64,000 nucleotides of DNA, taken from assembly GCA_963691765.1 (NCBI GenBank), contig OY829375.1; one strand, given 5' to 3'. Within the stretch, counting starts at the first letter, position 1, and every line of letters starts with the position of its first letter. The position numbers and the translations under genes were made by a program. This stretch comes from Ekhidna sp. GTDB lineage: Bacteria; Bacteroidota; Bacteroidia; Cytophagales; Cyclobacteriaceae. Below are positions 1 through 64,000 of this stretch, one piece after another. The notes below the pieces were generated by a model. The model did no database searches. It was not told where the DNA came from and worked only from the letters and a program-made list of their open reading frames with translations.

Positions 1-510
1 AATTTCAGCAATTGCGATTGGCCCTGGAGTCGGTGGGATGAATGCGTGTGTTATGGCAAGCCCAGCCAATAGTGGAATTGCATACAACAGTATGGATTTT
101 TTTGTTCGCCTTTGAAGTGCATAGACAAGCGGTATTAAAATGATAAAAGCTACATCGAAGAACACAGGAATAGCGACAAAAAAACCTGCTACCACCATGG
201 CCCAGCTGGCATTCTTTTCTCCAAATTTTCTGAGAAGATATTGAGCAATAGCTTGTGCGCCACCTGACTGCTCCAGAATAGCTCCAAAAATGGCTCCAAG
301 GCCTACAACGATCGCGACATAGCCCAAAGTGCCACCCATTCCAGATTGGATCGTCTTGATAAGTGCCTCAGGAGGCATACCTGCCAATAAGCCCACCAAA
401 ATGCTTGAAATAAGCATTGCAATAAAGGCCTGCAAACGCACAATCAAAATAAGGAGTAAAAGAACGCCTACTCCAACGAGCACCGATGATAATAACCAAA
501 AATCAATCAT
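1..510 (-). CDS. gntP: GntP-family gluconate:H+ permease, N-terminal 170 codons (3' end runs off the window)
   Basis: Absent from the ORF track because it is open at the window edge. The reverse complement from the ATG at 510-508 reads MIDFWLLSSVLVGVGVLLLLILIVRLQAFIAMLISSILVGLLAGMPPEALIKTIQSGMGGTLGYVAIVVGLGAIFGAILEQSGGAQAIAQYLL..., a typical GntP N-terminus. It starts 4 nt after the gnd stop. Confidence 0.8.
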   Translation of the reverse strand, partial: MIDFWLLSSVLVGVGVLLLLILIVRLQAFIAMLISSILVGLLAGMPPEALIKTIQSGMGGTLGYVAIVVGLGAIFGAILEQSGGAQAIAQYLLRKFGEKNASWAMVVAGFFVAIPVFFDVAFIILIPLVYALQRRTKKSILLYAIPLLAGLAITHAFIPPTPGPIAIAEI

Positions 511-513
511 CAC

Positions 514-1905
514 CTACCAGTTCGTATGGAAGAAAACACCGCGCTTCGAGTCCGTTCTTTCATAGGTATGAGCACCAAAAAAATCACGCTGCGCCTGCAA
601 TAGATTAGCGGGTAAGTTGCCTGCGGTAATCCCAAGCCAATATTGATATGCCGAGGAGACAACAGGAGATGGGCTTTTAGCCTCTATCACATATTTTAAA
701 TATAGAGAGACCGCCTCCTCTGCTTGCGTAAGTTGCTCTAATGTATGCTTGGAATCAAAGAGGTCTTGTTGTTCTCTGAATAATGGGATCAATCTTTCCA
801 TTAGGCTTGATCGGATGATGCATCCGTTGGTCCATACTCTAGCTATTTCTGAGAGGTCAATGTCCCAGCCGTTTTTGTTTGACAATTCATTTATCAAAGC
901 AAAGCCTTGTTGATGATTGACAATTCTGGCAAATCGATAGGTATCTTCAATTATGCTCTCTTCAATATCCTGAATATTGACATCTCGCTTGACTTGTCTT
1001 GAAATTGCAACCCTGCGATCCTTCTGAGCTGATATATACCTAGCAAAAACTGCATCGGTCATCATGGTTGTGGCCATGCCATTCCCAAGTGATATCTGAC
1101 TCGACCATGACCCGGTTCCTTTATTTGCAGCTCGATCTAATATTAGATCTAACAGGTATTGATCTCCTTCCTTTTTTCTAAGGATCTGGACAGTAATACC
1201 AAGCAAGTAACTGGATAAATCAGATTTATTCCAGCTTTCAAAAATGTCTGATATTTCCTCGTTGGACTTGGTGTGTCTCATCACCTCATAACATTCAGCT
1301 ATGAGTTGCATCTCAGCATATTCTATCCCATTATGTATTGTCTTCACAAAGTTTCCAGCACCTCCCGGTCCTACAAAGCTGCAACACGGTTTTTCAGAAG
1401 CATCCTTGGCGGCGATACTCTCAAGTACTGGAGACACATTTTGATAGGCCTTTTTGGATCCTCCAGGCATGATAGAAGGTCCTTTCAAAGCACCTTCCTC
1501 ACCCCCGGATATGCCACAACCTAAGTATTGAATCCCATGCTCTTCAACTTTTGCAATACGCTTTTCGGTATCTAAATAATGTGAGTTTCCACCATCAATG
1601 ATGATATCATCCTTATCAAGGTAAGTGATCAACCCATCTATAACACTATCTACCGCAGGCCCCGCGCTTACCATGAGCAAGATCTTTCTTGGCGATTCTA
1701 GTGAATGGACAAAATCTTTTAATTCAGAGAATCCTATAACCAAATCCTGATGTTCATTCTCCTTCATAAAATCAGTCAGTAAATGAGCTTCTTGATCAGT
1801 ATTACGATTATATACAGAGAGGGAAAAGTTGTTTCGAAGGATATTCAATGCCAGGCTCTTCCCCATCACTCCCAGGCCGATTAATCCAAATGATGATTTA
1901 CTCAT
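514..1905 (-). CDS. gnd: 6-phosphogluconate dehydrogenase (decarboxylating)
   Basis: 463-aa ORF with an N-terminal Rossmann motif (GLIGLGVMGKSLALN) and Gnd-like core blocks (IHNGIEYAEMQLIAE). It overlaps the gntK stop by 8 nt. Confidence 0.93.
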   Translation of the reverse strand: MSKSSFGLIGLGVMGKSLALNILRNNFSLSVYNRNTDQEAHLLTDFMKENEHQDLVIGFSELKDFVHSLESPRKILLMVSAGPAVDSVIDGLITYLDKDDIIIDGGNSHYLDTEKRIAKVEEHGIQYLGCGISGGEEGALKGPSIMPGGSKKAYQNVSPVLESIAAKDASEKPCCSFVGPGGAGNFVKTIHNGIEYAEMQLIAECYEVMRHTKSNEEISDIFESWNKSDLSSYLLGITVQILRKKEGDQYLLDLILDRAANKGTGSWSSQISLGNGMATTMMTDAVFARYISAQKDRRVAISRQVKRDVNIQDIEESIIEDTYRFARIVNHQQGFALINELSNKNGWDIDLSEIARVWTNGCIIRSSLMERLIPLFREQQDLFDSKHTLEQLTQAEEAVSLYLKYVIEAKSPSPVVSSAYQYWLGITAGNLPANLLQAQRDFFGAHTYERTDSKRGVFFHTNW

Positions 1906-2383
1906 TTAGTAATTGTCTTAAGATGTTATTAATAATCGCATTGGGATCCTTTAAAATGTCCACTTTGATAGCATTTGCAGGCTCTTCTAAGATACTCAAT
2001 TGTGACTCAAGCATATTCGCCCCCATAAAATGATCATTGCGATTGAGCATCCTTTTTCTCAAGGTACGCTCAGATCCATGAAGGAAAATCCAGTTTATTT
2101 TTTCAACCGATGTCCCTAGTAAATCCCTATAAGATTGTTTTAATGCTGAACAGGTAAATACTGCTCCATACTTGTGCTCACTATCTTGTAAAAGGCCATT
2201 GATTCTCTTTAACCATGGCCTCCTGTCAAAATCATTCAATGGAATGCCTTTAGACATCTTCTCGATGTTCTTATCGGGATGATAATCATCCCCTTCATAG
2301 AAGGGCAGATTCAGTCTCTCCGCAATTCCTCTACCGATGGTGGATTTCCCACTGCCACTTACTCCCATGACAACTACTAGCAT
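1898..2383 (-). CDS. gntK: gluconokinase (P-loop, GntK/IdnK type)
   Basis: 161-aa ORF with Walker A GVSGSGKST and the size and motif order of gluconokinases. It is the first gene of the gntK-gnd-gntP operon. Confidence 0.88.
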   Translation of the reverse strand: MLVVVMGVSGSGKSTIGRGIAERLNLPFYEGDDYHPDKNIEKMSKGIPLNDFDRRPWLKRINGLLQDSEHKYGAVFTCSALKQSYRDLLGTSVEKINWIFLHGSERTLRKRMLNRNDHFMGANMLESQLSILEEPANAIKVDILKDPNAIINNILRQLLNE

Positions 2384-2425
2384 AATGAATTCAAGTTTGG
2401 TGTATTGAACTATTCAATTACACTC

Positions 2426-2490
2426 CAAACTTCATCAAGTAATGTGCTTCAAGACCAAGTGATTCGGTTCGTAATAGACTGGTGAATGTT
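2426..2490 (-). promoter_or_regulatory. putative promoter plus activator site of gntK-gnd-gntP: conserved 30-mer (2461-2490), 27-nt spacer, -7-like GAAGTTTG (2426-2433)
   Basis: In gene orientation the 30-mer is AACATTCACCAGTCTATTACGAACCGAATC. It is 27/30 identical to 10847-10876 upstream of susC and has exactly the same 27-nt distance to GAAGTTTG. Confidence 0.5.
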
Positions 2491-2502
2491 TCAAGCGAAT
2501 AC

Positions 2503-5500
2503 TTATTCGCTAGATTTCTGATAAATCTGCATCGGACCGTTATTATTTGCAATGACCAAAGCAGCCCTTCCATTCATTTCAATCACTGAAGAATGCTTAG
2601 CATCATGTTTGATTATCAGGCCACTTTCATTCATTGAAACAGGAGTAAATTCTCCATTGCCACTCCCCAGCATAAGCAGTCCAATACCTGCATCTGCACG
2701 AGGTGTCTCCACTTCGGAAGCGTGTAAATTTCCAATCAACAAAACATCTAGGTTTTCATCGCCATTCACATCCAATATCTGGATGTCATTTACTGGTGAT
2801 ATTTGAGCGATCTCAGGTAAGTCCAACGCTGTAAAACTTCCATCACCATTGTTTTGCAAATATTTACTAGCAAAAGTATTGGCGCTATAATGCAGTGAAC
2901 TAGAAAGGGCGTCTGTTCCAAAAATGTCTTGCACTGTTGCAGTTGAGAATGAATTGTAATCTTTAAATGCTGATTTAAGAGCTGGAATTTGTTGAGAAGA
3001 ACATTGTCTACCTCGCACTGGGAACTGAGCTCCAAAATTGTAATAGCTTAAGACTATATCATCCTTTCCATTTAGATCGAAGTCTTTTACAAAAACATCA
3101 AATGGTTCTTCCAGCGATGCTTTGTATTTATAGTTTTTTCCAAGATTCCCAAGTATTAAATCTTGATCCCCATCATTATCTATATCACCGCTTTCTAGAC
3201 TGAACCACCAACCTTTACTATCAGCTACTAATGTTTGAGGTGGCAGTAAACGCTCCCCTGTATTTTCAAACCACAACACATCCATCCACTCGCCAGCAAC
3301 GATCAGATCTTCAACTTTGTCATTATTAACGTCCATCCACAACGCATCAGTAACCATACCGGCTTTTGAGATTGTAGGAGCCAGCTCTTGCGTTTGATCT
3401 TCAAAAGTCAAAGTGCCTGTTTCCAATTTATTTACAAGTAAATGACTCGTACCAGGAAAAGGATAGTGCCTTGGCGACAACCGTCCTCCAACAAAGAGAT
3501 CTAGATCACCATCATTGTCAAAATCAAATGGTCGTATGCAACCTCCACTGGAGTAAAATTTAGGTAAGCTGGCAGACTCAATCAACTGACCATCCTCATT
3601 GAGAAATAGCTGATCTTGATAATTTCCTGAAAGACTGTCGTATTCATTCCCTCCATTCACCACATATAAATCGAGGTCTCCATCATTGTCAGCATCGAAA
3701 AACGTAGCGTCAATATTTTCATAATTTTCTCCCTCGAAGGTCTGAGCAGTAATGAAGGTGCCTATTGAAGTCTGGAGGTAGGTTTTCGGATTTTGGCCGA
3801 TAGCTGCGCCAATAAAAATATCATCCAACCCATCTCCATTGATATCTCCAGTAGCTAAAGCTGGACCGAGGTTGGACATTTTATGAGGCATTAGCACTTG
3901 AAATGCATAGTCATTGAAGTTGTTTTCTTTATGTATAAATAAAGAATCGACCGATTCATTTCTCGCTACGAATTGCGTTTGATTTTGAGAACTAGGTTGC
4001 TCAGAGTCCGAGCTTTCTTCTTGTGCTATCGAAATGGTTTGATTGCCTTGTACTCCAGCAATGGTAGAAACACCTCCATCGGGCCAGTTTACAACGATCG
4101 AATCCACACTATTTATTGATCCTAATCCGAAATGACTTATTGGTTCAACCGAAGACTGGAATCCACGACTTAGCATAACATGATTGGTTTGCTGAGAACC
4201 ATTTGCATAAATGGTAATCTTGCTTCCAATTCCATAGCTATTTGAACTTTTGCCTTTAAGTCTAACTCTAAGGAAATTCGACTTCCCTTGATCGTTCAAT
4301 GTGTTTTTATAAATCCAGCTGACTGAATCGATGTTATTTACTACCAAATCCAGATCTCCATCATTATCTAAATCACCATATGCACTCCCATTAGAAAATC
4401 CTTTTTGATCAAGATTCCAACTTTCAGTTTCGTTCGTAAATCCTATTTTCTTGTTGTTCAAATAGAAATAGTTTGCTACCGGTTCAGAAGGAATATTGAG
4501 GGCAGCTTCTAACAATTCTTGAGGAGTCATTTTACCCCTTTGACTTTCTATAGCATTAAAGTAATCCTTATTGTTGATCTCACGTCTTGTGCCATTGGTA
4601 ATGAATAAATCTTTCCAGCCATCATTATTAAAATCTGCAAATAACGGAGCCCAACTCCAATCAGTAGAAGTGACATTAGCCAAAGCTGCAATATTGCTTA
4701 GCACAGGCAGATTATTGTCAACCCCCCTATTTAGCTGGAGCGTATTGTACATGTACTGATAATGAAATCCATTATTGACGGTACTCCAGAAAAGAGAAAC
4801 ATCCATACTTGCCATATTAGCCTTAGATCTTCGATTGTCTTCGGCAGACATATCTACTTGGAAAAAATCCGTTAATCCATCATTGTTAATATCAGCAGCA
4901 TCGGCACCCATGCTGTAAAATGAGGTCTGCTTTGTGGTGGATTTTAATTGGTCTGTGAATGTGCCATCCCCGTTATTGATGAAGAAGTAATCCGGCGTAC
5001 TGAAGTCATTCGAGACGTAGATATCTTGCCAACCATCGTTGTTAAAATCAGCAACTGTCGCACTTATTGAAAGGCCAAAAGACAGAAGGCCTGCCTCTCT
5101 CGTGGCGTCCACATACTTCCCATTTCCATCGTTACGATATAGACGATCACTCTTTTCTTCAGTGACCGTATTCATGAGATACTTGTACTTAAAGTTTGGT
5201 GTCTTGAAACTGGTGATCGGGTAATTTGCTACATATAAATCCAAATCCCCATCATTATCATAATCAAAGAAAGTGGACTGAATGGAATTTCCATTGTCAG
5301 CGATCCCATATTCGGCAGCTTGTTCTGAGAATTGAAGCTCGCCTTCATTAATGTAGAGTAAATTTTTACGATTTTCTTGAGGACCTGAAACACTGACATA
5401 AATATCTTGTAAACCATCCTCGTTGATATCAACAACAGTAACTCCTGTATGCCATTTTTTATCGTACGACAGCCCCACACTTTCGGTGATATCCTCAAAT

Positions 5501-5796
5501 TTTAAATCTCCTTTGTTGAGGTAAATCTGATCGGAAACCATATTTCCTGTGAAGTATACATCAAGTAGTTCATCATTGTTCAGATCTACAAGAGCAACTC
5601 CACCTCCCATATATATGTATGGATATGTGAAGTAATTGAATGTGTCTGTTTCGGTCAGTTCATTAACAAAATGAATTCCTGAAGCTTCTGGGCTCACCTT
5701 AGAAAAACCTGCTTGACCATCGACTCTTTCCTCTGACTCACATGAAAGGATTGATAGCAAGGCGATGCAAGAGAAATACCTCCAGTACTTTTTCAT
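2503..5796 (-). CDS. FG-GAP/VCBS-repeat lipoprotein with central ASPIC/UnbV-like domain (CRTAC1-like)
   Basis: 1097-aa ORF with lipoprotein signal LLSILSC. It has many DxNxDGxxD repeats (DLNNDELLDVYF, DINEDGLQDIYV, DYDNDGDLDLYV, DFNNDGWQDIYV) and an ASPIC/UnbV-like segment (NFLRVRLKGKSSNSYGIGSKITIYANG). It is the third gene after susC-susD. Confidence 0.85.
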   Translation of the reverse strand: MKKYWRYFSCIALLSILSCESEERVDGQAGFSKVSPEASGIHFVNELTETDTFNYFTYPYIYMGGGVALVDLNNDELLDVYFTGNMVSDQIYLNKGDLKFEDITESVGLSYDKKWHTGVTVVDINEDGLQDIYVSVSGPQENRKNLLYINEGELQFSEQAAEYGIADNGNSIQSTFFDYDNDGDLDLYVANYPITSFKTPNFKYKYLMNTVTEEKSDRLYRNDGNGKYVDATREAGLLSFGLSISATVADFNNDGWQDIYVSNDFSTPDYFFINNGDGTFTDQLKSTTKQTSFYSMGADAADINNDGLTDFFQVDMSAEDNRRSKANMASMDVSLFWSTVNNGFHYQYMYNTLQLNRGVDNNLPVLSNIAALANVTSTDWSWAPLFADFNNDGWKDLFITNGTRREINNKDYFNAIESQRGKMTPQELLEAALNIPSEPVANYFYLNNKKIGFTNETESWNLDQKGFSNGSAYGDLDNDGDLDLVVNNIDSVSWIYKNTLNDQGKSNFLRVRLKGKSSNSYGIGSKITIYANGSQQTNHVMLSRGFQSSVEPISHFGLGSINSVDSIVVNWPDGGVSTIAGVQGNQTISIAQEESSDSEQPSSQNQTQFVARNESVDSLFIHKENNFNDYAFQVLMPHKMSNLGPALATGDINGDGLDDIFIGAAIGQNPKTYLQTSIGTFITAQTFEGENYENIDATFFDADNDGDLDLYVVNGGNEYDSLSGNYQDQLFLNEDGQLIESASLPKFYSSGGCIRPFDFDNDGDLDLFVGGRLSPRHYPFPGTSHLLVNKLETGTLTFEDQTQELAPTISKAGMVTDALWMDVNNDKVEDLIVAGEWMDVLWFENTGERLLPPQTLVADSKGWWFSLESGDIDNDGDQDLILGNLGKNYKYKASLEEPFDVFVKDFDLNGKDDIVLSYYNFGAQFPVRGRQCSSQQIPALKSAFKDYNSFSTATVQDIFGTDALSSSLHYSANTFASKYLQNNGDGSFTALDLPEIAQISPVNDIQILDVNGDENLDVLLIGNLHASEVETPRADAGIGLLMLGSGNGEFTPVSMNESGLIIKHDAKHSSVIEMNGRAALVIANNNGPMQIYQKSSE

Positions 5797-5812
5797 TTCG
5801 TTATCTATTTAA

Positions 5813-5848
5813 TAAAAAAGGGCAATTCCAATATAATTGAAATCGCCC
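5813..5848 (-). terminator. intrinsic terminator/attenuator hairpin between susD-like gene and FG-GAP gene
   Basis: On the minus-strand transcript GGGCGAUUUCAA-UUAUA-UUGGAAUUGCCC forms a 12-bp stem with two G.U pairs, followed by UUUUUUAUU. On the plus strand the same positions are A-C mismatches, which supports minus-strand function. Confidence 0.55.
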
Positions 5849-5868
5849 TGACCTGTTAAAAAACCTAA

Positions 5869-7551
5869 TTAGTTCCAGGCATCATTTTGCGTAAGGACTC
5901 CTCCACTTATATCTATAGCCCCGCTAGGTATAGGGAAAGTAAGGAACCTTTCAGCAAATGCTCCTGGATCGTATGCTGAGATTGTTCGTTGTTCGTTTGT
6001 TTCAAAATCTGATAAGATCTGCGTAGCATCAGTGGCACCATATCTTTTCAGATCAAAGAATCTGTGACCTTCCATTGCTAACTCCAACCGTCTTTCGTGT
6101 CTCACAGCAGCTATAGCAAATGCCTGATCAGCAAAAGCAGTATATGGCTCAACGTTGTAATTGATAGCATCACTTACTGGTGTCATATCTTTTGCTCGCT
6201 GTCTTACCTGATTTACATAGTTCAATGCAGTAGCCAGATCATTGGTCTCTGCTGCTGCCTCAGCAGCCATGAGCAATACATCTGCATAGCGAATCACATT
6301 GTAGTTTAGGCCTGAAGATTGCTGACCCCAAGGACCTGAACCCTGCGCATCTGAGAAGTCTGACTCTTTATAGGTGTTTTTCTTCGACAAGTATGGTCCA
6401 GAAGACCATGCTCCACCAGCATCTCTAATCCAGTCAGCTCCTGGGTTAAGTCCCCAGCCATTGAAATCAACTCCTCTTCTACCTACTGTATAGTCGATTC
6501 TTGGATCAAGCGGATCTGTATAAATGCTGAATGCCGCCGTGCTAAGAATCTCATTATCATTCGTGATATCACTGTCATTGTATGTATCTAAAAGCGGAAG
6601 ACCATCAGCTCCAGTTTTAAATGCATTCGCTAAATCTTGAGTTGGTTGGAAAAAACCACAGCAAGATCCATATGGACCTCCGGCAGGGTGATTAAGTGTA
6701 GAACCAAGGTTTCCGTTTTCTGTGCCGCTTGCTCCATCTTGAGCTGTGAACTGAATCGCAAAAACAGATTCCGATCCATTTTCTGTTGTAGACTTGAAGT
6801 TGTCTTCAAATTCAGTCTCCAATGAATAAGCACCACTTGTGATTACCTCATTCAGTACAGTAAGCGCATTACTGTATTTTCCTTGCTGTAATAATACCTT
6901 TCCTAAGTATGCTCTCGCTGACATTCCATTGGCTCGAATTGAAGCTGCTGCAGGAAGGTTATCGATAGCAAATTGGAAATCCGCCTCAATTTCAGCCCAG
7001 ATATCTCCTGTGTTAGCGATGTTAGCTGTTGTATCATCCTCCGAGATATATGGCACTTTATCCCAGCTTCTCTGCAATTCAAAATTGAAGTGTCCTCTGA
7101 GAAATCGTGCTTCTGCTACTAGGTCATCAACTCCTTCTACTCCTTCAGAATTGGCGATTACATTATTAGCGGTAACTACCCCACCAATAAGCGTTTGCCA
7201 TTTAGTTAGGAAATAAGGATTCGATGCATTGTAAGTATAGTTTCTGAGTTGCTCCAAGTCCGGCTGATCAGAAACATCACTTCCTTTGTGTGCATCATCC
7301 GTAATTACATCAAACCACCAGTTGTCAGGAGTACCTAACCACGGATCTCCTACATTATTACCATAAAGGTTCGCGTATGCATTTATTACAAAGAGCTCAA
7401 TTGCTTCTCTTGTAAAGTTGCCTTCAGCATCCTTTAAATTTTCTTCAGACAGTACCCCCTCAGCAGGAGGTGTTTCTGTGAACGCATCGTCACATGCCGA
7501 GTACAAAAAGGCTGTTAAAAGCAATGTTATTGACAATATTCTATTTTTCAT
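5869..7551 (-). CDS. susD: SusD/RagB-family nutrient-binding outer-membrane lipoprotein
   Basis: 560-aa ORF with lipoprotein signal LTAFLYSAC, 31 nt downstream of the SusC-like gene. It carries the SusD-type C-terminal block VRHERRLELAMEGHRFFDLKRYG. Confidence 0.9.
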   Translation of the reverse strand: MKNRILSITLLLTAFLYSACDDAFTETPPAEGVLSEENLKDAEGNFTREAIELFVINAYANLYGNNVGDPWLGTPDNWWFDVITDDAHKGSDVSDQPDLEQLRNYTYNASNPYFLTKWQTLIGGVVTANNVIANSEGVEGVDDLVAEARFLRGHFNFELQRSWDKVPYISEDDTTANIANTGDIWAEIEADFQFAIDNLPAAASIRANGMSARAYLGKVLLQQGKYSNALTVLNEVITSGAYSLETEFEDNFKSTTENGSESVFAIQFTAQDGASGTENGNLGSTLNHPAGGPYGSCCGFFQPTQDLANAFKTGADGLPLLDTYNDSDITNDNEILSTAAFSIYTDPLDPRIDYTVGRRGVDFNGWGLNPGADWIRDAGGAWSSGPYLSKKNTYKESDFSDAQGSGPWGQQSSGLNYNVIRYADVLLMAAEAAAETNDLATALNYVNQVRQRAKDMTPVSDAINYNVEPYTAFADQAFAIAAVRHERRLELAMEGHRFFDLKRYGATDATQILSDFETNEQRTISAYDPGAFAERFLTFPIPSGAIDISGGVLTQNDAWN

Positions 7552-7582
7552 TTTCTTGAATTTTAAATTCCTAATTCAACTT

Positions 7583-10500
7583 TTAAAAACCGGCTTTAAC
7601 TCCAATGGTGTAAACCTGAGTAAGAGGAAATCTTCCAAAATCAACACCCATACTTAAGTTCGGTTGTGCAGATGCATTTCTGTTTGTGATTTCAGGATCA
7701 AAGCCATTGTAATCAGTAATTGTGAAGAGGTTGGTGCCTTGAATGTAGACACGTAGACTTTCAAGACCTTTTACTGAAGAAAGCACACTTTGAGGAAGGT
7801 TATATCCTATCTGAAGGTTTTTCAACCTAACATAAGATCCATCCTCAACAAAATAACTGTTTGGATTAGTCTCACCATTGTCCGCTCCATTGCCATCTAA
7901 TGAAGGCAAGCTAGCACCTGGATTATTTGGTGTCCATGAATCTAAGATTCGAGTACTTCTATTACCATCAAACTGAGGAAAATCAGTGAAGAACTTTGTT
8001 TGATTATAAATTTCATTGCCCTGGCTGCCTGTTACAAATAGGGAAATATCAAAGTTTTTGTATTCCACGTAAGCGTTTAATCCAAAAACAAAATCAGGAT
8101 GTGGGCTGCCTAAGTTAGTTCTATCATCTGCATCGATATCTCCGTCTCCGTCCACATCTCTATATCTGAATCTACCTACACCGTCAGCATTGGTAGCAAA
8201 TCCTTGATCTGGACTATTAGCCACTTCAGTTTCATTCTGGAAAATTCCAATTACATCTAAGCCGTAGAAGTATGATATAGGGTTACCCACATCAGTTCTA
8301 GTAAATGATGACCCTCTATAAACATCTCCAGGGAATGATTCAGCACTTTCATCATTAAAAGCAACCAATTCATTTTTGTAAGCAGATACATTTGCTGTGA
8401 TATCATATTTCACAGCACCACCTTTTGAGTAGTTTCCGTAAGATATGCTCAAGTCAAACCCTCTGTTTTCCATCTCTCCGATATTTACAACTGGTGCGGT
8501 AGTAACTGCAGGAAGACCTGCAACTAGCGGAGCGAAAATCATATCTTCCGTATTGATTTTATAGATGTCTAATGACACATTCAAATCATTCTGAAGCATT
8601 CCAAAATCAACACCGAAGTTGATTTGTCTGGAAGTCTCCCATGTAAGATCAGGATTACCTATCTGCGTTTGAACGATACCGACTGCTTCGCCAGATCCAC
8701 TTCCATCTATGTCATATGCCGATTGTTCAGAAGCAAATCCAAATAGATCGACTGTCGGGTTAGATCTAGAAATCGACTGGTTTCCAGTTTCTCCAAAAGA
8801 GAATCGAAGCTTCAAGTTAGAAATCGTAGAATTTCCTTCGAGGAACGACTCTTTATGCACGGCCCAAGCTACACTCGCTGAAGGGAATACACCCGTATTG
8901 TTAGCATCAGTGAATCTTGAAGTTTGATCTCTTCTAACAGAGAATGATGCAAAATACTTTCTGTCGTAGTTATAGTTAAGGCTACCGAAAACTGAAGCAA
9001 GCGATGTGCTGATTTCTTCGTTTGGTCTACCGTTGGTAGGATCTCCAATTGGTACACTTATTTCTTGTGCTGCTTGAATTTGAACGAAGTTCTCAGTTTC
9101 TAAGAAGAACTCTCGACCAATCACTTGTCTTTTTGTGATTTGATCCTTAACTGATTCTACACCTATCAATGCTTTGAAGTTGTGGTTATCAAAACTCTTA
9201 GTGTAAGTAGCAGTATTTGACCAAACCCAAGAAAACTGCTCGTATGTATCTTCGGTCAACTGAGTCGTTGTAATAGGCTCCGAGTGCTCTGGGTTCTGCG
9301 GAGTGACAGTTCGTCTTCTATCAACTCGATTGTTGATACCTAGTGTAGTCTTAAATGTAAGATCCTCAATCGGATCAAATTCAAGGTACGCATCTCCAAA
9401 TGTTCTAAAGCTTTGTAGATTATTACCCAATGCATTTGCTCTTTCTAAGGCTGCAACTGGGTTCGCTGCATTTCCTAAACCAGCAACAGCATTACCTGCA
9501 AAATTTCCACCTTGATCCCTCACAGGTATAAATGGGTGAATTCTTGACGCAAGTGAGATTGGATTATCATCACTAGCTTCTCTAGGAATGTCCTGTTGGT
9601 TGCTCGTAGAAATATTTAAATGCTGACCAATTCTTAAATTGTCTAGTATATTGAATTCACTGTTGATTCTTCCACTGAACCTGTCATACCCGGTATTTAA
9701 TACTACACCTTCTTTATCTAGGTATCCAACAGACATCATGTATCTACCTCTGTCTGTTCCACCCTGAGCTGACAGGTAATAGTTTTGGAATGACGCTGGG
9801 TCAAATATTTCATCTACCCAATCAGTACCTCCTGAGCTTGTCGGAGTGATTCTGTTGGTGTCAAAGTTGTATGGCTGATTTTCATTAGGTGATCCTAAAT
9901 ATTGAGGGATTGTCCCATCACCAAAAGCATCTGCCCACTGCTGAGCGCTTAATAGATCTGGGAAGTTCGTTGGATTCTGCACCCCTGCAAAAGCTTCAAA
10001 GCTAAGTTTAGGTTTGCCAGAAACCTGACCTCTCTTGGTTGTAACAATTACAATACCATTTGAAGCTCTCACCCCATAGATCGCAGTTGATGCAGCATCT
10101 TTCAATACCTGGATACTTTCTACATCTGCCGGATTGATGTCATTCATGATTGTAGGATCAGTCGTTTGCATACCATCAATGATGTATAGTGGATCGTTGC
10201 CGTTAGGCGACGCAAATCCTCTAATTCTTACCTCCGGTGCTTCACCAGGCTGTCCCTGTGTAATGACGCTCACTCCTGGCGCTCTACCTTGAAGTGCTTC
10301 AGAAACGTTTGCTACTGGAAGCTTTAAAGCTTCAGCTACAGGTACCACCGCGATAGAACCCGTAAACTCTTCTCTTGACTGACTTCCATATCCAAGTACT
10401 ACTACTTCTTGTAAAGACTGTAAGTCGGTCTGTAGGTTAACAGCAATCGATGTCTGATTATTGATTGGTATTTCCTGGGTTTGGAATCCAATCGACGAAA

Positions 10501-10732
10501 ACACCAAGACATCAGATGATGACGCATTGATTGTAAAATTCCCGTCTACATCGGTTACGTCCCCACTGTTGGTGCCTTTGACTAGAATCGTAACTCCTGG
10601 CAATCCCTCTCCGTTCTCATCAGTCACTCTTCCTGATACTGTCTGCTGAGCAAGAAGGGTAAATGAAGACGCTAAAGAAAAGATTGCTAGTAGTGCAATT
10701 CTAACCTTTTGTAAAATGTAATTTTTCTTCAT
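7583..10732 (-). CDS. susC: SusC/RagA-family TonB-dependent outer-membrane transporter
   Basis: The ORF track gives 7583..10756 (MRIINSLIM...). I prefer the ATG at 10732 (MKKNYILQKVRIALLAIFSLASSFTLLAQQ, a clean signal peptide). It has a carboxypeptidase-regulatory-like domain (VSGRVTDENGEGLPGVTILVKGT), a plug and a long barrel ending in ...VKAGF. No STN domain is present. Confidence 0.92.
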   Translation of the reverse strand: MKKNYILQKVRIALLAIFSLASSFTLLAQQTVSGRVTDENGEGLPGVTILVKGTNSGDVTDVDGNFTINASSSDVLVFSSIGFQTQEIPINNQTSIAVNLQTDLQSLQEVVVLGYGSQSREEFTGSIAVVPVAEALKLPVANVSEALQGRAPGVSVITQGQPGEAPEVRIRGFASPNGNDPLYIIDGMQTTDPTIMNDINPADVESIQVLKDAASTAIYGVRASNGIVIVTTKRGQVSGKPKLSFEAFAGVQNPTNFPDLLSAQQWADAFGDGTIPQYLGSPNENQPYNFDTNRITPTSSGGTDWVDEIFDPASFQNYYLSAQGGTDRGRYMMSVGYLDKEGVVLNTGYDRFSGRINSEFNILDNLRIGQHLNISTSNQQDIPREASDDNPISLASRIHPFIPVRDQGGNFAGNAVAGLGNAANPVAALERANALGNNLQSFRTFGDAYLEFDPIEDLTFKTTLGINNRVDRRRTVTPQNPEHSEPITTTQLTEDTYEQFSWVWSNTATYTKSFDNHNFKALIGVESVKDQITKRQVIGREFFLETENFVQIQAAQEISVPIGDPTNGRPNEEISTSLASVFGSLNYNYDRKYFASFSVRRDQTSRFTDANNTGVFPSASVAWAVHKESFLEGNSTISNLKLRFSFGETGNQSISRSNPTVDLFGFASEQSAYDIDGSGSGEAVGIVQTQIGNPDLTWETSRQINFGVDFGMLQNDLNVSLDIYKINTEDMIFAPLVAGLPAVTTAPVVNIGEMENRGFDLSISYGNYSKGGAVKYDITANVSAYKNELVAFNDESAESFPGDVYRGSSFTRTDVGNPISYFYGLDVIGIFQNETEVANSPDQGFATNADGVGRFRYRDVDGDGDIDADDRTNLGSPHPDFVFGLNAYVEYKNFDISLFVTGSQGNEIYNQTKFFTDFPQFDGNRSTRILDSWTPNNPGASLPSLDGNGADNGETNPNSYFVEDGSYVRLKNLQIGYNLPQSVLSSVKGLESLRVYIQGTNLFTITDYNGFDPEITNRNASAQPNLSMGVDFGRFPLTQVYTIGVKAGF

Positions 10733-10811
10733 GATTAATGAATTAATGATTCTCATTGAAGTATGATTTCAAAACGCCATAGCGACTTTAGGTACATACT
10801 ATTTTCAACAT

Positions 10812-10876
10812 CAAACTTCAGATTTTTTGATTGAGAAAGGCATAGGGATTCGTTCCGTTATAGACTGGTGAATGTT
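10812..10876 (-). promoter_or_regulatory. putative promoter plus activator site of susC-susD-FG-GAP operon: conserved 30-mer (10847-10876), 27-nt spacer, -7-like GAAGTTTG (10812-10819)
   Basis: In gene orientation the 30-mer is AACATTCACCAGTCTATAACGGAACGAATC. It has the same architecture as 2426-2490. Confidence 0.5.
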
Positions 10877-10915
10877 GCATTAATTACAGTTTTGGAGTTG
10901 AAAAACGACGAATAA

Positions 10916-10930
10916 TTGCCAAAATGGCAA
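10916..10930 (-). terminator. weak hairpin after HTCS gene
   Basis: TTGCCA-AAA-TGGCAA (6-bp stem) lies about 20 nt after the HTCS stop and is followed on the minus strand by UUAUUCGUCGUUUUU. The structure is weak. Confidence 0.3.
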
Positions 10931-10950
10931 AAAATCAGGTGAAACATTTA

Positions 10951-13900
10951 TCATGCTTCTATTTCAGTTCCATATTCCGAAGGGTTCACCCCAAATTGTT
11001 TTTTGAAACAAAACCTGAAGTATTGAAGGTCATTGAAACCTACCTCATAGGTTATTTCAGAAATGGTCATCTCATTGGATTTAATCAGCTGAGCTGCCCG
11101 CTTTAATCTAATGGACCTAATGAGCTCATTAGCTGACTGACCAACTAGCCCTTTCAATTTGCGATAAAGCTGTGTTCTGCTTAACCCCATCTCTTTGCAA
11201 ACGTCATCGATGCTGAGGTCAGAATTAGACATATTTAATTCTATAAACTCAATAAGCTTGCGTAAAAATTCTTTGTCCTTAGAGACCACTTTGACCTCAC
11301 TAGGAGCAAGCTCAACATTGGTATGGTCCAGTAGTTGAGACTTCAGATTTTCCCGTGACTGTAAAATGTTTCGAACACGCAGCTCTAGTAATTTTGGATT
11401 GAATGGTTTAGTCACGTAGTTATCGGCTCCGATTTCAAAACCTTTCAGTGCACTATCGTTCGAAGCCTTGGCCGTTAGTAGAATGAATGGAATATGGCAG
11501 GTTTTATCATCAAGCTTTAGCGCTTTGCATAATTCATATCCATCCATTCGAGGCATCATCACATCGGAAATGATTATATCCGGAATTTCTTGTTGAGCAA
11601 TTTTCAAAGCTTTTTCTCCATCTTCAGCCTCCATGATGCGATAGTTAGAGATAAGGTGTTCGCTGATAAATAGTCTGATATCTTCATTGTCATCCACAAC
11701 CAATACGATTGGTAAATTTTCATTTTCTGGATCATCTTCAACCGTTTCTACATCAGATACATCCATAGGATGCCTTCGAACATAAGGTTCTTTTTCCTTC
11801 GAATGAAAATCATCTGCTATGTATGTTTTTTCCTCATCACTCAAGTGCTCGCCACCTTTTCTTAATTCAACGACAAACTTGGTCCCTTCTCCTTCTGTGC
11901 TTGTCACATTGATCACTCCTTTGTGCAATTCAACGAGCTCTTTGGTCAATGCTAGCCCAATTCCTGTTCCTTTCTTTTCCGTACTATCAATCTGATAGAA
12001 GCGATTAAATATCAAGTCAAGTTGAGATTTGGACATGCCAATGCCTGAGTCCTCAATTATCAACTGAATGGTCGATTCCTTTTCAACTATTGAGAAGTCT
12101 ATTTTTCCAAATTCCTGCGTGTATTTAAAGGCATTGGAAAGTAAGTTGACAATGATTTTTTCAAGTTTGTCTTTCTCAAAAAACAATGAAATGTCTTCCT
12201 CTGGAAACGTACACTTATAATCGATGTATTGTTTTTCCGCATACGTAGTAAAGGAATGGACAATAGGCTTCACAAATTTCACCAAATCTTGCCTGGAAGC
12301 TTGCAATTGCATGTGTCCAGCCTCCAGTTTTGATAGATCCAATAACTGATTGATCAAACTCAAAAGCCGATCTGCATTTCGAGCCATCATTTTATATTGA
12401 TTTTTGGGGTCGCCTTTGAAAAACCCATCGATCATGGATTTTAACGGACTAATAATCAACGTCAGCGGAGTTCTAAATTCATGAGAAATGTTGGCAAAGA
12501 ATCGAGATTTCATTGAATCGAGTTCTTTCATTTTCTCTAGTTCAATGTGTTCTATTGTGAGGTTTCTTCTAAGCCTTTCTCGTTTTATGAATAACCATCC
12601 AAAACCAAACAAGGCTGTCCCTATTAAAAGCGTATATATTATATACGCCAATGTTGTATTCCACCACGGCCTTTTAATGTGGATCTTTAAGACTGCAGCT
12701 TCTTCATTCCACTTCCCATCATTGTTTGATCCTCTGACCTGAAATTCGTAGTTGCCCGGTGGCACATTGGTATATCTTGCTTCTTGGTAGTTTGATGGCT
12801 CTATCCATTGATCATCATACCCCTTGAGCATATAGGCGATTTGATTCTTCGTGGATTTCGAATAATTGAGAATAGCATAATCAATGATAAAATCATTTGC
12901 TTCGTGCTCGAGCTCAACCCTCTTATCCTGATTACTTAGTTCAAGAATTTCTCCCAGATATATAGAATGATCTGGTCTTGTCTCAAACTCCATTGAGGTT
13001 ATAAATACATCGGGAATGTTATTATTAATGGTAAATGAGCCAGGAGTAAAATGATTAAAACCTTTTATGCCACCGAATAATAAATCTCCATTGGGGGCGG
13101 TAATTGCAGCACCTTTAATAAACTCTGAAGATTGAGCTCCATCCGTTTCGTCAAAAATTCTGATTGTATTGCTTGAGGTATTTAAAACTGACAAACCATT
13201 ATTCGTACTTAGCCACAGGTTGTCATTATCGTCTTCGGCAATGGCATAAATCAAATTGCTGGATAGTCCATCTTCTTTGGTAAATCGTTTAAAGGAATGA
13301 TCTTCTTTATCGTATCTATTCAACCCTCCACCTTCAGTTCCTACCCAGATGACTCCATTTTGGTCTTCGAAGATGATGTTGATGATGTTATGAGAAAGGC
13401 TTGATTCGTTGTCTTCCTCGTATTCAAAAAGCTGAGACTGTTTTAAATCATAGTTTTCATCAACCTGTACTTTATATAGACCATCACCTTCAGTGCCTAT
13501 CCATATATCTTCATTCGAATCCTGATAAATTACTGTTGGTCTTTCACTAGTTATTTGATTTAGCTCTTCATCAGATTGAAATAACTTTTTGAAGATGCGT
13601 TGGTCTTTCAAATAGACGCTTATTCCGGCTCTAAAGGATGCGGCCCAAATGTTCCCACGGTCATCTTCCATTAAATCGAAGAGTTGATTGCCACATGGTC
13701 CCAACTCCAACCTGCTTTTGTTATAGGTATAGGTGATGAAAGAACTTCCCTGCTTTTTCATCATCCCTCCCCAAGTCGCTAGCCAAAGGTCACCTTGCTT
13801 ATCGAGTAGAACATCCAATACTGCATTGCTACCTCCATGGGTTTCTAAATCAAATTTTTGATCCACAATACCATTGACTAAATCAAAGCGATTCAATCCA

Positions 13901-15042
13901 CCCCCGTCTGTACCCACCCAAACAAAACGACTATCAATCGCAGCAAAAGACGAAACCATGTTTTGACTAATCTCAGTATCAAGATTTGCCTTGTTGTAAA
14001 CATGCTTCATCCGCTGGTGATTAGGATCAACCTTTACTACTCCACCGTTGAATGTGCCAGCCCAAAGTATTCCAAGATCATCTACCAATAGCGACCAAAC
14101 CGAATTACTAATGATTGTACCTGTAGGATCTCTTAGTTGGTATTGACTAAGCTTTTGATTGGAAATGTTATAATAAAAAAGACCTCCATTTTCAGTGCCT
14201 ATCCAAAGATTACCATCAGCATCTTCAGCCATTGAAAGGACTGTGAGATCCATCAATCTTTGATAAACAGGATCTTGAGAATAAAGAGGTTCAAAATGAT
14301 ATTGATTGTTGCGATAGTTTATTCGAGCCAAGCCTTTGTCTAACCCTAACCAAAAATTTTGGCCTTTGAACATACATACAACATTGTCGGATTGTAATCC
14401 ACGTTCAGTAAGATCATACCGAGTAAAACTTGAACTACTCGGTGAATAAAGACTTAACCCTGACCATGTCCCAATCCAGATATTACCTTGATTGTCTCTT
14501 TCAATAGCAGTAGTGTGATTGCTAGAAAGGCTTTTATCATCATCAATATTGGACCAAAAACGGTCTACCTTGTTGGTGTTAAAATCTATCCGATTGATCC
14601 CTTTCGATTTTATGCCTATCCATAGGTTATTCCCCTCAAGCAATAAGCTTCCAGATGCATTGGCAGATATTGAATTTTCATCGTACGCGTTGTGCTTAAA
14701 TACATGAAACGTGTCCGCCGAATAGTCATATTTTAATACTCCAGAACCTTCTGTCGCAATCCAGATATCGCCGTTTTCGTCAAGCTCAATATCTCTTACA
14801 TAGCTCCCTTCCTTAAATACTTCACCATCCTTCTTTCTTGGAAAATGCTGATAGCTTATTCCATCGAATTTATTTAGTCCGTAGCGTGTGCCAAACCACA
14901 AAAACCCATACTGATCCTTTACTATCTTAGTTACGGACCCTTGAGAAATGCCTTTAGGCAATGGTTCAAAGCGAATGCCTTCTTGACTAAAAATTTCAAG
15001 GCTAAAACATAAAAACAGACCTAGGGGCAACGAAGAGCGCAT
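10951..15042 (-). CDS. hybrid two-component system sensor kinase/response regulator with AraC-type HTH (HTCS)
   Basis: 1363 aa with a signal peptide, a long beta-propeller/Y_Y_Y-type periplasmic region and a TM segment (LAYIIYTLLIGTALFGFGWLFI). It has an H-box (FANISHEFRTPLTLI), an HATPase domain (GTGIGLALTKELVELHKG) and a receiver (LVVDDNEDIR, IISDVMMPRMDG, LLTAK). The C-terminus is an AraC HTH. Confidence 0.93.
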   Translation of the reverse strand: MRSSLPLGLFLCFSLEIFSQEGIRFEPLPKGISQGSVTKIVKDQYGFLWFGTRYGLNKFDGISYQHFPRKKDGEVFKEGSYVRDIELDENGDIWIATEGSGVLKYDYSADTFHVFKHNAYDENSISANASGSLLLEGNNLWIGIKSKGINRIDFNTNKVDRFWSNIDDDKSLSSNHTTAIERDNQGNIWIGTWSGLSLYSPSSSSFTRYDLTERGLQSDNVVCMFKGQNFWLGLDKGLARINYRNNQYHFEPLYSQDPVYQRLMDLTVLSMAEDADGNLWIGTENGGLFYYNISNQKLSQYQLRDPTGTIISNSVWSLLVDDLGILWAGTFNGGVVKVDPNHQRMKHVYNKANLDTEISQNMVSSFAAIDSRFVWVGTDGGGLNRFDLVNGIVDQKFDLETHGGSNAVLDVLLDKQGDLWLATWGGMMKKQGSSFITYTYNKSRLELGPCGNQLFDLMEDDRGNIWAASFRAGISVYLKDQRIFKKLFQSDEELNQITSERPTVIYQDSNEDIWIGTEGDGLYKVQVDENYDLKQSQLFEYEEDNESSLSHNIINIIFEDQNGVIWVGTEGGGLNRYDKEDHSFKRFTKEDGLSSNLIYAIAEDDNDNLWLSTNNGLSVLNTSSNTIRIFDETDGAQSSEFIKGAAITAPNGDLLFGGIKGFNHFTPGSFTINNNIPDVFITSMEFETRPDHSIYLGEILELSNQDKRVELEHEANDFIIDYAILNYSKSTKNQIAYMLKGYDDQWIEPSNYQEARYTNVPPGNYEFQVRGSNNDGKWNEEAAVLKIHIKRPWWNTTLAYIIYTLLIGTALFGFGWLFIKRERLRRNLTIEHIELEKMKELDSMKSRFFANISHEFRTPLTLIISPLKSMIDGFFKGDPKNQYKMMARNADRLLSLINQLLDLSKLEAGHMQLQASRQDLVKFVKPIVHSFTTYAEKQYIDYKCTFPEEDISLFFEKDKLEKIIVNLLSNAFKYTQEFGKIDFSIVEKESTIQLIIEDSGIGMSKSQLDLIFNRFYQIDSTEKKGTGIGLALTKELVELHKGVINVTSTEGEGTKFVVELRKGGEHLSDEEKTYIADDFHSKEKEPYVRRHPMDVSDVETVEDDPENENLPIVLVVDDNEDIRLFISEHLISNYRIMEAEDGEKALKIAQQEIPDIIISDVMMPRMDGYELCKALKLDDKTCHIPFILLTAKASNDSALKGFEIGADNYVTKPFNPKLLELRVRNILQSRENLKSQLLDHTNVELAPSEVKVVSKDKEFLRKLIEFIELNMSNSDLSIDDVCKEMGLSRTQLYRKLKGLVGQSANELIRSIRLKRAAQLIKSNEMTISEITYEVGFNDLQYFRFCFKKQFGVNPSEYGTEIEA

Positions 15043-15159
15043 TTTTCAAAACTAATAAAGTAAAATGGAATAAATACCCGTCATCTTTGGATTAGGGTTC
15101 CATGCTATAATAGCACCCATTGATTGAATTTTGGATTCGAATACAAATAGCACTTTCGA

Positions 15160-17451
15160 ATGAACAACACAATGTCAAGATTTGAATTATCAAAAATTGC
15201 CTTCACCCTAGCAATTCTATTTTTTACATACTCCTGCAACTTCAAAAGTCCGGAAAAAAGTGAATTTGATGATCAAGTTTCATCACTGATATCAAATATG
15301 TCTTTAGAAGAGAAAGTGGGTCAGATGACCCAAGTGACAATTGATCTTATACTCAAGGATGATTCCAATACTGAGGTGGACCCTGAGAAATTGAGAACCG
15401 CCATTCTAAATAAAAAAGTTGGATCAATACTCAATGTAAAAGGCAATGCATATACACTCAAAGAATGGCATGCTATAATCAATCAAATACAAGATCTGGC
15501 AACCAGCGAAACACCGAATGCTATTCCTGTACTTTATGGCATTGATGCAATACACGGCGCTAGCTATATTCAAGGGGGTACACTTTTCCCACACAACATT
15601 GGAATGGCTGCCACTAGAAATCCTGACTTAGCTGCTCAGTCTGCAAATGTTACTGCTCTCGAAACCCGAGCTGCAGGAATCAGATGGAATTTTGATCCTG
15701 TCGTGGGTATGGGTAGAGAGCCATTATGGTCACGCTTTGAAGAAACTTATGGCGAAGATGTTTACTTGACAAGTAGCATGGGTGCTAGTGTTATTCAGGC
15801 ATACGAAAAAAATGACCTTAAGAAGACAGATGCCATTGCTTCGTGTATGAAGCATTTTATTGGCTATTCTGTCCCTGCCAGTGGTAAAGACCGAACGCCG
15901 GCCTATATTCCGGAAAGACAGCTCAGAGAAATCTTTTTACCTCCATTCCAGGCAGCTGTTGATGCAGGCACATCAACAGTTATGATTAACTCAGGCGAAG
16001 TAAATGGAGTGCCTGTTCACGGAAGCGAATTTTTCTTAAAATCAATCCTCCGTGACGAACTTGGTTTCAAAGGATTGGCTGTATCTGATTGGGAAGATAT
16101 CATTAGGCTACATACAAGACATAAAATAGCAGCTACTCCAAAAGAAGCAGTTAAAATAGCTGTCAATGCAGGGATAGATATGAGCATGATTCCACTGGAT
16201 TATTCATTTTACGACTACCTTGTTGAGCTCGTGAATGAAGGTGAAGTTAGCATGGCACGTATTGACGAAGCTGTTGGGAGAATACTTCAATTAAAATTAG
16301 ATCTTGGGTTGTTTGACAATCCTTTGCCAGAAAATGAGGCTATCAAAAACTTTGGGAAAGAAGAATTTAAAGATTTGGCTAAACAAGCTGCATTGGAGTC
16401 TATAACCTTATTGAAAAATGAGTCCAACATTCTCCCGCTAAGTGGTAACAAAAGAATCCTGATTGCTGGACCTGGAGCCAACAACATCCCAAGTTTGCAT
16501 GGCAGTTGGTCTTTTACATGGCAAGGAAACAATTCGAACTATTATCCTGAATCTACTCAAACAATAGTTGAGGTATTCAGCAGTTATTTTGCCGAGGAAG
16601 GATTTAATGGGAGTATCATTTCAAATGCCAATCCTGATTTTAACCATCCTGATAATTACAATACATCAAAATTGATCTCGGATGCAAAACTGGCTGATGT
16701 GATTGTACTATGTCTCGGAGAAAATTCATATGCAGAAGGGCCTGGTGTCATCGATGATTTGACATTAGATAAAAAGCAAATTGAACTTGCAAAAGCAGCT
16801 GCAAGTACTGGAAAACCTGTTGTTGTTGTTTTAGTCCAAGGAAGGCCAAGAGTAATATCTTCTATTGAGTCTGAAATGGATGCAATCGTAAATGCGTATC
16901 GCCCAGGGAGTCAAGGAGCATCGGCTATTTTAGATGTGCTAACTGGCACATATAATCCGTCAGGTAAATTGCCATATACCTATCCTAAAATGACTGGTGA
17001 CATTGTTTTATATGATCATAAGTTTTCAGAAACAATTAGAGAAGATCAACCAAACACATATGGCAGTGGTGCTTATCGACCGCAGTGGCCATTCGGGCAT
17101 GGCTTAAGCTATACCTCATTCGCGTATTCAGATCTTCAGCTAAGCACTACTTCAATCAAAGAGGATGGAGAAGTTGAAGTCAGCGTCAACGTGGCAAACA
17201 CTGGAGAAATTGAAGGACATCACACGGTAGAATTATATGTAAGTGATAGATATGCAAGCGTAACACCTAGCAATAGAAAATTGAAAGGTTTCAAAAAAAT
17301 AGCACTTGATGCAGGCGAGAGTAAGGTTGTTCAATTTAAATTGAAAGCTTCAGACCTTTCTTTTGTTGGCTTAGACAATGAATGGAGAACTGAAGCAGGA
17401 GAATTTGATATTAAAATTGGAAATCTAACTTCAACATTTAATTTGCAATAA
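15160..17451 (+). CDS. bglX: glycoside hydrolase family 3 beta-glucosidase (periplasmic lipoprotein)
   Basis: 763 aa with lipoprotein-type signal ILFFTYSC. It has GH3 blocks YGIDAIHGASY, MKHFIGYS and GLAVSDWEDII, and a C-terminal Fn3-like domain. A -7-like GAATTTTG lies at 15126-15133. Confidence 0.9.
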   Translation: MNNTMSRFELSKIAFTLAILFFTYSCNFKSPEKSEFDDQVSSLISNMSLEEKVGQMTQVTIDLILKDDSNTEVDPEKLRTAILNKKVGSILNVKGNAYTLKEWHAIINQIQDLATSETPNAIPVLYGIDAIHGASYIQGGTLFPHNIGMAATRNPDLAAQSANVTALETRAAGIRWNFDPVVGMGREPLWSRFEETYGEDVYLTSSMGASVIQAYEKNDLKKTDAIASCMKHFIGYSVPASGKDRTPAYIPERQLREIFLPPFQAAVDAGTSTVMINSGEVNGVPVHGSEFFLKSILRDELGFKGLAVSDWEDIIRLHTRHKIAATPKEAVKIAVNAGIDMSMIPLDYSFYDYLVELVNEGEVSMARIDEAVGRILQLKLDLGLFDNPLPENEAIKNFGKEEFKDLAKQAALESITLLKNESNILPLSGNKRILIAGPGANNIPSLHGSWSFTWQGNNSNYYPESTQTIVEVFSSYFAEEGFNGSIISNANPDFNHPDNYNTSKLISDAKLADVIVLCLGENSYAEGPGVIDDLTLDKKQIELAKAAASTGKPVVVVLVQGRPRVISSIESEMDAIVNAYRPGSQGASAILDVLTGTYNPSGKLPYTYPKMTGDIVLYDHKFSETIREDQPNTYGSGAYRPQWPFGHGLSYTSFAYSDLQLSTTSIKEDGEVEVSVNVANTGEIEGHHTVELYVSDRYASVTPSNRKLKGFKKIALDAGESKVVQFKLKASDLSFVGLDNEWRTEAGEFDIKIGNLTSTFNLQ

Positions 17452-18479
17452 TGCATCACAATCAACTTATTAAAACTGGCTTAATACTTCTTCTATGCTG
17501 GAGTTGCGGCCAATCCAATCAATCAGAATCGACTGAATCAGTCGAAAAATATCCAACTATCGGATCAGTAGAACGACTAGATCCGGCAATAAATGATATC
17601 GTTTCTCAAGATGCCAAAGTAGAAATTTTAGCGGAGGGATTTCTTTGGTCTGAAGGCCCTGTTTGGGTCGAAGAGCTTAACTCTCTTTTATACTCAGATG
17701 TACCAGCTAATACTGTTTACAAGTGGAATGAATCTGATGGCAATCAAGTTTACCTCAAACCATCTGGTCATACAGGCATAGAGCCTTCATCAACTACTGG
17801 AGGAGCGAATGGACTTGCATTAGATCTCAATGGTGATCTATTGCTATGCCAGCACGGGGATAGAAGGTTGGCACGAATCAAAAAAGAACAACTCAGCATA
17901 GAGAACCCGGAATTTATATCTGTGATCAATCGATTTGAAGATAAAAGATTCAACAGCCCAAATGATCTAGCAGTGGCCAGCAATGGTGATATCTATTTCA
18001 CAGACCCTCCATATGGACTTCAAAAGCAAGACGATGATTCGCTAAAAGAATTGACCTATAATGGAGTATATAAGCTTGCTATAGATGGGACATTGACACT
18101 TCTTACCGATGACTTAACCAGGCCAAATGGCATAGCTCTTTCTCCTGATGAGCAAACATTATATGTTGCCAACTCAGACTCAGAACGTGCCATATGGATG
18201 GCATACGACCTATCAGAATCTGGAGTAGAAAATGGCAGAGTTTTCTTCGACGCAACAGATAAAGTTGCAACGCTCGAAGGTCTGCCTGATGGACTCAAAG
18301 TCAATAAAGACGGGATCATATTCGCAACAGGACCAGGAGGTGTTTATGTTTTCGATCCAAGTGGTAAACATTTAGGCACAATATTGACTGAACTTGCCTC
18401 AGCTAACTGTGCGTTAAGTGACGATGAAAAAACGCTTTATATGACCACCCATAAGTACCTTACTCGGATAAAGCTTTAA
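17451..18479 (+). CDS. SMP-30/gluconolactonase/LRE-family lactonase (lipoprotein)
   Basis: 342 aa with lipobox LLLCWSC. Propeller motifs are LWSEGPVW, NSPNDLAV, RPNGIALSPD and LPDGLKVNKDG. Its ATG overlaps the GH3 stop (TAATG). Confidence 0.85.
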   Translation: MHHNQLIKTGLILLLCWSCGQSNQSESTESVEKYPTIGSVERLDPAINDIVSQDAKVEILAEGFLWSEGPVWVEELNSLLYSDVPANTVYKWNESDGNQVYLKPSGHTGIEPSSTTGGANGLALDLNGDLLLCQHGDRRLARIKKEQLSIENPEFISVINRFEDKRFNSPNDLAVASNGDIYFTDPPYGLQKQDDDSLKELTYNGVYKLAIDGTLTLLTDDLTRPNGIALSPDEQTLYVANSDSERAIWMAYDLSESGVENGRVFFDATDKVATLEGLPDGLKVNKDGIIFATGPGGVYVFDPSGKHLGTILTELASANCALSDDEKTLYMTTHKYLTRIKL

Positions 18480-18569
18480 ATAAATAACTTCAAAACCTTG
18501 ATGTTTATGTAATCAATCATTTCAAAGAAATGTCCAATGAGATTTTATCTTTGAGGTAAACAGATTACG

Positions 18570-20291
18570 ATGGGTAAAAAACTCTTCCCTATTTGTGCGT
18601 TTGTATTAATAGCAAACTTTACGTTTGCCCAGTCTGCCCCAATCGTTATTGATGGCTTGTTTGATGACTGGACATCTAATCTTGCCACATATTCTGAATC
18701 CAGTGAATCGATTGATGGAATTGACCTGCTGGAATTCCAAGTAACTAATGATGAAGACTACCTGTTCTTAAAAATTAAGGCCAACGCAGAATTTGACTTA
18801 ACGGAAAACCACCTGATCTCGCATGAAATCGGTTTATTCATCGATGGTGATAACGATGCTGCAACAGGGTTTGCTAGCCAGGAAGGATATGGTACAGAGC
18901 TAGGGCTACTTTTTTACGACCTGTTTGCTCACTATAATGTCCCAGAATACAGCCAGGTAAGTATGAACGATTTACAAATGCAAGTTGCACCGACGGTAAC
19001 CTCTGATGAATTTGAAATTGCTATACGAAGAGATGTGATTCCTGATGGGCAATATCCTTTGTTTACCTCTTCTACCATCAAGATTTTATTCAAAAATGAC
19101 ATTAACGCAGATGCATTGCCTGTAGATGGAGAAGTATTTAGCTACACTTTTGACGATACACCTGTTACCCCGTACACTCCAATCACTCTTGAAAAAAATG
19201 AGGCTGATGATATCAGGTTCTTAGCATACAATACGCTGTTCAATGGTCTAGAGGATGAAGATCGAATCATTCATTTTGAGCGAATCATCAAAGCAATAAA
19301 CCCTGATATCATGGGATTTGTAGAAAGTGGTGTAAGCAATTTATCTAATATCAAATCCATGTTTGATAGTTGGCTGGATACAGAAGACCCCAACGGTTGG
19401 TATACCGAGATCAATGGAGGTGAGCTGATTGTATCTAGATGGCCGATTATTAAAAGATGGGACCTTGAACGTCAATTTCCTGCATTAATCGATTTACCTG
19501 ATGAATATGAAATGGACATTGTGTTTACTAATGCACACTTGAGTTGTTGCAGCAATGAAGATTCTAGGCAAAATCAAGCGGATCAGTATGCGAAGTTTGT
19601 TCTGGATCTAAAATCAGGAGGTGAAGTTCAAGAAAACACCCCCTTCGTTTATTCAGGTGATCTCAATTTGGTGGGCTTGGCACAACCATTAAACACATTG
19701 CTAGAGGGAGATATCGTCAATACATCAAGTTACGGTTCTGGAGGACCACTAGACTGGGATGATTCTGATTTAAAAGAGTTGAATGCACTGCATACGGAAG
19801 CACGTCTAAATTATACCTGGAGGTCTGATGATTCACCTTTCCCCCCAGGCAAGCTTGATTTCTTTATCTATTCTGACTACACCTTAAGTCAAACCAAATC
19901 ATTCATTCTATTGACAGAATCGATGCCAACAGAAACCTTGGCTAATTACGGACTGCAAGCAGGTGACTCTTTTGGAGCTTCTGATCACTTGCCTGTTGTT
20001 TCAGATTTTCAAATCAAACCTAATTTGAATGTATTAAGTGCTTCTCGTGCAGACGATAAGAAGCTATTGGTTTACCCGAACCCTGTAGAGGATCTATTAA
20101 ATATTAGATTTGAAAAAGAAGGAATATACCAAGTACAGATTTACTCGTCAATAGGAGCAGAAGTTGTGAATACCACCGTTAAAGGACATAAAGCTTCAAT
20201 AAATACAAATCAAATAAGCAAGGGGCATTACATTGTTAAGATTTCAAATCAGTTTGGTAAGAAAGCTTCTTTGAGTTTTGTGAAAGATTAG
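18570..20291 (+). CDS. endonuclease/exonuclease/phosphatase (EEP)-fold protein with T9SS C-terminal sorting domain
   Basis: 573 aa with a signal peptide, an EEP C-terminal motif ASDHLPV, and a last ~80 aa (LLVYPNPVEDLLNI...GHYIVKI...) typical of type A T9SS CTDs. Confidence 0.8.
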   Translation: MGKKLFPICAFVLIANFTFAQSAPIVIDGLFDDWTSNLATYSESSESIDGIDLLEFQVTNDEDYLFLKIKANAEFDLTENHLISHEIGLFIDGDNDAATGFASQEGYGTELGLLFYDLFAHYNVPEYSQVSMNDLQMQVAPTVTSDEFEIAIRRDVIPDGQYPLFTSSTIKILFKNDINADALPVDGEVFSYTFDDTPVTPYTPITLEKNEADDIRFLAYNTLFNGLEDEDRIIHFERIIKAINPDIMGFVESGVSNLSNIKSMFDSWLDTEDPNGWYTEINGGELIVSRWPIIKRWDLERQFPALIDLPDEYEMDIVFTNAHLSCCSNEDSRQNQADQYAKFVLDLKSGGEVQENTPFVYSGDLNLVGLAQPLNTLLEGDIVNTSSYGSGGPLDWDDSDLKELNALHTEARLNYTWRSDDSPFPPGKLDFFIYSDYTLSQTKSFILLTESMPTETLANYGLQAGDSFGASDHLPVVSDFQIKPNLNVLSASRADDKKLLVYPNPVEDLLNIRFEKEGIYQVQIYSSIGAEVVNTTVKGHKASINTNQISKGHYIVKISNQFGKKASLSFVKD

Positions 20292-20307
20292 CTAGAGCCT
20301 TAGCTAA

Positions 20308-20350
20308 AATAAAAAAAGCCCCTGAAAATCAATTGATTAACAGAGGCTTT
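20308..20350. terminator. bidirectional hairpin terminator (EEP gene / tRNA-Leu)
   Basis: An A-tract is followed by GCCCCTG...CAGAGGC with an internal AATCAATTGATT palindrome. On the minus strand the hairpin is followed by UUUUUUUAUUUU. Confidence 0.6.
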
Positions 20351-20352
20351 AG

Positions 20353-20437
20353 TACCTCGGATGGGACTTGAACCCATACGACCGCAATGGTCACAGGATT
20401 TTAAGTCCTGCGTGTCTACCAATTCCACCACCGAGGC
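20353..20437 (-). tRNA. tRNA-Leu (anticodon TAA)
   Basis: The reverse complement is GCCTCGGTGGTGGAATTGGTAGACACGCAGGACTTAAAATCCTGTGACCATTGCGGTCGTATGGGTTCAAGTCCCATCCGAGGTA. It has a class II long variable arm, anticodon loop CTTAAAA and a T-loop GGTTCAAGTCC. CCA is not encoded. Confidence 0.93.
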
Positions 20438-20494
20438 ATGTTCTATTTTAGATTCAATCGATTTTCGATTTTAGTGATAAATGATCCACCATTT

Positions 20495-20519
20495 AACAAA
20501 AATGGCCCCAAAGGGCCAA
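20495..20519 (-). terminator. hairpin terminator after tRNA-Gly
   Basis: On the minus strand UGGCCC-UUUG-GGGCCA is followed by UUUUUGUU. Confidence 0.5.
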
Positions 20520-20559
20520 AATTCTAAAATCATAAATCTTTTCAATCTACAATCTTTAT

Positions 20560-20634
20560 TGAGCGGGAGACGGGATTCGAACCCGCGACCCCAACCTTGG
20601 CAAGGTTGTGCTCTACCAGCTGAGCTACTCTCGC
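20560..20634 (-). tRNA. tRNA-Gly (anticodon GCC)
   Basis: The reverse complement is GCGAGAGTAGCTCAGCTGGTAGAGCACAACCTTGCCAAGGTTGGGGTCGCGGGTTCGAATCCCGTCTCCCGCTCA. The cloverleaf is canonical with anticodon loop TTGCCAA. Confidence 0.93.
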
Positions 20635-21008
20635 TTATTCTATCAAGCTGTGCTTGCTTTTCCTTTGAAAAGGACTGCAAATTTATACGAAGCATCAATA
20701 TTTACAACGATCTTGCTAAGAATTTTGAACATTATCTAACATCATACATTAGAATAGGTCTTTTTGCAAAATTCTAAGTCTACGCTAGGTTTCATAATAA
20801 CAAATCTAGAGGCGCTATTTCTACCAATTAACCTTCAATTTGGATGAACCACACATATGTTTCGAGCGATTATTTTGAGTCAAAATTGACTAGTTATTTG
20901 ACCTAGTTTAAATCTGGTAATTACCTGATTATTAGTGACTCCCAATTTCCTCACTTTTGTATTGTTCATTTAAGAAATAGTTAAAAACTACACCAAAACG
21001 ATAAGAAA

Positions 21009-21179
21009 ATGTTTAGAGAAGAAATTGAAATGACGTTAGAATGTGCAGTGAAAGTAAGAAAACACCTAGTTAGATTACTTGAGGGAAACAGCAACTCTGA
21101 ACTTGAAGCTCAGCTTCAGTATGTAAACAGCTTGATCATGGAGGCTGACTCTATGCAAAGCAAAGTTTTGGCTGCTTAA
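21009..21179 (+). CDS. small hypothetical protein (56 aa), uncertain
   Basis: An ATG-initiated ORF below the track cutoff: [56 protein letters not shown]. Its stop overlaps the mutS stop (convergent). I recognise no homology. Confidence 0.25.
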
Positions 21180-23782
21180 GATCCTTTAAGCACTTCCTTT
21201 AATTCATTCAGCTTTAATAAAGCCTCCACCGGTGAGGTGGAATTCACATCGACTTTACGAAGTATATCCAACATGCGTTCCATACGTGGGTCTGCTTCAA
21301 ACAAATTCATTTGGAACTGCTGAGTAGGCAGTTCTTCTAATTTCTGACGATCTGAGTCAGTAAGCTTTTCTTTCTCAAGATGCTTTAATATTTCATTCGC
21401 TCGAATCACAATTTCGTTGGGCATGCCAGCCATTTGGGCTACATGAATACCGAAACTATGCTCACTTCCCCCTTCCACGAGCTTCCTCATAAATATCACC
21501 TTATTCTCCAGTTCTTTAACAGAGACGTTAAAGTTCTTTACTCGAGGTAAATCTTTTGCAAGCTCATTGAGCTCATGATAGTGTGTAGCAAAGAGTGTCT
21601 TAGCCTTAGCTTTCGGGTGATTATGCAAATGCTCCACAATTGACCAAGCAATGGAAATGCCGTCATACGTACTTGTCCCTCTTCCAATTTCATCCATCAA
21701 CACCAAGGAACGGTCACTCAGATTGTTGAGAATGCTAGCTGTCTCTGTCATTTCAACCATGAAGGTGGATTCGCCTCTGGAAAGGTTGTCTGAAGCTCCA
21801 ACCCTGGTAAATACTTTATCCACCAATCCAATCTTGGCATAACCAGCGGGCACAAATGATCCAATCTGCGCCATCAATGTAATTAAGGCGGTTTGGCGTA
21901 GAAGAGCAGATTTACCAGCCATGTTAGGACCTGTGATGATCATCACTTGCTGAGATTCATTGTCCAGGTAGAGATCATTGGCAATAAAGTCTTCTCCTTG
22001 CGCTAAGTTTCTTTCAATTACCGGATGCCTTCCTTCCTTAATGTCAATGACCTTATCTTCAGAAATATTCGGCCGACAATAGTTGTAAGATTGAGCCTGC
22101 TGGCTGAAGCATGATAGGCAGTCGATTTGAGCGATTACTTTGGCATTTTGTTGGATGGCATCGATATAAGTATGTGCAAATGCCACCAACTCCATGTAGA
22201 GTTTTTGTTCGAGAACTGAAATTTGAGACTCCGCATTAAGAATCTTTTCCTCATACTGTTTCAGCTCTTCAGTAATATATCGTTCTGCATTAACAAGCGT
22301 CTGTTTTCTAATCCATTCCTCAGGCACTTTGTCCTTATGGGCATTGGATACTTCTAAATAGTATCCAAAAACTTTATTGTATGCAATTTTAAGCGAACTA
22401 ATACCTGTTCGTTCAATCTCTCGGTCTCGAATTCCTGCTAGAAAGTCTTTTCCAGAGGTAGAAATTGCTCTCAACTCATCAAGTTCGGCATTCACACCAG
22501 TCTCAATTACCCCTCCTTGATGCAATTGAAGTGGAGCATCATCCTTGAGCTCGCTATCAAGTTTTTCAGTAAGCTTATCGCAAGGATTGAGTAAGTCAAA
22601 GAAAGCGTTGAAAGACTTTTTATCTTTTAGGAGCTCCCTAATGGGTAGAATCTGCGCAAGGCTTTTCTTCAATTGAAGGAGTTCTCTAGGATTTACTCGG
22701 CTAGTAGCGACTTTTCCAACCAGCCTCTCAAGATCTCCAATTTTCTCTAAGTGTTCTCTGATCGATGACTGCAGCTCATCTTCGTCTTTTAGCGTCTCCA
22801 CGATATCCAGTCGCTGATCAATTTCAGGCTTACTCTTCAAAGGAAGCACCATCCATTTTCTCAAGAGCCTACCCCCCATTGGAGTCAACGTCTGATTGAT
22901 CGTGTCGATTAAAGAAATACCGTCAGGTTGTGCAGATTGTATTAGCTCAAGGTTTCGAATAGTGAATCGATCTAGCCATACATATTTATTCTCATCGATT
23001 CGAGCTATCGACTTTATATGATTTGTCTCTTTGTGCTCAGTTTCATCCAAGTAATAAAGAATAGCACCTGCAGCTAAGATTCCTTCTGAAAGTTCTTCAA
23101 TCCCATAACCTTTGAGGTTAGGTACGTTGAAGTGTTTGGTCAGCTTTTCGTATCCGTAATCTTTACTAAAAATCCAATCCTCTAATGGGAAAGACGAAAA
23201 GTGTTCTCCGTATTTGGTAGCGTACCAGTCACGGTTGGGTTTTGGGTATAAAATTTCTGATGGCTGAAATCCTCGAATAAGTTTATCAATGTAGTCTTCT
23301 GTGCCAGCAGAAACCAAAAATTCACCGGTAGATAAATCCAAGAAGGCAACACCACATCTATCCTTGTCATAGTGAATAGCAGCAAGAAAGTTATTCTTTC
23401 GTTGGTCAAGGACATTATCATTCAAGGACAGACCTGGTGTAACCAATTCTGTAACTCCTCGCTTTACGATCCCCTTGACGGATTTCGGATCCTCCAGTTG
23501 ATCACAAATGGCTACTCGATAACCAGCGCGCACCAACTTTGGCAAATAGGTGTCCATGGCATGATGAGGAAACCCGGCCAACTCCATTTCCTTTTGCGAT
23601 CCATTCGCACGTTTAGTAAGTACAATATCCAGGGTCTTACTTGCCTTAACAGCATCCTCTCCAAAGGTCTCATAGAAGTCTCCAACTCTGAACAAAAGAA
23701 GTGCACTTGGGTACCTACTTTTGATCGTATTGTACTGCTTCATTAATGGGGTCTCTTTCGCTTTGGTCTTGGTGCCTGCCAT
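21176..23782 (-). CDS. mutS: DNA mismatch repair protein MutS
   Basis: The track ORF extends to 23896, but the conserved MutS N-terminus starts at the ATG at 23782 ([25 protein letters not shown]). Walker A is [15 protein letters not shown]. Confidence 0.95.
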
Positions 23783-23929
23783 GCAGAAGGTTAAGTTTAA
23801 TTTTGGCAAATAGATTGCAATATTAACTCGAAATGAGCATGATTGCGCAAAGTTCAAAATGGGAGAACCATTTCTTAGAAAATATGCTGTTTCCAACTAG
23901 AATTTTTATGGACCATACCTAATTGATTG

Positions 23930-24460
23930 ATGAGAAAAATTAAGAATGAAGAGCTAAATCGTCTTTCTACAGAAGAATTCAAAAATGTAGAGAAAAACCC
24001 AGTAGCATTGGTACTTGATGATGTTCGTAGTGCAATGAATGTGGGTTCCGCATTTCGAACTTCCGACGCATTTTGCATCGAAAAAATCTATTTGTGTGGC
24101 ATTACGGCACAACCGCCTCATCGTGAAATAAATAAGACTGCGCTTGGCGCTCAAGACTCAGTAGATTGGGAGCATAAAGAAACCGTTCAAAGCTGTGTGG
24201 ACGAGCTGAAAAATAAAGGATATCAAATTGTAGCAGTAGAGCAAGCAGATGAAAGTACTTCCCTGCTTGACTTTAAGCTTGAAGATGGAGCCAAGTATGC
24301 ATTGGTTTTTGGAAATGAAGTATTCGGCGTAAACGACAAAGTAGTTGAAAGCGCAGACGTTGTGCTAGAAATTCCTCAGTACGGCACCAAACACTCGCTT
24401 AATATCTCTGTGAGTATGGGGGTTGTTCTTTGGGATTTTGTATCAAAATTGAAAGGGTAG
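23930..24460 (+). CDS. SpoU/TrmH-family RNA 2'-O-methyltransferase
   Basis: The track start at 23927 is TTG and an ATG follows at 23930. SPOUT C-terminal knot motifs are VFGNEVFGV and LEIPQYGTKHSLNISVSMGVVLW. Confidence 0.85.
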   Translation: MRKIKNEELNRLSTEEFKNVEKNPVALVLDDVRSAMNVGSAFRTSDAFCIEKIYLCGITAQPPHREINKTALGAQDSVDWEHKETVQSCVDELKNKGYQIVAVEQADESTSLLDFKLEDGAKYALVFGNEVFGVNDKVVESADVVLEIPQYGTKHSLNISVSMGVVLWDFVSKLKG

Positions 24461-24462
24461 CA

Positions 24463-24915
24463 TTAACCTCCACCTCCAAATACGACTGTTGTGCTTGAGT
24501 ACGAGGTACCATAGTTGTAAACCAAGTTTCTTACTTGATTGAATGCGTCGATCATTTGATCCTTATACAACTCTCTCAATGGATGTGCATATACAGACCA
24601 AAGAATTCCATTTGATATTGCGTATTTAGCGTCCAATGCTCGATCAAAATTCGATTCCATTAAAGTTTTGAGATCCTCCTCAGACAACTTATCCTCTTCC
24701 ACAACTGGTGCCATTATTCTCATCAGATTAGCCTCCTCGTCGACAATTAGAAAAAGTTGCAGCTCACCAACACTGTATTGAATCATGTTATCCGCCTCCT
24801 TTACAATAGTAGCCTCTTTGGCTAGTATCAATTTCAAATCGTCGAAAGTGGTGTCTTGTGCTGATGAAAAAAGACAAGCGGCTGAAAAGATAAATATTGC
24901 AGTTACTCGAAGCAT
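24463..24915 (-). CDS. secreted hypothetical protein (150 aa)
   Basis: It has signal peptide MLRVTAIFIFSAACLFSSAQ and an unusual C-terminal ...VVFGGGG. A YbjN/secretion-chaperone-like fold is only a guess. Confidence 0.5.
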   Translation of the reverse strand: MLRVTAIFIFSAACLFSSAQDTTFDDLKLILAKEATIVKEADNMIQYSVGELQLFLIVDEEANLMRIMAPVVEEDKLSEEDLKTLMESNFDRALDAKYAISNGILWSVYAHPLRELYKDQMIDAFNQVRNLVYNYGTSYSSTTVVFGGGG

Positions 24916-25002
24916 ACAGTGAATTTATTGAATGACCAATCTGAAGAAGTAACGAATTAGATTAATTATTGGTCTAACGTCACGCTCATTACTTCATGCC
25001 AT

Positions 25003-25033
25003 AAAAAAAGGCTCTTCAGATTGAAGAGCCTTT
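25003..25033 (-). terminator. intrinsic terminator after ferritin
   Basis: GGCTCTTCA-GAT-TGAAGAGCC forms a 9-bp stem, followed on the minus strand by a 7-U tract. Confidence 0.75.
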
Positions 25034-25053
25034 ATATGTTCTGTGAAGGTATA

Positions 25054-25581
25054 TCAGCCTCCTTCGTATTTAATATCTAGGATTCGTTCTTCAAACATTC
25101 CGAGAGCAATTTTGTCTTCTCCCAAAACGTCGAACAACTCAAGCGCTCTTCTCGCAATGTATTCTTCCTCAATTTGCTCCTGAACAAACCATCTCATGAA
25201 TTCTTCAGTCGCGATATCGTTATATTTTCTACACTCTCCTACAATTTCATGGATAGAATCTGAAACAGCTATCTCATGCTCAAGTGCCTTTTCAAAAACC
25301 TCTCTTAAGGATCCAAAGTCATGTTGACTATCGCCAACTGAAGGTGAAATCGCATCACACTCCATATCACATAAATAATGGAATAGCTTAAGTTGATGTT
25401 TTCGCTCCTCTTCAGATTGCTGGAAGAAAAACTCTGCACTATTATCATATCCTCTCACATCACACCAAGCAGCCATTGCTAAGTATGCAGATGAAGAATG
25501 TGCCTCCATTTTAATTTGTCTGTTGAGAACATTTACAATTTCCTCTTTCAGTACATGGTGTCTTCTTAGGATATCTTTCAT
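25054..25581 (-). CDS. non-heme ferritin
   Basis: 175 aa with ferritin-like four-helix-bundle ligand blocks (MEAHSSSAYLAMAAW, EEERKHQLKLFHYL, ALEHEIAV). Confidence 0.88.
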   Translation of the reverse strand: MKDILRRHHVLKEEIVNVLNRQIKMEAHSSSAYLAMAAWCDVRGYDNSAEFFFQQSEEERKHQLKLFHYLCDMECDAISPSVGDSQHDFGSLREVFEKALEHEIAVSDSIHEIVGECRKYNDIATEEFMRWFVQEQIEEEYIARRALELFDVLGEDKIALGMFEERILDIKYEGG

Positions 25582-25630
25582 ATGCTTATGTGCTTTTTAT
25601 ACTCTTGATACATAACAACTAAATAACCAC

Positions 25631-25966
25631 TCAAAAGTTAAAAACATTCTTTCTCAGAATCTTATGAATGGCACTATTAAGTGCTAAGGTATCGAACGTA
25701 CCGTTTAGAAGCTCTCTAAATTGCAGTATCTCATGTAAACTCAATAGAAGAAAACGATCACAATGTGGTAGGTGTACTACTTCTATATCTGGAGCAGAGC
25801 TTTCCAGTAATTCAACAATATCAAATGCCATGATCTTTTTTCTGAATGTAAACAGGTCACATAGCTTGAACGCAATCTCCTCCTGATCAAAAGTCAAGTA
25901 AAAACTGTCAGTAAGCTCACATTGAGCTATTGAAGCACTTTTCGTTTTAAATATCTCTTCCTGCAT
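25631..25966 (-). CDS. hypothetical protein (111 aa), candidate paralog of 37950..38276
   Basis: ATG-initiated ORF, 49 nt upstream of ferritin on the same strand. It shares ordered blocks IAQ / TFDQEEI / HEILQFRE with the 108-aa ORF at 37950 (IAQ / SFDDREL / QEILNILE). Confidence 0.55.
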   Translation of the reverse strand: MQEEIFKTKSASIAQCELTDSFYLTFDQEEIAFKLCDLFTFRKKIMAFDIVELLESSAPDIEVVHLPHCDRFLLLSLHEILQFRELLNGTFDTLALNSAIHKILRKNVFNF

Positions 25967-26132
25967 TTTGGCACATTGCGTATAGTGTTGGACATGATTT
26001 ACAGTATTTACCCTTCTTCTTCATGTACTTAAAACAGCACTCTTTTTTCAATTTCTTACCCTTCTTTTTTTTCTTCTGAAGGTGCTCCTCATAGAGCTTT
26101 GAAACCGGAAGTTCAACAGGGATACTACTCAT
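25947..26132 (-). CDS. small Lys-rich, Cys-rich protein (61 aa)
   Basis: The ATG at 26132 (track TTG at 26135) is preceded by AAGGAG. The sequence ...KKKKKGKKLKKECCFKYMKKKGKYCKSCPTLYAMC... gives the pattern CC-x10-CxxC-x6-C. It overlaps the next ORF by 20 nt. Two palindromic operators lie directly upstream. Confidence 0.45.
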   Translation of the reverse strand: MSSIPVELPVSKLYEEHLQKKKKKGKKLKKECCFKYMKKKGKYCKSCPTLYAMCQNAGRDI

Positions 26133-26143
26133 CAATTCTCCTT

Positions 26144-26162
26144 ATTTAGATAAATTCTAAAT
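26144..26162. promoter_or_regulatory. operator S1: ATTTAGATAAATTCTAAAT (imperfect copy of the 19-bp palindrome)
   Basis: It lies 11 nt upstream of the ATG at 26132. A perfect -7 box TACGTTTG (26169-26176, minus strand) ends 6 nt before it. Confidence 0.6.
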
Positions 26163-26203
26163 AGAGTACAAACGTAGCATTCAAACGTGAAGTATGCAAG
26201 CTT

Positions 26204-26222
26204 ATTTAGAATAATTCTAAAT
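26204..26222. promoter_or_regulatory. operator S2: ATTTAGAATAATTCTAAAT (perfect palindrome)
   Basis: Perfect 9-1-9 inverted repeat, 60 bp centre-to-centre from S1. Confidence 0.6.
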
Positions 26223-26250
26223 GAATGCTAAGGGCGATAAGCATTCATTT
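26219..26250 (-). terminator. hairpin after the TBDR/CxxCH operon
   Basis: AAATGAATGCT-(10 nt)-AGCATTCATTT forms a perfect 11-bp stem about 60 nt after the stop at 26312. The U-tract is poor and it overlaps S2. Confidence 0.45.
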
Positions 26251-26311
26251 CGCTTTGCACAAAAATTCATCTCAAAATGGAAAATTTCTCCCTTTAAAAA
26301 GGAATCCAATT

Positions 26312-26749
26312 CTAAAATTCTTGATTCCAAATAGTTGAATCATTTGGGATAGTGATCTTAATGAAATTATGCTTTGTCGTGTTATGGCATAGGTTGCACG
26401 AAGCGATCATAAGCTCATAGTTGTCCAAGAAAAGAACCTCATCCTTTTTTCGAATAGCCTCTTCTACTTTTTCGATTTTAGGCATAAGCATCGCCTCAGA
26501 AAGATTACTTAGGTTGTAATCATCGTGAATAACATTTCCTTCTATCAATTGCTCTGTAACCTCCTCCAACTCGTGTGTATAAAAGTCTGCAAGCTCCCAG
26601 TTTTCGTTCTTGCCGGCCAGCCAAAGTTTATGAGAAAATCGCTGATAGTATCCCATAGTTTCTAATACCGGATATTCTTCTACTTCTTTCTTTTCTGTGT
26701 TAGGGGCACAACCAAAAGCAATAAAAGTAAGCAATACGAAATATTTCAT
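26312..26749 (-). CDS. small lipoprotein with a single CxxCH heme-c motif
   Basis: 145 aa with lipobox FIAFGC and the motif ASCNLCHNTTKH. Its ATG overlaps the TBDR stop (TGATG). It is the last gene of the operon. Confidence 0.6.
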   Translation of the reverse strand: MKYFVLLTFIAFGCAPNTEKKEVEEYPVLETMGYYQRFSHKLWLAGKNENWELADFYTHELEEVTEQLIEGNVIHDDYNLSNLSEAMLMPKIEKVEEAIRKKDEVLFLDNYELMIASCNLCHNTTKHNFIKITIPNDSTIWNQEF

Positions 26750-29220
26750 CAGATCTTAATTTCAAGGGTTAAATAAAAGTTTCTTGGCTCTGAAGGTATT
26801 ATTCCAGGCCCTGGATAACCTGTAGCTCTGCGAGTGAAATAGCTTGTGTCAAGCAAATTATTTACTCCAGTTTCAATCTTGAATTGATTAAACTTATATG
26901 AAAGTGAAAAGTCCATGATCGAATAAGCAGGGATTTCTCCAATAATTCCATTTCGATTATCAGTATCAGCAGGGATAGCTGAGTTTTCCACATCGGTAAA
27001 TTGCTCGGATATGTAAGTAAATTGAAGGCTACCAAGTAGATTTTGGTATCCAAATCTTAAACCAGTTTTTAGGTTTATAGTTGGAATAAATTCAACCTTT
27101 TTCCCTTCAACATTATTTTCATCTGAATCTAGGTATGATGATTCTGTAATTGCAGAATTAACAAACCAATTTAGTTTATGCTTCGTAGTTGAAAGTGCCA
27201 GAGTTTTAGCCAAATTCCAATCAGCAAAAAATTCAACTCCAACTATCAGTGCTGTTCCTATATTTCCTCTAACTCTGTTGGCCCGATCATCTAGAATGAT
27301 CCCAATCCTATCATCATAAAAAAGTCCATATCCTCCAACATCATAGGAAATCAATTCTCCTAATTTTCCTCTAACTCCTAAATCAAATGTAAAACCCCGC
27401 TCATCCGAAATCTCCGGGTCAATGATGAAAGTAGGGCTTGTCACTCTGATATCGCTAAACGTAACTGAGCGATAGTTTTGTGAAAGATTTGAATAGATCT
27501 CAACGTTCTCGTTTGGCTCAAAGCTTGCCCCTATTCCTAAGAGGATAAATGAGCGCTCAAAAACACGATTATCAGTAGTATCACCAAGCGGTTGAACATT
27601 ACCAACCAAATCAACTCCTTCACGATTATAAATGCCAGCACTTTCAGTTCTAATATATTCGTACCTAAAGCCTGGTGTTATAGAGAGTCTATCATTAATA
27701 AATAGAATATTCTCTCCAAAAAATGCCAAGTTTCTGTTCGGAAATGTAAAGTCAGACTGATTTATATAATTAGGATTTTCATTGGTTGCTAAGCTAAAAT
27801 TTGCGTCTGTACCTCTGCTTCCAGGACCTTGTATACTGCTATTATTCGCATCGTAATATTTTGACCCCAATAGTAAAACCGCATCGCTACCCTTAAATCG
27901 ATATCGTGTTAGGTATCTTACCTCAGCTCCCCAATTCTCAAACTTCCCTTTGATTAAATCTCGTGAAAAGAAATAGCTACCGTCAGTATCTTGCTCATCC
28001 ACTTGGGTGATTGGATTAAGGTTCAGTTCCGTAGGATCTCCTCTAAATCCAACGGCATTTCTTCCAGCGTTCAGTGCAAAGAAGTTGATACTAAGATCAC
28101 TACGCTTTGATAATTTATGGTTAAGCTTCAATGAATAGAGTTTCCAATTCACTTCAAACCAATTTCGGGAACGATTACTAAAATTAGGATCTGCTCTGAA
28201 TTGAGTATCCGTTAAACCTCCTGGCTGTTGTGCTAAATAATTGAGTGAAGTAAACTCAAAATTGATTGAGGTTTTTTCTGTGAAATTGTAATTAAAACTT
28301 CCAAAGTAGTTGGTTGATTCGAATTCAGCATTTGGTCTAAATCCATCTCCCTTTTTGTAATTGATATAGGTGTAATAAGAAAATTTACCTACTGTACCAC
28401 TCAAAGAATTGAAGGTGTTAAATAAGCCAAATGAACCAATTGATTGTCTTGCTGTAAATGCTATGGGTTCTTGAGAAGGTTGCTTCATTTTAAAATTTAT
28501 TAGGCCTCCAAACTGAGTGCCGTATTGAAGCGAAGCTGCTCCTCTCACAACCTGTATTTGACTTAATGCATCCGCAGGAGGCGTATAATAACTTTCTGGA
28601 TAACCCAAGACATCAGCACTGATGTCGTATCCATTTTGTCTCGTATTAAAATTAGAAGTTCTATTGGGGTCGAGCCCCCTTCCTCCAATATTCAGCTGCA
28701 ATCCAGCATCAATACTTTCATAGATATTTAAACCCACAACCTGAGAATAAATCTGTCTTGCATTGTTAGTGGCTGCATTTCCAACCATTTGATCAAGAAG
28801 TACCACTTCTGTCTTTTTTCCCGCATAAATAGCAGTTCCCACAACCGGTTGTAAACGGGTTAGAGCAAAAATTTCTTCACGTTTCTGGCTTATTACCACT
28901 TCGGAAAGTTCTTGCTGAAATACCCTCATTGGAATAGTAATGTTCTTGTCTCCTGAAATATCCAGCTCTTCCTCCAATGTCTGATACTCTAATGAGAGTA
29001 TTACAATTTTATGCTTACCTTCCTTTAGGTTGTTTATCTCAAAGTATCCCTTTTCGTTTGTTGAAGTCAACTGACTGCTAGTTCTATCATAGACTTCGGC
29101 GTTAGTAATTGGCTGATTACTTTCCGAATCAACTATTGTCCCTGACAAGGTATACTGTGCCAATACCTGGCATGACAGCAGAAAGAATATTATCGCTATG
29201 CTAAATGCCTTTGATTTCAT
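26749..29220 (-). CDS. TonB-dependent receptor with N-terminal carboxypeptidase-regulatory-like domain
   Basis: 823 aa with a signal peptide, a CarbopepD_reg-like domain (YTLSGTIVDSESNQPITNAEVYD), a plug and a 22-strand-type barrel. It overlaps the HTTM gene end by 20 nt. Confidence 0.9.
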   Translation of the reverse strand: MKSKAFSIAIIFFLLSCQVLAQYTLSGTIVDSESNQPITNAEVYDRTSSQLTSTNEKGYFEINNLKEGKHKIVILSLEYQTLEEELDISGDKNITIPMRVFQQELSEVVISQKREEIFALTRLQPVVGTAIYAGKKTEVVLLDQMVGNAATNNARQIYSQVVGLNIYESIDAGLQLNIGGRGLDPNRTSNFNTRQNGYDISADVLGYPESYYTPPADALSQIQVVRGAASLQYGTQFGGLINFKMKQPSQEPIAFTARQSIGSFGLFNTFNSLSGTVGKFSYYTYINYKKGDGFRPNAEFESTNYFGSFNYNFTEKTSINFEFTSLNYLAQQPGGLTDTQFRADPNFSNRSRNWFEVNWKLYSLKLNHKLSKRSDLSINFFALNAGRNAVGFRGDPTELNLNPITQVDEQDTDGSYFFSRDLIKGKFENWGAEVRYLTRYRFKGSDAVLLLGSKYYDANNSSIQGPGSRGTDANFSLATNENPNYINQSDFTFPNRNLAFFGENILFINDRLSITPGFRYEYIRTESAGIYNREGVDLVGNVQPLGDTTDNRVFERSFILLGIGASFEPNENVEIYSNLSQNYRSVTFSDIRVTSPTFIIDPEISDERGFTFDLGVRGKLGELISYDVGGYGLFYDDRIGIILDDRANRVRGNIGTALIVGVEFFADWNLAKTLALSTTKHKLNWFVNSAITESSYLDSDENNVEGKKVEFIPTINLKTGLRFGYQNLLGSLQFTYISEQFTDVENSAIPADTDNRNGIIGEIPAYSIMDFSLSYKFNQFKIETGVNNLLDTSYFTRRATGYPGPGIIPSEPRNFYLTLEIKI

Positions 29221-30544
29221 CCTTGAATGGAAGTATCCAGTTTTTGTGATTGAATGATTCCTTGCATTTGGTTAGATCAACTGTTGGATCGATATATGGT
29301 TGACTTCTTCGCCCATTAAGCGCTACATAGCTTTCAACATATACCTCAACTTCTTTCCCTTGAGTTAAAAAATGATCGCGAAGATAATGAGCATATTCCA
29401 GAATAAAGTCAGGCTGAGTTGCCATCTGCTTCTCTTGAAAAGAGGTTAGGAAATCACTATTGTCGATATAGAATGTTTCGTTATTAGTTCGATCATAAAT
29501 CTTAAAATTGGCATAGCCCGCTTTTTCAATTAACATGACTCTCCAAGAAAATCTAAAGCCTTCTTCAGTCCAAAACAATTCTTCAGGATAGGCCAAGTAT
29601 CTCCATGGCATCAGGAGTTGAATTGTTAAGAATAAGCCCACCAATTTCAACTTCCATGCTGGAGTTGACACCAGGCTTACATCCGTTTTTGTATTCTTCA
29701 AGAAACCTTTGATTGGCTTTGAAATCACAGTTATAATCTTCTCATGTAGAGTTGGATCGAAAAAAATGAGAGCGCTAACGATCATGATATATGGAAACAT
29801 CCCTATTGGGAAAAGGACTCGTGTTAGCAAATGAAATATCACAACCAATACAAAAGCTACGGTTCGTGTTCGTTTCCAAAAAAGCAAAAGCGGAATCGTT
29901 AAATCATACAATGCACCTCCCCAACTAAATGCATAAATCAGCCATTCTTGGTGCAAGAAATTGCCTAACAATGGAACATCATATTTACCTGGAAGCCATA
30001 TTTTAAGGGGCATTGCCTCAATAAGCCAATCAGAATTAAGTTTTGCCAAGCCAGCATAGAAGTAAACGATTGCTAATAGAATTTTTATGCTATCAATACT
30101 CCAAGATGGAACTGTGATTGTGTGTGCGTGTCTTGAGTCCCATGAGCAATACCTTCCTGCAGGTAGAAAAATCATTAAAAAGCCGAGAATACTGATAAAA
30201 TAGTAGTGATTCAGATAAGTGGTTTTATCCATCAGCTCGATATAAGTAAAACTCAAAAAGAAAATGATGATGGATAATTGATATCTTAATCCGACAGCCA
30301 CTGCAAGTGCTGATAATCCACATATAATGAAAATCAGATAGGTGTAATTGCCTATTGGCTGAACCCATTCGAAACCGTAGTAGGAAAAAAAGAAATTTGG
30401 TTTAACATAAAGCTTATCAATCCATCCATTTGCCCAAAAACGGATAATGCTTATAAGCATCATTAAGCCAAATAAAATACGAAAGACTGCCAGTGGGGCA
30501 GCCTTAGTTGTTTTTAGAAAATATGGTGAATTGAGGAATACCAT
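29201..30544 (-). CDS. HTTM-domain polytopic membrane protein (vitamin-K-dependent gamma-carboxylase-like fold family)
   Basis: The track start is TTG at 30547, and the ATG at 30544 overlaps the imelysin stop (TGATG). The N-terminal block is LAVFRILFGLMMLISIIRFWANGWIDKLY with multiple TM helices. Assignment to HTTM is by pattern recognition only. Confidence 0.7.
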   Translation of the reverse strand: MVFLNSPYFLKTTKAAPLAVFRILFGLMMLISIIRFWANGWIDKLYVKPNFFFSYYGFEWVQPIGNYTYLIFIICGLSALAVAVGLRYQLSIIIFFLSFTYIELMDKTTYLNHYYFISILGFLMIFLPAGRYCSWDSRHAHTITVPSWSIDSIKILLAIVYFYAGLAKLNSDWLIEAMPLKIWLPGKYDVPLLGNFLHQEWLIYAFSWGGALYDLTIPLLLFWKRTRTVAFVLVVIFHLLTRVLFPIGMFPYIMIVSALIFFDPTLHEKIITVISKPIKGFLKNTKTDVSLVSTPAWKLKLVGLFLTIQLLMPWRYLAYPEELFWTEEGFRFSWRVMLIEKAGYANFKIYDRTNNETFYIDNSDFLTSFQEKQMATQPDFILEYAHYLRDHFLTQGKEVEVYVESYVALNGRRSQPYIDPTVDLTKCKESFNHKNWILPFKDEIKGI

Positions 30545-31668
30545 CAATCCCCATCTGCATCTACAAAGTCAACGCGAATATTTAGCGCCTGAAGCATATC
30601 AACTTTAAGATAGACGACATTTTTTTGAAGCTCATCATAGGTCTCTAACATGACAGTATTATCAGTATTTACCTGATCACTAAAATTCTCAGAAAGCGTT
30701 TCTGCTTTTGCTCTTGCTACTTCTAATTGTGCATTAATCAATTCTCCTAAATCTTCACCTTCACTCACCGTATTAAGAAAATCTAAATAGCTTTTAAAAC
30801 CTTCTCCTTCGACGGGAAGATTTGAATTTGGAGATTTTCCGTTAAAGAAATCCTTCATCGCATCTAGTCCTTCCATAAAGAGATCTTTGGACCTTCCGCT
30901 GTAAAGACCTTCGACTTTATCGGCTTGCTTATCGCTCGAAAATACGCCGGCTGGAATACCAATTTTTCCAGCTCTTAAGTGCTTTTCGTAGTAGAAAATA
31001 TAATCGTTAGTCAACTTGTTCACTGAAGCAGTAGCATCAGTTCCATTATTGTTAACGAATTCATCTCTATAACCATTATTCCAATCGTCAAGAACTGTCT
31101 GGGCTAAAGTTGCTAAGCGATCTGAAAGATCTGTTAGGTAAGTGGCGTAGGGCTTATTACCTGTCTCTTGAGAATATAAATCTATGATTGCTTGATCATC
31201 TGCTTCTATTCCATACAATAGATATTCAATAGCTGGAAATCCCTGCTCGTCTTGACGATTTACAGAGGTTAAATCATAACTACCTGACTCAATCGTAGCG
31301 ACCAAGTCAGTAGTGTTTGTAGGGTAAACATTTGTGAAATTGATTAAGGTAAGTTCTTCAGCTTTACCTATTTCAAAAAGTGCAACATGCTGCCACGCAA
31401 CATTTGCATCGTACCATGCATCACGTGCGTTATTAAGTGATTCTGTAGATGGATTCGTAGAAAAAGCATCAACTGCATCACCTAAATCTGTCAATTCAGA
31501 AACATACGTTTGATATCCTGGAACAATAATATTATCAGCCCAATTTACAAGCATAGCTCCTCTGTCGAAGTTATCCCCGGATTGGCCAGGATCATCATCC
31601 GAACAAGCAACTAATAGTGAACTCAGCACAATTGCCAGACCTAGTGATAATAATCGCATCTTCTTCAT
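30544..31668 (-). CDS. imelysin-family (peptidase M75-like) lipoprotein
   Basis: 374 aa with lipobox LLVACSDD. It is all-helical and acidic, and the block DAWYDANVAWQHVALFEIG is typical of imelysin/IrpA-like proteins. Confidence 0.7.
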   Translation of the reverse strand: MKKMRLLSLGLAIVLSSLLVACSDDDPGQSGDNFDRGAMLVNWADNIIVPGYQTYVSELTDLGDAVDAFSTNPSTESLNNARDAWYDANVAWQHVALFEIGKAEELTLINFTNVYPTNTTDLVATIESGSYDLTSVNRQDEQGFPAIEYLLYGIEADDQAIIDLYSQETGNKPYATYLTDLSDRLATLAQTVLDDWNNGYRDEFVNNNGTDATASVNKLTNDYIFYYEKHLRAGKIGIPAGVFSSDKQADKVEGLYSGRSKDLFMEGLDAMKDFFNGKSPNSNLPVEGEGFKSYLDFLNTVSEGEDLGELINAQLEVARAKAETLSENFSDQVNTDNTVMLETYDELQKNVVYLKVDMLQALNIRVDFVDADGD

Positions 31669-31689
31669 TTATTGTCCATTTAATATCAA

Positions 31690-31711
31690 AAGGGGATATC
31701 TCTATCCCCTT
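31690..31711 (-). terminator. intra-operon hairpin (attenuator) between DUF4856-like and imelysin genes
   Basis: AAGGGGATA-TCTC-TATCCCCTT forms a perfect 9-bp stem, followed on the minus strand by UUGAUAUU. Confidence 0.45.
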
Positions 31712-31727
31712 CAATGTTTTAATAATT

Positions 31728-32957
31728 TTAACTTCCAGCCTGAGCTACAGTGAATTCAAACTCAGCTGCAATCTCACTTGAAAGGTTATCCAATGTTGTT
31801 GTGGTCACATCCCACAGACCATTAGTTCCACCCATCAAGTCACTGATCATATTTTCAACTTCAGATCTTGTGAAGTAGGGAAGTTCACTATTCGGTCTCC
31901 TTGTAAACTGAAGACTGTAAATGAATCCATATCCTTCAGAAAGATCATGGAATACAGAAGCATAATCTATCGTATTGGATTCCAGTCCAGCCTTACCTTG
32001 TTGTAGATAATAAACAGCTCTTACTGCAATAACTGTCGATACTTTCTCTCTGATGATTTCAGCCTGAGCGTCTCTTGTTGTATAGTCTCTTGCCACAATT
32101 GCAGCTCTTCCTAGTTTGAATGCATTAAATAAATCATCAGCAATCCCTGCAAAATCATCATCGCCTTCAACTCTCCCAATGTATTTATTCAAGAAGCTAT
32201 CGTCATCTCCTATTGTTGGATTCGGATTGGCTGTATTTGCAGATGTACCATATGCATATCCGTATGCTTCATCCCACTTATGTTCCATGTTGGTATATGT
32301 CTTTCCATCAGCCACCGTACCAGCATCGTTGTCTTCAACATTGGTACCAGCATCTAGTACTGATGTGCTTACATAATTGTTCACGATTTGGTCAACCATT
32401 AATGCGCCAATCAACCCTTTGTTGAACGCTTGATTGTACTCCAGACCTTTCTCATTTACATATCTTGTAGATCCTCCACCTGCTTCTTGGATAAAACCAG
32501 CTTGACCAGCAGCAGCTTCAGTTTCCCATTCAGGGAATACATCTGCTACTTGTGCAGAAATCCACTCATCGAAATCTTCTTTAATTGCAGTGGCATCAGT
32601 AGTATTTGCAGAAAAGAAATCAGCAGATGCCGCAGTTTTACTTCTTACACTTTTATCAGAAGCATTTAATCCGAAGCCTGTTGCATCTTCAAAATCATTA
32701 GCACCTTCTACGTGCGCATACATTGCGTCAATTGTAGCCTCACCAAGGGTATTATCCTTAAGTGCGTCAATGACTTCCTCTCCCATAAGAATTCTAGTAG
32801 TTTGACCGCTGAAAGAAACGGTGGAAGAACCATCTCGTTCGAAAGCATAAGTCTCTGGCTCATTGATGGAAATGCTTCCACCGTCATCATCTCCACAGCT
32901 GACAAGAGATATTGATAGCCCAACAAATAGGGCAAGAAATAATTTGTTCTTATTCAT
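31728..32957 (-). CDS. DUF4856-like acidic lipoprotein
   Basis: The track start is TTG at 32975, which lies inside the -7 box. The ATG at 32957 gives MNKNKLFLALFVGLSISLVSCGDDDGG (lipobox). It occupies the position that, as I recall, DUF4856 proteins hold in imelysin/HTTM clusters. Confidence 0.65.
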   Translation of the reverse strand: MNKNKLFLALFVGLSISLVSCGDDDGGSISINEPETYAFERDGSSTVSFSGQTTRILMGEEVIDALKDNTLGEATIDAMYAHVEGANDFEDATGFGLNASDKSVRSKTAASADFFSANTTDATAIKEDFDEWISAQVADVFPEWETEAAAGQAGFIQEAGGGSTRYVNEKGLEYNQAFNKGLIGALMVDQIVNNYVSTSVLDAGTNVEDNDAGTVADGKTYTNMEHKWDEAYGYAYGTSANTANPNPTIGDDDSFLNKYIGRVEGDDDFAGIADDLFNAFKLGRAAIVARDYTTRDAQAEIIREKVSTVIAVRAVYYLQQGKAGLESNTIDYASVFHDLSEGYGFIYSLQFTRRPNSELPYFTRSEVENMISDLMGGTNGLWDVTTTTLDNLSSEIAAEFEFTVAQAGS

Positions 32958-32972
32958 GATTTTATGTGTTTG

Positions 32973-32980
32973 CAAAAATA
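32973..32980 (-). promoter_or_regulatory. -7 promoter box TATTTTTG for the DUF4856 operon
   Basis: Perfect match to the Bacteroidota TAnnTTTG consensus, 15 nt upstream of the ATG at 32957. Confidence 0.5.
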
Positions 32981-32994
32981 TGTTTTGATCTTCT

Positions 32995-33013
32995 GTTTAG
33001 AATGATTCTAAAC
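32995..33013. promoter_or_regulatory. operator S3: GTTTAGAATGATTCTAAAC (perfect palindrome)
   Basis: It lies 14 nt upstream of the -7 box at 32973-32980, in the -33 region. A second -7-like CAATTTTG (33018-33025) ends 4 nt before it. Confidence 0.6.
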
Positions 33014-33072
33014 AATGCAAAATTGAATCTGGAGAAGATTCTCTGCAATCGCCATCAATAGGGAATATTTTA

Positions 33073-33109
33073 TCACTAGTTATAGTGATGAGATCACTAT
33101 AACTAGTGA
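33073..33109. repeat. perfect 17-3-17 inverted repeat TCACTAGTTATAGTGAT-GAG-ATCACTATAACTAGTGA
   Basis: It starts 11 nt downstream of the stop at 33121 (minus strand) and has no clear U-tract. It could be a terminator, an RNA stabiliser or a protein-binding site. Confidence 0.7.
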
Positions 33110-33120
33110 GTGTGATTTCA

Positions 33121-34059
33121 CTACCTGCCAGAAGCAAGCTGGGTATCACCCTTTTCCGAGAGATGCATTTGAATGACTTTACGAATTTCAGTTTTAGAAG
33201 TAGACTCACTATAATTTTCTCCTTTCATCTGATCTCCGAGTTCGAATAACCTCATAAACATGATCTTGTCATCTACCTTCATATTTAGTGAAAGCTGTTT
33301 TTTACTAGCAAAGATTTCATCCCAAATACTTCTTACGTCCGCCCAATACTTATGATTTTCATTCCACCAAGCTACAGCAGTCGAACACTGAGAGTCTTCA
33401 ACTTTAGAATATGTATTCAAACCCTTTTCGCTTGCGAGTCTTCTATCAGATTCCTCTCTCATGACTTTTTGATTGTCTTGTTCGTGAATCCAGCCAAATT
33501 CAGTGATTTCGTGCCTGTTTTTACGAACCATCACATTATAGTCGCTTCGTTTACTAAATTCTCTTCTTGGAAGTGGAGCATCTGCTTGAGATTCCCAATA
33601 GTGCTTCCCATCATAATGGACCCATGTAGCACTTCCTTCATATCGGGGACTATCATCTACTTGAAATACTTTTTGAGTCCATTGACCTTTTACTTGATTC
33701 GCTGAAAGTTGCTTGTAATTCCATGTATTGTTTTTGTCATACAAGTACACGTCTTGATTCTCAAAGAGCCAATCTTGTCTCCAGTGTTTAATTATCATCG
33801 TATCTCCAATTACTAAGAGATGTTGTAATACAATCTTATCCTTTTCATTTATCACCGGGAAAATCCATTCCAACCCACCAGAATAGTAATTATCATGATA
33901 TTCATATGATTTTTCTTCCGCAAACGTCTCTGCGAAATTGAAAGAAATTTCATAGCAGCCGCACATCCCAAGAATTGATTCAATGTCTTGTTTTTTCTTT
34001 TTCTGTGCATGGCCTAAAAGTGCGATCAAGCACAATAGTGTTGTAATTATTTGTTTCAT
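33121..34059 (-). CDS. secreted hypothetical protein (~312 aa)
   Basis: The track start is TTG at 34068. The ATG at 34059 gives MKQIITTLLCLIALLGHAQ (signal peptide). It is Trp/Tyr-rich and I recognise no family. It is the third gene after TBDR and HmuY-like. Confidence 0.6.
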   Translation of the reverse strand: MKQIITTLLCLIALLGHAQKKKKQDIESILGMCGCYEISFNFAETFAEEKSYEYHDNYYSGGLEWIFPVINEKDKIVLQHLLVIGDTMIIKHWRQDWLFENQDVYLYDKNNTWNYKQLSANQVKGQWTQKVFQVDDSPRYEGSATWVHYDGKHYWESQADAPLPRREFSKRSDYNVMVRKNRHEITEFGWIHEQDNQKVMREESDRRLASEKGLNTYSKVEDSQCSTAVAWWNENHKYWADVRSIWDEIFASKKQLSLNMKVDDKIMFMRLFELGDQMKGENYSESTSKTEIRKVIQMHLSEKGDTQLASGR

Positions 34060-34071
34060 TGCTAACAAGGT

Positions 34072-35433
34072 TTAAAGAAGTTCGATTTTAAATTCTGGAT
34101 AACCTCGTTCTCCTGATTCTGAGGACAAACGAGTGAATTTTAGCTTGTAGTTATTTCCTTCAGCATCTTTGATGATATAGTATACATCTTCATTGAGGAC
34201 TAAGCTGAAGTTTACTAAGCTTCTCCAGGTAGATCCAATAACAGAAATGTCATCCTCGACAAGTGAATTACTAGTAATGTCATCCGCAGTAAACGCATCA
34301 TATGCTACCGTAGCTTCTTCTATCATAGCAGCGCTTACATTAGATCGATTAAGGATAACATAGTCATTGTATCCAATGGCTAGAAAAGCTCCAAAATTGG
34401 CAATTCCAGAATAGGTGCCATACATAATATCCCAAGACGTCTTCGATGGCTCAACAGAGACCACTCCATCGTCCAAGTCAAAATGAATGAAATTGTAAGA
34501 TTCGTCTTTTGATATTGTTACCTCGGAATGTGTAGTTGCATTTATATCGGCATATTGTAGCGTATAGTTATCACCATCCTGAACTACCCTAACTTTTTTC
34601 CAGTCACGGCCATCTCCGTCTCTTTTTATTATGTAAACAAGATTTTCACTGTTAGTCGCTGAGATATCAAAAGCAGTTTGACTAAGATCGCCACTCTGAT
34701 GATCGATCCACTCTGTAGCCTCTGTATCAACGTAATTTGAAATATACATTTTGGCTGAAAATCCGACCGTATCAGTTTCGGAAACGTCATCAATGTCTGT
34801 TTTGTCAATAGTTCTAGCCATTACATAGGCACTGCTATTCAATATGACATTATGAGATCCAGATTCCGTATTAAACCCAATATCCCAACTATACTTATCA
34901 ACCGTATGCTGAGTGAGTTTACTAAGATCTATAAATGCTTGATTTGGAAATTCAGAACCACCTCCATCGATCTCAATAATTCCTGATTGGGCAATAAAAT
35001 TCTCCGCTACTGTTATAGTAGCTGTCGTACTGGTTCCTAGTTCGAATTCATTTGACTCAATTACGGTTATTGTAATGGTCTCATCCTGAGCAATATTCAA
35101 TGAGGAACCAGCTGAAATAGTAAGATTGACTGATTCATCACCAGTCTCATATTCCATTATAATCTCGTTATTGATTATTTCTGGATCTGTATAGAAATCT
35201 GCCTCCGTTCCGTAATTCAATGAAGTAGCAATTCCTAAAATGAGCTGTCCTGAAGTTTCAGATGGCCTAGAAAAATTGATTGCTAACTCAACTGATTCAG
35301 AAAGACCCAAATCGGAATTTGCAAAATTTAAATTGATAGGAACTGTTGTCGTGTCATCATCCCCACAAGCAGTAAAAAGCATCATAATGCTTGCTACAGC
35401 CAAGTAGATTGATCCTTTGATTAGATTTTTCAT
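34072..35433 (-). CDS. HmuY-like lipoprotein with extra N-terminal domain
   Basis: 453 aa with lipobox MLFTACGDDD. It has repeated SWDIGF / SWDIMYG motifs resembling the WDLAF repeats of HmuY-family proteins. It sits directly after a TBDR (4-nt gap). Confidence 0.5.
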   Translation of the reverse strand: MKNLIKGSIYLAVASIMMLFTACGDDDTTTVPINLNFANSDLGLSESVELAINFSRPSETSGQLILGIATSLNYGTEADFYTDPEIINNEIIMEYETGDESVNLTISAGSSLNIAQDETITITVIESNEFELGTSTTATITVAENFIAQSGIIEIDGGGSEFPNQAFIDLSKLTQHTVDKYSWDIGFNTESGSHNVILNSSAYVMARTIDKTDIDDVSETDTVGFSAKMYISNYVDTEATEWIDHQSGDLSQTAFDISATNSENLVYIIKRDGDGRDWKKVRVVQDGDNYTLQYADINATTHSEVTISKDESYNFIHFDLDDGVVSVEPSKTSWDIMYGTYSGIANFGAFLAIGYNDYVILNRSNVSAAMIEEATVAYDAFTADDITSNSLVEDDISVIGSTWRSLVNFSLVLNEDVYYIIKDAEGNNYKLKFTRLSSESGERGYPEFKIELL

Positions 35434-35437
35434 TTGT

Positions 35438-37669
35438 CTATTTTTTGAATTGATAATTAATGGTTAGAAAATAGGAGCGCCCAAATCCAACCGGTATGTT
35501 GCTTCCAGCAGTATGTGGTCCTCCTGTCGATCCTGTAGCGTTTAGTGTTGTCACATTAAGTATGTTTCGAGCACCAATTCCAATGCGAATCGATTTGATA
35601 AATGTTTTGGAAAGATTTAGATCTAGTGTATGATAAGATTCCTGACTAGCCAACCTCGGTTCGCCTTCTACCAGGCTATATTGTCTGAATGATCCATTGA
35701 ACTTATAAAAGGCCGAAAGAGACAAATTAATAGATGACCATCTATAACTAGCTCTACTCATTATTTCAGGCGTGAATACATATTCTGGTACTCCTGTTTC
35801 ATCTCTAAGATTTTGCAATCTTCCGACGTAAGAGAATCCAACTGAATTTGTAAATCGACCTTGCTCATATGAAGCCTGAATGTTACCTCCGAGGGTGTTC
35901 ATTTTGGTGAGGTTAGTATAGGTTGTAGGCTCATTACCAATCGGCACAAGAATGGTTATCCCATTATTGATATTGTTATAGAAGGAGAGCAATTGAAAAC
36001 TAAGAGGAATGGAATTCAACTGATGAGAAATATTGAAAGTGAAGTTGTGAGAATCCTCAGGTTTTAGATCAGGATTGCCAATCAGATTATGATTGCTATC
36101 GACAAATTCATGGAATAATTCGCGGATGGATGGAGCTCTATATCCTCTACCATAGCTCCAACGCAAATTTGTATTGCCTCCAAGTTTATACGCAAAGTTG
36201 ACAGAAGCAGTAGGAATGCTTTCGAATAAACTGTTATATGAATACCTAATTCCTGGTCTGACTTTTAGGTCGTTAAAAATCAGCTCAGCCGATGCGAAAA
36301 TCGCCAGGTCGGTCAAGTGTTTATCTCCATCATTAAGTGTACTACCACCGGATGTTTCTCGAGTAGACTCAACACCAACCTGAAAGCTTCCAGACTTTTT
36401 AGAAATCAGATTAATTGTATTCCTGGAGAAAAAGGATCGGTAATAGATCGTGTCATTTCCTGATGTGATTGGAATTTCAACTCCCGATAACGGGAAATTT
36501 CTAAAATTTGATGAAAGTCGCTCATAATCTGTGTAGGAGAAAACACTATTGATCGTGGTGAAATCAGAGACTCTCCAAAGACTCTGAATTTGATGAAAAT
36601 ATCGATCAGCATTGTACTGTTCATCAAATTTATAAGGCTCCCCTCCATTAGCAGGAACTATTAAATCACCAAAATTTGTGATACGCTCATCAAGGATATC
36701 TAACCGATAATACAACTCCCATCTATCAGTTTCATATCTTGTGAGCCATCCTCCAAACCACTGTTCTTTAGGATGCCAATCAAACTCGCCAGGCTGATTA
36801 ATAAGGGCTTCGTTGATCCACCCACCAAATCGATAGTACCTTCCCGTCAATTGAGTAAACCATCGATCAGAAATTTTATACGAAGTATTTATTGATGGGC
36901 TATGAATTCCTTGATCAAAGAATGAATATTCACTTCCCGCGGTTTCTGTTTGAATATTAACTGATACTTCAAGCTGCGCGTCAATATCTTTCTTAGTTAT
37001 GATGTTAATTACACCTGCTAGTGCATCAGATCCATAGCTCACAGCCATTGGTCCTTGAACAATCTCGATTCGCTCTATGCTTTGAACATCAAATTGTGCA
37101 AGATCAATATCGTTGCGAACGCCACCCTTTCCCACAGCCGGGATTCCATCAATTAATACTTTAACATATTGTCCTCTTAGTCCCTGCAATGATATTTCTG
37201 ATCTACCTGTGGCGTTATCTCGATCTATTTTTACATTTAACTCATTGGATAAAATATCATGAAGTGAATTTGCATTTTGAGAAGCTATTCGATCGGAGGT
37301 AATGGTCTGCACTTTATAAACAGAGTTTCTCGCAGACTGTGGATTAAATTGACCAGTTACAACTATATCATCAAGATAAGTTGATGATGGTTTCATTATA
37401 ACAATTTGGCCTGATTTTGAAATGGTAGTTGTTAAGGTCTCGAATCCCAAAAAGCGTATTTCTACATCAAAAGGTATTTCTATTGCAGTCGAGAACTCCC
37501 CATTAATATCAGATACCAATTTATCTGTTGCACCATCACTGCCAGTCACAATTGCCGTAGCACCAACAAGTGATTCAAATGAATCACTAACCCTTACCTT
37601 GAAAGTGCTTTGGGCAACTGTGACAGCAGATATGCAAACGAATAGAAGGGAATAGATCTTTTTCATCAT
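35438..37669 (-). CDS. TonB-dependent receptor with N-terminal carboxypeptidase-regulatory-like domain
   Basis: 743 aa with signal peptide MMKKIYSLLFVCISAVTVAQ, a plug (DDIVVTGQ..., ISLQGLRGQYVKVLIDGIP) and a barrel. Confidence 0.9.
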   Translation of the reverse strand: MMKKIYSLLFVCISAVTVAQSTFKVRVSDSFESLVGATAIVTGSDGATDKLVSDINGEFSTAIEIPFDVEIRFLGFETLTTTISKSGQIVIMKPSSTYLDDIVVTGQFNPQSARNSVYKVQTITSDRIASQNANSLHDILSNELNVKIDRDNATGRSEISLQGLRGQYVKVLIDGIPAVGKGGVRNDIDLAQFDVQSIERIEIVQGPMAVSYGSDALAGVINIITKKDIDAQLEVSVNIQTETAGSEYSFFDQGIHSPSINTSYKISDRWFTQLTGRYYRFGGWINEALINQPGEFDWHPKEQWFGGWLTRYETDRWELYYRLDILDERITNFGDLIVPANGGEPYKFDEQYNADRYFHQIQSLWRVSDFTTINSVFSYTDYERLSSNFRNFPLSGVEIPITSGNDTIYYRSFFSRNTINLISKKSGSFQVGVESTRETSGGSTLNDGDKHLTDLAIFASAELIFNDLKVRPGIRYSYNSLFESIPTASVNFAYKLGGNTNLRWSYGRGYRAPSIRELFHEFVDSNHNLIGNPDLKPEDSHNFTFNISHQLNSIPLSFQLLSFYNNINNGITILVPIGNEPTTYTNLTKMNTLGGNIQASYEQGRFTNSVGFSYVGRLQNLRDETGVPEYVFTPEIMSRASYRWSSINLSLSAFYKFNGSFRQYSLVEGEPRLASQESYHTLDLNLSKTFIKSIRIGIGARNILNVTTLNATGSTGGPHTAGSNIPVGFGRSYFLTINYQFKK

Positions 37670-37670
37670 T

Positions 37671-37689
37671 ATTTAGAATGATTCTAAAC
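37671..37689. promoter_or_regulatory. operator S4: ATTTAGAATGATTCTAAAC
   Basis: It begins 2 nt upstream of the TBDR ATG (37669). A -7-like CAATTTTG (37694-37701) ends 4 nt before it. The 30 nt at 37672-37701 are identical to 32996-33025. Confidence 0.6.
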
Positions 37690-37843
37690 AATGCAAAATT
37701 GGATTCGAAAAGTATCCGCGTCAATCGCTAATGATGGTGAAAAATGAATCACTAGTAATGGCTAACTATTAGCTATTACTCGCTATTCAAAATGACTATA
37801 AATCGTGATTGAATTGCTGATCTAGAGTAGTCATATTTGTCTT

Positions 37844-37862
37844 ATTTAGAATCATTCTTAAT
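37844..37862. promoter_or_regulatory. operator S5: ATTTAGAATCATTCTTAAT (1 mismatch; extends to a 12-1-12 near-palindrome CTTATTTAGAAT-C-ATTCTTAATAAG)
   Basis: A -7-like CATATTTG (37832-37839, plus strand) ends 4 nt before it. It is upstream of the 108-aa ORF. Confidence 0.55.
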
Positions 37863-37949
37863 AAGATTTTAAGTCCTGTGCTTGATGGAACGTCTAAAAA
37901 ACAACTTTCTGATCAAGTGCAGGCACTATTTATATTAAATACAACATCG

Positions 37950-38276
37950 ATGTGTATAAAAAATGACCACATAGTACTAGCCCAGTCAGACATCGCCCAA
38001 ATAAGTTGGTGCAAAGGGTGCCGCAATTATTCGTTTATTTATAACAATTGCTGCTTTTCGTTTGATGATCGAGAATTATCCGTATTCATAAATATGCTCC
38101 GTCACCTAACCAAAAAAGACTATCATTTCGATTTTCTAGGAAAGCACTGCACAATTATTAAAAATCATAACGCACAAGTTGGCTTGTGCTTTACCGAAAC
38201 CGATACTCAAGAAATCTTAAACATCCTTGAAGAAGCTACTACTATGAAAGAAGTTTTCGGGATAATTTATAACTAA
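37950..38276 (+). CDS. hypothetical protein (108 aa) with CxxC-x9-CC motif, candidate paralog of 25631..25966
   Basis: The track start is GTG at 37878 and the first ATG is at 37950 (MCIKNDHIVLAQSDIAQISWCKGCRNYSFIYNNCCFSFDDREL...). Confidence 0.5.
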   Translation: MCIKNDHIVLAQSDIAQISWCKGCRNYSFIYNNCCFSFDDRELSVFINMLRHLTKKDYHFDFLGKHCTIIKNHNAQVGLCFTETDTQEILNILEEATTMKEVFGIIYN

Positions 38277-38283
38277 TACTACT

Positions 38284-38448
38284 ATGTCTTCACCTAACGA
38301 TTTCGACAACTTCTTTAACAATCTCATGCGAAAGATCGAGAAAAATCCATCCGAGCAATACCGAATAATCATGAGTGAGCTGCGCAATACATCTTGTCCA
38401 TACATAAGAAGGAAGATCAAAAATATCTATCTAGATCAAAATAATTGA
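38284..38448 (+). CDS. small hypothetical protein (54 aa), uncertain
   Basis: ATG ORF below the track cutoff, 8 nt after the previous stop: MSSPNDFDNFFNNLMRKIEKNPSEQYRIIMSELRNTSCPYIRRKIKNIYLDQNN. Confidence 0.3.
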   Translation: MSSPNDFDNFFNNLMRKIEKNPSEQYRIIMSELRNTSCPYIRRKIKNIYLDQNN

Positions 38449-38568
38449 CGAATACTTTCAAACTATCTATATAAAGAAACTTCAAGTGAGCCCCGAATCA
38501 GTGAAAGCACTAGTAGCTATTTTCGATGCTTTTGAGGTTATTTACAACTAAATCTTAAATCCTTAAAT

Positions 38569-38955
38569 ATGTCTCTCGATCAGCGAATTGATAAATCAGA
38601 AACCAGAATCTTCAAAGCGGTATTTCCAAACACTACCAATCACTACGATACATTATTTGGAGGTACCGCTATGCATGCGATGGATGAGGTAGCTTTTATA
38701 ACCGCCACACGTTTTAGCCGTCAGCGAATGGTTACTGTAAGCAGTAGCAAAATTGATTTTAAAAAACCGATACCAGCAGGAACAATCGTAGAGTTGATTG
38801 GACGAGTAACGCACGTTGGGAATACTAGCTTGAAAGTGTCCGTTCAGATCTACATCGAAGAAATGTATTCCGAAAAAAGAGAGCAGGCAATAGAAGGAGA
38901 ATTTTCGTTTGTCGCGATTGATGAAAATAGACAACCAACAGCAATTCCTAAGTAA
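38569..38955 (+). CDS. hotdog-fold acyl-CoA thioesterase (YciA-like)
   Basis: 128 aa with the block FPNTTNHYDTLFGGTAMHAMDEVAFITATRFSRQRMVTVSS typical of acyl-CoA thioesterases. Confidence 0.85.
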   Translation: MSLDQRIDKSETRIFKAVFPNTTNHYDTLFGGTAMHAMDEVAFITATRFSRQRMVTVSSSKIDFKKPIPAGTIVELIGRVTHVGNTSLKVSVQIYIEEMYSEKREQAIEGEFSFVAIDENRQPTAIPK

Positions 38956-38956
38956 G

Positions 38957-39589
38957 CTAGTTTCTTACCAATCCAGTTTCCAATGCATAAACGATAAGTT
39001 CTGCAGGAGAACTTAGGTTAAGTTTCTTCAAGATGTTCTTTCTGTGAGAATTAATGGTATGAACGCTAAGATGCAATTCATCTGCAATCTGAGCAGTGGT
39101 CATACCTTTTGTAATCAATTCCAAAACCTCGAATTCTCTTGAAGATAAGTTGGTAGGCTCGCAATCATCTTTTTCTTCAGGATTGTCCACCACCAAGTCT
39201 AAAATGTTGTTGCAAAAAAATCGATTGCCTTGCGCGACAGCTCTCAATCCACTTACAATTTCTTCTTCACTACAATTCTTGGTCAATATACCCTTTATGC
39301 CCATTGCAAGCATCTGCTGAATAGAATCTCTGGTTTGACTATTTGAAATCACAAGAAAGCTGGCTGTCAATGATTCTTTCAGCTCCCTAAGTTTTGGTAC
39401 TAGTTCACGATCCTTATCTGAAATATCAATTACAATCATTTGAGGATCGGTAGCAGAAGCTAATTCAACTAATTGTTCTGGTGAATCAATCACTTTGACC
39501 AGCTCAAAACCAGGCATAGCCTTTATTAGAGAAGAAATCCCTTGTCGAGTCAAATATTGAAAATCAGCTAAGAGAACTGAAGTGGCCAA
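38957..39589 (-). CDS. orphan NarL/FixJ (LuxR-type HTH) response regulator
   Basis: 210 aa with a TTG start (no in-frame ATG; a stop lies immediately upstream). The receiver has VLLADFQ (first acidic pair reduced to AD), IVIDIS (phospho-Asp position), FLVISNS and GILTK. The C-terminus is a GerE-type HTH (LSSREFEVLELITKGMTTAQIADELHLSVHTINSHRKNILKKL). No kinase gene is adjacent. Confidence 0.85.
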   Translation of the reverse strand: MATSVLLADFQYLTRQGISSLIKAMPGFELVKVIDSPEQLVELASATDPQMIVIDISDKDRELVPKLRELKESLTASFLVISNSQTRDSIQQMLAMGIKGILTKNCSEEEIVSGLRAVAQGNRFFCNNILDLVVDNPEEKDDCEPTNLSSREFEVLELITKGMTTAQIADELHLSVHTINSHRKNILKKLNLSSPAELIVYALETGLVRN

Positions 39590-39599
39590 TTAAGTATTT

Positions 39600-39625
39600 A
39601 TTTAGAATGATTCTAAACAAAGGTA
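39600..39625 (-). promoter_or_regulatory. operator S6 ATTTAGAATGATTCTAAAC (39600-39618) abutting a perfect -7 box TACCTTTG (39618-39625)
   Basis: The palindrome ends 10 nt upstream of the response-regulator TTG start. The -7 box overlaps its distal end by 1 nt. Confidence 0.6.
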
Positions 39626-39689
39626 TGTTGCATTCTTCGATTAGACAAAAAACAGTGAATAATTGAAATCTAAAAGCAGTATCCATTGT

Positions 39690-39697
39690 TAGATTTG
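39690..39697 (+). promoter_or_regulatory. -7 promoter box TAGATTTG for fumC
   Basis: Perfect TAnnTTTG, 18 nt upstream of the ATG at 39716. Confidence 0.45.
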
Positions 39698-39715
39698 CAG
39701 AAAAAAAATCCTAAA

Positions 39716-41119
39716 ATGGAATATAGAATAGAACATGATACCATGGGTGAGGTAAAAGTACCTGCCGAAAAATATTGGGGTGCGCAAACGCAACGTTCCA
39801 GAGACAACTTCAAAATTGGCGGTGAGAAAAACCAAATGCCAATGGAAATTATCCAAGCCTTTGCGATTCTTAAGAAGTCAGCTGCTGAAACTAATATGGA
39901 TCTTGGTGTTCTATCTAAAGAAAAATCAGATCTGATTGGGAAAGTATGCGATGAAATTCTTGAAGGCAAACTTGATGATCAGTTCCCACTGGTAGTATGG
40001 CAGACTGGATCAGGTACACAATCCAATATGAATTCTAACGAGGTGATTGCAAACCGTGCTCACGTACTTAATGGCGGATCACTATCAGATGACAGCAAGA
40101 TCATTCATCCAAATGACGATGTAAATAAGAGTCAAAGTTCAAACGACACCTTCCCTACAGCTATGCACATTGCAAGCTATAAGATGGTTGTTGAGAATAC
40201 AATCCCTAAAGTGAAGAAGCTAAGGGATACACTTCATCAAAAAGCATCCTCATTCACCAATGTGGTTAAAATTGGAAGAACACACTTTATGGATGCTACT
40301 CCATTAAGCCTAGGCCAGGAATTTTCTGGTTATGTTTCTCAGCTGGATCATGGATTAAAAGCATTGAACAATACGCTTGATCATCTTTCCGAACTAGCTC
40401 TTGGAGGAACAGCCGTTGGAACCGGACTAAATACGCCAGAAGGTTATGCTGAAAAGGTTGCTGAGAAAATTGCCAAATACTCAGGTATGCCAATGAGATC
40501 AGCTGAAAATAAATTTGAAGCTTTGGCCGCTCATGATGCAATCGTGGAAACCCATGGTGCTCTCAAGCAGCTAGCAGTCAGCCTCATGAAAATTGGCAAC
40601 GACGTTCGAATGCTTTGCTCTGGACCAAGAAGTGGAATTGGCGAAATTGTAATTCCAGAAAATGAACCTGGATCTTCAATTATGCCTGGAAAAGTGAATC
40701 CGACACAATGTGAAGCATTGACTATGGTTTGCGCACAAGTAATTGGAAATGATGTTGCAATTTCAGCAGGAGGCATGACAGGTCATTTTGAATTGAATGT
40801 ATTTAAGCCAATGATGGTTTTCAATTTGCTTAATTCAGCACGTTTGATTGGTGATGCATGCGAATCTTTCAATGACAATTGTGCTATCGGAATTGAACCA
40901 AATCATGCTGTAATCAAGGAAAAATTAGAAAATTCGTTAATGCTGGTTACGGCATTAAATACACATATTGGATATGAAAATGCTGCTAAAATTGCTAAAA
41001 AGGCACACAAAGAAGGCACAACACTAAGAAAAGCAGCTATCGAATTAGGACTTGTTACGGATGAACAGTTCACTGAATGGGTTAGACCAGAAGATATGAT
41101 AGGATCGCTAAAAAGTTGA
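39716..41119 (+). CDS. fumC: class II fumarate hydratase
   Basis: The track start is TTG at 39686. The ATG at 39716 gives [28 protein letters not shown]. The signature [15 protein letters not shown] is present. Confidence 0.95.
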
Positions 41120-41194
41120 TTCATTATCCATTATCAAGAGATTTTTGTACTTTAGTAACATTAAAATTGCGTAAAAAACCAATTTCACAGGAAG

Positions 41195-41806
41195 ATGAAA
41201 AAAACAATATCACTTATCGCACTGGCACTTTGCTGCGTTTTTGCATTTGAAGCTGATGCTCAAATGGATAAAAAAGAAGCTAAAGAGTGGAAGAAAAGGA
41301 TCAAGAAACTTGAGCCAGAGCAATACAAGCAGCTACTGGATGAAAACAAATCCTTGAAAGGACAGGTAACTAGTCTTAAGACTGAACTAGGAAACATTGA
41401 CGACAGAATCGCGGAAAAAGATCAGCAGATTCTTACATATCAATCTCAAGTTGGTGATTTAAGAGAAGAACTTTCAAGACTTCAAAATAGCAAACCAGCT
41501 GAAAACGTTGCTACAACAAATACTGGTGGCAGTATCGATGAAAATAGAGGCGTTGTATTTAAAGTTCAGCTTGGAGCATTCGCGAAGAAAGAAGATCTTT
41601 CTAAATACGATAATTCACCAAACTTCAGCGCTGAAAATAAAGATGGCCTACAAAAGTTTACTGTTGGCGTTTTTAAAGAATACAGAGATGCTGATACTTT
41701 CAAAAAATATTTGAGAGAAATGGGCGTTAAAGATGCTTGGGTAGTTTCTTATAAGGACGGAGCGAGAGTTCCAATGAAAGATGTTCTTGAAGGAATTATC
41801 AACTAG
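41195..41806 (+). CDS. SPOR-domain protein with coiled-coil linker
   Basis: 203 aa with a signal peptide, a coiled-coil region, and a C-terminal SPOR-like block VFKVQLGAFAKKEDL...FTVGVFKEYRDADTFKKYLREMGVKDAWVV. Confidence 0.7.
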   Translation: MKKTISLIALALCCVFAFEADAQMDKKEAKEWKKRIKKLEPEQYKQLLDENKSLKGQVTSLKTELGNIDDRIAEKDQQILTYQSQVGDLREELSRLQNSKPAENVATTNTGGSIDENRGVVFKVQLGAFAKKEDLSKYDNSPNFSAENKDGLQKFTVGVFKEYRDADTFKKYLREMGVKDAWVVSYKDGARVPMKDVLEGIIN

Positions 41807-41828
41807 TATTTATCAAAATACACGAATT

Positions 41829-41858
41829 AAAGGTCGGCTTTTACGCCGACCTTTTTTT
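41829..41858 (+). terminator. intrinsic terminator
   Basis: GGTCGGC-TTTTAC-GCCGACC is followed by a 7-T tract. Confidence 0.8.
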
Positions 41859-41860
41859 AT

Positions 41861-41886
41861 ATCAGCCAGTTTGATCAGCCAGTTTA
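41861..41886 (+). repeat. tandem 13-nt direct repeat ATCAGCCAGTTTG / ATCAGCCAGTTTA
   Basis: Two adjacent copies (12/13 identical) lie between the terminator and the map -7 box. Confidence 0.7.
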
Positions 41887-41914
41887 ACGAGAAACAAAAA
41901 AGGCTTTTAGTTAG

Positions 41915-41922
41915 TATTTTTG
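41915..41922 (+). promoter_or_regulatory. -7 promoter box TATTTTTG for map (near-leaderless)
   Basis: Perfect TAnnTTTG ending 7 nt before the ATG at 41930. Confidence 0.45.
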
Positions 41923-41929
41923 CACTCCA

Positions 41930-42721
41930 ATGATAAAGTATAAGACACCAGAAGAAATAGAAATCATGAGGGAAAGTGCCCTCATTGTTTCCAAGACTTT
42001 AGGAGTAATGGCAGAAAAAATTGAGCCTGGAATTACTCCCTTAGATTTGGATAAAATTGCTGATGAATTCATCAGAGATCATGGAGGTGTTCCGGCATTT
42101 CTGGGCTTATATGATTATCCTAAATCAATAATTACATCCGTAAATGAACAAGTTGTTCATGGGATTCCAACAGACAGACCTCTAGAAGAAGGAGATGTAG
42201 TTGGTGTAGATATTGGTGTCTTAAAAAATGAATATTACGGTGATCATGCATATACATTCCCTGTCGGGGAGATTAAAGATGATGTAAAGAAGCTGTTGCG
42301 AGTTACCAAAGAGTGTTTGGATAAAGGCATTGAGCAATTAGTCGCTGGAAATAGAATTGGTGACGTGAGCTTTGCTGTACAGCAGCATGCAGAGAACCAC
42401 GGTTATGGAGTCGTTCGCGAACTCGTTGGTCACGGTCTCGGAAGGAAAATGCATGAATCTCCAGAAGTTCCGAATTTTGGTAAAAGAGGAAGAGGGAGCA
42501 AAATTCAAGAAGGTTTAGTTGTAGCCATTGAGCCGATGATAAATATGGGGACTCGAAGAGTGATTCAACTGAATGATGGATGGACCATTGTTACGGCAGA
42601 TAAGAAACCATCAGCCCACTTTGAGCATGATGTCGCCGTGGTTAACGGTAAGCCAGAAGTGCTATCAACATTTAAATATGTGGAAGAGGCACTTGAAAAG
42701 AAGAATGCAGTTATTGTTTAA
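41930..42721 (+). CDS. map: type I methionine aminopeptidase
   Basis: 263 aa with MetAP blocks VVHGIP, GDVVGVDIG, HGLGRKMHE, VVAIEPM and FEHDV. Confidence 0.95.
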   Translation: MIKYKTPEEIEIMRESALIVSKTLGVMAEKIEPGITPLDLDKIADEFIRDHGGVPAFLGLYDYPKSIITSVNEQVVHGIPTDRPLEEGDVVGVDIGVLKNEYYGDHAYTFPVGEIKDDVKKLLRVTKECLDKGIEQLVAGNRIGDVSFAVQQHAENHGYGVVRELVGHGLGRKMHESPEVPNFGKRGRGSKIQEGLVVAIEPMINMGTRRVIQLNDGWTIVTADKKPSAHFEHDVAVVNGKPEVLSTFKYVEEALEKKNAVIV

Positions 42722-42759
42722 TACAAAAGCCGGATTGAAGGGTTAATCGCCTTGATGTA

Positions 42760-44550
42760 ATGGCAAATCAAAAAAGTACATTTAGCACCATAATGATGAA
42801 GATCCTGGTGTGGCGTATTCGTCATGTCAGCGATAATAACTTCATGATGGTTACTGCCGGATTAATCGGACTTCTCGCAGGTCTCGCTGCAGTTGTTCTA
42901 AAAAGCACTGTTCATATCATTATCCAATATTTAGAGCTTAATCATACGCTTTTCAGCTTTGATTACTTCTATCTGGGTTATCCCCTGCTTGGAATCCTGC
43001 TTACCGTAGTTGCTTCAAAGTATATCTTCAAAGAGGGTTTAGGACATGGCATCACGCAAATACTATACGCCATATCCAAAAATTCAAGCGTCATTCGGAA
43101 AACGCGCATGTATTCCAGAATGGTCACAAGTGCCATTACTGTGGGTTTTGGTGGTTCAGTAGGACTCGAGGCCCCTATTGTTGTAACTGGTTCCGCCATC
43201 GGTTCTAACTTATCCCGACTATTCCATCTAGGCTATAAAAAAAGGACTGTGCTTTTAGGATGTGGTGCTGCAGGAGCTATTTCTGCTATATTCAATTCTC
43301 CTGTTACTGGGGTCATTTTTGCAATGGAAGTAATATTGACGGAAGTAAAAATTAGCAGGTTTATTCCACTGCTTATTGCTTCTGTATGCGGTCAGCTAGT
43401 AGCGCTCGTTTTATTAGGAGAAGATATCCTGTTTTCGTTCACGCTTACAGAAACATTCATTGCGAAAGAAACTGGCTACTACGTTTTGTTCGGAGCTGTT
43501 TGTGGTATCATCTCTTTGTACTTCACCAGGATGATGTATGTTTTTGAAGGAAGCATTGAAAAACTTAAAAACGACTTTGGGAGGGCTGCAGTTGGAGGAA
43601 TCTCATTAGCGCTAATCATTCTAACTTTTCCTCCAATCTACGGAGAAGGGTATGAAACCATTAAAAGTCTTTTGCAAGGGACTTCTTCAGACATTTTTCA
43701 CAACAGTTTTTTCGATCACCTATCAGATAGTCAAGCTTCCATTATTGTATTTCTGTTTTTCATTTTATTGGTAAAACCAATCGCAACAGCGTTAACAATA
43801 GGAGCTGGTGGTAGTGGTGGAATATTTGCGCCTTCATTGTTTATGGGAGGTCTATCAGGATATGTTTTCAGCAGCACATCTAATTCAATTTTAAATACTT
43901 CTTTAAGTACCAGTAATTTCACGCTTGTAGGTATGTGTGGAGTAATGAGCGGAGTGCTACATGCCCCACTTACCGCTATATTTTTAATTGCAGAAATCAC
44001 AAGCGGATACGTACTTTTTGTCCCACTGATGTTAGTGTCTGCAATTTCCTTCAGCACTATTTCATATTTTGAAAAGCACAGCATTTATACAAAACGGCTC
44101 ATTGAGACAGGCGACCTTATCCAATACGACAAAGATCAAATCGTTTTGAGTTTGATTGATCTCAAGAAAATCGTTGAAAAAGACTTACTCATCATACATC
44201 CTGAAGCAAACCTTGATGACTTAGTGAAGCTAGTGATGAAAAGTAATAGGAATATTTTTCCAGTTGTAAATGATCAAAAGGAACTGCAAGGAATCGTTAC
44301 CTTAGATGATATACGAGAAATGATGTTTGATGATGACTCGAGAAAGAACGTTATCATCAAAACAATAATGCAAAAACCCCCTGCAAGTGTATCCCCTCAG
44401 GAAAAAATGCAATCGGTCATGAATAAATTTGAGGTAACACAAGCTTGGAATCTTCCGGTTATAGATAATGGAGAATATGTTGGATTCATTTCTAAATCCA
44501 GGATTTTCAATGCATATCGTAAAAAACTCATACGTCAAACAGCTGAATGA
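42760..44550 (+). CDS. ClC-family chloride channel/antiporter with C-terminal CBS pair
   Basis: 596 aa. ClC selectivity-type blocks are GGSVGLEAP and GGIFAPSL. Two CBS-like repeats are present (NIFPVVNDQKELQGIVTLDDI, WNLPVIDNGEYVGFIS). Confidence 0.88.
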   Translation: MANQKSTFSTIMMKILVWRIRHVSDNNFMMVTAGLIGLLAGLAAVVLKSTVHIIIQYLELNHTLFSFDYFYLGYPLLGILLTVVASKYIFKEGLGHGITQILYAISKNSSVIRKTRMYSRMVTSAITVGFGGSVGLEAPIVVTGSAIGSNLSRLFHLGYKKRTVLLGCGAAGAISAIFNSPVTGVIFAMEVILTEVKISRFIPLLIASVCGQLVALVLLGEDILFSFTLTETFIAKETGYYVLFGAVCGIISLYFTRMMYVFEGSIEKLKNDFGRAAVGGISLALIILTFPPIYGEGYETIKSLLQGTSSDIFHNSFFDHLSDSQASIIVFLFFILLVKPIATALTIGAGGSGGIFAPSLFMGGLSGYVFSSTSNSILNTSLSTSNFTLVGMCGVMSGVLHAPLTAIFLIAEITSGYVLFVPLMLVSAISFSTISYFEKHSIYTKRLIETGDLIQYDKDQIVLSLIDLKKIVEKDLLIIHPEANLDDLVKLVMKSNRNIFPVVNDQKELQGIVTLDDIREMMFDDDSRKNVIIKTIMQKPPASVSPQEKMQSVMNKFEVTQAWNLPVIDNGEYVGFISKSRIFNAYRKKLIRQTAE

Positions 44551-44681
44551 TTATCATTTGATAAGCATCTGATTTACAGCGTATTAAATCATTGTATTTA
44601 GAGTTATCAACAAAATAGAATAACAAGTATTTTATTATAAGTCTCTGATAATCAGATCAATAACTTCAATTGATCGATTAA

Positions 44682-44710
44682 TGTGGATAACTTAACGTTT
44701 TTGTGGATAA
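44682..44710. promoter_or_regulatory. two perfect DnaA-box 9-mers (TGTGGATAA = complement of TTATCCACA) 20 bp apart
   Basis: The boxes are at 44682-44690 and 44702-44710 in the same orientation. A 1-mismatch box TTATCAACA is at 44604-44612. All lie inside a 400-bp AT-rich non-coding gap (44551-44950). Confidence 0.4.
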
Positions 44711-44950
44711 ATATCATTCGATTCATTTGCATAAATAATTGAGTCTGTTTTGAGTGTTATTTTCTAAATGCATAATGACATATTCCTATCAATAAGAAGA
44801 ACTTACTGTTAAAAATCAATGTATTATTTAAATATTAACAGTTTGGCATGAAATGAGTCTGTATGAAGAGGCACTTCTTTATATAGTACAATATTTATCT
44901 TTATGCCCAGAAATTGAATAAACCCTTAATGTTGTAAATTCGTATCCCTT

Positions 44951-45421
44951 ATGATGAAAAAATTAGCACTGGTTTTTTGTATCCTCGTATCAATGCATCT
45001 CACAGCCCAAGAAGTTGAAGTTGTTAAATTTTCTGAGCTACAAAAGAAAATTCTCTACACAGATGCTCCACTAACAGTATTTAATTTCTGGGCGACCTGG
45101 TGTGGTCCTTGCATTAAAGAGCTTCCGCATTTCGACGCTTTGGAATCTTCGAATGAGAATGTAAAAGTTTACTTAGTAAGTGTAGATTTTCAGAGTGAAA
45201 TCGAGCGTGTCAAAAAATTTGTTGCTAAAAAATCCTTTAAATCAGATGTGCTTTTTCTTGACGAAAAAGATCCAGATGATTACATGGGGAAAGTGAGCAG
45301 TAATTGGTCTGGAGCAATACCTGCTACGTTATTTGTCACTGACCTTGGCAAAACGTATTTCCATGAAAGTGCGTTTACTAAGGAAGAATTAGAAAAAACC
45401 ATCAATAAATACCTCAACTAA
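44951..45421 (+). CDS. TlpA-like periplasmic thioredoxin-fold thiol:disulfide oxidoreductase
   Basis: 156 aa with a signal peptide and the active site WATWCGPC. Confidence 0.85.
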   Translation: MMKKLALVFCILVSMHLTAQEVEVVKFSELQKKILYTDAPLTVFNFWATWCGPCIKELPHFDALESSNENVKVYLVSVDFQSEIERVKKFVAKKSFKSDVLFLDEKDPDDYMGKVSSNWSGAIPATLFVTDLGKTYFHESAFTKEELEKTINKYLN

Positions 45422-45422
45422 A

Positions 45423-46058
45423 ATGTCCAAAACCATGAAACGAACATTTATTCTAATTACCGGTATTTTGACCGTAATTGCTGTCTTATTTATTAATGCA
45501 TCAGAACCCCTTGCCGGATATGGTGTAGGTGATTATGCCAAAGATTTCAAATTAGAGAATATTGATGGTAAGAAAGTATCACTTTCCGACTATAGCGATG
45601 CCAAAGGTTTTATTGTAGTATTTACGTGCAATACTTGCCCTTTTGCCAAAGCATATGAATCTAGAATTATTGATTTAGATAAAAATTATGCAGCCAAAGG
45701 ATTTCCTGTTGTTGCCATCAACCCAAATGACATTGCTCAACAGCCTGGTGATTCTATGGATGAAATGAAGAAAAGAGCAAATGATAAAGGCTATTCATTT
45801 GCATATTTAAGAGATGACAGCCAGGAAGTGGCTAAAGCTTTTGGAGCGACTAAAACTCCACATGTCTACTTACTAAACAAAGAGTCAGAAGGCAAATTCA
45901 AAGTTGAATTCATTGGAGCTATTGATGATAGTCCAAATGACGCATCTGATGTTTCCGAAACTTATGTTGAAGATGCTATCAACTCACTACTTTCAGGTGG
46001 CAAGCCTTCTGTGACAGAAAAAAGAGCTATAGGATGCACCATTAAATGGAAAAGCTGA
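45423..46058 (+). CDS. membrane-anchored thioredoxin-fold (redoxin/AhpC-TSA-like) protein
   Basis: 211 aa with an N-terminal TM anchor and the motif FTCNTCPF. It starts 1 nt after the previous stop. Confidence 0.8.
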   Translation: MSKTMKRTFILITGILTVIAVLFINASEPLAGYGVGDYAKDFKLENIDGKKVSLSDYSDAKGFIVVFTCNTCPFAKAYESRIIDLDKNYAAKGFPVVAINPNDIAQQPGDSMDEMKKRANDKGYSFAYLRDDSQEVAKAFGATKTPHVYLLNKESEGKFKVEFIGAIDDSPNDASDVSETYVEDAINSLLSGGKPSVTEKRAIGCTIKWKS

Positions 46059-46072
46059 TAAACAAATCACAT

Positions 46073-46111
46073 AAAAAAAGCCCCAGTCTCTAAGAGATTG
46101 GGGCTTTTTTA
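46073..46111. terminator. bidirectional intrinsic terminator
   Basis: GCCCCAGTCTC-TAA-GAGATTGGGGC forms an 11-bp stem with one G.T pair. It is flanked by A7 and T6 tracts and lies between convergent genes. Confidence 0.85.
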
Positions 46112-46125
46112 TTTCTACTTAGGAG

Positions 46126-46425
46126 CTAATGAGCCATTGCTTTCTCCTTATGTTTTTTGAGCTGACGCCTCAATGCTTCTACAGCAGCATCCGCTCCGGC
46201 CTCAAAGGATCGTGCCTTTTCTTTTGAAAAGAACTGGTTCTTTGGCCCATTCAATTTTATCTCTACAATCTTATTTACGTTACTTTCATCTTTCTCTACT
46301 CTAAGGAATACCTCCCCATCGATGATTCTGTCATAGAAAGTTTCCAACTTATCAACTTTCTTCTGGATGAAATCGAGCAGTTTAGAATCTGCGTCGAAGT
46401 GAATGGAATGCATCTGTAACTTCAT
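46126..46425 (-). CDS. hpf: ribosome hibernation promoting factor / RaiA family
   Basis: The track start is GTG at 46434. The ATG at 46425 gives MKLQMHSIHFDADSKLLDFIQKKVDKLETFYDRIIDGEVFLRVEK. Confidence 0.88.
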   Translation of the reverse strand: MKLQMHSIHFDADSKLLDFIQKKVDKLETFYDRIIDGEVFLRVEKDESNVNKIVEIKLNGPKNQFFSKEKARSFEAGADAAVEALRRQLKKHKEKAMAH

Positions 46426-46450
46426 GTTTGTCACGTTTAAAGGTTATACA

Positions 46451-47335
46451 TTAAGCTTTCGGATGGGCCTGATCAAAGGCCGCTTTCAGCTTTTCTATTG
46501 AATTATGGGTATAAACTTGGGTAGCAGCTAGACTGGTGTGTCCCAATAAATCTTTCACTGCATTTAAGTCTGCCCCTTTATTTAACAAGTGAGTTGCAAA
46601 AGTGTGCCTCATCACATGAGGACTTTTCTTGCTTAAGGTAGTTACCGCACTCAGGTACTTATTGACCTTGCGATAAATAAACATCGGGTATAAAGATTCT
46701 CCTTTATCAGTCAGCAACAAATTCTCTCCTACCATACCCATTTCATTTTTAAGTTTCTGATAGTTACCTATCATCTCTATTAACGAATTCCCGATCGGTA
46801 TGATTCGCTCTTTATTCCTTTTTCCTAATACACGTATGGTATTTTCATAAAAATTAACATCTGATTCTTTTAATCCTTGTAGCTCAGCCAGGCGAATACC
46901 TGTAGAGTATAGAAGTTCAAGGAGCAGGCGGTCACGCTGACCAAAGAAGTCTGCTTCGAATTCCACTCTGTCGAGAAGCATCGTGATTTCATCCTCCTTT
47001 ACAAAAGTTGGAAGGTCTTTCTCAGTCTTTAAAGGCTTAATCTGAGAGGCAGGATTAGCTTCAATATATTCTCTTCCTAATAAAAATTTATAGAACGACT
47101 TGAGGGTAGCAATTTTTCTATTGACTGATTTTGGAGAAATTCCATTATCCATCAGCGTAACTATCCAACCTCTAATTTGGGGATGCTTCGCTTCCTCAAT
47201 GGAGTCTATCTCAAAATCGGATGATAAAAAATCAGAAAATTGCAGAAGATCTTTCCGGTACGCTTCTACCGTATGCTTGCTATAGCGTTTTTCAAAGGAA
47301 AGATATTTAAGGAAAGTCTCCACCATAAGCAGCAT
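46451..47335 (-). CDS. xerC: tyrosine recombinase XerC/XerD family
   Basis: Catalytic blocks are STGIRLAEL, HVMRHTFATHLLNKGADL and ATQVYTH. It lies between rpsU and hpf. The exact start is uncertain (GTG 47338 / ATG 47335 / ATG 47326). Confidence 0.85.
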   Translation of the reverse strand: MLLMVETFLKYLSFEKRYSKHTVEAYRKDLLQFSDFLSSDFEIDSIEEAKHPQIRGWIVTLMDNGISPKSVNRKIATLKSFYKFLLGREYIEANPASQIKPLKTEKDLPTFVKEDEITMLLDRVEFEADFFGQRDRLLLELLYSTGIRLAELQGLKESDVNFYENTIRVLGKRNKERIIPIGNSLIEMIGNYQKLKNEMGMVGENLLLTDKGESLYPMFIYRKVNKYLSAVTTLSKKSPHVMRHTFATHLLNKGADLNAVKDLLGHTSLAATQVYTHNSIEKLKAAFDQAHPKA

Positions 47336-47399
47336 CACCTCTGGAAATGAGGTGAATACTAACTTATTAAAATCTTAGGTGAAGAAGAAGGAGAAAAGG

Positions 47400-47594
47400 T
47401 TATTTATTTTCCTCGTCTCTTAGATGCTGGATGTATCGTGCTTTGATGATCTCTTCTCTTCTAGCCACAGAAGGCTTTTTGAAGTGAGTTCTTGATCTAA
47501 GCTCTCTTAATACACCTGTTTTTTCGAACTTCTTCTTAAATCTCTTAAGTGCTCTGTCTATTGACTCGTTCTCTTTAACGTTGATTATTAACAT
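47400..47594 (-). CDS. rpsU: 30S ribosomal protein S21
   Basis: The track ORF is N-extended. The ATG at 47594 gives MLIINVKENESIDRALKRFKKKFEKTGVLRELRSR... (64 aa). Confidence 0.93.
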   Translation of the reverse strand: MLIINVKENESIDRALKRFKKKFEKTGVLRELRSRTHFKKPSVARREEIIKARYIQHLRDEENK

Positions 47595-47615
47595 TTCAGA
47601 ATTTTTAATGGGCCG

Positions 47616-47623
47616 CAAATATA
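47616..47623 (-). promoter_or_regulatory. -7 promoter box TATATTTG for rpsU
   Basis: Perfect TAnnTTTG, 21 nt upstream of the ATG at 47594. Confidence 0.5.
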
Positions 47624-47646
47624 GCAGCAATTTTAATTCATTACAA

Positions 47647-48810
47647 TTATTGATTCAATAAGGTTCTTGATATTACAACCTTTTGAATTTCAGATGTTCC
47701 TTCTCCGATAGTACACAACTTAGCATCGCGATAGTACTTTTCAGCAGGATAGTCTTTCGTGTATCCATATCCACCAAAAATTTGCACTCCATCATTCGCA
47801 ACTTCAACGGCAATTTCTGAAGAGTAAAGTTTAGCCATCGCTGATTCTCTATTTACACTCTTACCTTGATTTTTCAATTCAGCCGCTTGATAGGTTAAAA
47901 GCTTTGCTGCTTCTACTTTTACTGCCATATCTGCAAGTTTGAATGAGATGCCTTGAAAACTCGCAATCGACTTTCCAAACTGCTCTCTTTCCTGAGAGTA
48001 TGCAAGTGCAGCATCGAGTGCTCCTTCTGCAATACCACAACCTAATGCAGCAATAGAAATTCTTCCACCATCTAATACTTTTAATGCTTGCACAAATCCA
48101 TCACCAACTTCACCAATTAGATTTTCTGCAGGAATTCTGCAATCTTCAAAAATCATTTCAGATGTCTCAGAAGCTCTCATCCCTAGCTTATCTTCTTTTC
48201 TTCCTTGCTTGAAGCCTGGATTGGTTCGCTCCACAATGAATGCACTTCCATTTCTAGATTTACCTGGCTCTCCAGTCCTTGCGATGACTACAGCAACATT
48301 TCCTGTATTGCCATGCGTAATGAAGTTTTTAGCACCATTTATTACCCACTCATCTCCTTCCTTTACAGCAACAGTTTTCATATTCCCTGCATCTGAACCT
48401 GTATTTGGTTCGGTAAGTCCCCATGCACCAATCCATTCACCAGAAGCAAGTTTTGGTAAATATTTTCTCTTTTGTTCTTCGCTGCCATGCTGAAGAATGT
48501 GACCTGTACATAGCGAGTTATGAGCAGCCATTGAAAGGCCTATCGATCCGTCAACTTTTGATAATTCTATAATTGCGGTAGCATATTCATGATACCCAAA
48601 CCCTGCGCCTCCATATTCTTGAGGAACCAATACTCCCATCAATCCAAGCTCGCCCATCTTGTGAAAGACGTCGGCAGGAAATTCTTGAGTTTCGTCCCAC
48701 TTCATTTTGTGTGGCTCTATCTCTTTCGAACAAAAATCGCGAACCATCTGAGCGATCATTTCTTTGTTCTCATTTATTTCTTCGGGGGATGTTAATGTTG
48801 CTGTTGACAT
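47647..48810 (-). CDS. acyl-CoA dehydrogenase
   Basis: 387 aa with blocks [15 protein letters not shown] and [15 protein letters not shown]. Confidence 0.92.
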
Positions 48811-48940
48811 TCTTTAAAACGTTTGTTTTAGTTCGGAACGCAAAATTACTAATCTTGTTCACCAAAAAATAGCTAAGGCTTATTTGAATTACTAAACAAG
48901 TTTTAGCTTTACGCCCCGTTAAAATTAAAAAAATACGAAA

Positions 48941-50251
48941 ATGAAAATTGCGGTTGTTGGAACAGGATACGTTGGACTGGTTACCGGTACATGTTTTGCT
49001 GAAACTGGTAACAATGTTACCTGTGTTGACATAGATGAAGAAAAAGTTAAAAAGCTCAACAATAAGCAAGTAACTATATATGAGCCAGGTCTAGAGGCTT
49101 TATTTGAAAGAAACATTAGACAAGGAAGACTTGAATTTACCACGAGTCTTAAAGAAGGTATTAAAGGTGCCCAAATCATCTTTTTGGCACTCCCAACGCC
49201 TCCAGGAGAGGATGGATCAGCTGATCTTCAATACGTTTTGAAGGTTGCTGAAGATCTTGGACCAATGCTAGAGGAATTTACCGTAATTGTCGACAAGAGT
49301 ACAGTTCCGGTTGGAACGGCAGAAAAAGTTACCGCCAAGGTAAAAGAGGGTGCGAAGGTAGATTTCGAAGTTGTTTCGAACCCTGAGTTCCTTAGAGAAG
49401 GGGTAGCTGTTGATGACTTCATGAAACCAGATCGTGTAGTGATAGGTGCTGAAGAGCCAAGATCTATTGAGTTAATGAAGAAATTATATGCTCCTTTTGT
49501 ACGTCAGGGCAATCCTATTCTTTTTATGGATGTTCGATCTGCTGAGCTAACAAAATATGCAGCCAACTCTTTCCTTGCAACCAAGATTACATTCATGAAT
49601 GAGATCGCTAATCTCTGTGAACTAATGGGCGCGGATGTTGACAAAGTGAGAAAAGGGATTGGTACTGATTCTAGAATTGGAAATAGATTCTTGTTTGCTG
49701 GAATTGGTTACGGAGGAAGTTGCTTCCCTAAAGATGTTCAAGCTCTTGCTAAATCATCTACAGAAGTAGACTATGATTTCCGAATCTTAAACTCCGTGAT
49801 GGATGTCAATCAAAAGCAGAAACAGAAATTAGTTGAGCCACTAAGCCAATACTTCGACAATGATCTTGCTGGAAAGACAATTGCTATATGGGGACTTGCA
49901 TTTAAGCCCTATACAGATGATATCCGTGAGGCTCCAGCATTAGAAAACATCCAAATATTACTTGACAAAGGAGCTAAGGTGAAAGCTTACGATCCAGAGG
50001 CGATGGAAAACGTAAAAGGGTTGTTTGGTGACAAAATCTATTTTGCAGAGAATCAATACGATGCACTTGAAGATGCTGATGCATTGATGATCATGACAGA
50101 GTGGCCAATTTTCAGAACTCCAGAATTTGATAAAATCACAACAACACTTAAAAATAAAGTGATTTTTGACGGTCGAAACCTTTATGATCTTTCTCAAATG
50201 GAAGAACTAGGATTTGAATACCATAGTATCGGTCGGAAGATCGTGAAATAA
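48941..50251 (+). CDS. ugd: UDP-glucose 6-dehydrogenase
   Basis: 436 aa with N-terminal VVGTGYVGLVTG and the catalytic block GYGGSCFPKD. Confidence 0.93.
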   Translation: MKIAVVGTGYVGLVTGTCFAETGNNVTCVDIDEEKVKKLNNKQVTIYEPGLEALFERNIRQGRLEFTTSLKEGIKGAQIIFLALPTPPGEDGSADLQYVLKVAEDLGPMLEEFTVIVDKSTVPVGTAEKVTAKVKEGAKVDFEVVSNPEFLREGVAVDDFMKPDRVVIGAEEPRSIELMKKLYAPFVRQGNPILFMDVRSAELTKYAANSFLATKITFMNEIANLCELMGADVDKVRKGIGTDSRIGNRFLFAGIGYGGSCFPKDVQALAKSSTEVDYDFRILNSVMDVNQKQKQKLVEPLSQYFDNDLAGKTIAIWGLAFKPYTDDIREAPALENIQILLDKGAKVKAYDPEAMENVKGLFGDKIYFAENQYDALEDADALMIMTEWPIFRTPEFDKITTTLKNKVIFDGRNLYDLSQMEELGFEYHSIGRKIVK

Positions 50252-50266
50252 AAAAACACATTCAAT

Positions 50267-50300
50267 AAAAAAGCCCTGACAATAATCAGGGCTTTTTTTA
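50267..50300. terminator. bidirectional intrinsic terminator
   Basis: AGCCCTGA-CAATAA-TCAGGGCT is flanked by A and T tracts and lies between convergent ugd and the DUF547 gene. Confidence 0.85.
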
Positions 50301-50319
50301 TGTGCTTGTCCTTGGAACC

Positions 50320-51057
50320 CTATTGCTCATTCAAGTCCCAGTTATAATCCATCCATGCAATTTTAGCATTCTTATCTAATTTGGTTGGAGCGTATTTATT
50401 AATGTATTCTATCAATGTCCCTTCGGTCTTGAAGTCACCTCCATACCAATTAAACAGCTTTGACAATGTGGCCTTATTTGAACTTATTTTATTCTTAGAA
50501 GGATTAGCAAGAAACTGCTTCGCCGCTTGAGTTAACTGTTCCTCCAATTTTTCTGGAGTATATGCTCGATTTTGCAATTTAGGGCATGAGACAGCCGCGC
50601 ATACCAGCGCAAAATGTATTCTAGGCTCATTAAATTCTTTTCTAATAATCCCATGCTCAATGTTGTTCAAATCGTATTCTTTGCCTCCAATGTTTATGAA
50701 TTTAACATCCCAGGCAGTACTTACAAAAGGTATTTTGATAGTCGATCCTATCTCTTTGATGCTTTTTACAGGATAATGCTCCAAAATCAAATCAAGCGTA
50801 TACGCATTGTATGCATTGATCCAATAAGTAAGTTTTTGATCCCTTGTCCATGACTTTTGAGGGGCATTATTCTCAAGAATAGCTAAGTAAGATTTAAGCT
50901 TGGCTCTGTCCTGCTTTAGACCTTTGTAATTGACAATTCCTTGATCATCGACATACTTTTGTAGAAGTTGATCAAAGCTATTGTGCGAAACGCCAGATTG
51001 ACCAAATGAAGAAATTGATAAAAGAATTGATGCCAAAAAAACTGTGAACTTGTTCAT
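50320..51057 (-). CDS. DUF547-domain protein (secreted)
   Basis: 245 aa with a signal peptide and the blocks YWINAYNAYTLDLILEHYP and IHFALVCAAVSCPKL. Confidence 0.75.
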   Translation of the reverse strand: MNKFTVFLASILLSISSFGQSGVSHNSFDQLLQKYVDDQGIVNYKGLKQDRAKLKSYLAILENNAPQKSWTRDQKLTYWINAYNAYTLDLILEHYPVKSIKEIGSTIKIPFVSTAWDVKFINIGGKEYDLNNIEHGIIRKEFNEPRIHFALVCAAVSCPKLQNRAYTPEKLEEQLTQAAKQFLANPSKNKISSNKATLSKLFNWYGGDFKTEGTLIEYINKYAPTKLDKNAKIAWMDYNWDLNEQ

Positions 51058-51171
51058 ATCATTTAAATTGTCAGATTAACACTAACCAAAACGTGCAACT
51101 TGCTAGATTGATTCGACTAGAACTAATTTAGTCGTATTACCAATGCAAGATGTACGCCAAAAGACAAAAAT

Positions 51172-53109
51172 TTGGAATCACTAGCTACGGATAAGGAACT
51201 TATAGTGCTAATTGCTGGATTTTTTGTGATTGCTATTTCAGCGAATCAAATAGCTAAGGCATTTCAGCGTGTTAGACTTCCGTTGATCACTGGGTTAATA
51301 TTCACAGGGTTGATCACTGGCCCATATATCATAGGATTAATACCAATATCAGCAAAATCAGGTCTTAATTTCATCAACGAAATCGCACTGGCATTTATCG
51401 CGTTTGCTGCTGGCGCCGAACTGTATTTACGTGAATTAAGAAGCAGAATAAGTTCTATTAAATGGAATACGTTTGGTCAGCTGGTAGTGACGTTTGTGCT
51501 TGGCACGATCGCTATTTTCTTTTTGAGTGATTTCATTCCGTATATGGCTGAGATGAATAATCCAGCGAAAATCGCTATTTCGATGATCACTGCCGCCATA
51601 TTTGTTGCAAGGTCACCTGCATCAGCAATTGCAGTTATTAACGAATTACGAGCAAAAGGTCCCTACGTTCAGACAGTCATGGGAGTGACTGTGGTGAAAG
51701 ACTTCCTCGTGATCATACTCTTTTCTATTTGTATTTCACTCTCTCAGGTTTTGATTTCCGGTACAGATTTCAACTTTATTGAACTGCTAATCTTGATCCT
51801 GGAACTTGGCCTTTCATTTGTTTTGGGATTCTTCGTTTATGGTTTTATTCTGAAGAAAACATTGGAGTGGAGAATTCGTCGATATTCAAAAACGGCGCTT
51901 GTGCTATTAATAGGATATTCTGCTTACCTGCTATCTTCTTTTGCAGATGAATGGTCCGAAGCACAATTTAACCATGGCATTCTCCTAGAACCTCTCTTAA
52001 TATGTATTCTAGCTAGTTTTCATGTTACCAATTATTCTAAATCAAGGCCCGAGTTTTTAAAAATCTTAGAGGATGTTAGCATCCCTATTTACGTGTGCTT
52101 TTTCACATTGACAGGCGCCACGTTTGCCTTAGATCAAATTGGAAATGTTCTTGGTGTGGCATTGATTTTATTTGTTGTCAGAACAGCCACAATGGTAATC
52201 GGCGGGTATACTGGAGGAATGCTAGCTAAGGATCCGATGAAATTTAATCATCTTGGCTGGATGCCATATATGACACAAGCTGGTGTGGCGCTGGGTTTGG
52301 CGACAGTTGTTTCGAAGGAATTCCCTGAGTGGGGTCCTCAATTTTCTACTGTAATCATCGCACTAATTGTCTTGAATCAATTCATTGGTCCACCATTATT
52401 CAAATGGGCGATTTATAAAGTAGGGGAAGATAGAAGCAAAGCTCCAACTCCGGAGTTTGATGGTATTCGAGATGCAACAATCATAGGATTCGAAAGTCAG
52501 TCCGTGGCGCTAGCCCATCAATTACTTGACAATGGCTGGGAGGTTCAACTTGCCACGAAAAAAGATATCGGTGATTTCCAAGAACCAGAAGGAATCAATA
52601 TGGTCTACCTGAAGAATTTATCTTTTGAGGAGTTGAAACGAGTAAATGCTGATAAATCTGAAGCCATTATCTGCATGCTGACTGACGAAGAAAATCTTCA
52701 GGTGTGTGAAATAGCCTACAACAAGTTTGGTACACGCGATCTAATAGTACGCTTGAATCAGCGTTTTTACTCACAAAAATTCCTTGCTCTGGGAGTTAAA
52801 ATTGTAGATCCTTCGACGGCAATTGTGAGTCTACTTGATCATTTTGTGCGATCGCCGCAAGCAGCCTCTCTCCTACTAGGTATGTCGAAAGGAAAGGACA
52901 CAAGAGATATAGAGTTGCTTAATCACGATTTACATGGTATAACACTCAGGGACCTTCGGTTGCCTGCAGATGTTATTATTCTATCTGTGGTAAGAGGTGG
53001 TCAAACCATCATCACGCATGGGTATACCCGTCTGCGATATAAGGATACTTTGACAGTTGTTGGATCGATTAAAAGCTTAAATGAGCTTCAGTTCAAATTT
53101 GATAAGTAG
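51172..53109 (+). CDS. CPA2-type cation:proton antiporter with C-terminal RCK (TrkA-N/TrkA-C-like) domains
   Basis: 645 aa. The start is TTG and uncertain, with no in-frame ATG nearby. It has an Na_H_exchanger-type polytopic N-half. The RCK-N lacks a clean GxGxxG (IIGFESQS). A TrkA-C-like end is present (LRDLRLPADVIILSVVRGGQ). Confidence 0.8.
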   Translation: MESLATDKELIVLIAGFFVIAISANQIAKAFQRVRLPLITGLIFTGLITGPYIIGLIPISAKSGLNFINEIALAFIAFAAGAELYLRELRSRISSIKWNTFGQLVVTFVLGTIAIFFLSDFIPYMAEMNNPAKIAISMITAAIFVARSPASAIAVINELRAKGPYVQTVMGVTVVKDFLVIILFSICISLSQVLISGTDFNFIELLILILELGLSFVLGFFVYGFILKKTLEWRIRRYSKTALVLLIGYSAYLLSSFADEWSEAQFNHGILLEPLLICILASFHVTNYSKSRPEFLKILEDVSIPIYVCFFTLTGATFALDQIGNVLGVALILFVVRTATMVIGGYTGGMLAKDPMKFNHLGWMPYMTQAGVALGLATVVSKEFPEWGPQFSTVIIALIVLNQFIGPPLFKWAIYKVGEDRSKAPTPEFDGIRDATIIGFESQSVALAHQLLDNGWEVQLATKKDIGDFQEPEGINMVYLKNLSFEELKRVNADKSEAIICMLTDEENLQVCEIAYNKFGTRDLIVRLNQRFYSQKFLALGVKIVDPSTAIVSLLDHFVRSPQAASLLLGMSKGKDTRDIELLNHDLHGITLRDLRLPADVIILSVVRGGQTIITHGYTRLRYKDTLTVVGSIKSLNELQFKFDK

Positions 53110-53151
53110 CAAAAAATTTGAGCCAAGAAGCTAAAAGAAAATAGCTAAATA

Positions 53152-53159
53152 TATCTTTG
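53152..53159 (+). promoter_or_regulatory. -7 promoter box TATCTTTG for glyS (near-leaderless)
   Basis: Perfect TAnnTTTG ending 6 nt before the ATG at 53166. Confidence 0.45.
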
Positions 53160-53165
53160 CGGGCT

Positions 53166-54713
53166 ATGAGCAATACACCAGACGGAGGATCATTAAAAAA
53201 CATTGTTTCTCACTGCAAAGAGTACGGATTTATCTATCCTTCAAGTGATATTTATGATGGCCTAGGGGCAACCTACGATTACGGGCCGAATGGATCTGAA
53301 CTTAAGAACAACATCAAGGAATATTGGTGGCAAGCAATGGTGCGCATGCATGAAAATATTGTTGGAATAGATGCGGCTATTTTTATGCACCCTACTACCT
53401 GGAAGGCTTCTGGTCATGTGGATGCATTCAATGACCCCCTCATCGACAACAAAGATTCAAAGAAAAGATACAGAGCTGATGTCTTGGTGGAAGAGTATAT
53501 CGCTAAGATTGAAGGAAAAATCAAAAAAGAAGTGACCAAAGCAGCTAAGCGTTTTGGTGATGATTTTGATGAAGAGCAATTTGTGTCCACCAATCCAAGG
53601 GTTGTTGGTTACAAGGAAAAGATCAAGTCTATTGAGGATCGATTAGGCAACTCGCTGGGAAGTGGAGATTTAGCAGATGTAAAAGCACTGATAGAAGAAT
53701 TAGAAATTGCAGACCCTGTTTCTGGCTCTAAGAATTGGACAGATGTTCGTCAATTCAATCTGATGTTCTCTACTGAAATGGGATCATTGGCTGATGGCGC
53801 AGATAAAATTTACTTAAGACCCGAAACTGCTCAGGGGATTTTTGTGAACTACCTCAATGTACAAAAGACGGCACGTATGAAGCCCCCTTTCGGTATTGCA
53901 CAAATTGGTAAGGCTTTCAGAAACGAAATAATTGCACGGCAATTCATCTTCAGAATGCGTGAATTCGAACAGATGGAAATGCAATTTTTTGTGAAGCCTG
54001 GCTCTGAGATGGAATGGTATGAGCACTGGAAACAAAAAAGAATAAACTGGCATAAAGCACTAGGCCTTGGTGAAGAGAACTATCGATTCCATGATCACAT
54101 CAATCTTGCTCACTATGCCAATGCGGCGGCAGATATTGAATTCGATTTTCCGATGGGATTCAAAGAGCTAGAGGGAATTCACTCTCGTACAGATTTTGAT
54201 CTTAAGGCGCATGAAGAGCACTCTGGTAAGAAGCTTCAGTTTTTTGATCAAAATACGAATGAAAGCTATGTGCCATATGTAGTGGAGACCTCTATTGGAT
54301 TAGATAGAATGTTTCTCGCAGTAATGTCGGCAGCGTATACAGAAGAAAAACTAGAGGATGGAAGTGAACGTACTGTTTTGAAGATTCCACCTGCTTTAGC
54401 GCCAAACAAGGTTGCTATTCTTCCCCTTGTAAACAAGGATGGTCTGCCTGAAAAAGCTGAAGAAATATTGAATGAAATTCGTTTTGATTTTACTTTCCAA
54501 TACGATGTAAAGGACGCCATCGGAAGAAGGTACAGAAGGCAAGATGCTATCGGCACTCCATATTGTGTGACCATTGATCATCAAACATTGGAGGACAATA
54601 CGGTGACCATCAGAGAACGTGACAGCATGAGTCAAGAAAGAGTATCAGTCTCCGAATTAATTCAAAAGCTTCATGATAAAGTAGACATGAAACATCTGCT
54701 AAAAATGCAATGA
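53166..54713 (+). CDS. glyS: glycine--tRNA ligase (homodimeric class II type)
   Basis: The track start is TTG at 53157 and the ATG is at 53166. Blocks are CKEYGFIYPSSDIYDGLGATYDYGP and GKAFRNEIIARQFIFRMREFEQMEMQFF. Confidence 0.95.
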   Translation: MSNTPDGGSLKNIVSHCKEYGFIYPSSDIYDGLGATYDYGPNGSELKNNIKEYWWQAMVRMHENIVGIDAAIFMHPTTWKASGHVDAFNDPLIDNKDSKKRYRADVLVEEYIAKIEGKIKKEVTKAAKRFGDDFDEEQFVSTNPRVVGYKEKIKSIEDRLGNSLGSGDLADVKALIEELEIADPVSGSKNWTDVRQFNLMFSTEMGSLADGADKIYLRPETAQGIFVNYLNVQKTARMKPPFGIAQIGKAFRNEIIARQFIFRMREFEQMEMQFFVKPGSEMEWYEHWKQKRINWHKALGLGEENYRFHDHINLAHYANAAADIEFDFPMGFKELEGIHSRTDFDLKAHEEHSGKKLQFFDQNTNESYVPYVVETSIGLDRMFLAVMSAAYTEEKLEDGSERTVLKIPPALAPNKVAILPLVNKDGLPEKAEEILNEIRFDFTFQYDVKDAIGRRYRRQDAIGTPYCVTIDHQTLEDNTVTIRERDSMSQERVSVSELIQKLHDKVDMKHLLKMQ

Positions 54714-55501
54714 TTTTAATTGTCATTTTATTTGGATTCATTGGCTTTTTGATCCTGGGGATATTTTATGATGTGATCTACTATTTTTTCCTGGAGGCGA
54801 AATCCCAATTATCTCCATATTTCTTCAATGAAACACATGTTAGATACCTGCAGAAGCATTTTGTCTATTACAAGAAGCTCCCTCCAAAATCGAAGAAATT
54901 ATTCATTCATAAGGTTGCAAGATTCATGTCTAGTAAGGATTTCATCCCTAGGCAAATGCAGTCTGTTAGTGATGAAATGAAAGTTTTGATTTCTGCATCT
55001 GCAGCTCAGCTTACTTTCGGCTTTAGAGGGATAATATTTCCGTATTTCTATAAGATTTTCGTTTTTCCTGAGAGCTTCTATAACCATCAGAATAAAGCCT
55101 ATCATAAAGGTGAAGTGAATCCAAAAATGAAGGCGATAGCACTTTCGTGGAAGGACTTTGTAGAAGGCTATTTGCAAGAAGATGGAAGGAACCTTGGTCT
55201 ACATGAAATGGCCCATGCGCTAAGGCTTGAAAATAGGATTATGAATTCTGAATATGGCTTTTTAGATGATACAGTTTTAAGAAAGTGGGAAAATCATGCA
55301 CGTAGAACGATGATAGAGATCAAGAATGGTGAAGAGACTTTTTTTAGAAAGTACGGAGGGGTTAACAATGAAGAATTCTTTGCTGTGGCTGTTGAAAATT
55401 TCTTTGAGAGACCTGTTGAATTCAACGAAAAGCATCCAATGACTTATTCAACACTTTGCAAACTGCTGCACCAAGATCCGCTATTGTTAGAAAAAACCTA
55501 A
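54710..55501 (+). CDS. MtfA/M90-like zinc metallopeptidase with N-terminal TM helix
   Basis: 263 aa with the zinc motif GLHEMAHAL and the block EEFFAVAVENFFERP typical of the MtfA family. Its ATG overlaps the glyS stop (ATGA). Confidence 0.7.
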   Translation: MILIVILFGFIGFLILGIFYDVIYYFFLEAKSQLSPYFFNETHVRYLQKHFVYYKKLPPKSKKLFIHKVARFMSSKDFIPRQMQSVSDEMKVLISASAAQLTFGFRGIIFPYFYKIFVFPESFYNHQNKAYHKGEVNPKMKAIALSWKDFVEGYLQEDGRNLGLHEMAHALRLENRIMNSEYGFLDDTVLRKWENHARRTMIEIKNGEETFFRKYGGVNNEEFFAVAVENFFERPVEFNEKHPMTYSTLCKLLHQDPLLLEKT

Positions 55502-55510
55502 TTTGTACGC

Positions 55511-56842
55511 ATGAATTGGCTTCAACTTTTATCACATAAACGACCTGGCGAAAGTCAAAATATAGCACACGATCAAACAAGAAGTCGGTTTGAACAAGAT
55601 TTCGATCGCATCATTTTCTCCCATCCTTTTCGAAAACTACAAGATAAAACACAGGTTTTTCCGCTACCCGAAGACGACTTTGTACACACCCGATTGACAC
55701 ATAGTTTAGAAGTATCAGTTGTGGGACGCTCACTTGCCAAGAATGCGGGAATCTATCTTCTAGAAGAGTATCCTGAGCTTAGTAAAGCAGGATATACTGT
55801 GCATGATTTTGGCGGCATTGTTGGTGCCGCCTGCCTTGCGCATGACTTAGGGAACCCCCCATTTGGCCATTCAGGAGAAGACAGCATTTCATCATTCTTT
55901 TTGACTAACCCACATGGCCAATTCTTTGAAAATAAAGTTTCAAAAGAGGAATGGAAAGACCTTACAACCTTTGAAGGAAATGCTCAAGGACTTAGAATAT
56001 TAAACAGCAAGGGAAATGGGGGGTTGAAACTGACATACGCCACTCTCGGTGCATTCACCAAATATCCGCTTTCATCATCCTGCGAAAAGGAAAAAGGCAG
56101 AAAGAGTCAGAAAAAGTTTGGATACTATCAATGCAATGCTAGCCTATTCGCTGAAATGGCTTTAGAAATGGAGCTTGTAGAGCTAGCTCCAAACAAATGG
56201 AGCAGACACCCTTTAGCATTCTTAGTTGAAGCCGCTGATGATATCTGCTATCACATCATCGATTTGGAGGATGGTTGTAGACTTGGCCTTGTTCCTTTCG
56301 ATCAAGTAAAGAACTTGTTAGCAGAGATTATTGGGGCATCCTATTCAGAAGAAAAAGTCCAGAAAATAGCATCCCAAAATGAACGATTAGGTACACTTCG
56401 TGCAATGGCAATTGGTCAACTTATCCAAGAATGCTCAGAGGCATTTATAGAAAATGAGAAAGCCATGCGTGAAGGTAGTTTTGATACCGATTTAACAAGC
56501 TTGATTCCCTCAGCACCTGCACTCAAGAAAATAATCACCTTATCAATAGACAAAATCTATCGGTCCAAATTAGTATTAGAAAAAGAGGCAGGTGGTTACG
56601 AAGTTATTGATAGCCTTATCGACTCATTTGCTAATGCAGTATATGCCAATCAATTTGATAAGCCATTGCCTAAGCATAAGTCAATTTTGAGACTTCTCCC
56701 TGAGGAATACGAAGTTCAACTAAAAGGTGTTGAATCTGTCTATGAAGCCTTGCAGATAGTCATTGATTTTATCAGCGGACTTACAGATTCTCACGCTGTT
56801 AGGCTATATAAAACGATTAAAGGATATAGACTTCCAGTCTAA
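55511..56842 (+). CDS. dgt: dGTP triphosphohydrolase-family HD-domain protein
   Basis: 443 aa with blocks FEQDFDRIIFSHPFRKLQDKTQV, HTRLTHSLEVS and HDLGNPPFGH. Confidence 0.9.
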   Translation: MNWLQLLSHKRPGESQNIAHDQTRSRFEQDFDRIIFSHPFRKLQDKTQVFPLPEDDFVHTRLTHSLEVSVVGRSLAKNAGIYLLEEYPELSKAGYTVHDFGGIVGAACLAHDLGNPPFGHSGEDSISSFFLTNPHGQFFENKVSKEEWKDLTTFEGNAQGLRILNSKGNGGLKLTYATLGAFTKYPLSSSCEKEKGRKSQKKFGYYQCNASLFAEMALEMELVELAPNKWSRHPLAFLVEAADDICYHIIDLEDGCRLGLVPFDQVKNLLAEIIGASYSEEKVQKIASQNERLGTLRAMAIGQLIQECSEAFIENEKAMREGSFDTDLTSLIPSAPALKKIITLSIDKIYRSKLVLEKEAGGYEVIDSLIDSFANAVYANQFDKPLPKHKSILRLLPEEYEVQLKGVESVYEALQIVIDFISGLTDSHAVRLYKTIKGYRLPV

Positions 56843-57204
56843 TCATCCACGGACTTTCCGTCTTTATCCAGAATTTCCCAGAACAAGATGTAGCTAGCTG
56901 TGCTATCTCTTTCTAGCAATGTCATACTGGTGCTAAACTTACCTGGGATATCATCTACTTTGAATTTGAAGACTCCAAGCTTGTCATTGAGGGTTACAAA
57001 ATCATAGTCCCATAATTCAATTTCATTCCAACCTTCTGAAACATCCATGACGAGGCCAACTTGCTCTACATCACCTGTATCTACTCTATGATAGAGCTCT
57101 CCTTCAGGCCATATCTTATGACCATCCTTTTTTAGATACATTTCATCTTTATCTATCTCATCTGGTGTGGTGCATTGCACGGAGTTGATTCTCAGTTTTG
57201 GCAT
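56839..57204 (-). CDS. hypothetical cytoplasmic protein (121 aa) with C2-like acidic motifs
   Basis: No signal peptide. The motifs KLRINSVQCTTPDEIDKDEMYLKK and WNEIELWDYDFVTLNDKLGVFKFKV resemble C2/PLAT-type beta-sandwich signatures. It lies 39 nt downstream of the MFS gene. Its stop overlaps the dgt stop by 4 nt (convergent). Confidence 0.5.
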   Translation of the reverse strand: MPKLRINSVQCTTPDEIDKDEMYLKKDGHKIWPEGELYHRVDTGDVEQVGLVMDVSEGWNEIELWDYDFVTLNDKLGVFKFKVDDIPGKFSTSMTLLERDSTASYILFWEILDKDGKSVDD

Positions 57205-57243
57205 AGTCTCGGTTGTTTACTACTTAAATTTAACCAAGAAGCC

Positions 57244-58425
57244 TTAATCTTCTGCTTTAGAAGGAATCATGATTTTGTTGCTTTTCCAAATCGCTAAAGT
57301 GATAAACTGAATAAGAATGAACGGCAAGGTAACAAGTAGCAAAACTTCCCACCCAAATTCAAAGACTACCCAGCCAGCTGAAAGTGAGGCAACAGCCTGG
57401 CTACTAAAAAGGAAAAACTCATTAAATGCTTGCACTTTGAAGCGTTCACCAGATGTATGGGTTTGTGGCAATAGGGTGGTGCCTGCTACAAATAGAAAAT
57501 TCCATCCTATTCCAAGTAAAATGAGAGCTACCCAATAGTTGTGCACAAAATGACCGGCAAATGCAAAGCCAACACAAATCAGGTATGCTATCAATCCCAA
57601 TATCATAACTACAGAAACGCCAAATCTATTGATCAAATGCCCAGTGATTAGCGACGGCAAGAACATTGCAACTATATGACTTTGAATAACTGTTTTGGTG
57701 ATATTCAACGAGTGACCATCCATGACATGCATACTTACTGGAGTTGCCGTCATTATGAAAGCCATTACTGCATAGCCAATAGTAGCGCCTAATATCGCAA
57801 CCCAAAATGTTTTTTGTGACGCAATCACAGACATTTTCCGGGGTTTAGCTATAGCCTTTTCTTCTTGACTTATGGTATTCTCATATCTCAACAAAATCAA
57901 GAATCCCATTACAAATAAACCTCCCAACAATAAAAACGAGCCTGCAAACTCCGTCGCCAAGATATCTTTCCCCAGCAACGCCACTTCTGGACCAATGTAA
58001 GCAGCAGCAATTCCACCTAATAGTACATAAGATGCTGCCTTTGGTATTTGATCCTCAGCAACGCTTTCCATAGAGGCAAATCGAAATTGCATGATGCAAG
58101 CGCTAGTCACACCTAAAAGGAATGTGCACAAAGAAAAGAGGTAGAAATGCGATATATAAATGGCATAAGATGCCAATAATGCTATAATTAACGAATAAGC
58201 GGCCACCATCAAAAATGTCTTTCTTCGACCAAGATTTTTCATCATCATCGTCAAAGGGACCGTAGCCAAGGCAGTACCAACTATTATTGAAGCAACGGGC
58301 AAGGTTGCCAGTTTTTCTGAAGGGGCAATTTTATTTCCAATCAATCCTCCCGCGAATACATTGAGAGAATTCACGGACATAATGAAAGCTTGAGCAATGG
58401 TTAGTGTCCATACATTTTTATGCAT
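57244..58425 (-). CDS. MFS transporter
   Basis: 393 aa with about 12 predicted TM helices and an MFS-like loop GRRKTFL between TM2 and TM3. Confidence 0.85.
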   Translation of the reverse strand: MHKNVWTLTIAQAFIMSVNSLNVFAGGLIGNKIAPSEKLATLPVASIIVGTALATVPLTMMMKNLGRRKTFLMVAAYSLIIALLASYAIYISHFYLFSLCTFLLGVTSACIMQFRFASMESVAEDQIPKAASYVLLGGIAAAYIGPEVALLGKDILATEFAGSFLLLGGLFVMGFLILLRYENTISQEEKAIAKPRKMSVIASQKTFWVAILGATIGYAVMAFIMTATPVSMHVMDGHSLNITKTVIQSHIVAMFLPSLITGHLINRFGVSVVMILGLIAYLICVGFAFAGHFVHNYWVALILLGIGWNFLFVAGTTLLPQTHTSGERFKVQAFNEFFLFSSQAVASLSAGWVVFEFGWEVLLLVTLPFILIQFITLAIWKSNKIMIPSKAED

Positions 58426-58651
58426 TGCTGCAAGGTACCCAATCCTTTATCCACATAGCAATACAAATAGCAATAAGGTAAAATGGACGACTCAGAAAAT
58501 TCTATCCAACTGTAAGAATTAAATAATCCTAAAAACAAACTTCGGCATACCTTTAGCAATGGTATTTGATGAGAATTAAATAAATGTTTAAATCTTCCAT
58601 TAACTAAAGATCATAAACCCCTGAAAATCTTGCCTCTAAGCATGATCTTCT

Positions 58652-58659
58652 TACCTTTG
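58652..58659 (+). promoter_or_regulatory. -7 promoter box TACCTTTG for the RND/MMPL gene
   Basis: Perfect TAnnTTTG, 14 nt upstream of the ATG at 58674. Confidence 0.45.
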
Positions 58660-58673
58660 CGCACTATTTTATT

Positions 58674-61052
58674 ATGTGGTCCAAACTAGCTCATACAATC
58701 CTACGTTTCCGCGTCACACTAATGGTCTTTTTAGCATTGGTGACGGTGTTTATGGGATATCAATCTCAAAACATTAAGTGGTCTTATGACCTGGCCAATA
58801 TTGTACCCGAAAGTGATTCGGATATGGTATACTTCCGTCAGTTTCGAAAAACGTTTGGTGAGGATGGAAATATAATGGCGCTAGGGGTTCAAGACAGTAG
58901 CGTCTACGAGCTTGAAAATTTTAAAAAGTTTAGTGAGTTGACATACTCCTTAGAAGCTAAGGAAGGAATAAGAAATGTTTTAGGACTGCCTAATCTTCAA
59001 AAGCTTGAAAGAAACAATCAAAAAAGGATATTCGAATTAAAGCCAGTTTTTGATGAAATCCCTCAGGACCAACCAACACTTGATAGCCTTCTAGGCGGGG
59101 CAAGAAGTCTCAAGTTTTACAGTGGTCAACTTATCAATGACGAGAACGGAGCTACTCTATTGCTTATCACTATAAAGAAGGAAATACTCAATTCGAAGAA
59201 TCGAGACCAACTGGTGAACTTCATTATTGATGAGGGTGAAAAATTTGAACAAGAAACTGGCATCGATGTTCACTTTGCAGGACTTCCGTATTCAAGATCT
59301 ATTACAACTAGCAAAGTAAAAGCTGAGTTAAATATGTTTTTGGTGCTTTCATTGATCGTCACGGGAATAATCTTATTCTTGTTCTTCCGATCATTTAAGG
59401 CTGTATTCTTCCCACTAATCATTATCGGAGTAGTTGTTGTATGGGTGATGGGAACCTTAGCATTACTTGGCTACAAGATCACGCTCTTGACCGGTCTCAT
59501 TCCACCAATTATTGTGGTAATTGGAATACCGAATAGCGTATACATGCTAAATAGGTATCACCATGAATTTAGTGAGCATGGTGATCAGATGAAGGCACTG
59601 AGTCGAATCATTAGGAAAATTGGTGTGGTGACCTTTATTACCAACCTGACTACTGCAGTAGGATTTTTTGTATTAGCTACCACTCAAATTAACGTACTTG
59701 TAGAGTTTGGAATAGTAGCCGGCATCAATATCATGGCAACTTTCATTGTGAGTATCATCCTGATTCCGGGTGTGTTCTCCCTGTACAAGCCGCCATCACA
59801 GAAACATCTTAAACATCTTAAGTTCAAACTCCTCGATTGGGTGATTAAGAAAATTGATATTGCCGTTCATAAGATGCGTCCTGCTATTTTCATTATCACA
59901 ATAGCAGTAGTAGCTGTTTCAGCATTTGGATTATCAAAAATTGTAGCTGTGTCTTACATGGTCGATGATATTCCTGAAAAAAGTCCGCTAAAAAAGGATT
60001 TGAGATTCTTCGAACAAAACTTCAGTGGAATAATGCCTCTTGAAGTAATTATAGATACAGGCGCTAAAAAAGGAGTTCAGAATTTAAGAAACTTGAGGAA
60101 GATCAATGAGTTTGAAAATTTCATTTCCTCAATTGATGGGATATCTCAACCTATATCTGTTGTAAGTTTTGCCAAAGCAGCAAGACAAGCCTTTTACAAT
60201 CAGAACGTGGGTTTTTATTCTTTGCCTACCAATCGAGAATTGCCATTTATCATGCGCTTTTTAAGCGAGGGAGAAACAGAGGAGCTCTCACAATCTTTTA
60301 TTGACTCAACAGGTCAATTTGTAAGGGTGTCGTTAAAAATTGCTGATATAGGATCTAACAAATTAGACTCGTTGGTAAACGGTGTAATTGCACCTCAAAT
60401 AGATTCCATTTTCATGGATTCTAAATTGGATGTCAATGTAACTGGCACTACCCTGATGTTTATCAAGGGCAATAAATTCTTGATTGAGAATTTGCTTACC
60501 TCAATGCTTATTGCATTCGTCATCATTGCTTTAATCATGGCGCTATTATTCAGAAACTTTAAAATGATTATCGTTTCTATTATTCCAAACATTATCCCGC
60601 TGCTAATTACGGCAGGAATCATGGGCTATTTTGGAATCCCATTGAAGCCAAGTACCGCATTGATCTTCAGTATTGTATTTGGAATATCTGTTGATGATTC
60701 GATACACTTTCTCGCGAAGTATAGACAAGAACTTTTTGCGAAGAAATTTGATGTTTCCAAAGCCATAAGCAAGAGTATTAGAGAAACTGGATCAAGTATG
60801 ATTTACACGTCAATTATCCTGTTTTTCGGATTCATCATTTTCGTTTTGTCAGAATTCGGAGGAACTATTGCACTTGGGAAGCTTACCTCCATTACACTGT
60901 TTTTTGCAATGATTACTAATGTTGTGGTTTTGCCAGCGCTAATCTTACAGTTTGACAGTGGCAAACGCGACAAGACTAAGCATCCCCTAATCGAAGATAT
61001 ACCTGAGCTTGCGGAGGGCATTGACGATGACAAACCAAAAAAGAAAAAATAG
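58674..61052 (+). CDS. RND-superfamily exporter of the MMPL/SSD (HpnN-like) type
   Basis: 792 aa with two repeats, each a large extracytoplasmic loop plus about 5-6 TM helices. The C-terminus is Lys-rich. Confidence 0.8.
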   Translation: MWSKLAHTILRFRVTLMVFLALVTVFMGYQSQNIKWSYDLANIVPESDSDMVYFRQFRKTFGEDGNIMALGVQDSSVYELENFKKFSELTYSLEAKEGIRNVLGLPNLQKLERNNQKRIFELKPVFDEIPQDQPTLDSLLGGARSLKFYSGQLINDENGATLLLITIKKEILNSKNRDQLVNFIIDEGEKFEQETGIDVHFAGLPYSRSITTSKVKAELNMFLVLSLIVTGIILFLFFRSFKAVFFPLIIIGVVVVWVMGTLALLGYKITLLTGLIPPIIVVIGIPNSVYMLNRYHHEFSEHGDQMKALSRIIRKIGVVTFITNLTTAVGFFVLATTQINVLVEFGIVAGINIMATFIVSIILIPGVFSLYKPPSQKHLKHLKFKLLDWVIKKIDIAVHKMRPAIFIITIAVVAVSAFGLSKIVAVSYMVDDIPEKSPLKKDLRFFEQNFSGIMPLEVIIDTGAKKGVQNLRNLRKINEFENFISSIDGISQPISVVSFAKAARQAFYNQNVGFYSLPTNRELPFIMRFLSEGETEELSQSFIDSTGQFVRVSLKIADIGSNKLDSLVNGVIAPQIDSIFMDSKLDVNVTGTTLMFIKGNKFLIENLLTSMLIAFVIIALIMALLFRNFKMIIVSIIPNIIPLLITAGIMGYFGIPLKPSTALIFSIVFGISVDDSIHFLAKYRQELFAKKFDVSKAISKSIRETGSSMIYTSIILFFGFIIFVLSEFGGTIALGKLTSITLFFAMITNVVVLPALILQFDSGKRDKTKHPLIEDIPELAEGIDDDKPKKKK

Positions 61053-61076
61053 ATTCAATTACAATTTTTACTGACA

Positions 61077-64000
61077 GTGAAGTATCCTGAATATAAAAAA
61101 GTCAGCTATTCAGAAATAGCCAAATCCGTTCAAAAATTTTGGGAGGATAATGGGATTTTTGATCAATCAGTGACTACTCGAGAAGGTAATGACACATTCA
61201 CCTTCTACGAAGGGCCACCATCTGCAAATGGTACACCTGGTATACACCATGTGATGGCTCGTACGGTAAAGGATATCTTTTGCAGATATAAAACGCTTCA
61301 AGGATATCAAGTAAAAAGAAAAGGTGGATGGGATACGCACGGTCTACCTGTGGAGCTCCAAGTTGAAAAAGAACTCGGCATCACCAAAGATGATATTGGC
61401 AAAAAGATTTCCGTTGAAGAATACAATGCCAAGTGTCGGGAAGCAGTAATGAAATTCAAAAGTGAGTGGGATGAACTTACTCGCCAGATGGGTTACTGGG
61501 TTGACCTGGACAACCCATATGTCACGTTTGAGAAAGAATACATTGAGTCTGTTTGGAATCTCCTCAAGCGACTATACGATAAAGATCTTCTTTATAAGGG
61601 TTATACCGTACAACCTTATTCTCCTGCGGCAGGGACTGGACTAAGTTCTCATGAGCTTAACCAGCCAGGCACTTATCGAGATGTCAAAGACACCTCTGTC
61701 ATTGCTCAGTTTAAAGTGAAGAATAATGATCGATCATCTTTCCTTTTCGAAAATGAGGGTGAGGATGTGAGAATTATAGCATGGACAACTACTCCATGGA
61801 CACTTCCATCTAACTGTGCACTCGCTATTGGTGAAAAAATAACTTACGTAAAAGTTAAAACCTTCAATCAATATTCACATGAACCTGTTTCAGTGATTCT
61901 TGCAAAGGATCTTGTAGGTAAGTACTTCTCAGAAAAAGCAAAAGATTTATCCCTTAGCGATTACAAATCTGGTGATAAGCTCATTCCTTTTGAGATCACC
62001 CAAGAATTCAAGGGGAAAGACATTCTCGAAGTAAGGTATGAGCAATTAATGCCATACGTCACCAACCAAGAACTGGAAGAAAAGGCATTTAGAGTTATCC
62101 CTGGAGATTTCGTATCTACAGATGATGGTACAGGGATTGTGCACACAGCATCAGTCTTTGGAGCGGATGACTTTAGAGTCAATCAACAAGCTGGCGTGCC
62201 ATCAGTAATGATCAAGGATGAGAAAGGAAAAGACCTGCCTCTAGTTGACAAACAAGGGCGCTTCGTTAAAGAGATCACTGACTTTGCAGGCTATTTTGTC
62301 AAAGAAGAATATTACAGCGATGAAGAAAGGAGTAATCCAGACTTCAAGCCAACGGATGTTCTCATTGCTATCAAGCTGAAAGAAGATAATAAGGCGTTCA
62401 AAGTTGAAAAATATGTACACTCCTACCCACACTGTTGGAGAACCGATAAACCGGTGCTGTACTATCCATTAGACTCTTGGTTTATTAAAACCACTGCTCT
62501 GAAGGATAGACTGGTAGATTTAAACAAAACAATAAACTGGAAACCGGCTTCAACCGGAACAGGACGCTTTGGCAACTGGCTTGAAAACCTGGTAGATTGG
62601 AACTTAAGTAGATCTAGATTTTGGGGAACTCCTCTACCGATCTGGGTGACAGAAGATCGTAGTGAAATGAAGTGCATTGGCAGTATTGAAGAACTTCAGA
62701 ATGAAGTTCATAAGTCTGCTGAAGCTGGTTTCATGAATGCAGACCTTCCAGAAGACTTTGATTTGCATAGACCTTATGTAGATGATGTAATTCTGGTAAG
62801 CGAATCAGGACAGAAAATGATGAGAGAGCCAGACCTTATCGATGTCTGGTTTGATTCAGGAGCGATGCCATATGCTCAATGGCATTATCCTTTTGAAAAC
62901 GAAGAAACTTACAAGTCAAACTACCCTGCTGACTTCATTGCAGAAGGTGTTGACCAAACAAGGGGTTGGTTCTTTACTTTACATGCAATTGCCGTTTTGC
63001 TGAATGATAGTGTGGCATATAAAAATGTAATTGCGAATGGATTAGTTCTTGATAAAAATGGCAACAAAATGTCCAAACGATTGGGTAATGCCATCAATCC
63101 ATTCGAGACGTTAGATCAATACGGAGCTGACCCAACACGTTGGTATATGATTGCCAATGCAAACCCTTGGGACAATTTGAAATTTGATCTCGAAGGTGTT
63201 GCCGAGGTTCAACGTAAGTTTTTTGGAACGCTGACCAACACTTATTCCTTCTTTGCTCTTTATGCAAATTTGGATGGCTTCCAAATGGATGAGATGAATG
63301 TAACTCCGATTGCAGATCGTCCAAGGTTTGACCGCTGGATACTTTCTGAACTTCAAATTTTAGTTAAGGATGTTACTTCATTTTATGAAGACTACGAACC
63401 AACAAAGGCAGCAAGAGCGATTCAAGATTTTGTGAATGATCAGCTATCCAACTGGTATGTTCGGTTATCAAGAAAACGGTTCTGGAGAAGTGAGCTTAAT
63501 GCGGACAAAAAAGCTGCATATGAAACGCTCTATGAATGCTTGATGGTGGCTTCACAGCTAATGAGTCCAATTGCACCATTTTACTCTGATTGGCTATATA
63601 AAAACCTTTCTGATGGAATCAGAGAAGCAGCAAATAAGAATGATACGCCTCTCAAACACGAGTCTGTTCATTTGAGCCAATTGACTGTTTCGGACGAGAG
63701 TAAAGTAGATCAAAAGTTGACTGAGAGCATGCATTTTGCTCAAAACATCTCTTCGTTGGTACACTCGCTGAGAAAGAAAGAAAAAATCAAGGTTAGACAG
63801 CCATTGCAAAAAGTATTGATCCCAATACTAAAGTCAGAAGTGAAGGAGCGAATAGAGGCTGTTGAAGAGTTGATTAAAACAGAAATCAACGTAAAGGAAG
63901 TAGAATATGTAGACGATGCTTCAGGAATATTGGTGAAAAACATCAAGCCAAATTTCAGAAAATTAGGACAAGAATATGGACCTAAAATGAAAGCTATTTC
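61077..64000 (+). CDS. ileS: isoleucine--tRNA ligase (type 2), 3' end outside window
   Basis: Absent from the ORF track because it is open at the edge. The GTG at 61077 is the first possible start after the in-frame TAG at 61050. The HIGH region is FTFYEGPPSANGTPGIHHVMARTVKD and the KMSKS region is NGNKMSKRLGNA (about 63060). The frame stays open to 64000. Confidence 0.93.
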   Translation, partial: MKYPEYKKVSYSEIAKSVQKFWEDNGIFDQSVTTREGNDTFTFYEGPPSANGTPGIHHVMARTVKDIFCRYKTLQGYQVKRKGGWDTHGLPVELQVEKELGITKDDIGKKISVEEYNAKCREAVMKFKSEWDELTRQMGYWVDLDNPYVTFEKEYIESVWNLLKRLYDKDLLYKGYTVQPYSPAAGTGLSSHELNQPGTYRDVKDTSVIAQFKVKNNDRSSFLFENEGEDVRIIAWTTTPWTLPSNCALAIGEKITYVKVKTFNQYSHEPVSVILAKDLVGKYFSEKAKDLSLSDYKSGDKLIPFEITQEFKGKDILEVRYEQLMPYVTNQELEEKAFRVIPGDFVSTDDGTGIVHTASVFGADDFRVNQQAGVPSVMIKDEKGKDLPLVDKQGRFVKEITDFAGYFVKEEYYSDEERSNPDFKPTDVLIAIKLKEDNKAFKVEKYVHSYPHCWRTDKPVLYYPLDSWFIKTTALKDRLVDLNKTINWKPASTGTGRFGNWLENLVDWNLSRSRFWGTPLPIWVTEDRSEMKCIGSIEELQNEVHKSAEAGFMNADLPEDFDLHRPYVDDVILVSESGQKMMREPDLIDVWFDSGAMPYAQWHYPFENEETYKSNYPADFIAEGVDQTRGWFFTLHAIAVLLNDSVAYKNVIANGLVLDKNGNKMSKRLGNAINPFETLDQYGADPTRWYMIANANPWDNLKFDLEGVAEVQRKFFGTLTNTYSFFALYANLDGFQMDEMNVTPIADRPRFDRWILSELQILVKDVTSFYEDYEPTKAARAIQDFVNDQLSNWYVRLSRKRFWRSELNADKKAAYETLYECLMVASQLMSPIAPFYSDWLYKNLSDGIREAANKNDTPLKHESVHLSQLTVSDESKVDQKLTESMHFAQNISSLVHSLRKKEKIKVRQPLQKVLIPILKSEVKERIEAVEELIKTEINVKEVEYVDDASGILVKNIKPNFRKLGQEYGPKMKAI

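Follow-up and report, generated by a model that had tools for sequence, protein, structure and literature searches.

A sequence of 30 nt occurs twice, in nearly identical form, in a 64,000-nt stretch of DNA (the window) from a marine Ekhidna (Cytophagales), once before an operon with susC and susD and once before an operon for gluconate catabolism. The locus raises the question of what this element is, whether the two operons are regulated together, and which protein would read it.

The locus and the parts of its promoters

The genes of the locus were identified from the gene map and Pfam. [quoted passage not shown] On the same strand, susC (7583–10756), susD (5869–7551) and an FG-GAP/UnbV_ASPIC gene (2503–5796), separated by gaps of 31 and 72 nt, constitute a first predicted regulated operon (2503–10756), and a gntK-like kinase gene (1898–2383) and gnd (514–1905) constitute a second (514–2383). 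The gntP gene is past the window edge here, and it follows gnd in two related loci (L004 and L007). A candidate third operon, on the plus strand (15160–18479), encodes a GH3 beta-glucosidase and an SMP-30/gluconolactonase-like lactonase. In the interval that separates gntK from the FG-GAP gene, a scan for terminators and sigma-70 promoters found no terminator; gntK may therefore also be transcribed by read-through from the susC operon. An exact-protein look-up with the gntK product of the window gave no match.

The two copies of the 30-mer, at 2461–2490 (AACATTCACCAGTCTATTACGAACCGAATC) and 10847–10876 (AACATTCACCAGTCTATAACGGAACGAATC), both on the minus strand, are identical at 27 of 30 positions, and each is followed after exactly 27 nt by GAAGTTTG (2426–2433 and 10812–10819). 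These coordinates confirm the arrangement that an earlier, sequence-only reading had described before both operons. A degenerate 30-mer with up to three mismatches matched two sites in the 64-kb window and none in 100 shuffles. The 27-nt spacers had been regarded as unrelated and the flanks as otherwise dissimilar, which holds only in part: the spacer opens with a conserved -33-like T(T/A)TG, and the likeness runs 3 nt 5' (TGa/TGc) and 2 nt 3' of the 30-mer. A repeat search stretched the similarity of the two copies to 43 nt at 81% identity (family D7).

In Bacteroidota, the -33 TTTG element stands ~19–21 nt upstream of the -7 box. The sigma-A promoter of this phylum consists of -33 TTTG and -7 TAnnTTTG (PMC9723704 and references therein). 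The Ekhidna box retains A..TTTG, with T(T/A)TG 21 nt upstream, but differs from the consensus in a G for T at position 1 (a 7/8 match, as had been noted) and in a degenerate -33 motif. With the -7 box placed at -12 to -5, after mapped flavobacterial promoters (PMC9723704), the 30-mer would lie at about -69 to -40, in agreement with the activator position proposed for it.

Judged from its sequence, the functional unit is 35 bp rather than 30, and a half-site of 13 bp would occur in it twice, as a direct repeat with a period of 22 bp. In the gntK promoter, anchored alignment places half-site 1 (TGAAACATTCACC, alignment columns 2–14) at 2481–2493 (about -72 to -60), half-site 2 (CGAACCGAATCAC) 22 bp downstream at 2459–2471 (about -50 to -38), a -33-like TTGG directly 3' of it at 2455–2458 and the -7-like box at 2426–2433, all on the minus strand, so that the tandem site (2459–2493) encloses the first copy of the 30-mer. 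Transcription is predicted from the box position to start near 2421, with a 5' leader of ~38 nt. The susC promoter, likewise on the minus strand, has half-site 1 (TGCAACATTCACC) at 10867–10879 by anchored alignment with orthologs, half-site 2 (CGGAACGAATCCC) at 10845–10857 by alignment and self-shift, an aligned -33-like TATG at 10841–10844, and the box at 10812–10819; by its position, the start would be near 10807 and the leader ~51 nt.

The half-sites resemble TGRAAY-N4-ACC, with a consensus of roughly YGRAAY-N4-(A/C)CC, and the second, at a constant distance from the -7-like box, adjoins the -33-like T(T/A)TG. Self-similarity peaks at a shift of 22 (0.44 versus ~0.25), with a z of 3.8 for the susC/gntK class and 3.7 for the GH3 class described below, and the likeness between half-sites 1 and 2 within one site is modest (5–8/13). 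Across orthologs, the TG..A and ACC columns of half-site 1 are invariant, and G.AAC and the terminal C of half-site 2 are conserved. The -33-like motif is short and degenerate: columns 37–40, 21 nt upstream of the box, read TTGG, TATG, TTTG, TGTG or GTTG in Ekhidna susC/gntK sites, and in more distant loci CATG (L005), CACC/CTCC (L006/L012) and CCTA (L013), only a weak match. The motif is weak or absent in L006, L012, L013 and the GH3-class sites. A sigma-54 reading (GG-N10-GC) of the half-site and -33 region was rejected by eye, the spacing being 13 and not 10.

Conservation and rarity of the composite element

Orthologous loci were found via the HTCS protein. L001, L002, L003, L004, L007 and L015 all retain the composite of half-sites, spacer and box before susC and/or gntK; the last of these was obtained after the model had been framed, and 3/3 of its promoters fit. 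The susC and gntK copies hold in seven Ekhidna genomes, with gene order shuffled in some, which supports the earlier proposal that the two operons belong to one putative regulon. In L004 and L007, gntK lies directly after the HTCS gene and susCD elsewhere, and each operon has its own copy; the element goes with the operon rather than with its place in the gene order. In whole-intergenic alignments every invariant column falls inside the composite, with very few outside the half-sites and box, and the flanks are unalignable. The box sequence GA.GTTTG is invariant in nine orthologous susC promoters. Deeper orthologs, with HTCS identities of 61% (L005), 54% (L006 and L012) and 45% (L013), keep ACC-N47-GAAGTTTG before susC with the central bases changed, and gntK is not nearby. 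The HTCS of L014 (46% identity), which has a sulfatase neighbour and lacks the composite, was treated as a paralog.

Near-identical copies 8.4 kb apart could result from a recent duplication, and the element might then be a remnant of a duplicated promoter or a small dispersed repeat without regulatory function; alternatively, it might be a transcribed RNA element. Its retention at orthologous positions where the flanks have diverged beyond alignment argues against the first of these. The 38-bit pattern was scanned against one genome per species (185,579 species). It matched once in the 4.85-Mb Ekhidna chromosome OZ253940.1 (before susC), twice (before susC and gntK) in a fragmented metagenome-assembled genome (MAG) that is near-identical to OZ253940.1 and probably conspecific, and once, by chance, within coding sequence in a Bacillales-labelled MAG. 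A close gntK ortholog was not found in OZ253940.1. In the two Ekhidna-lineage genomes covered by the scan, only promoter copies occur; a dispersed repeat or MITE would have many copies in any context, whereas the window has two. As for an RNA element, an Rfam scan of positions 1–21000 (E≤1) returned two tRNAs only and no match at the element, and no stable fold was seen, with z scores between +0.6 and +1.0 when the elements were folded by themselves and between -0.4 and +0.2 when their leaders were included. A duplicate without function or an RNA element is thus extremely improbable.

The sequence-only reading had itself offered an alternative, an ECF-sigma-like promoter, TG(A/C)AAC-N16-CG. 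Transcription would then start in or just after the 30-mer, and the GTTTG box would belong to the leader or to a second promoter. An ECF promoter should have a conserved, GAAC-like -35 element and, 16–17 nt from it, CGT at -10; the consensus of B. subtilis sigma-W, for example, is TGAAAC-N16-CGTA, and several Ekhidna sites do read TGAAAC-N16-CGNAAC. This likeness is superficial, is confined to some copies and involves bases that are not conserved among orthologs: the CG is replaced by TG in L005, L006, L012, L013 and throughout the GH3 class, the -35-like hexamer takes several forms (TGCAAC, TGCATT, TGCACT, TGAATC, TGGAAT), and the second hexamer can be explained as the first repeated 22 bp further on. 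There is no conserved CGT, the motif found at -10 in flavobacterial ECF promoters (PMC9723704). Nor would this reading account for the constant spacing of 27 nt, the -33-like motif or the unvarying GA.GTTTG box. Pfam and the gene maps revealed no ECF sigma, anti-sigma or FecR-like genes in the locus or in related loci, and SusC contains only CarboxypepD_reg, Plug and barrel domains, without the STN signalling domain. An ECF promoter is therefore very unlikely.

The GH3-lactonase promoter and the promoter of the HTCS gene

The promoter of the GH3-lactonase operon had been described as lacking the element, and its identity to the 30-mer is 14/30. It nevertheless carries a diverged tandem repeat of the same period, in the same register and with a GAATTTTG box, at odds with that description. 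On the plus strand, variant half-site 1 (TGGAATAAATACC, 15066–15078) shares positions with the -33 region of the HTCS promoter, which is divergent, half-site 2 (TGGATTAGGGTTC, 15088–15100) follows 22 bp after it, and the -7-like box (GAATTTTG, 15126–15133) shares its register with the susC/gntK sites. The predicted start is near 15138, with a leader of ~22 nt; the predicted distances to the start codons at the three operons, 22–51 nt, are typical of mapped leaders.

The ACC-N47-box distance of the GH3 promoter is constant in the window, L001–L004, L007, L015 and L005, and the GH3-class profile is most similar to that of the susC/gntK class at an offset of 0 (z 4.9). In L006, the GH3 half-sites read TGGAATATTTACC and TGGAATAGTTCCA and are identical at 10 of 13 positions. 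When the whole window was searched with the susC/gntK half-site matrix for pairs 22 bp apart, only the two known sites, at susC and gntK, were recovered, and the GH3 site was outside the top 15. Membership of the GH3 site therefore rests on architecture and register, and we regard it as a probable architectural member of the class, making no claim at the level of sequence. Overlap with the divergent HTCS promoter could by itself explain the conservation of GH3 half-site 1.

The HTCS gene has its own canonical -7 box (TAGTTTTG, 15047–15054, minus strand), with T at position 1, 4 nt before its ATG. In contrast, every susC/gntK site and every Ekhidna GH3 site has G there. Among HTCS-adjacent promoters generally, T occupies this position in 61 of 91 boxes (metagenomic set). 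A canonical box at the HTCS gene and G at the regulated promoters fits dependence of the latter on an activator.

The model gives no explanation for the strictness of the G at box position 1.

The candidate regulator and its proposed regulon

The reading that we favour, with a probability of about 0.75, is that the adjacent HTCS has a 35-bp operator with the 30-mer as its core, through which this protein would activate a regulon in the manner of AraC. Among regulators, the HTCS alone is conserved at every locus compared. Both of its HTH regions are invariant in 10 orthologs whose whole-protein identity falls to 45%; this invariance says little about specificity, since homologues at a greater distance (42–44% identity) are nearly identical to it in the DNA-binding domain.

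In AraC/XylS class II activation, as at araI1-I2 of araBAD and with RhaS and XylS, two direct repeats are spaced by about two turns of the helix, the half-site nearer the promoter abutting or overlapping the -35-equivalent of a weak promoter. The Ekhidna element shares this layout, with tandem half-sites of which the proximal one is at the -35-equivalent; it differs in having a Bacteroidota promoter, with -33 and -7 elements, and in that dimerisation would come from the membrane histidine-kinase part and not from a soluble ligand-binding domain. For the HTCS proteins of Bacteroides, the predicted sites are direct repeats spaced by 21 bp on average (PMC3878776; RegPrecise predictions, Ravcheev et al. 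2013), and the DNase footprint of BT4124 shows half-sites ~21–22 bp apart (PMC13292587). The Ekhidna sites are alike in having two direct-repeat half-sites of ~13–16 bp, ~21–22 bp apart, and in preceding a susC-type operon of a polysaccharide-utilisation locus (PUL) beside an AraC-type HTCS gene, an agreement which favours the HTCS, already singled out by the sequence-only reading, as the best candidate binder. They differ in their host, a marine Cytophagales and not a gut bacterium, and in half-site sequence, which is unrelated. Moreover, BT4124 behaves as a repressor (PMC13292587), whereas for the Ekhidna HTCS we infer activation.

A metagenomic scan from an HTCS alignment, run with generic histidine-kinase peptides, returned only paralogs of 28–39% identity, few with a complete downstream susC in the flank, and this set was used for aggregate tests only. 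In 88 candidate promoters by 80 unrelated metagenomic HTCS genes, the aggregate repeat signal was at a shift of 21 (z 4.4) and fell in the same -74 to -30 interval. Compared with HTCS-adjacent promoters at large, the Ekhidna sites are distinguished by their single-nucleotide register to the box and by the invariant G at its position 1.

The element could instead be the operator of a regulator encoded elsewhere, of AraC/XylS, response-regulator or gluconate-responsive type, with the HTCS indirectly involved or uninvolved. The failure of the susC/gntK half-site matrix to detect the GH3 variant leaves room for more than one factor, and the near-identical DNA-binding domains of distant homologues mean that another HTCS could cross-bind. 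Against this, the element and this HTCS ortholog occur together at each locus down to 45% identity, the geometry being kept, no second regulator gene is conserved in these loci, and the palindrome expected for sugar-acid repressors of the GntR or LacI type is not present. A tandem direct repeat of 22 bp is, in addition, a signature of HTCS proteins (PMC3878776, PMC13292587). We judge another regulator to be unlikely.

Under the favoured reading of an HTCS operator, binding of an oligosaccharide, the presumed inducer, to the periplasmic sensor would lead to phosphorylation of the receiver and free the DNA-binding domain. The two HTH units of one AraC-type domain would read each half-site, and a membrane-anchored HTCS dimer would span the half-site starts, 22 bp or about two helical turns apart. 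The proximal half-site would end at about -38, against the weak -33-like T(T/A)TG, beyond which, at a fixed 21 nt, lies the -7-like GA(A/T)(G/T)TTTG box with its defective first base. The bound dimer may thus recruit or stabilise sigma-A RNA polymerase at otherwise weak promoters, as in class II, AraC-like activation. With the susC and gntK copies and the diverged GH3-lactonase copy, three functions would be joined in one regulon: outer-membrane import, periplasmic trimming with lactone opening, and cytoplasmic gluconate catabolism. Most Bacteroides HTCS regulons differ in this respect, a cytoplasmic kinase/dehydrogenase/permease operon being included in only two of 16 (PMC3878776).

A more specific proposal, which we advance only tentatively, is that the locus is a PUL for beta-glucan oligosaccharides with an aldonic acid or lactone terminus (C1-oxidised), whose three phase-locked promoters would be driven by one membrane HTCS controlling susCD-FG-GAP import, the GH3 enzyme and lactonase, and gntK-gnd-gntP. 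The -7 element of these promoters, TGAnnTTTG without exception and with G for T at position 1, would be a specialised, activator-obligate variant read together with the HTCS, and the third site, back-to-back with the HTCS promoter (predicted to be leaderless), would add autoregulation.

The Ekhidna element is most likely a further case of the known tandem half-site operators of HTCS proteins, as far as its sequence can tell. Of interest are the putative tie of a PUL to the catabolism of gluconate and the unvarying G of the -7-like box. The association of SusCD, a GH3 beta-glucosidase, a gluconolactonase-like enzyme and gluconate kinase, 6-phosphogluconate dehydrogenase and permease with one sensor suggests the harvest of oxidised (aldonate-ended) glucans, which might be, for example, products of the oxidative cleavage of cellulose or beta-glucan; a literature search found no description of a PUL for such glucans. 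In the literature that we found, predictions and footprints of HTCS operators come from gut Bacteroides only. Comparative genomics here defines a candidate operator in a marine Cytophagales, with base-level predictions of half-sites, register and starts. The TAnnTTTG box of the HTCS gene and the GAnnTTTG boxes of the regulated promoters would also provide a natural contrast for studying how an activator may rescue a defective -7 element in the unusual sigma-A system of Bacteroidota.

Gene map and conservation of the composite element

[quoted passage not shown] Also on the minus strand are susC (7583-10756, without an STN domain), susD (5869-7551) and genes for an FG-GAP/UnbV_ASPIC protein (2503-5796), a gluconokinase-like P-loop kinase (gntK, 1898-2383) and 6-phosphogluconate dehydrogenase (gnd, 514-1905). 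Genes for a GH3 enzyme (15160-17451) and an SMP-30/gluconolactonase-like protein (17451-18479) lie on the plus strand, divergent from the HTCS gene. These Pfam assignments agree with the gene map assumed in the sequence-only reading. Two tRNA genes (20353-20437 and 20562-20634, minus strand) are found just outside this polysaccharide-utilisation locus (PUL), and a tyrosine recombinase gene (XerC/D-like or phage-integrase family) at 46451-47338. The HTCS protein is identical (100%) to one that NCBI assigns to Ekhidna sp., a genus placed in the Cytophagales, Reichenbachiellaceae.

Re-reading of the minus strand confirmed two 30-mers, AACATTCACCAGTCTATTACGAACCGAATC (2461-2490) and AACATTCACCAGTCTATAACGGAACGAATC (10847-10876), that are identical at 27/30 positions and are each followed, after exactly 27 nt, by the -7-like box GAAGTTTG (2426-2433 and 10812-10819). 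With up to 3 mismatches allowed, the degenerate 30-mer occurs at these 2 places in the 64-kb window and nowhere in 100 shuffles. A 38-bit degenerate pattern, scanned against one genome per species (185,579 species), gave 4 matches in total: one at susC in the 4.85-Mb Ekhidna chromosome OZ253940.1, which has a single match because it has no close gntK ortholog; two (susC and gntK) in a fragmented, near-identical MAG that is probably conspecific; and one, attributed to chance, within a coding sequence in a MAG with the label Bacillales. A dispersed repeat, one of the findings that would have spoken against the sequence-only reading, is therefore rejected, as the matches in the two Ekhidna-lineage genomes covered by the scan sit at susC and gntK.

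Orthologous loci (designated L with a number) were retrieved from related genomes via HTCS orthologs of 86% down to 45% identity. L001, L002, L003, L004 and L007 all carry the composite of 30-mer, 27 nt and GA[A/T]GTTTG before susC, gntK or both, with a spacer of 26 rather than 27 nt at one site. In L004 and L007, gntK-gnd-gntP directly follows the HTCS gene and susCD-FG-GAP is located elsewhere, with a separate copy of the composite before each operon; this rearrangement is a natural shuffling experiment in which the element stays with its operons. In more distant orthologs (L005, HTCS 61%; L006 and L012, 54%; L013, 45%), ACC-N47-GAAGTTTG is kept upstream of susC though the center of the 30-mer is altered. 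Every invariant column in whole-intergenic alignments falls within the composite, nearly all in the half-sites and box described below, and the flanks are unalignable. All three promoters (3/3) of L015, a locus retrieved after the model was set, fit. Retention of the composite at both operons despite shuffled gene order favors the earlier proposal that the susC and gluconate operons are co-regulated.

PUL gene order is shuffled among Ekhidna species, as seen by comparing the whole L004 and L007 loci with 514-18479 of the window. A second GH3 gene and an MFS sugar transporter gene follow gntP in L004 and L007. L002 has no gntK operon in its vicinity, and its genome contains no close gntK ortholog.

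Anatomy of the probable operator and predicted transcription starts

All sites were aligned with box position 1 fixed as column 62. Two 13-nt half-sites are apparent, TGAAACATTCACC in columns 2-14 and CGGAACGAATCCC in columns 24-36. Across the 45 nt upstream, self-similarity is highest when the sequence is shifted by 22 (0.44 versus a background of ~0.25); the column-permutation z score is 3.8 (p ~1e-4) in the susC/gntK class and 3.7 in the GH3 class. The half-sites and this periodicity point to a functional unit of ~35 bp, extending 3 nt further upstream and 2 nt further downstream than the 30-mer. In the Ekhidna susC/gntK sites, a degenerate -33-like T(T/A)TG (columns 37-40) directly follows half-site 2, and the box lies a further 21 nt on. 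Abutment of a half-site on the -33 element is the arrangement of class II AraC-type activation (araI1-I2, RhaS, XylS).

Promoter numbering was borrowed from Flavobacterium psychrophilum, where TAnnTTTG occupies -12 to -5 in mapped sigma-A promoters (PMC9723704). On this numbering, half-site 1 would span about -72 to -60, half-site 2 about -50 to -38, and the 30-mer -69 to -40, in keeping with the activator position originally suggested. The predicted starts are near 2421 for gntK (minus strand, 38-nt leader), 10807 for susC (minus strand, 51-nt leader) and 15138 for GH3 (plus strand, 22-nt leader). Inverted repeats overlap the box and predicted start of the gntK promoters (2393-2403/2422-2432 in the window; 18617-18625/18631-18639 in L001), as does a palindrome (15130-15147) at the GH3 promoter. 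Their sequences are not conserved between species; a 5' hairpin, a binding site for a repressor or chance, given the AT-rich DNA, could each account for them. The interval from the FG-GAP gene to gntK (2384-2502) yielded no intrinsic terminator, and gntK may be transcribed by read-through from the susC operon as well as from its own promoter. The FG-GAP coding region of L003 runs at its 3' end into half-site 1 of the gntK element.

Position 1 of the box is G in every regulated promoter (GA[A/T][G/T]TTTG, usually preceded by T). Boxes beside unrelated HTCS genes have T in 61/91 cases and G in 11/91; the G thus distinguishes this regulon and is no general HTCS feature. A core promoter element that is defective in this way is consistent with dependence on an activator. 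In the promoter of the HTCS gene itself (15040-15054, minus strand), a canonical TAnnTTTG box, TAGTTTTG, precedes AAAA and the ATG, an arrangement kept in L001, L002, L003, L004, L007 and L015, and in L005 with a 5-nt spacer. With a box at -12 to -5, transcription would begin at the A of the ATG (15042), so that the HTCS transcript is predicted to be leaderless. Conservation of this arrangement also suggests that the called HTCS start codons in L003 and L007 are too far downstream.

The GH3 promoter had been described as lacking the element. This holds by identity, with 14/30 positions matching the 30-mer and the site outside the top 15 of the window for a half-site matrix trained on susC/gntK. 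A diverged tandem version is nevertheless present in the same register and period: TGGAATAAATACC-N9-TGGATTAGGGTTC (15066-15100, plus strand) is followed by the box GAATTTTG (15126-15133, plus strand) at the ACC-N47-box distance of the susC/gntK class. This architecture is kept in the window, L001-L004, L007 and L015, and the L005 box of this class is GAATTTTA. The repeat period is again 22, and the two L006 half-sites are identical to each other at 10/13 positions. Similarity between the box-anchored profiles of the two classes is highest at offset 0 (0.44 versus 0.26; z 4.9; 0/20,000 permutations). The GH3 element is thus read as a diverged site of the susC/gntK kind, probably of lower affinity. 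Its half-site 1 (15066-15078, plus strand) shares sequence with the -33 region of the HTCS promoter, which reads in the opposite direction (minus strand), and this overlap could contribute to the conservation of the half-site. Since occupancy of this half-site would cover the HTCS -33 region, it could also mediate HTCS autoregulation.

The HTCS as candidate binder

The HTCS is the sole regulator gene common to all loci. For 16 Bacteroides HTCSs, comparative genomics predicted sites made of direct repeats spaced 21 bp apart on average (PMC3878776). In DNase footprints of BT4124, half-sites occur in pairs at a distance of ~21-22 bp, and the AraC-type domains that bind them are attached to the dimeric kinase (PMC13292587). 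An independent test used 88 distinct candidate promoters beside 80 unrelated metagenomic HTCS genes; their aggregate direct-repeat signal lies at a shift of 21 in the interval -74 to -30 (z 4.4), where the Ekhidna half-sites also lie. In L031, an HTCS locus from a metagenome that is unrelated to this one, four TGTAAC half-sites recur every 21 bp exactly, ahead of a -7-like box (~7640-7736); this is a clear further example of the tandem-site architecture.

The element is therefore best described as a predicted HTCS tandem half-site operator, with a probability of about 0.75, and the HTCS stands as the candidate binder. Both HTCS helix-turn-helix regions are invariant in 10 orthologs, with overall identity down to 45%; this lends weak support to specificity because these regions are nearly identical also in more distant HTCS homologues. 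Binding by a different trans-acting regulator is improbable. An ECF-sigma promoter, TGAAAC-N16-CG, is disfavored by conservation: the CG is replaced by TG in L005, L006, L012, L013 and all GH3-class sites, CGT is not conserved, and the -35-like hexamer is variable. It also leaves the fixed spacing and invariant box unaccounted for, and neither a sigma/anti-sigma pair nor an STN domain is present. An RNA element is unsupported, as neither an Rfam match nor a stable fold was found. The sequence-only reading is largely upheld on activator position, co-regulation and the HTCS as candidate; it is corrected for the GH3 promoter, and its ECF alternative is disfavored.

In its sequence-testable features, the predicted operator passes as an HTCS tandem half-site operator. 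It shares tandem direct-repeat half-sites of ~21-22 bp period with the Bacteroides operators, whereas the host lineage, the strict register, exact to the nucleotide, with a -7 box that has an invariant G at position 1, and the regulon content (lactonase and gluconate kinase/dehydrogenase/permease operon) are new.

Content of the predicted regulon

The third gene of the susCD operon encodes a constant ~1,100-residue FG-GAP/UnbV_ASPIC (CRTAC1-like) protein (2503-5796 in the window), tandemly duplicated downstream of susD in L006, L012 and L013. L005 (19107-24080) additionally encodes two SGBP_B_XBD surface glycan-binding proteins and a GH9 enzyme with a T9SS tail, and L007 (2553-6474) a GH5 cellulase and a Kelch/DUF5060 protein; these additions point to a substrate of beta-glucan or cellulose type. 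In the literature searched, no PUL for aldonate- or lactone-ended beta-glucan fragments is described, which is absence of evidence only. The most constant HTCS neighbor is the lactonase, several loci contain GH3, GH5 or GH9 enzymes, and the predicted operator is also carried by the gluconate kinase/dehydrogenase/permease operon. Such a gene set suggests that beta-glucan fragments with aldonate or lactone ends are used.

What the first reader, a model, noticed from the sequence alone, without database searches (positions are those of the whole stretch)
26144..39625. Six copies of a 19-bp palindrome (ATTTAGAAT-N-ATTCTAAAT) sit on promoters and define a local regulon
The sites are S1 26144-26162 (imperfect), S2 26204-26222 (perfect), S3 32995-33013 (perfect), S4 37671-37689, S5 37844-37862 (1 mismatch) and S6 39600-39618. 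All are intergenic and all lie just upstream of a gene start. In 5 of 6 sites a Bacteroidota -7 element ends 0-6 nt before the palindrome. It is perfect at S1 (TACGTTTG) and S6 (TACCTTTG), and near-consensus at S3/S4 (CAATTTTG) and S5 (CATATTTG). The palindrome therefore covers the predicted transcription start, which is classic repressor-operator geometry. The controlled units are the small-Cys-protein/111-aa(/ferritin) unit, the DUF4856-imelysin-HTTM-TBDR operon, the TBDR-HmuY-like operon, the 108-aa/54-aa unit and an orphan response regulator. I do not recognise this operator as a described one.
Basis: partly seen in the sequence, partly recalled or inferred. Interest (0 to 1): 0.8.

Follow-up and report, generated by a model that had tools for sequence, protein, structure and literature searches.

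The report
Bacteroidota Fur boxes on iron-uptake promoters
The six palindromes are real and are almost certainly binding sites for the iron-sensing repressor Fur in a marine Ekhidna bacterium; the same 19-bp sequence was already published as the Fur box of Riemerella anatipestifer, so this is ordinary iron regulation, not a new operator.

Summary
Six copies of ATTTAGAATNATTCTAAAT sit at the stated coordinates, against 0.16 expected by chance. All six are intergenic. Five lie 0-6 nt downstream of a Bacteroidota-type promoter (TTG, 20 nt, (T/C)AnnTTTG).

The window comes from Ekhidna sp. (Cytophagales). The motif is identical to the Fur box predicted for Riemerella anatipestifer (5'-ATTTAGAATTATTCTAAAT-3'). 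There, Fur binds box-carrying promoters in Mn2+-dependent gel shifts, and a fur deletion derepresses them. The derepressed genes include the same TBDR-HTTM-imelysin-hypothetical operon and hmuR/hmuY.

The core fits the Fur-family 7-1-7 consensus. The sites are conserved upstream of orthologous genes in 70 of 80 genomes from several Bacteroidota families. Among genes flanking perfect copies in metagenome contigs, Fur-family regulators are the commonest family.

Best explanation: Fe2+-Fur binds over the transcription start and represses haem and iron uptake genes when iron is plentiful.

Three points do not: the operator is a described one, the regulon is not merely local, and ferritin probably does not belong to it. 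No fur gene lies in the window, so the regulator is inferred. Interest is low.

The parts
26144..26162 (.). S1, the promoter-proximal Fur box of the 61-aa Cys-rich protein / 111-aa protein unit (2 mismatches to consensus)
   Evidence: It lies 6 nt downstream of TACGTTTG and 11 nt upstream of the ATG at 26132. The box is conserved in 11 Ekhidna-like loci.
26204..26222 (.). S2, the distal perfect Fur box, 60 bp from S1 and 4 nt upstream of the -33 TTG of the same promoter
   Evidence: The exact 60-bp S1-S2 spacing is kept in 11 of 11 related loci, including ones where the downstream protein is only 57% identical.
26169..26199 (-). Predicted core promoter of the small-protein unit: TTG (26199..26197), 20 nt, TACGTTTG (26176..26169)
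   Evidence: Read from the sequence. TA(C/G)GTTTG and AAGCTTG are conserved in the orthologous loci. No transcription start has been mapped.
25947..26132 (-). 61-aa Lys/Cys-rich protein carrying C-C-x10-C-x2-C (a FhuF-C-like [2Fe-2S] motif); first gene under S1/S2
   Evidence: it matches the C-terminal 42 positions of TIGR03950, siderophore ferric iron reductase (E = 5e-5, below the family cut-off). Homologues with upstream sites occur in Ekhidna and Aquimarina loci.
25631..25966 (-). 111-aa protein of unknown family, overlapping the 61-aa gene by 20 nt
   Evidence: Searches find no family. Synteny is conserved.
32995..33013 (.). S3, the Fur box of the DUF4856-imelysin-HTTM-TBDR-145-aa lipoprotein operon (26312-32957, minus strand)
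   Evidence: A site lies within 250 bp upstream of the DUF4856 gene in 70 of 80 genomes.
33018..33048 (-). Predicted promoter of the DUF4856 operon: TTG (33048..33046), 20 nt, CAATTTTG (33025..33018)
   Evidence: The GATTG ... TTTTGCATT blocks are conserved in 12 of 12 Ekhidna-like loci.
37671..37689 (.). S4, the Fur box of the TBDR-HmuY-like-DUF6607 operon (33121-37669, minus strand), 1 nt from the start codon
   Evidence: L004 shows the same geometry at a different TBDR.
37694..37724 (-). Predicted promoter of the TBDR-HmuY operon: TTG (37724..37722), 20 nt, CAATTTTG (37701..37694)
37844..37862 (.). S5, the Fur box of the DUF6686 (108/132 aa) and 54-aa unit on the plus strand
   Evidence: It is preceded by TTG (37809-37811), 20 nt, CATATTTG (37832-37839) and a 4-nt gap.
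39600..39618 (.). S6, the Fur box at the promoter of the orphan REC+GerE (NarL/LuxR-type) response regulator (38957-39589, minus strand). It shares the intergenic region with fumC.
   Evidence: TTG (39648..39646), 20 nt, TACCTTTG (39625..39618). The site is conserved in 11 of 11 related loci. It ends 2-12 nt before the regulator's start codon and its centre lies about 104-118 nt from the fumC ATG.

Best explanation
The six palindromes are Fur boxes, operators for the iron-responsive Fur repressor of this Ekhidna (Cytophagales, Bacteroidota) genome. When iron is sufficient, a Fe2+-loaded Fur dimer binds the 9-1-9 inverted repeat (7-1-7 core TTAGAAT-N-ATTCTAA). The repeat begins 0-6 nt downstream of the -7 promoter element, so it covers the transcription start and the first ~20 nt of the short leader. 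Bound Fur blocks RNA polymerase. When iron is scarce, Fur loses its metal and leaves the DNA. Five units are then derepressed: the DUF4856-imelysin-HTTM-TBDR operon, the TBDR-HmuY-DUF6607 haem operon, the FhuF-like mini-protein/111-aa unit, the DUF6686 unit and an orphan LuxR-type response regulator. The mini-protein promoter is clamped by two boxes exactly 60 bp apart, one over +1 and one just upstream of -33. Shown here: the sites, their statistics, promoter geometry, conservation and gene content. Taken from the literature: Fur binding to this sequence and Fur- and iron-dependent expression in R. anatipestifer. Inferred: that the Ekhidna Fur orthologue, which is not in the window, is the binding protein, and the positions of the transcription starts.
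For: 1. Identity to a published box. The motif matches the Riemerella anatipestifer Fur box 5'-ATTTAGAATTATTCTAAAT-3' (PMC5609570). In that study Fur gel-shifted box-carrying promoters. Its list of Fur- and iron-regulated genes includes a TBDR / vitamin-K gamma-carboxylase (HTTM) / imelysin / hypothetical cluster (RAYM_09779-09794) and hmuR/hmuY, the same gene kinds as here.
2. Stronger published genetics. rhuB, whose promoter carries ATTTAGAATTATCCTAAAT, rises more than 20-fold in a fur deletion. An iron chelator adds nothing further, and complementation restores repression. The gel shift is Mn2+-dependent with Kd 4.3 nM (PMC10986502).
3. Family consensus. The core fits the Fur-family consensus NTANAANNATTNTAN.
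4. Statistics. Six sites are found against 0.16 expected, and the PWM score gap is clear.
5. Promoter geometry. Five promoters show TTG, 20 nt, nAnnTTTG, then the box after 0-6 nt.
6. Conservation. 70 of 80 genomes have a site within 250 bp upstream of DUF4856 (Ekhidna, Aquimarina, Kordia, Tamlana, Flavivirga, Maribacter, Fulvivirga, Saprospiraceae and others). The S1/S2 pair and S6 are conserved in position in 11 of 11 Ekhidna-like loci, and an extra site sits beside feoA in two of them.
7. Intergenic location. 167 of 173 sites in 1.68 Mb lie outside ORFs of 100 aa or more, although 83% of that sequence is coding.
8. Independent context test. In an unselected scan of metagenome contigs, 120 of 121 perfect sites are not inside long ORFs. 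The commonest Pfam family among the 120 flanking ORFs is FUR (10), followed by rubrerythrin, TBDR, ferritin, DUF4856, SufBD and haem oxygenase.
Against: No Fur-family gene lies in the window or in the 80 related loci, so the regulator was not identified in this genome. The published R. anatipestifer evidence consists of gel shifts on whole promoter fragments, with no footprint and no box mutagenesis. In the 2017 RNA-seq table, iron regulation largely persisted in the fur mutant, which leaves room for a second regulator. By the Bacillus subtilis code the half-site TTAGAAT is closer to a PerR box (TTATAAT, 6/7) than to a Fur box (TGATAAT, 5/7). In metagenomes the identical 19-mer also sits beside PerR-like genes, rubrerythrin and katG in non-Bacteroidota contigs. 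The sequence alone therefore points to 'Fur family', not to 'Fur'. Transcription starts are predicted, not mapped.
Confidence: 0.83

Rival explanations
1. The boxes are bound by a different Fur-family paralogue (PerR-, Mur- or Irr-like, responding to peroxide, haem or another metal) and not by the iron-sensing Fur. The repression mechanism is the same but the signal differs.
For: The half-site resembles the B. subtilis PerR box more than the Fur box (own knowledge of Fuangthong & Helmann 2003; consensus quoted). In metagenome contigs, identical palindromes flank PerR-like genes, rubrerythrin, katG and hemA. In R. anatipestifer RA-YM, iron regulation persisted in the fur mutant in the RNA-seq table.
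Against: All target units in the window serve iron or haem acquisition, and no catalase, AhpC, Dps or rubrerythrin gene carries a site. In R. anatipestifer CH-1, deleting fur abolished the iron response of a box-carrying promoter, and Fur bound it at nanomolar affinity. The Fur-family genes found next to the box are all from contigs that do not look like Bacteroidota (GC 0.44-0.61, or a SAR11-like contig at 0.29).
Confidence: 0.1
2. The neighbouring orphan LuxR/NarL-type response regulator (38957-39589) is the protein that reads the palindrome. It would autoregulate at S6 and control a truly local regulon.
For: The regulator is encoded inside the cluster and has a site on its own promoter. GerE-type HTH dimers do bind ~20-bp inverted repeats (own knowledge). 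A regulator homologue again sits next to a perfect site in metagenome locus L188.
Against: The motif is conserved upstream of DUF4856 in many Flavobacteriaceae loci, and it is bound by Fur in R. anatipestifer. The sequence fits the Fur-family 7-1-7 consensus. Fur-family genes, not LuxR genes, are the enriched neighbours of perfect copies.
Confidence: 0.03
3. The palindrome acts as an RNA hairpin in the 5' leader, controlling translation or stability, or it is a dispersed REP/MITE-like repeat. Either way it would not be a protein operator on DNA.
For: If transcribed, the palindromes fold at -7 to -10 kcal/mol with z-scores of -2 to -4.9. Several would lie within 1-12 nt of the start codon.
Against: There is no Rfam match. 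Among sites that deviate from the consensus, 115 of 149 arm pairs are uncompensated, so base identity is conserved and pairing is not. S2 and the upstream boxes in Flavobacteriaceae lie upstream of -33, outside the leader. Flanking sequences are unrelated apart from promoter elements, and sites are almost never inside genes, which is unlike a mobile repeat.
Confidence: 0.03

Closest known systems
Riemerella anatipestifer Fur box (5'-ATTTAGAATTATTCTAAAT-3'; Guo et al. 2017, PMC5609570; Liu et al. 2024, PMC10986502)
   Same: It is the same 19-bp 9-1-9 palindrome; S2 differs only at the free central base. It lies within 100 bp of start codons in a Bacteroidota -33/-7 promoter context. The target gene kinds are the same: the TBDR-HTTM-imelysin-hypothetical operon, hmuR/hmuY and other TonB-dependent receptors.
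   Different: The class and order differ (Cytophagia/Cytophagales against Flavobacteriia/Flavobacteriales). Ekhidna sites often carry G/C at the outermost positions. Further targets seen here are a FhuF-like mini-protein with two boxes 60 bp apart, a DUF6686 protein and an orphan LuxR-type response regulator. There are no experimental data for Ekhidna.
Bacillus subtilis Fur-family 7-1-7 boxes (Fur TGATAAT-N-ATTATCA, PerR TTATAAT-N-ATTATAA, Zur TCGTAAT-N-ATTACGA; own knowledge of Baichoo & Helmann 2002 and Fuangthong & Helmann 2003)
   Same: The architecture is the same, T-x-x-x-AAT-N-ATT-x-x-x-A. A dimer binds over the core promoter and represses by occlusion.
   Different: The half-site here is TTAGAAT. 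The G at position 4 is unique to it, and the T at position 2 is the PerR-type base, not the Fur-type G. In Bacteroidota this variant is nonetheless used for iron-uptake genes.
Escherichia coli / proteobacterial Fur box GATAATGATAATCATTATC
   Same: It is a 19-bp 9-1-9 inverted repeat on promoters of iron-uptake genes, with Fe2+ as corepressor.
   Different: Only 4 of 9 half-site positions agree, so the box is not recognisable by eye. A Bacteroidota Fur homologue (P. gingivalis PgFur) does not bind the E. coli box (PMC6613475).

Membership tests
Fur box (Bacteroidota / R. anatipestifer type) | 19-bp 9-1-9 inverted repeat matching ATTTAGAATTATTCTAAAT | tested here: met
   The six sites have 0-2 mismatches at the 18 specified positions.
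Fur box (Bacteroidota / R. anatipestifer type) | Contains the Fur-family 7-1-7 core (NTANAANNATTNTAN) | tested here: met
   TTAGAAT-N-ATTCTAA fits every specified position of the consensus quoted. S1 and S5 each deviate in one arm.
Fur box (Bacteroidota / R. anatipestifer type) | Sits on promoters of iron or haem acquisition genes and overlaps core promoter elements or the transcription start | tested here: met
   Pfam searches give the gene content. TTG-20 nt-nAnnTTTG followed by the box after 0-6 nt is seen at five promoters. Transcription starts are predicted only.
Fur box (Bacteroidota / R. anatipestifer type) | Conserved upstream of orthologous genes in related genomes (phylogenetic footprint) | tested here: met
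   70 of 80 loci have a site upstream of DUF4856. S1/S2 and S6 are conserved in 11 of 11 Ekhidna-like loci.
Fur box (Bacteroidota / R. anatipestifer type) | Strongly biased to intergenic positions; neighbours enriched for metal-homeostasis and Fur-family genes | tested here: met
   167 of 173 sites lie outside ORFs. 120 of 121 perfect metagenome sites are not inside long ORFs. FUR is the top flanking Pfam family.
Fur box (Bacteroidota / R. anatipestifer type) | Bound by the organism's Fur protein in a metal-dependent way | not testable with these tools
   Published only for R. anatipestifer. It needs a gel shift or footprint with Ekhidna Fur.
Fur box (Bacteroidota / R. anatipestifer type) | A fur orthologue is present in the genome | not testable with these tools
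   None is found in the 64-kb window or in the 80 related loci. The rest of the 4.52-Mb genome could not be read.
Fur box (Bacteroidota / R. anatipestifer type) | Target genes are derepressed by iron limitation or loss of fur | not testable with these tools
   Published for the orthologous gene kinds in R. anatipestifer. No expression data exist for Ekhidna.
Dispersed repeat (REP / MITE) | Copies share extended flanks and are scattered without regard to promoters or genes | tested here: not met
   Similarity is limited to the 19-mer plus promoter elements. Sites are nearly always intergenic and promoter-proximal.
Structured cis-regulatory RNA | Match to a known RNA family, or pairing maintained by compensatory changes | tested here: not met
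   There is no Rfam hit at the sites. 115 of 149 deviating arm pairs are uncompensated. One caveat applies: the sites were selected by similarity to the consensus.

The most novel reading that the evidence does not exclude
In Cytophagales this box is read by a Bacteroidota-specific Fur-family protein with PerR-like DNA specificity. Its regulon would have an uncharacterised second tier. One part is the box-controlled orphan LuxR-type response regulator, which would relay iron or haem status to further genes. The other is the doubly boxed FhuF-C-like [2Fe-2S] mini-protein plus its 111-aa partner, which would form a new iron-starvation module linked to the DUF4856-imelysin-HTTM-TBDR uptake system.
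Probability: 0.12. Interest if true: 0.45.

Novelty: new member of a known kind. Interest (0 to 1): 0.2.

Why it matters
The practical value is for annotation. The result shows that the Fur box defined in one flavobacterial pathogen is shared across Bacteroidota classes: Cytophagales, Flavobacteriaceae, and one Saprospiraceae locus. It can therefore be used to map iron regulons in marine and environmental Bacteroidota, where iron homeostasis is still called largely unknown. It also assigns several families of unknown function to the iron-starvation response: DUF4856, DUF6607, DUF6686, a FhuF-like mini-protein, a 111-aa protein and an orphan response regulator. It reveals no new regulatory principle.

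Tried and rejected
1. I looked for the regulator locally. A regex for Fur metal motifs over all window ORFs and a phmmer search with E. coli Fur over the window plus 80 related loci found nothing.
2. I tested whether the 111-aa protein is a paralogue of the DUF6686 protein under S5. BLASTP gave E = 1.3, so this is not supported. Pfam and NCBIfam give no family for it.
3. I considered fumC as the target of S6. Its own -7 box (TAGATTTG, 39691-39698) is about 82 bp from the centre of S6, so S6 would sit near -94. Direct repression of fumC is unlikely but not excluded.
4. I considered ferritin as part of the S1/S2 unit and rejected it as unproven. There is a 49-nt gap, a separate -7-like box, and only a 4-mismatch site inside the upstream gene.
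5. I considered MliR, a MerR-like iron regulator of Bizionia, as the binding protein. It is an activator with no defined motif, and the site position downstream of -7 does not fit MerR-type action.
6. A low-GC metagenome contig (L107) with a Fur-family gene, then the box, then katG looked like a Bacteroidota PerR. Its sigma-70-type promoter and Irr/SAR11-like protein point to an alphaproteobacterium instead.
Full report
OBSERVATION

Dinucleotide-preserving shuffles predict 0.16 matches, and none of 100 shuffles reaches six. A PWM built from the six sites scores them 21.7-29.1 bits. The next best position in the 64 kb scores 15.6 bits and the one after that 13.2. All six sites are outside genes.

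- ferritin (25054-25581)
- a DUF4856-imelysin-HTTM/VKGC-TBDR operon, with a 145-aa lipoprotein as its last gene (26312-32957, minus strand)
- a TBDR-HmuY-DUF6607 operon (33121-37669, minus strand)
- a DUF6686 protein followed by a 54-aa ORF (plus strand)
- a REC+GerE response regulator (38957-39589, minus strand), divergent from fumC

PROMOTER GEOMETRY

Reading each site in the direction of its gene, five promoters share one layout. A TTG is followed by exactly 20 nt, then (T/C)AnnTTTG, then the palindrome after 0-6 nt.

| Site | -7 element | Gap to palindrome |
|---|---|---|
| S1 | TACGTTTG | 6 nt |
| S3 | CAATTTTG | 4 nt |
| S4 | CAATTTTG | 4 nt |
| S5 | CATATTTG | 4 nt |
| S6 | TACCTTTG | overlaps by 1 nt |

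This is the -33/-7 promoter type of Bacteroidota, as cited in PMC5609570. The palindrome would therefore cover the transcription start and most of a very short leader. S4 ends 1 nt from the TBDR start codon. In orthologous loci S6 ends 2-12 nt from the response regulator's start. S2 has no -7 box of its own. It lies 4 nt upstream of the -33 TTG of the S1 promoter, so that promoter is bracketed by two boxes 60 bp apart. The transcription starts themselves are inferred.

ORGANISM

The DUF4856 protein is 100% identical to an NCBI protein of Ekhidna sp. on a 4.52-Mb contig. Ekhidna belongs to Cytophagales, family Reichenbachiellaceae.

WHAT THE MOTIF IS

A full-text search for the half-site found Guo et al. 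2017 (PMC5609570). It reports gel shifts of Fur with four box-carrying promoters. Its table of Fur- and iron-regulated genes lists hmuY/hmuR and the cluster RAYM_09779-09794 (TonB-dependent receptor, vitamin-K gamma-carboxylase [HTTM], imelysin, hypothetical protein). These are the same gene kinds as two of the units here.

A later study of strain CH-1 (PMC10986502) gives stronger evidence. rhuB, whose promoter carries ATTTAGAATTATCCTAAAT, rises more than 20-fold in a fur deletion. It is not induced further by an iron chelator in that mutant, and complementation restores repression. Its 194-bp promoter is shifted by Fur only in the presence of Mn2+, with Kd 4.3 nM.

The core TTAGAAT-N-ATTCTAA also fits the Fur-family 7-1-7 consensus NTANAANNATTNTAN (quoted). 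The operator is therefore a described one. It is hard to recognise because only 4 of 9 half-site positions match the E. coli Fur box.

INDEPENDENT TESTS RUN HERE

1. Phylogenetic footprinting. An alignment of DUF4856 proteins retrieved 80 loci from 80 genomes. They include Ekhidna, Cyclobacteriaceae and Roseivirgaceae MAGs, Fulvivirga, Aquimarina, Kordia, Tamlana, Algibacter, Flavivirga, Maribacter, Croceitalea and a Saprospiraceae MAG.
   - In 70 of 80 loci a site with at most 3 mismatches lies within 250 bp upstream of the DUF4856 gene. In Flavobacteriaceae it is often a pair about 70 bp apart.
   - In the 11 Ekhidna-like loci that carry the S1/S2 unit, the pair is kept with exactly 60-bp spacing upstream of the mini-protein gene.
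   - In those same 11 loci S6 is kept between the response regulator and fumC.
   - Two of these loci add a third site next to a feoA-like gene.
   - The -33 and -7 blocks are conserved with the sites.

2. Location bias. In the window plus these loci (1.68 Mb, 83% coding by a crude ORF map), 167 of 173 sites are not inside ORFs of 100 aa or more. All 71 sites with 2 or fewer mismatches are intergenic.

3. Unselected context. A metagenome scan for the perfect 19-mer gave 121 sites on 120 contigs, and only one lies inside a long ORF. Among the 120 flanking ORFs the commonest Pfam family is FUR (10 members). Rubrerythrin (5), TBDR (4), ferritin (4), cytochromes c, DUF4856, catalase-peroxidase, HemA and SufBD follow, and a haem oxygenase is also present. 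A Fur-family gene is a rare gene, so this enrichment ties the sequence to Fur-family regulators (autoregulation) independently of the literature.

CAVEAT ON THE REGULATOR

The Fur-family genes found next to the box come from contigs that do not look like Bacteroidota. Most have GC 0.44-0.61 and PerR-like neighbours such as hemA. One SAR11-like contig has GC 0.29, with an Irr/PerR-like gene followed by the box and katG. By the Bacillus subtilis code the half-site is also one step closer to a PerR box than to a Fur box (own knowledge).

So the 19-mer is a Fur-family operator used by different paralogues in different phyla. The assignment to the iron sensor Fur in Ekhidna rests on two things: the exclusively iron and haem acquisition gene content of the targets, and the R. 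anatipestifer genetics. No Fur-family gene is present in the window or in the 80 loci, and the rest of the genome could not be read. In the 2017 RNA-seq table, iron regulation persisted in the fur mutant. The 2024 data contradict this for rhuB, but some room for a second regulator remains. I put Fur at about 0.83 and another Fur-family paralogue at about 0.10.

OTHER RIVALS

- The neighbouring LuxR-type response regulator as the binding protein is unlikely. The motif is conserved where Fur is the known binder, and Fur-family genes, not LuxR genes, are the enriched neighbours.
- An RNA-hairpin role is possible in principle, since the palindromes fold at -7 to -10 kcal/mol. However, there is no Rfam match, and 115 of 149 deviating arm pairs are uncompensated. 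S2 and the upstream flavobacterial boxes also lie outside any leader.
- A REP/MITE origin is excluded by the unrelated flanks and the promoter bias.

- Ferritin is probably not co-regulated through S1/S2. It is separated by 49 nt and has its own -7-like box (AACTTTTG) overlapping the upstream stop codon. Its only nearby site is a 4-mismatch one (25703-25721) inside the 111-aa gene. The orthologous position carries a better site in two MAG loci, so a distal Fur site for ferritin cannot be ruled out.
- S6 is placed for the response regulator. The -7 box of fumC (TAGATTTG, 39691-39698) is about 82 bp away.
- The 'small Cys protein' has the C-C-x10-C-x2-C spacing of the FhuF [2Fe-2S] site. It matches the C-terminal end of TIGR03950, siderophore ferric iron reductase, with E = 5e-5, below the family cut-off. 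Shorter homologues (KKKCCKKYKKKGKxNCKRCPKL) sit at the same place after the TBDR operon in Aquimarina, again with sites upstream.

VERDICT

The element is the Bacteroidota form of the Fur box, already published for R. anatipestifer, and the mechanism is textbook Fur repression. What is new is modest. The box extends to Cytophagales with conserved promoter architecture. One promoter carries a fixed 60-bp double box. Several families of unknown function, and an orphan response regulator, are assigned to the iron-starvation response. Novelty: new member of a known kind. Interest: about 0.2.

Noticed in passing
window 25947-26132 (-); homologues in L001-L074: The 61-aa Lys/Cys-rich protein has the FhuF-type [2Fe-2S] spacing C-C-x10-C-x2-C and weakly matches the C-terminus of TIGR03950, siderophore ferric iron reductase (E = 5e-5). 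A 32-70-aa version (..KKKCCKKYKKKGKxNCKRCPKL) follows the same TBDR operon in Aquimarina, also with Fur-box-like sites upstream. It looks like an unannotated, Fur-controlled mini-protein family.
   Followed up: partly
window 26144-26222; L001-L032: The two boxes S1 and S2 are exactly 60 bp apart, start to start, in all 11 related loci, including those with only 57% protein identity downstream. In Flavobacteriaceae the paired boxes upstream of DUF4856 are about 63-73 bp apart. This suggests a constrained two-dimer architecture bracketing the promoter.
   Followed up: partly
window 25703-25721 (inside the 111-aa gene, encoding QFRELLN): A weak Fur-box-like site (GTTTAGAAGCTCTCTAAAT, 15.6 bits) lies about 130 nt upstream of the ferritin ATG. 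The orthologous position in L006 and L012 has a site with 3 or fewer mismatches, 95-98 nt upstream of ferritin. It could be a distal Fur site for ferritin or a by-product of the coding sequence.
   Followed up: partly
window 26312-26749 (-): The 145-aa lipoprotein that ends the DUF4856-imelysin-HTTM-TBDR operon has a CNLCH (CxxCH haem c) motif and no Pfam or NCBIfam family. It may be a small c-type cytochrome linked to this iron-uptake system.
   Followed up: no
window 33064-33100 and 37741-37775: There are two long, near-perfect hairpins that both begin with ATCACTAGT. One lies just after the DUF6607 stop and is probably a terminator without a T-tract. The other lies in the middle of the S4/S5 divergent promoter region, where a terminator makes no sense.
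   Followed up: no
window 32970-32981 (-), downstream of S3: A second perfect -7-like box (TATTTTTG) lies 14 nt downstream of S3 and about 18 nt before the DUF4856 ATG. It is conserved in most Ekhidna loci. If it is a second promoter, S3 would cover its -33 region instead of its +1.
   Followed up: partly
window 38957-39589 (-) and 39716-41119 (+): The Fur-boxed orphan response regulator has ADF in place of the usual acidic DD pair near its N-terminus (VLLADFQ). It is always divergent from fumC in Ekhidna-like genomes. A homologue next to a perfect box and a TBDR occurs in metagenome locus L188. It may form a second regulatory tier of the iron response.
   Followed up: partly
metagenome loci L084, L118, L130, L156, L158, L181: Six low-GC contigs carry the perfect palindrome directly overlapping the ATG of a conserved 61-64-aa basic protein (MKKGFGFAGSLSYI...KKEKRNLEF) of unknown origin. 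It may be a phage or mobile-element gene using the same operator.
   Followed up: no
window 20353-20437 and 20562-20634 (-): Two tRNA genes are the only Rfam matches in the window.
   Followed up: no
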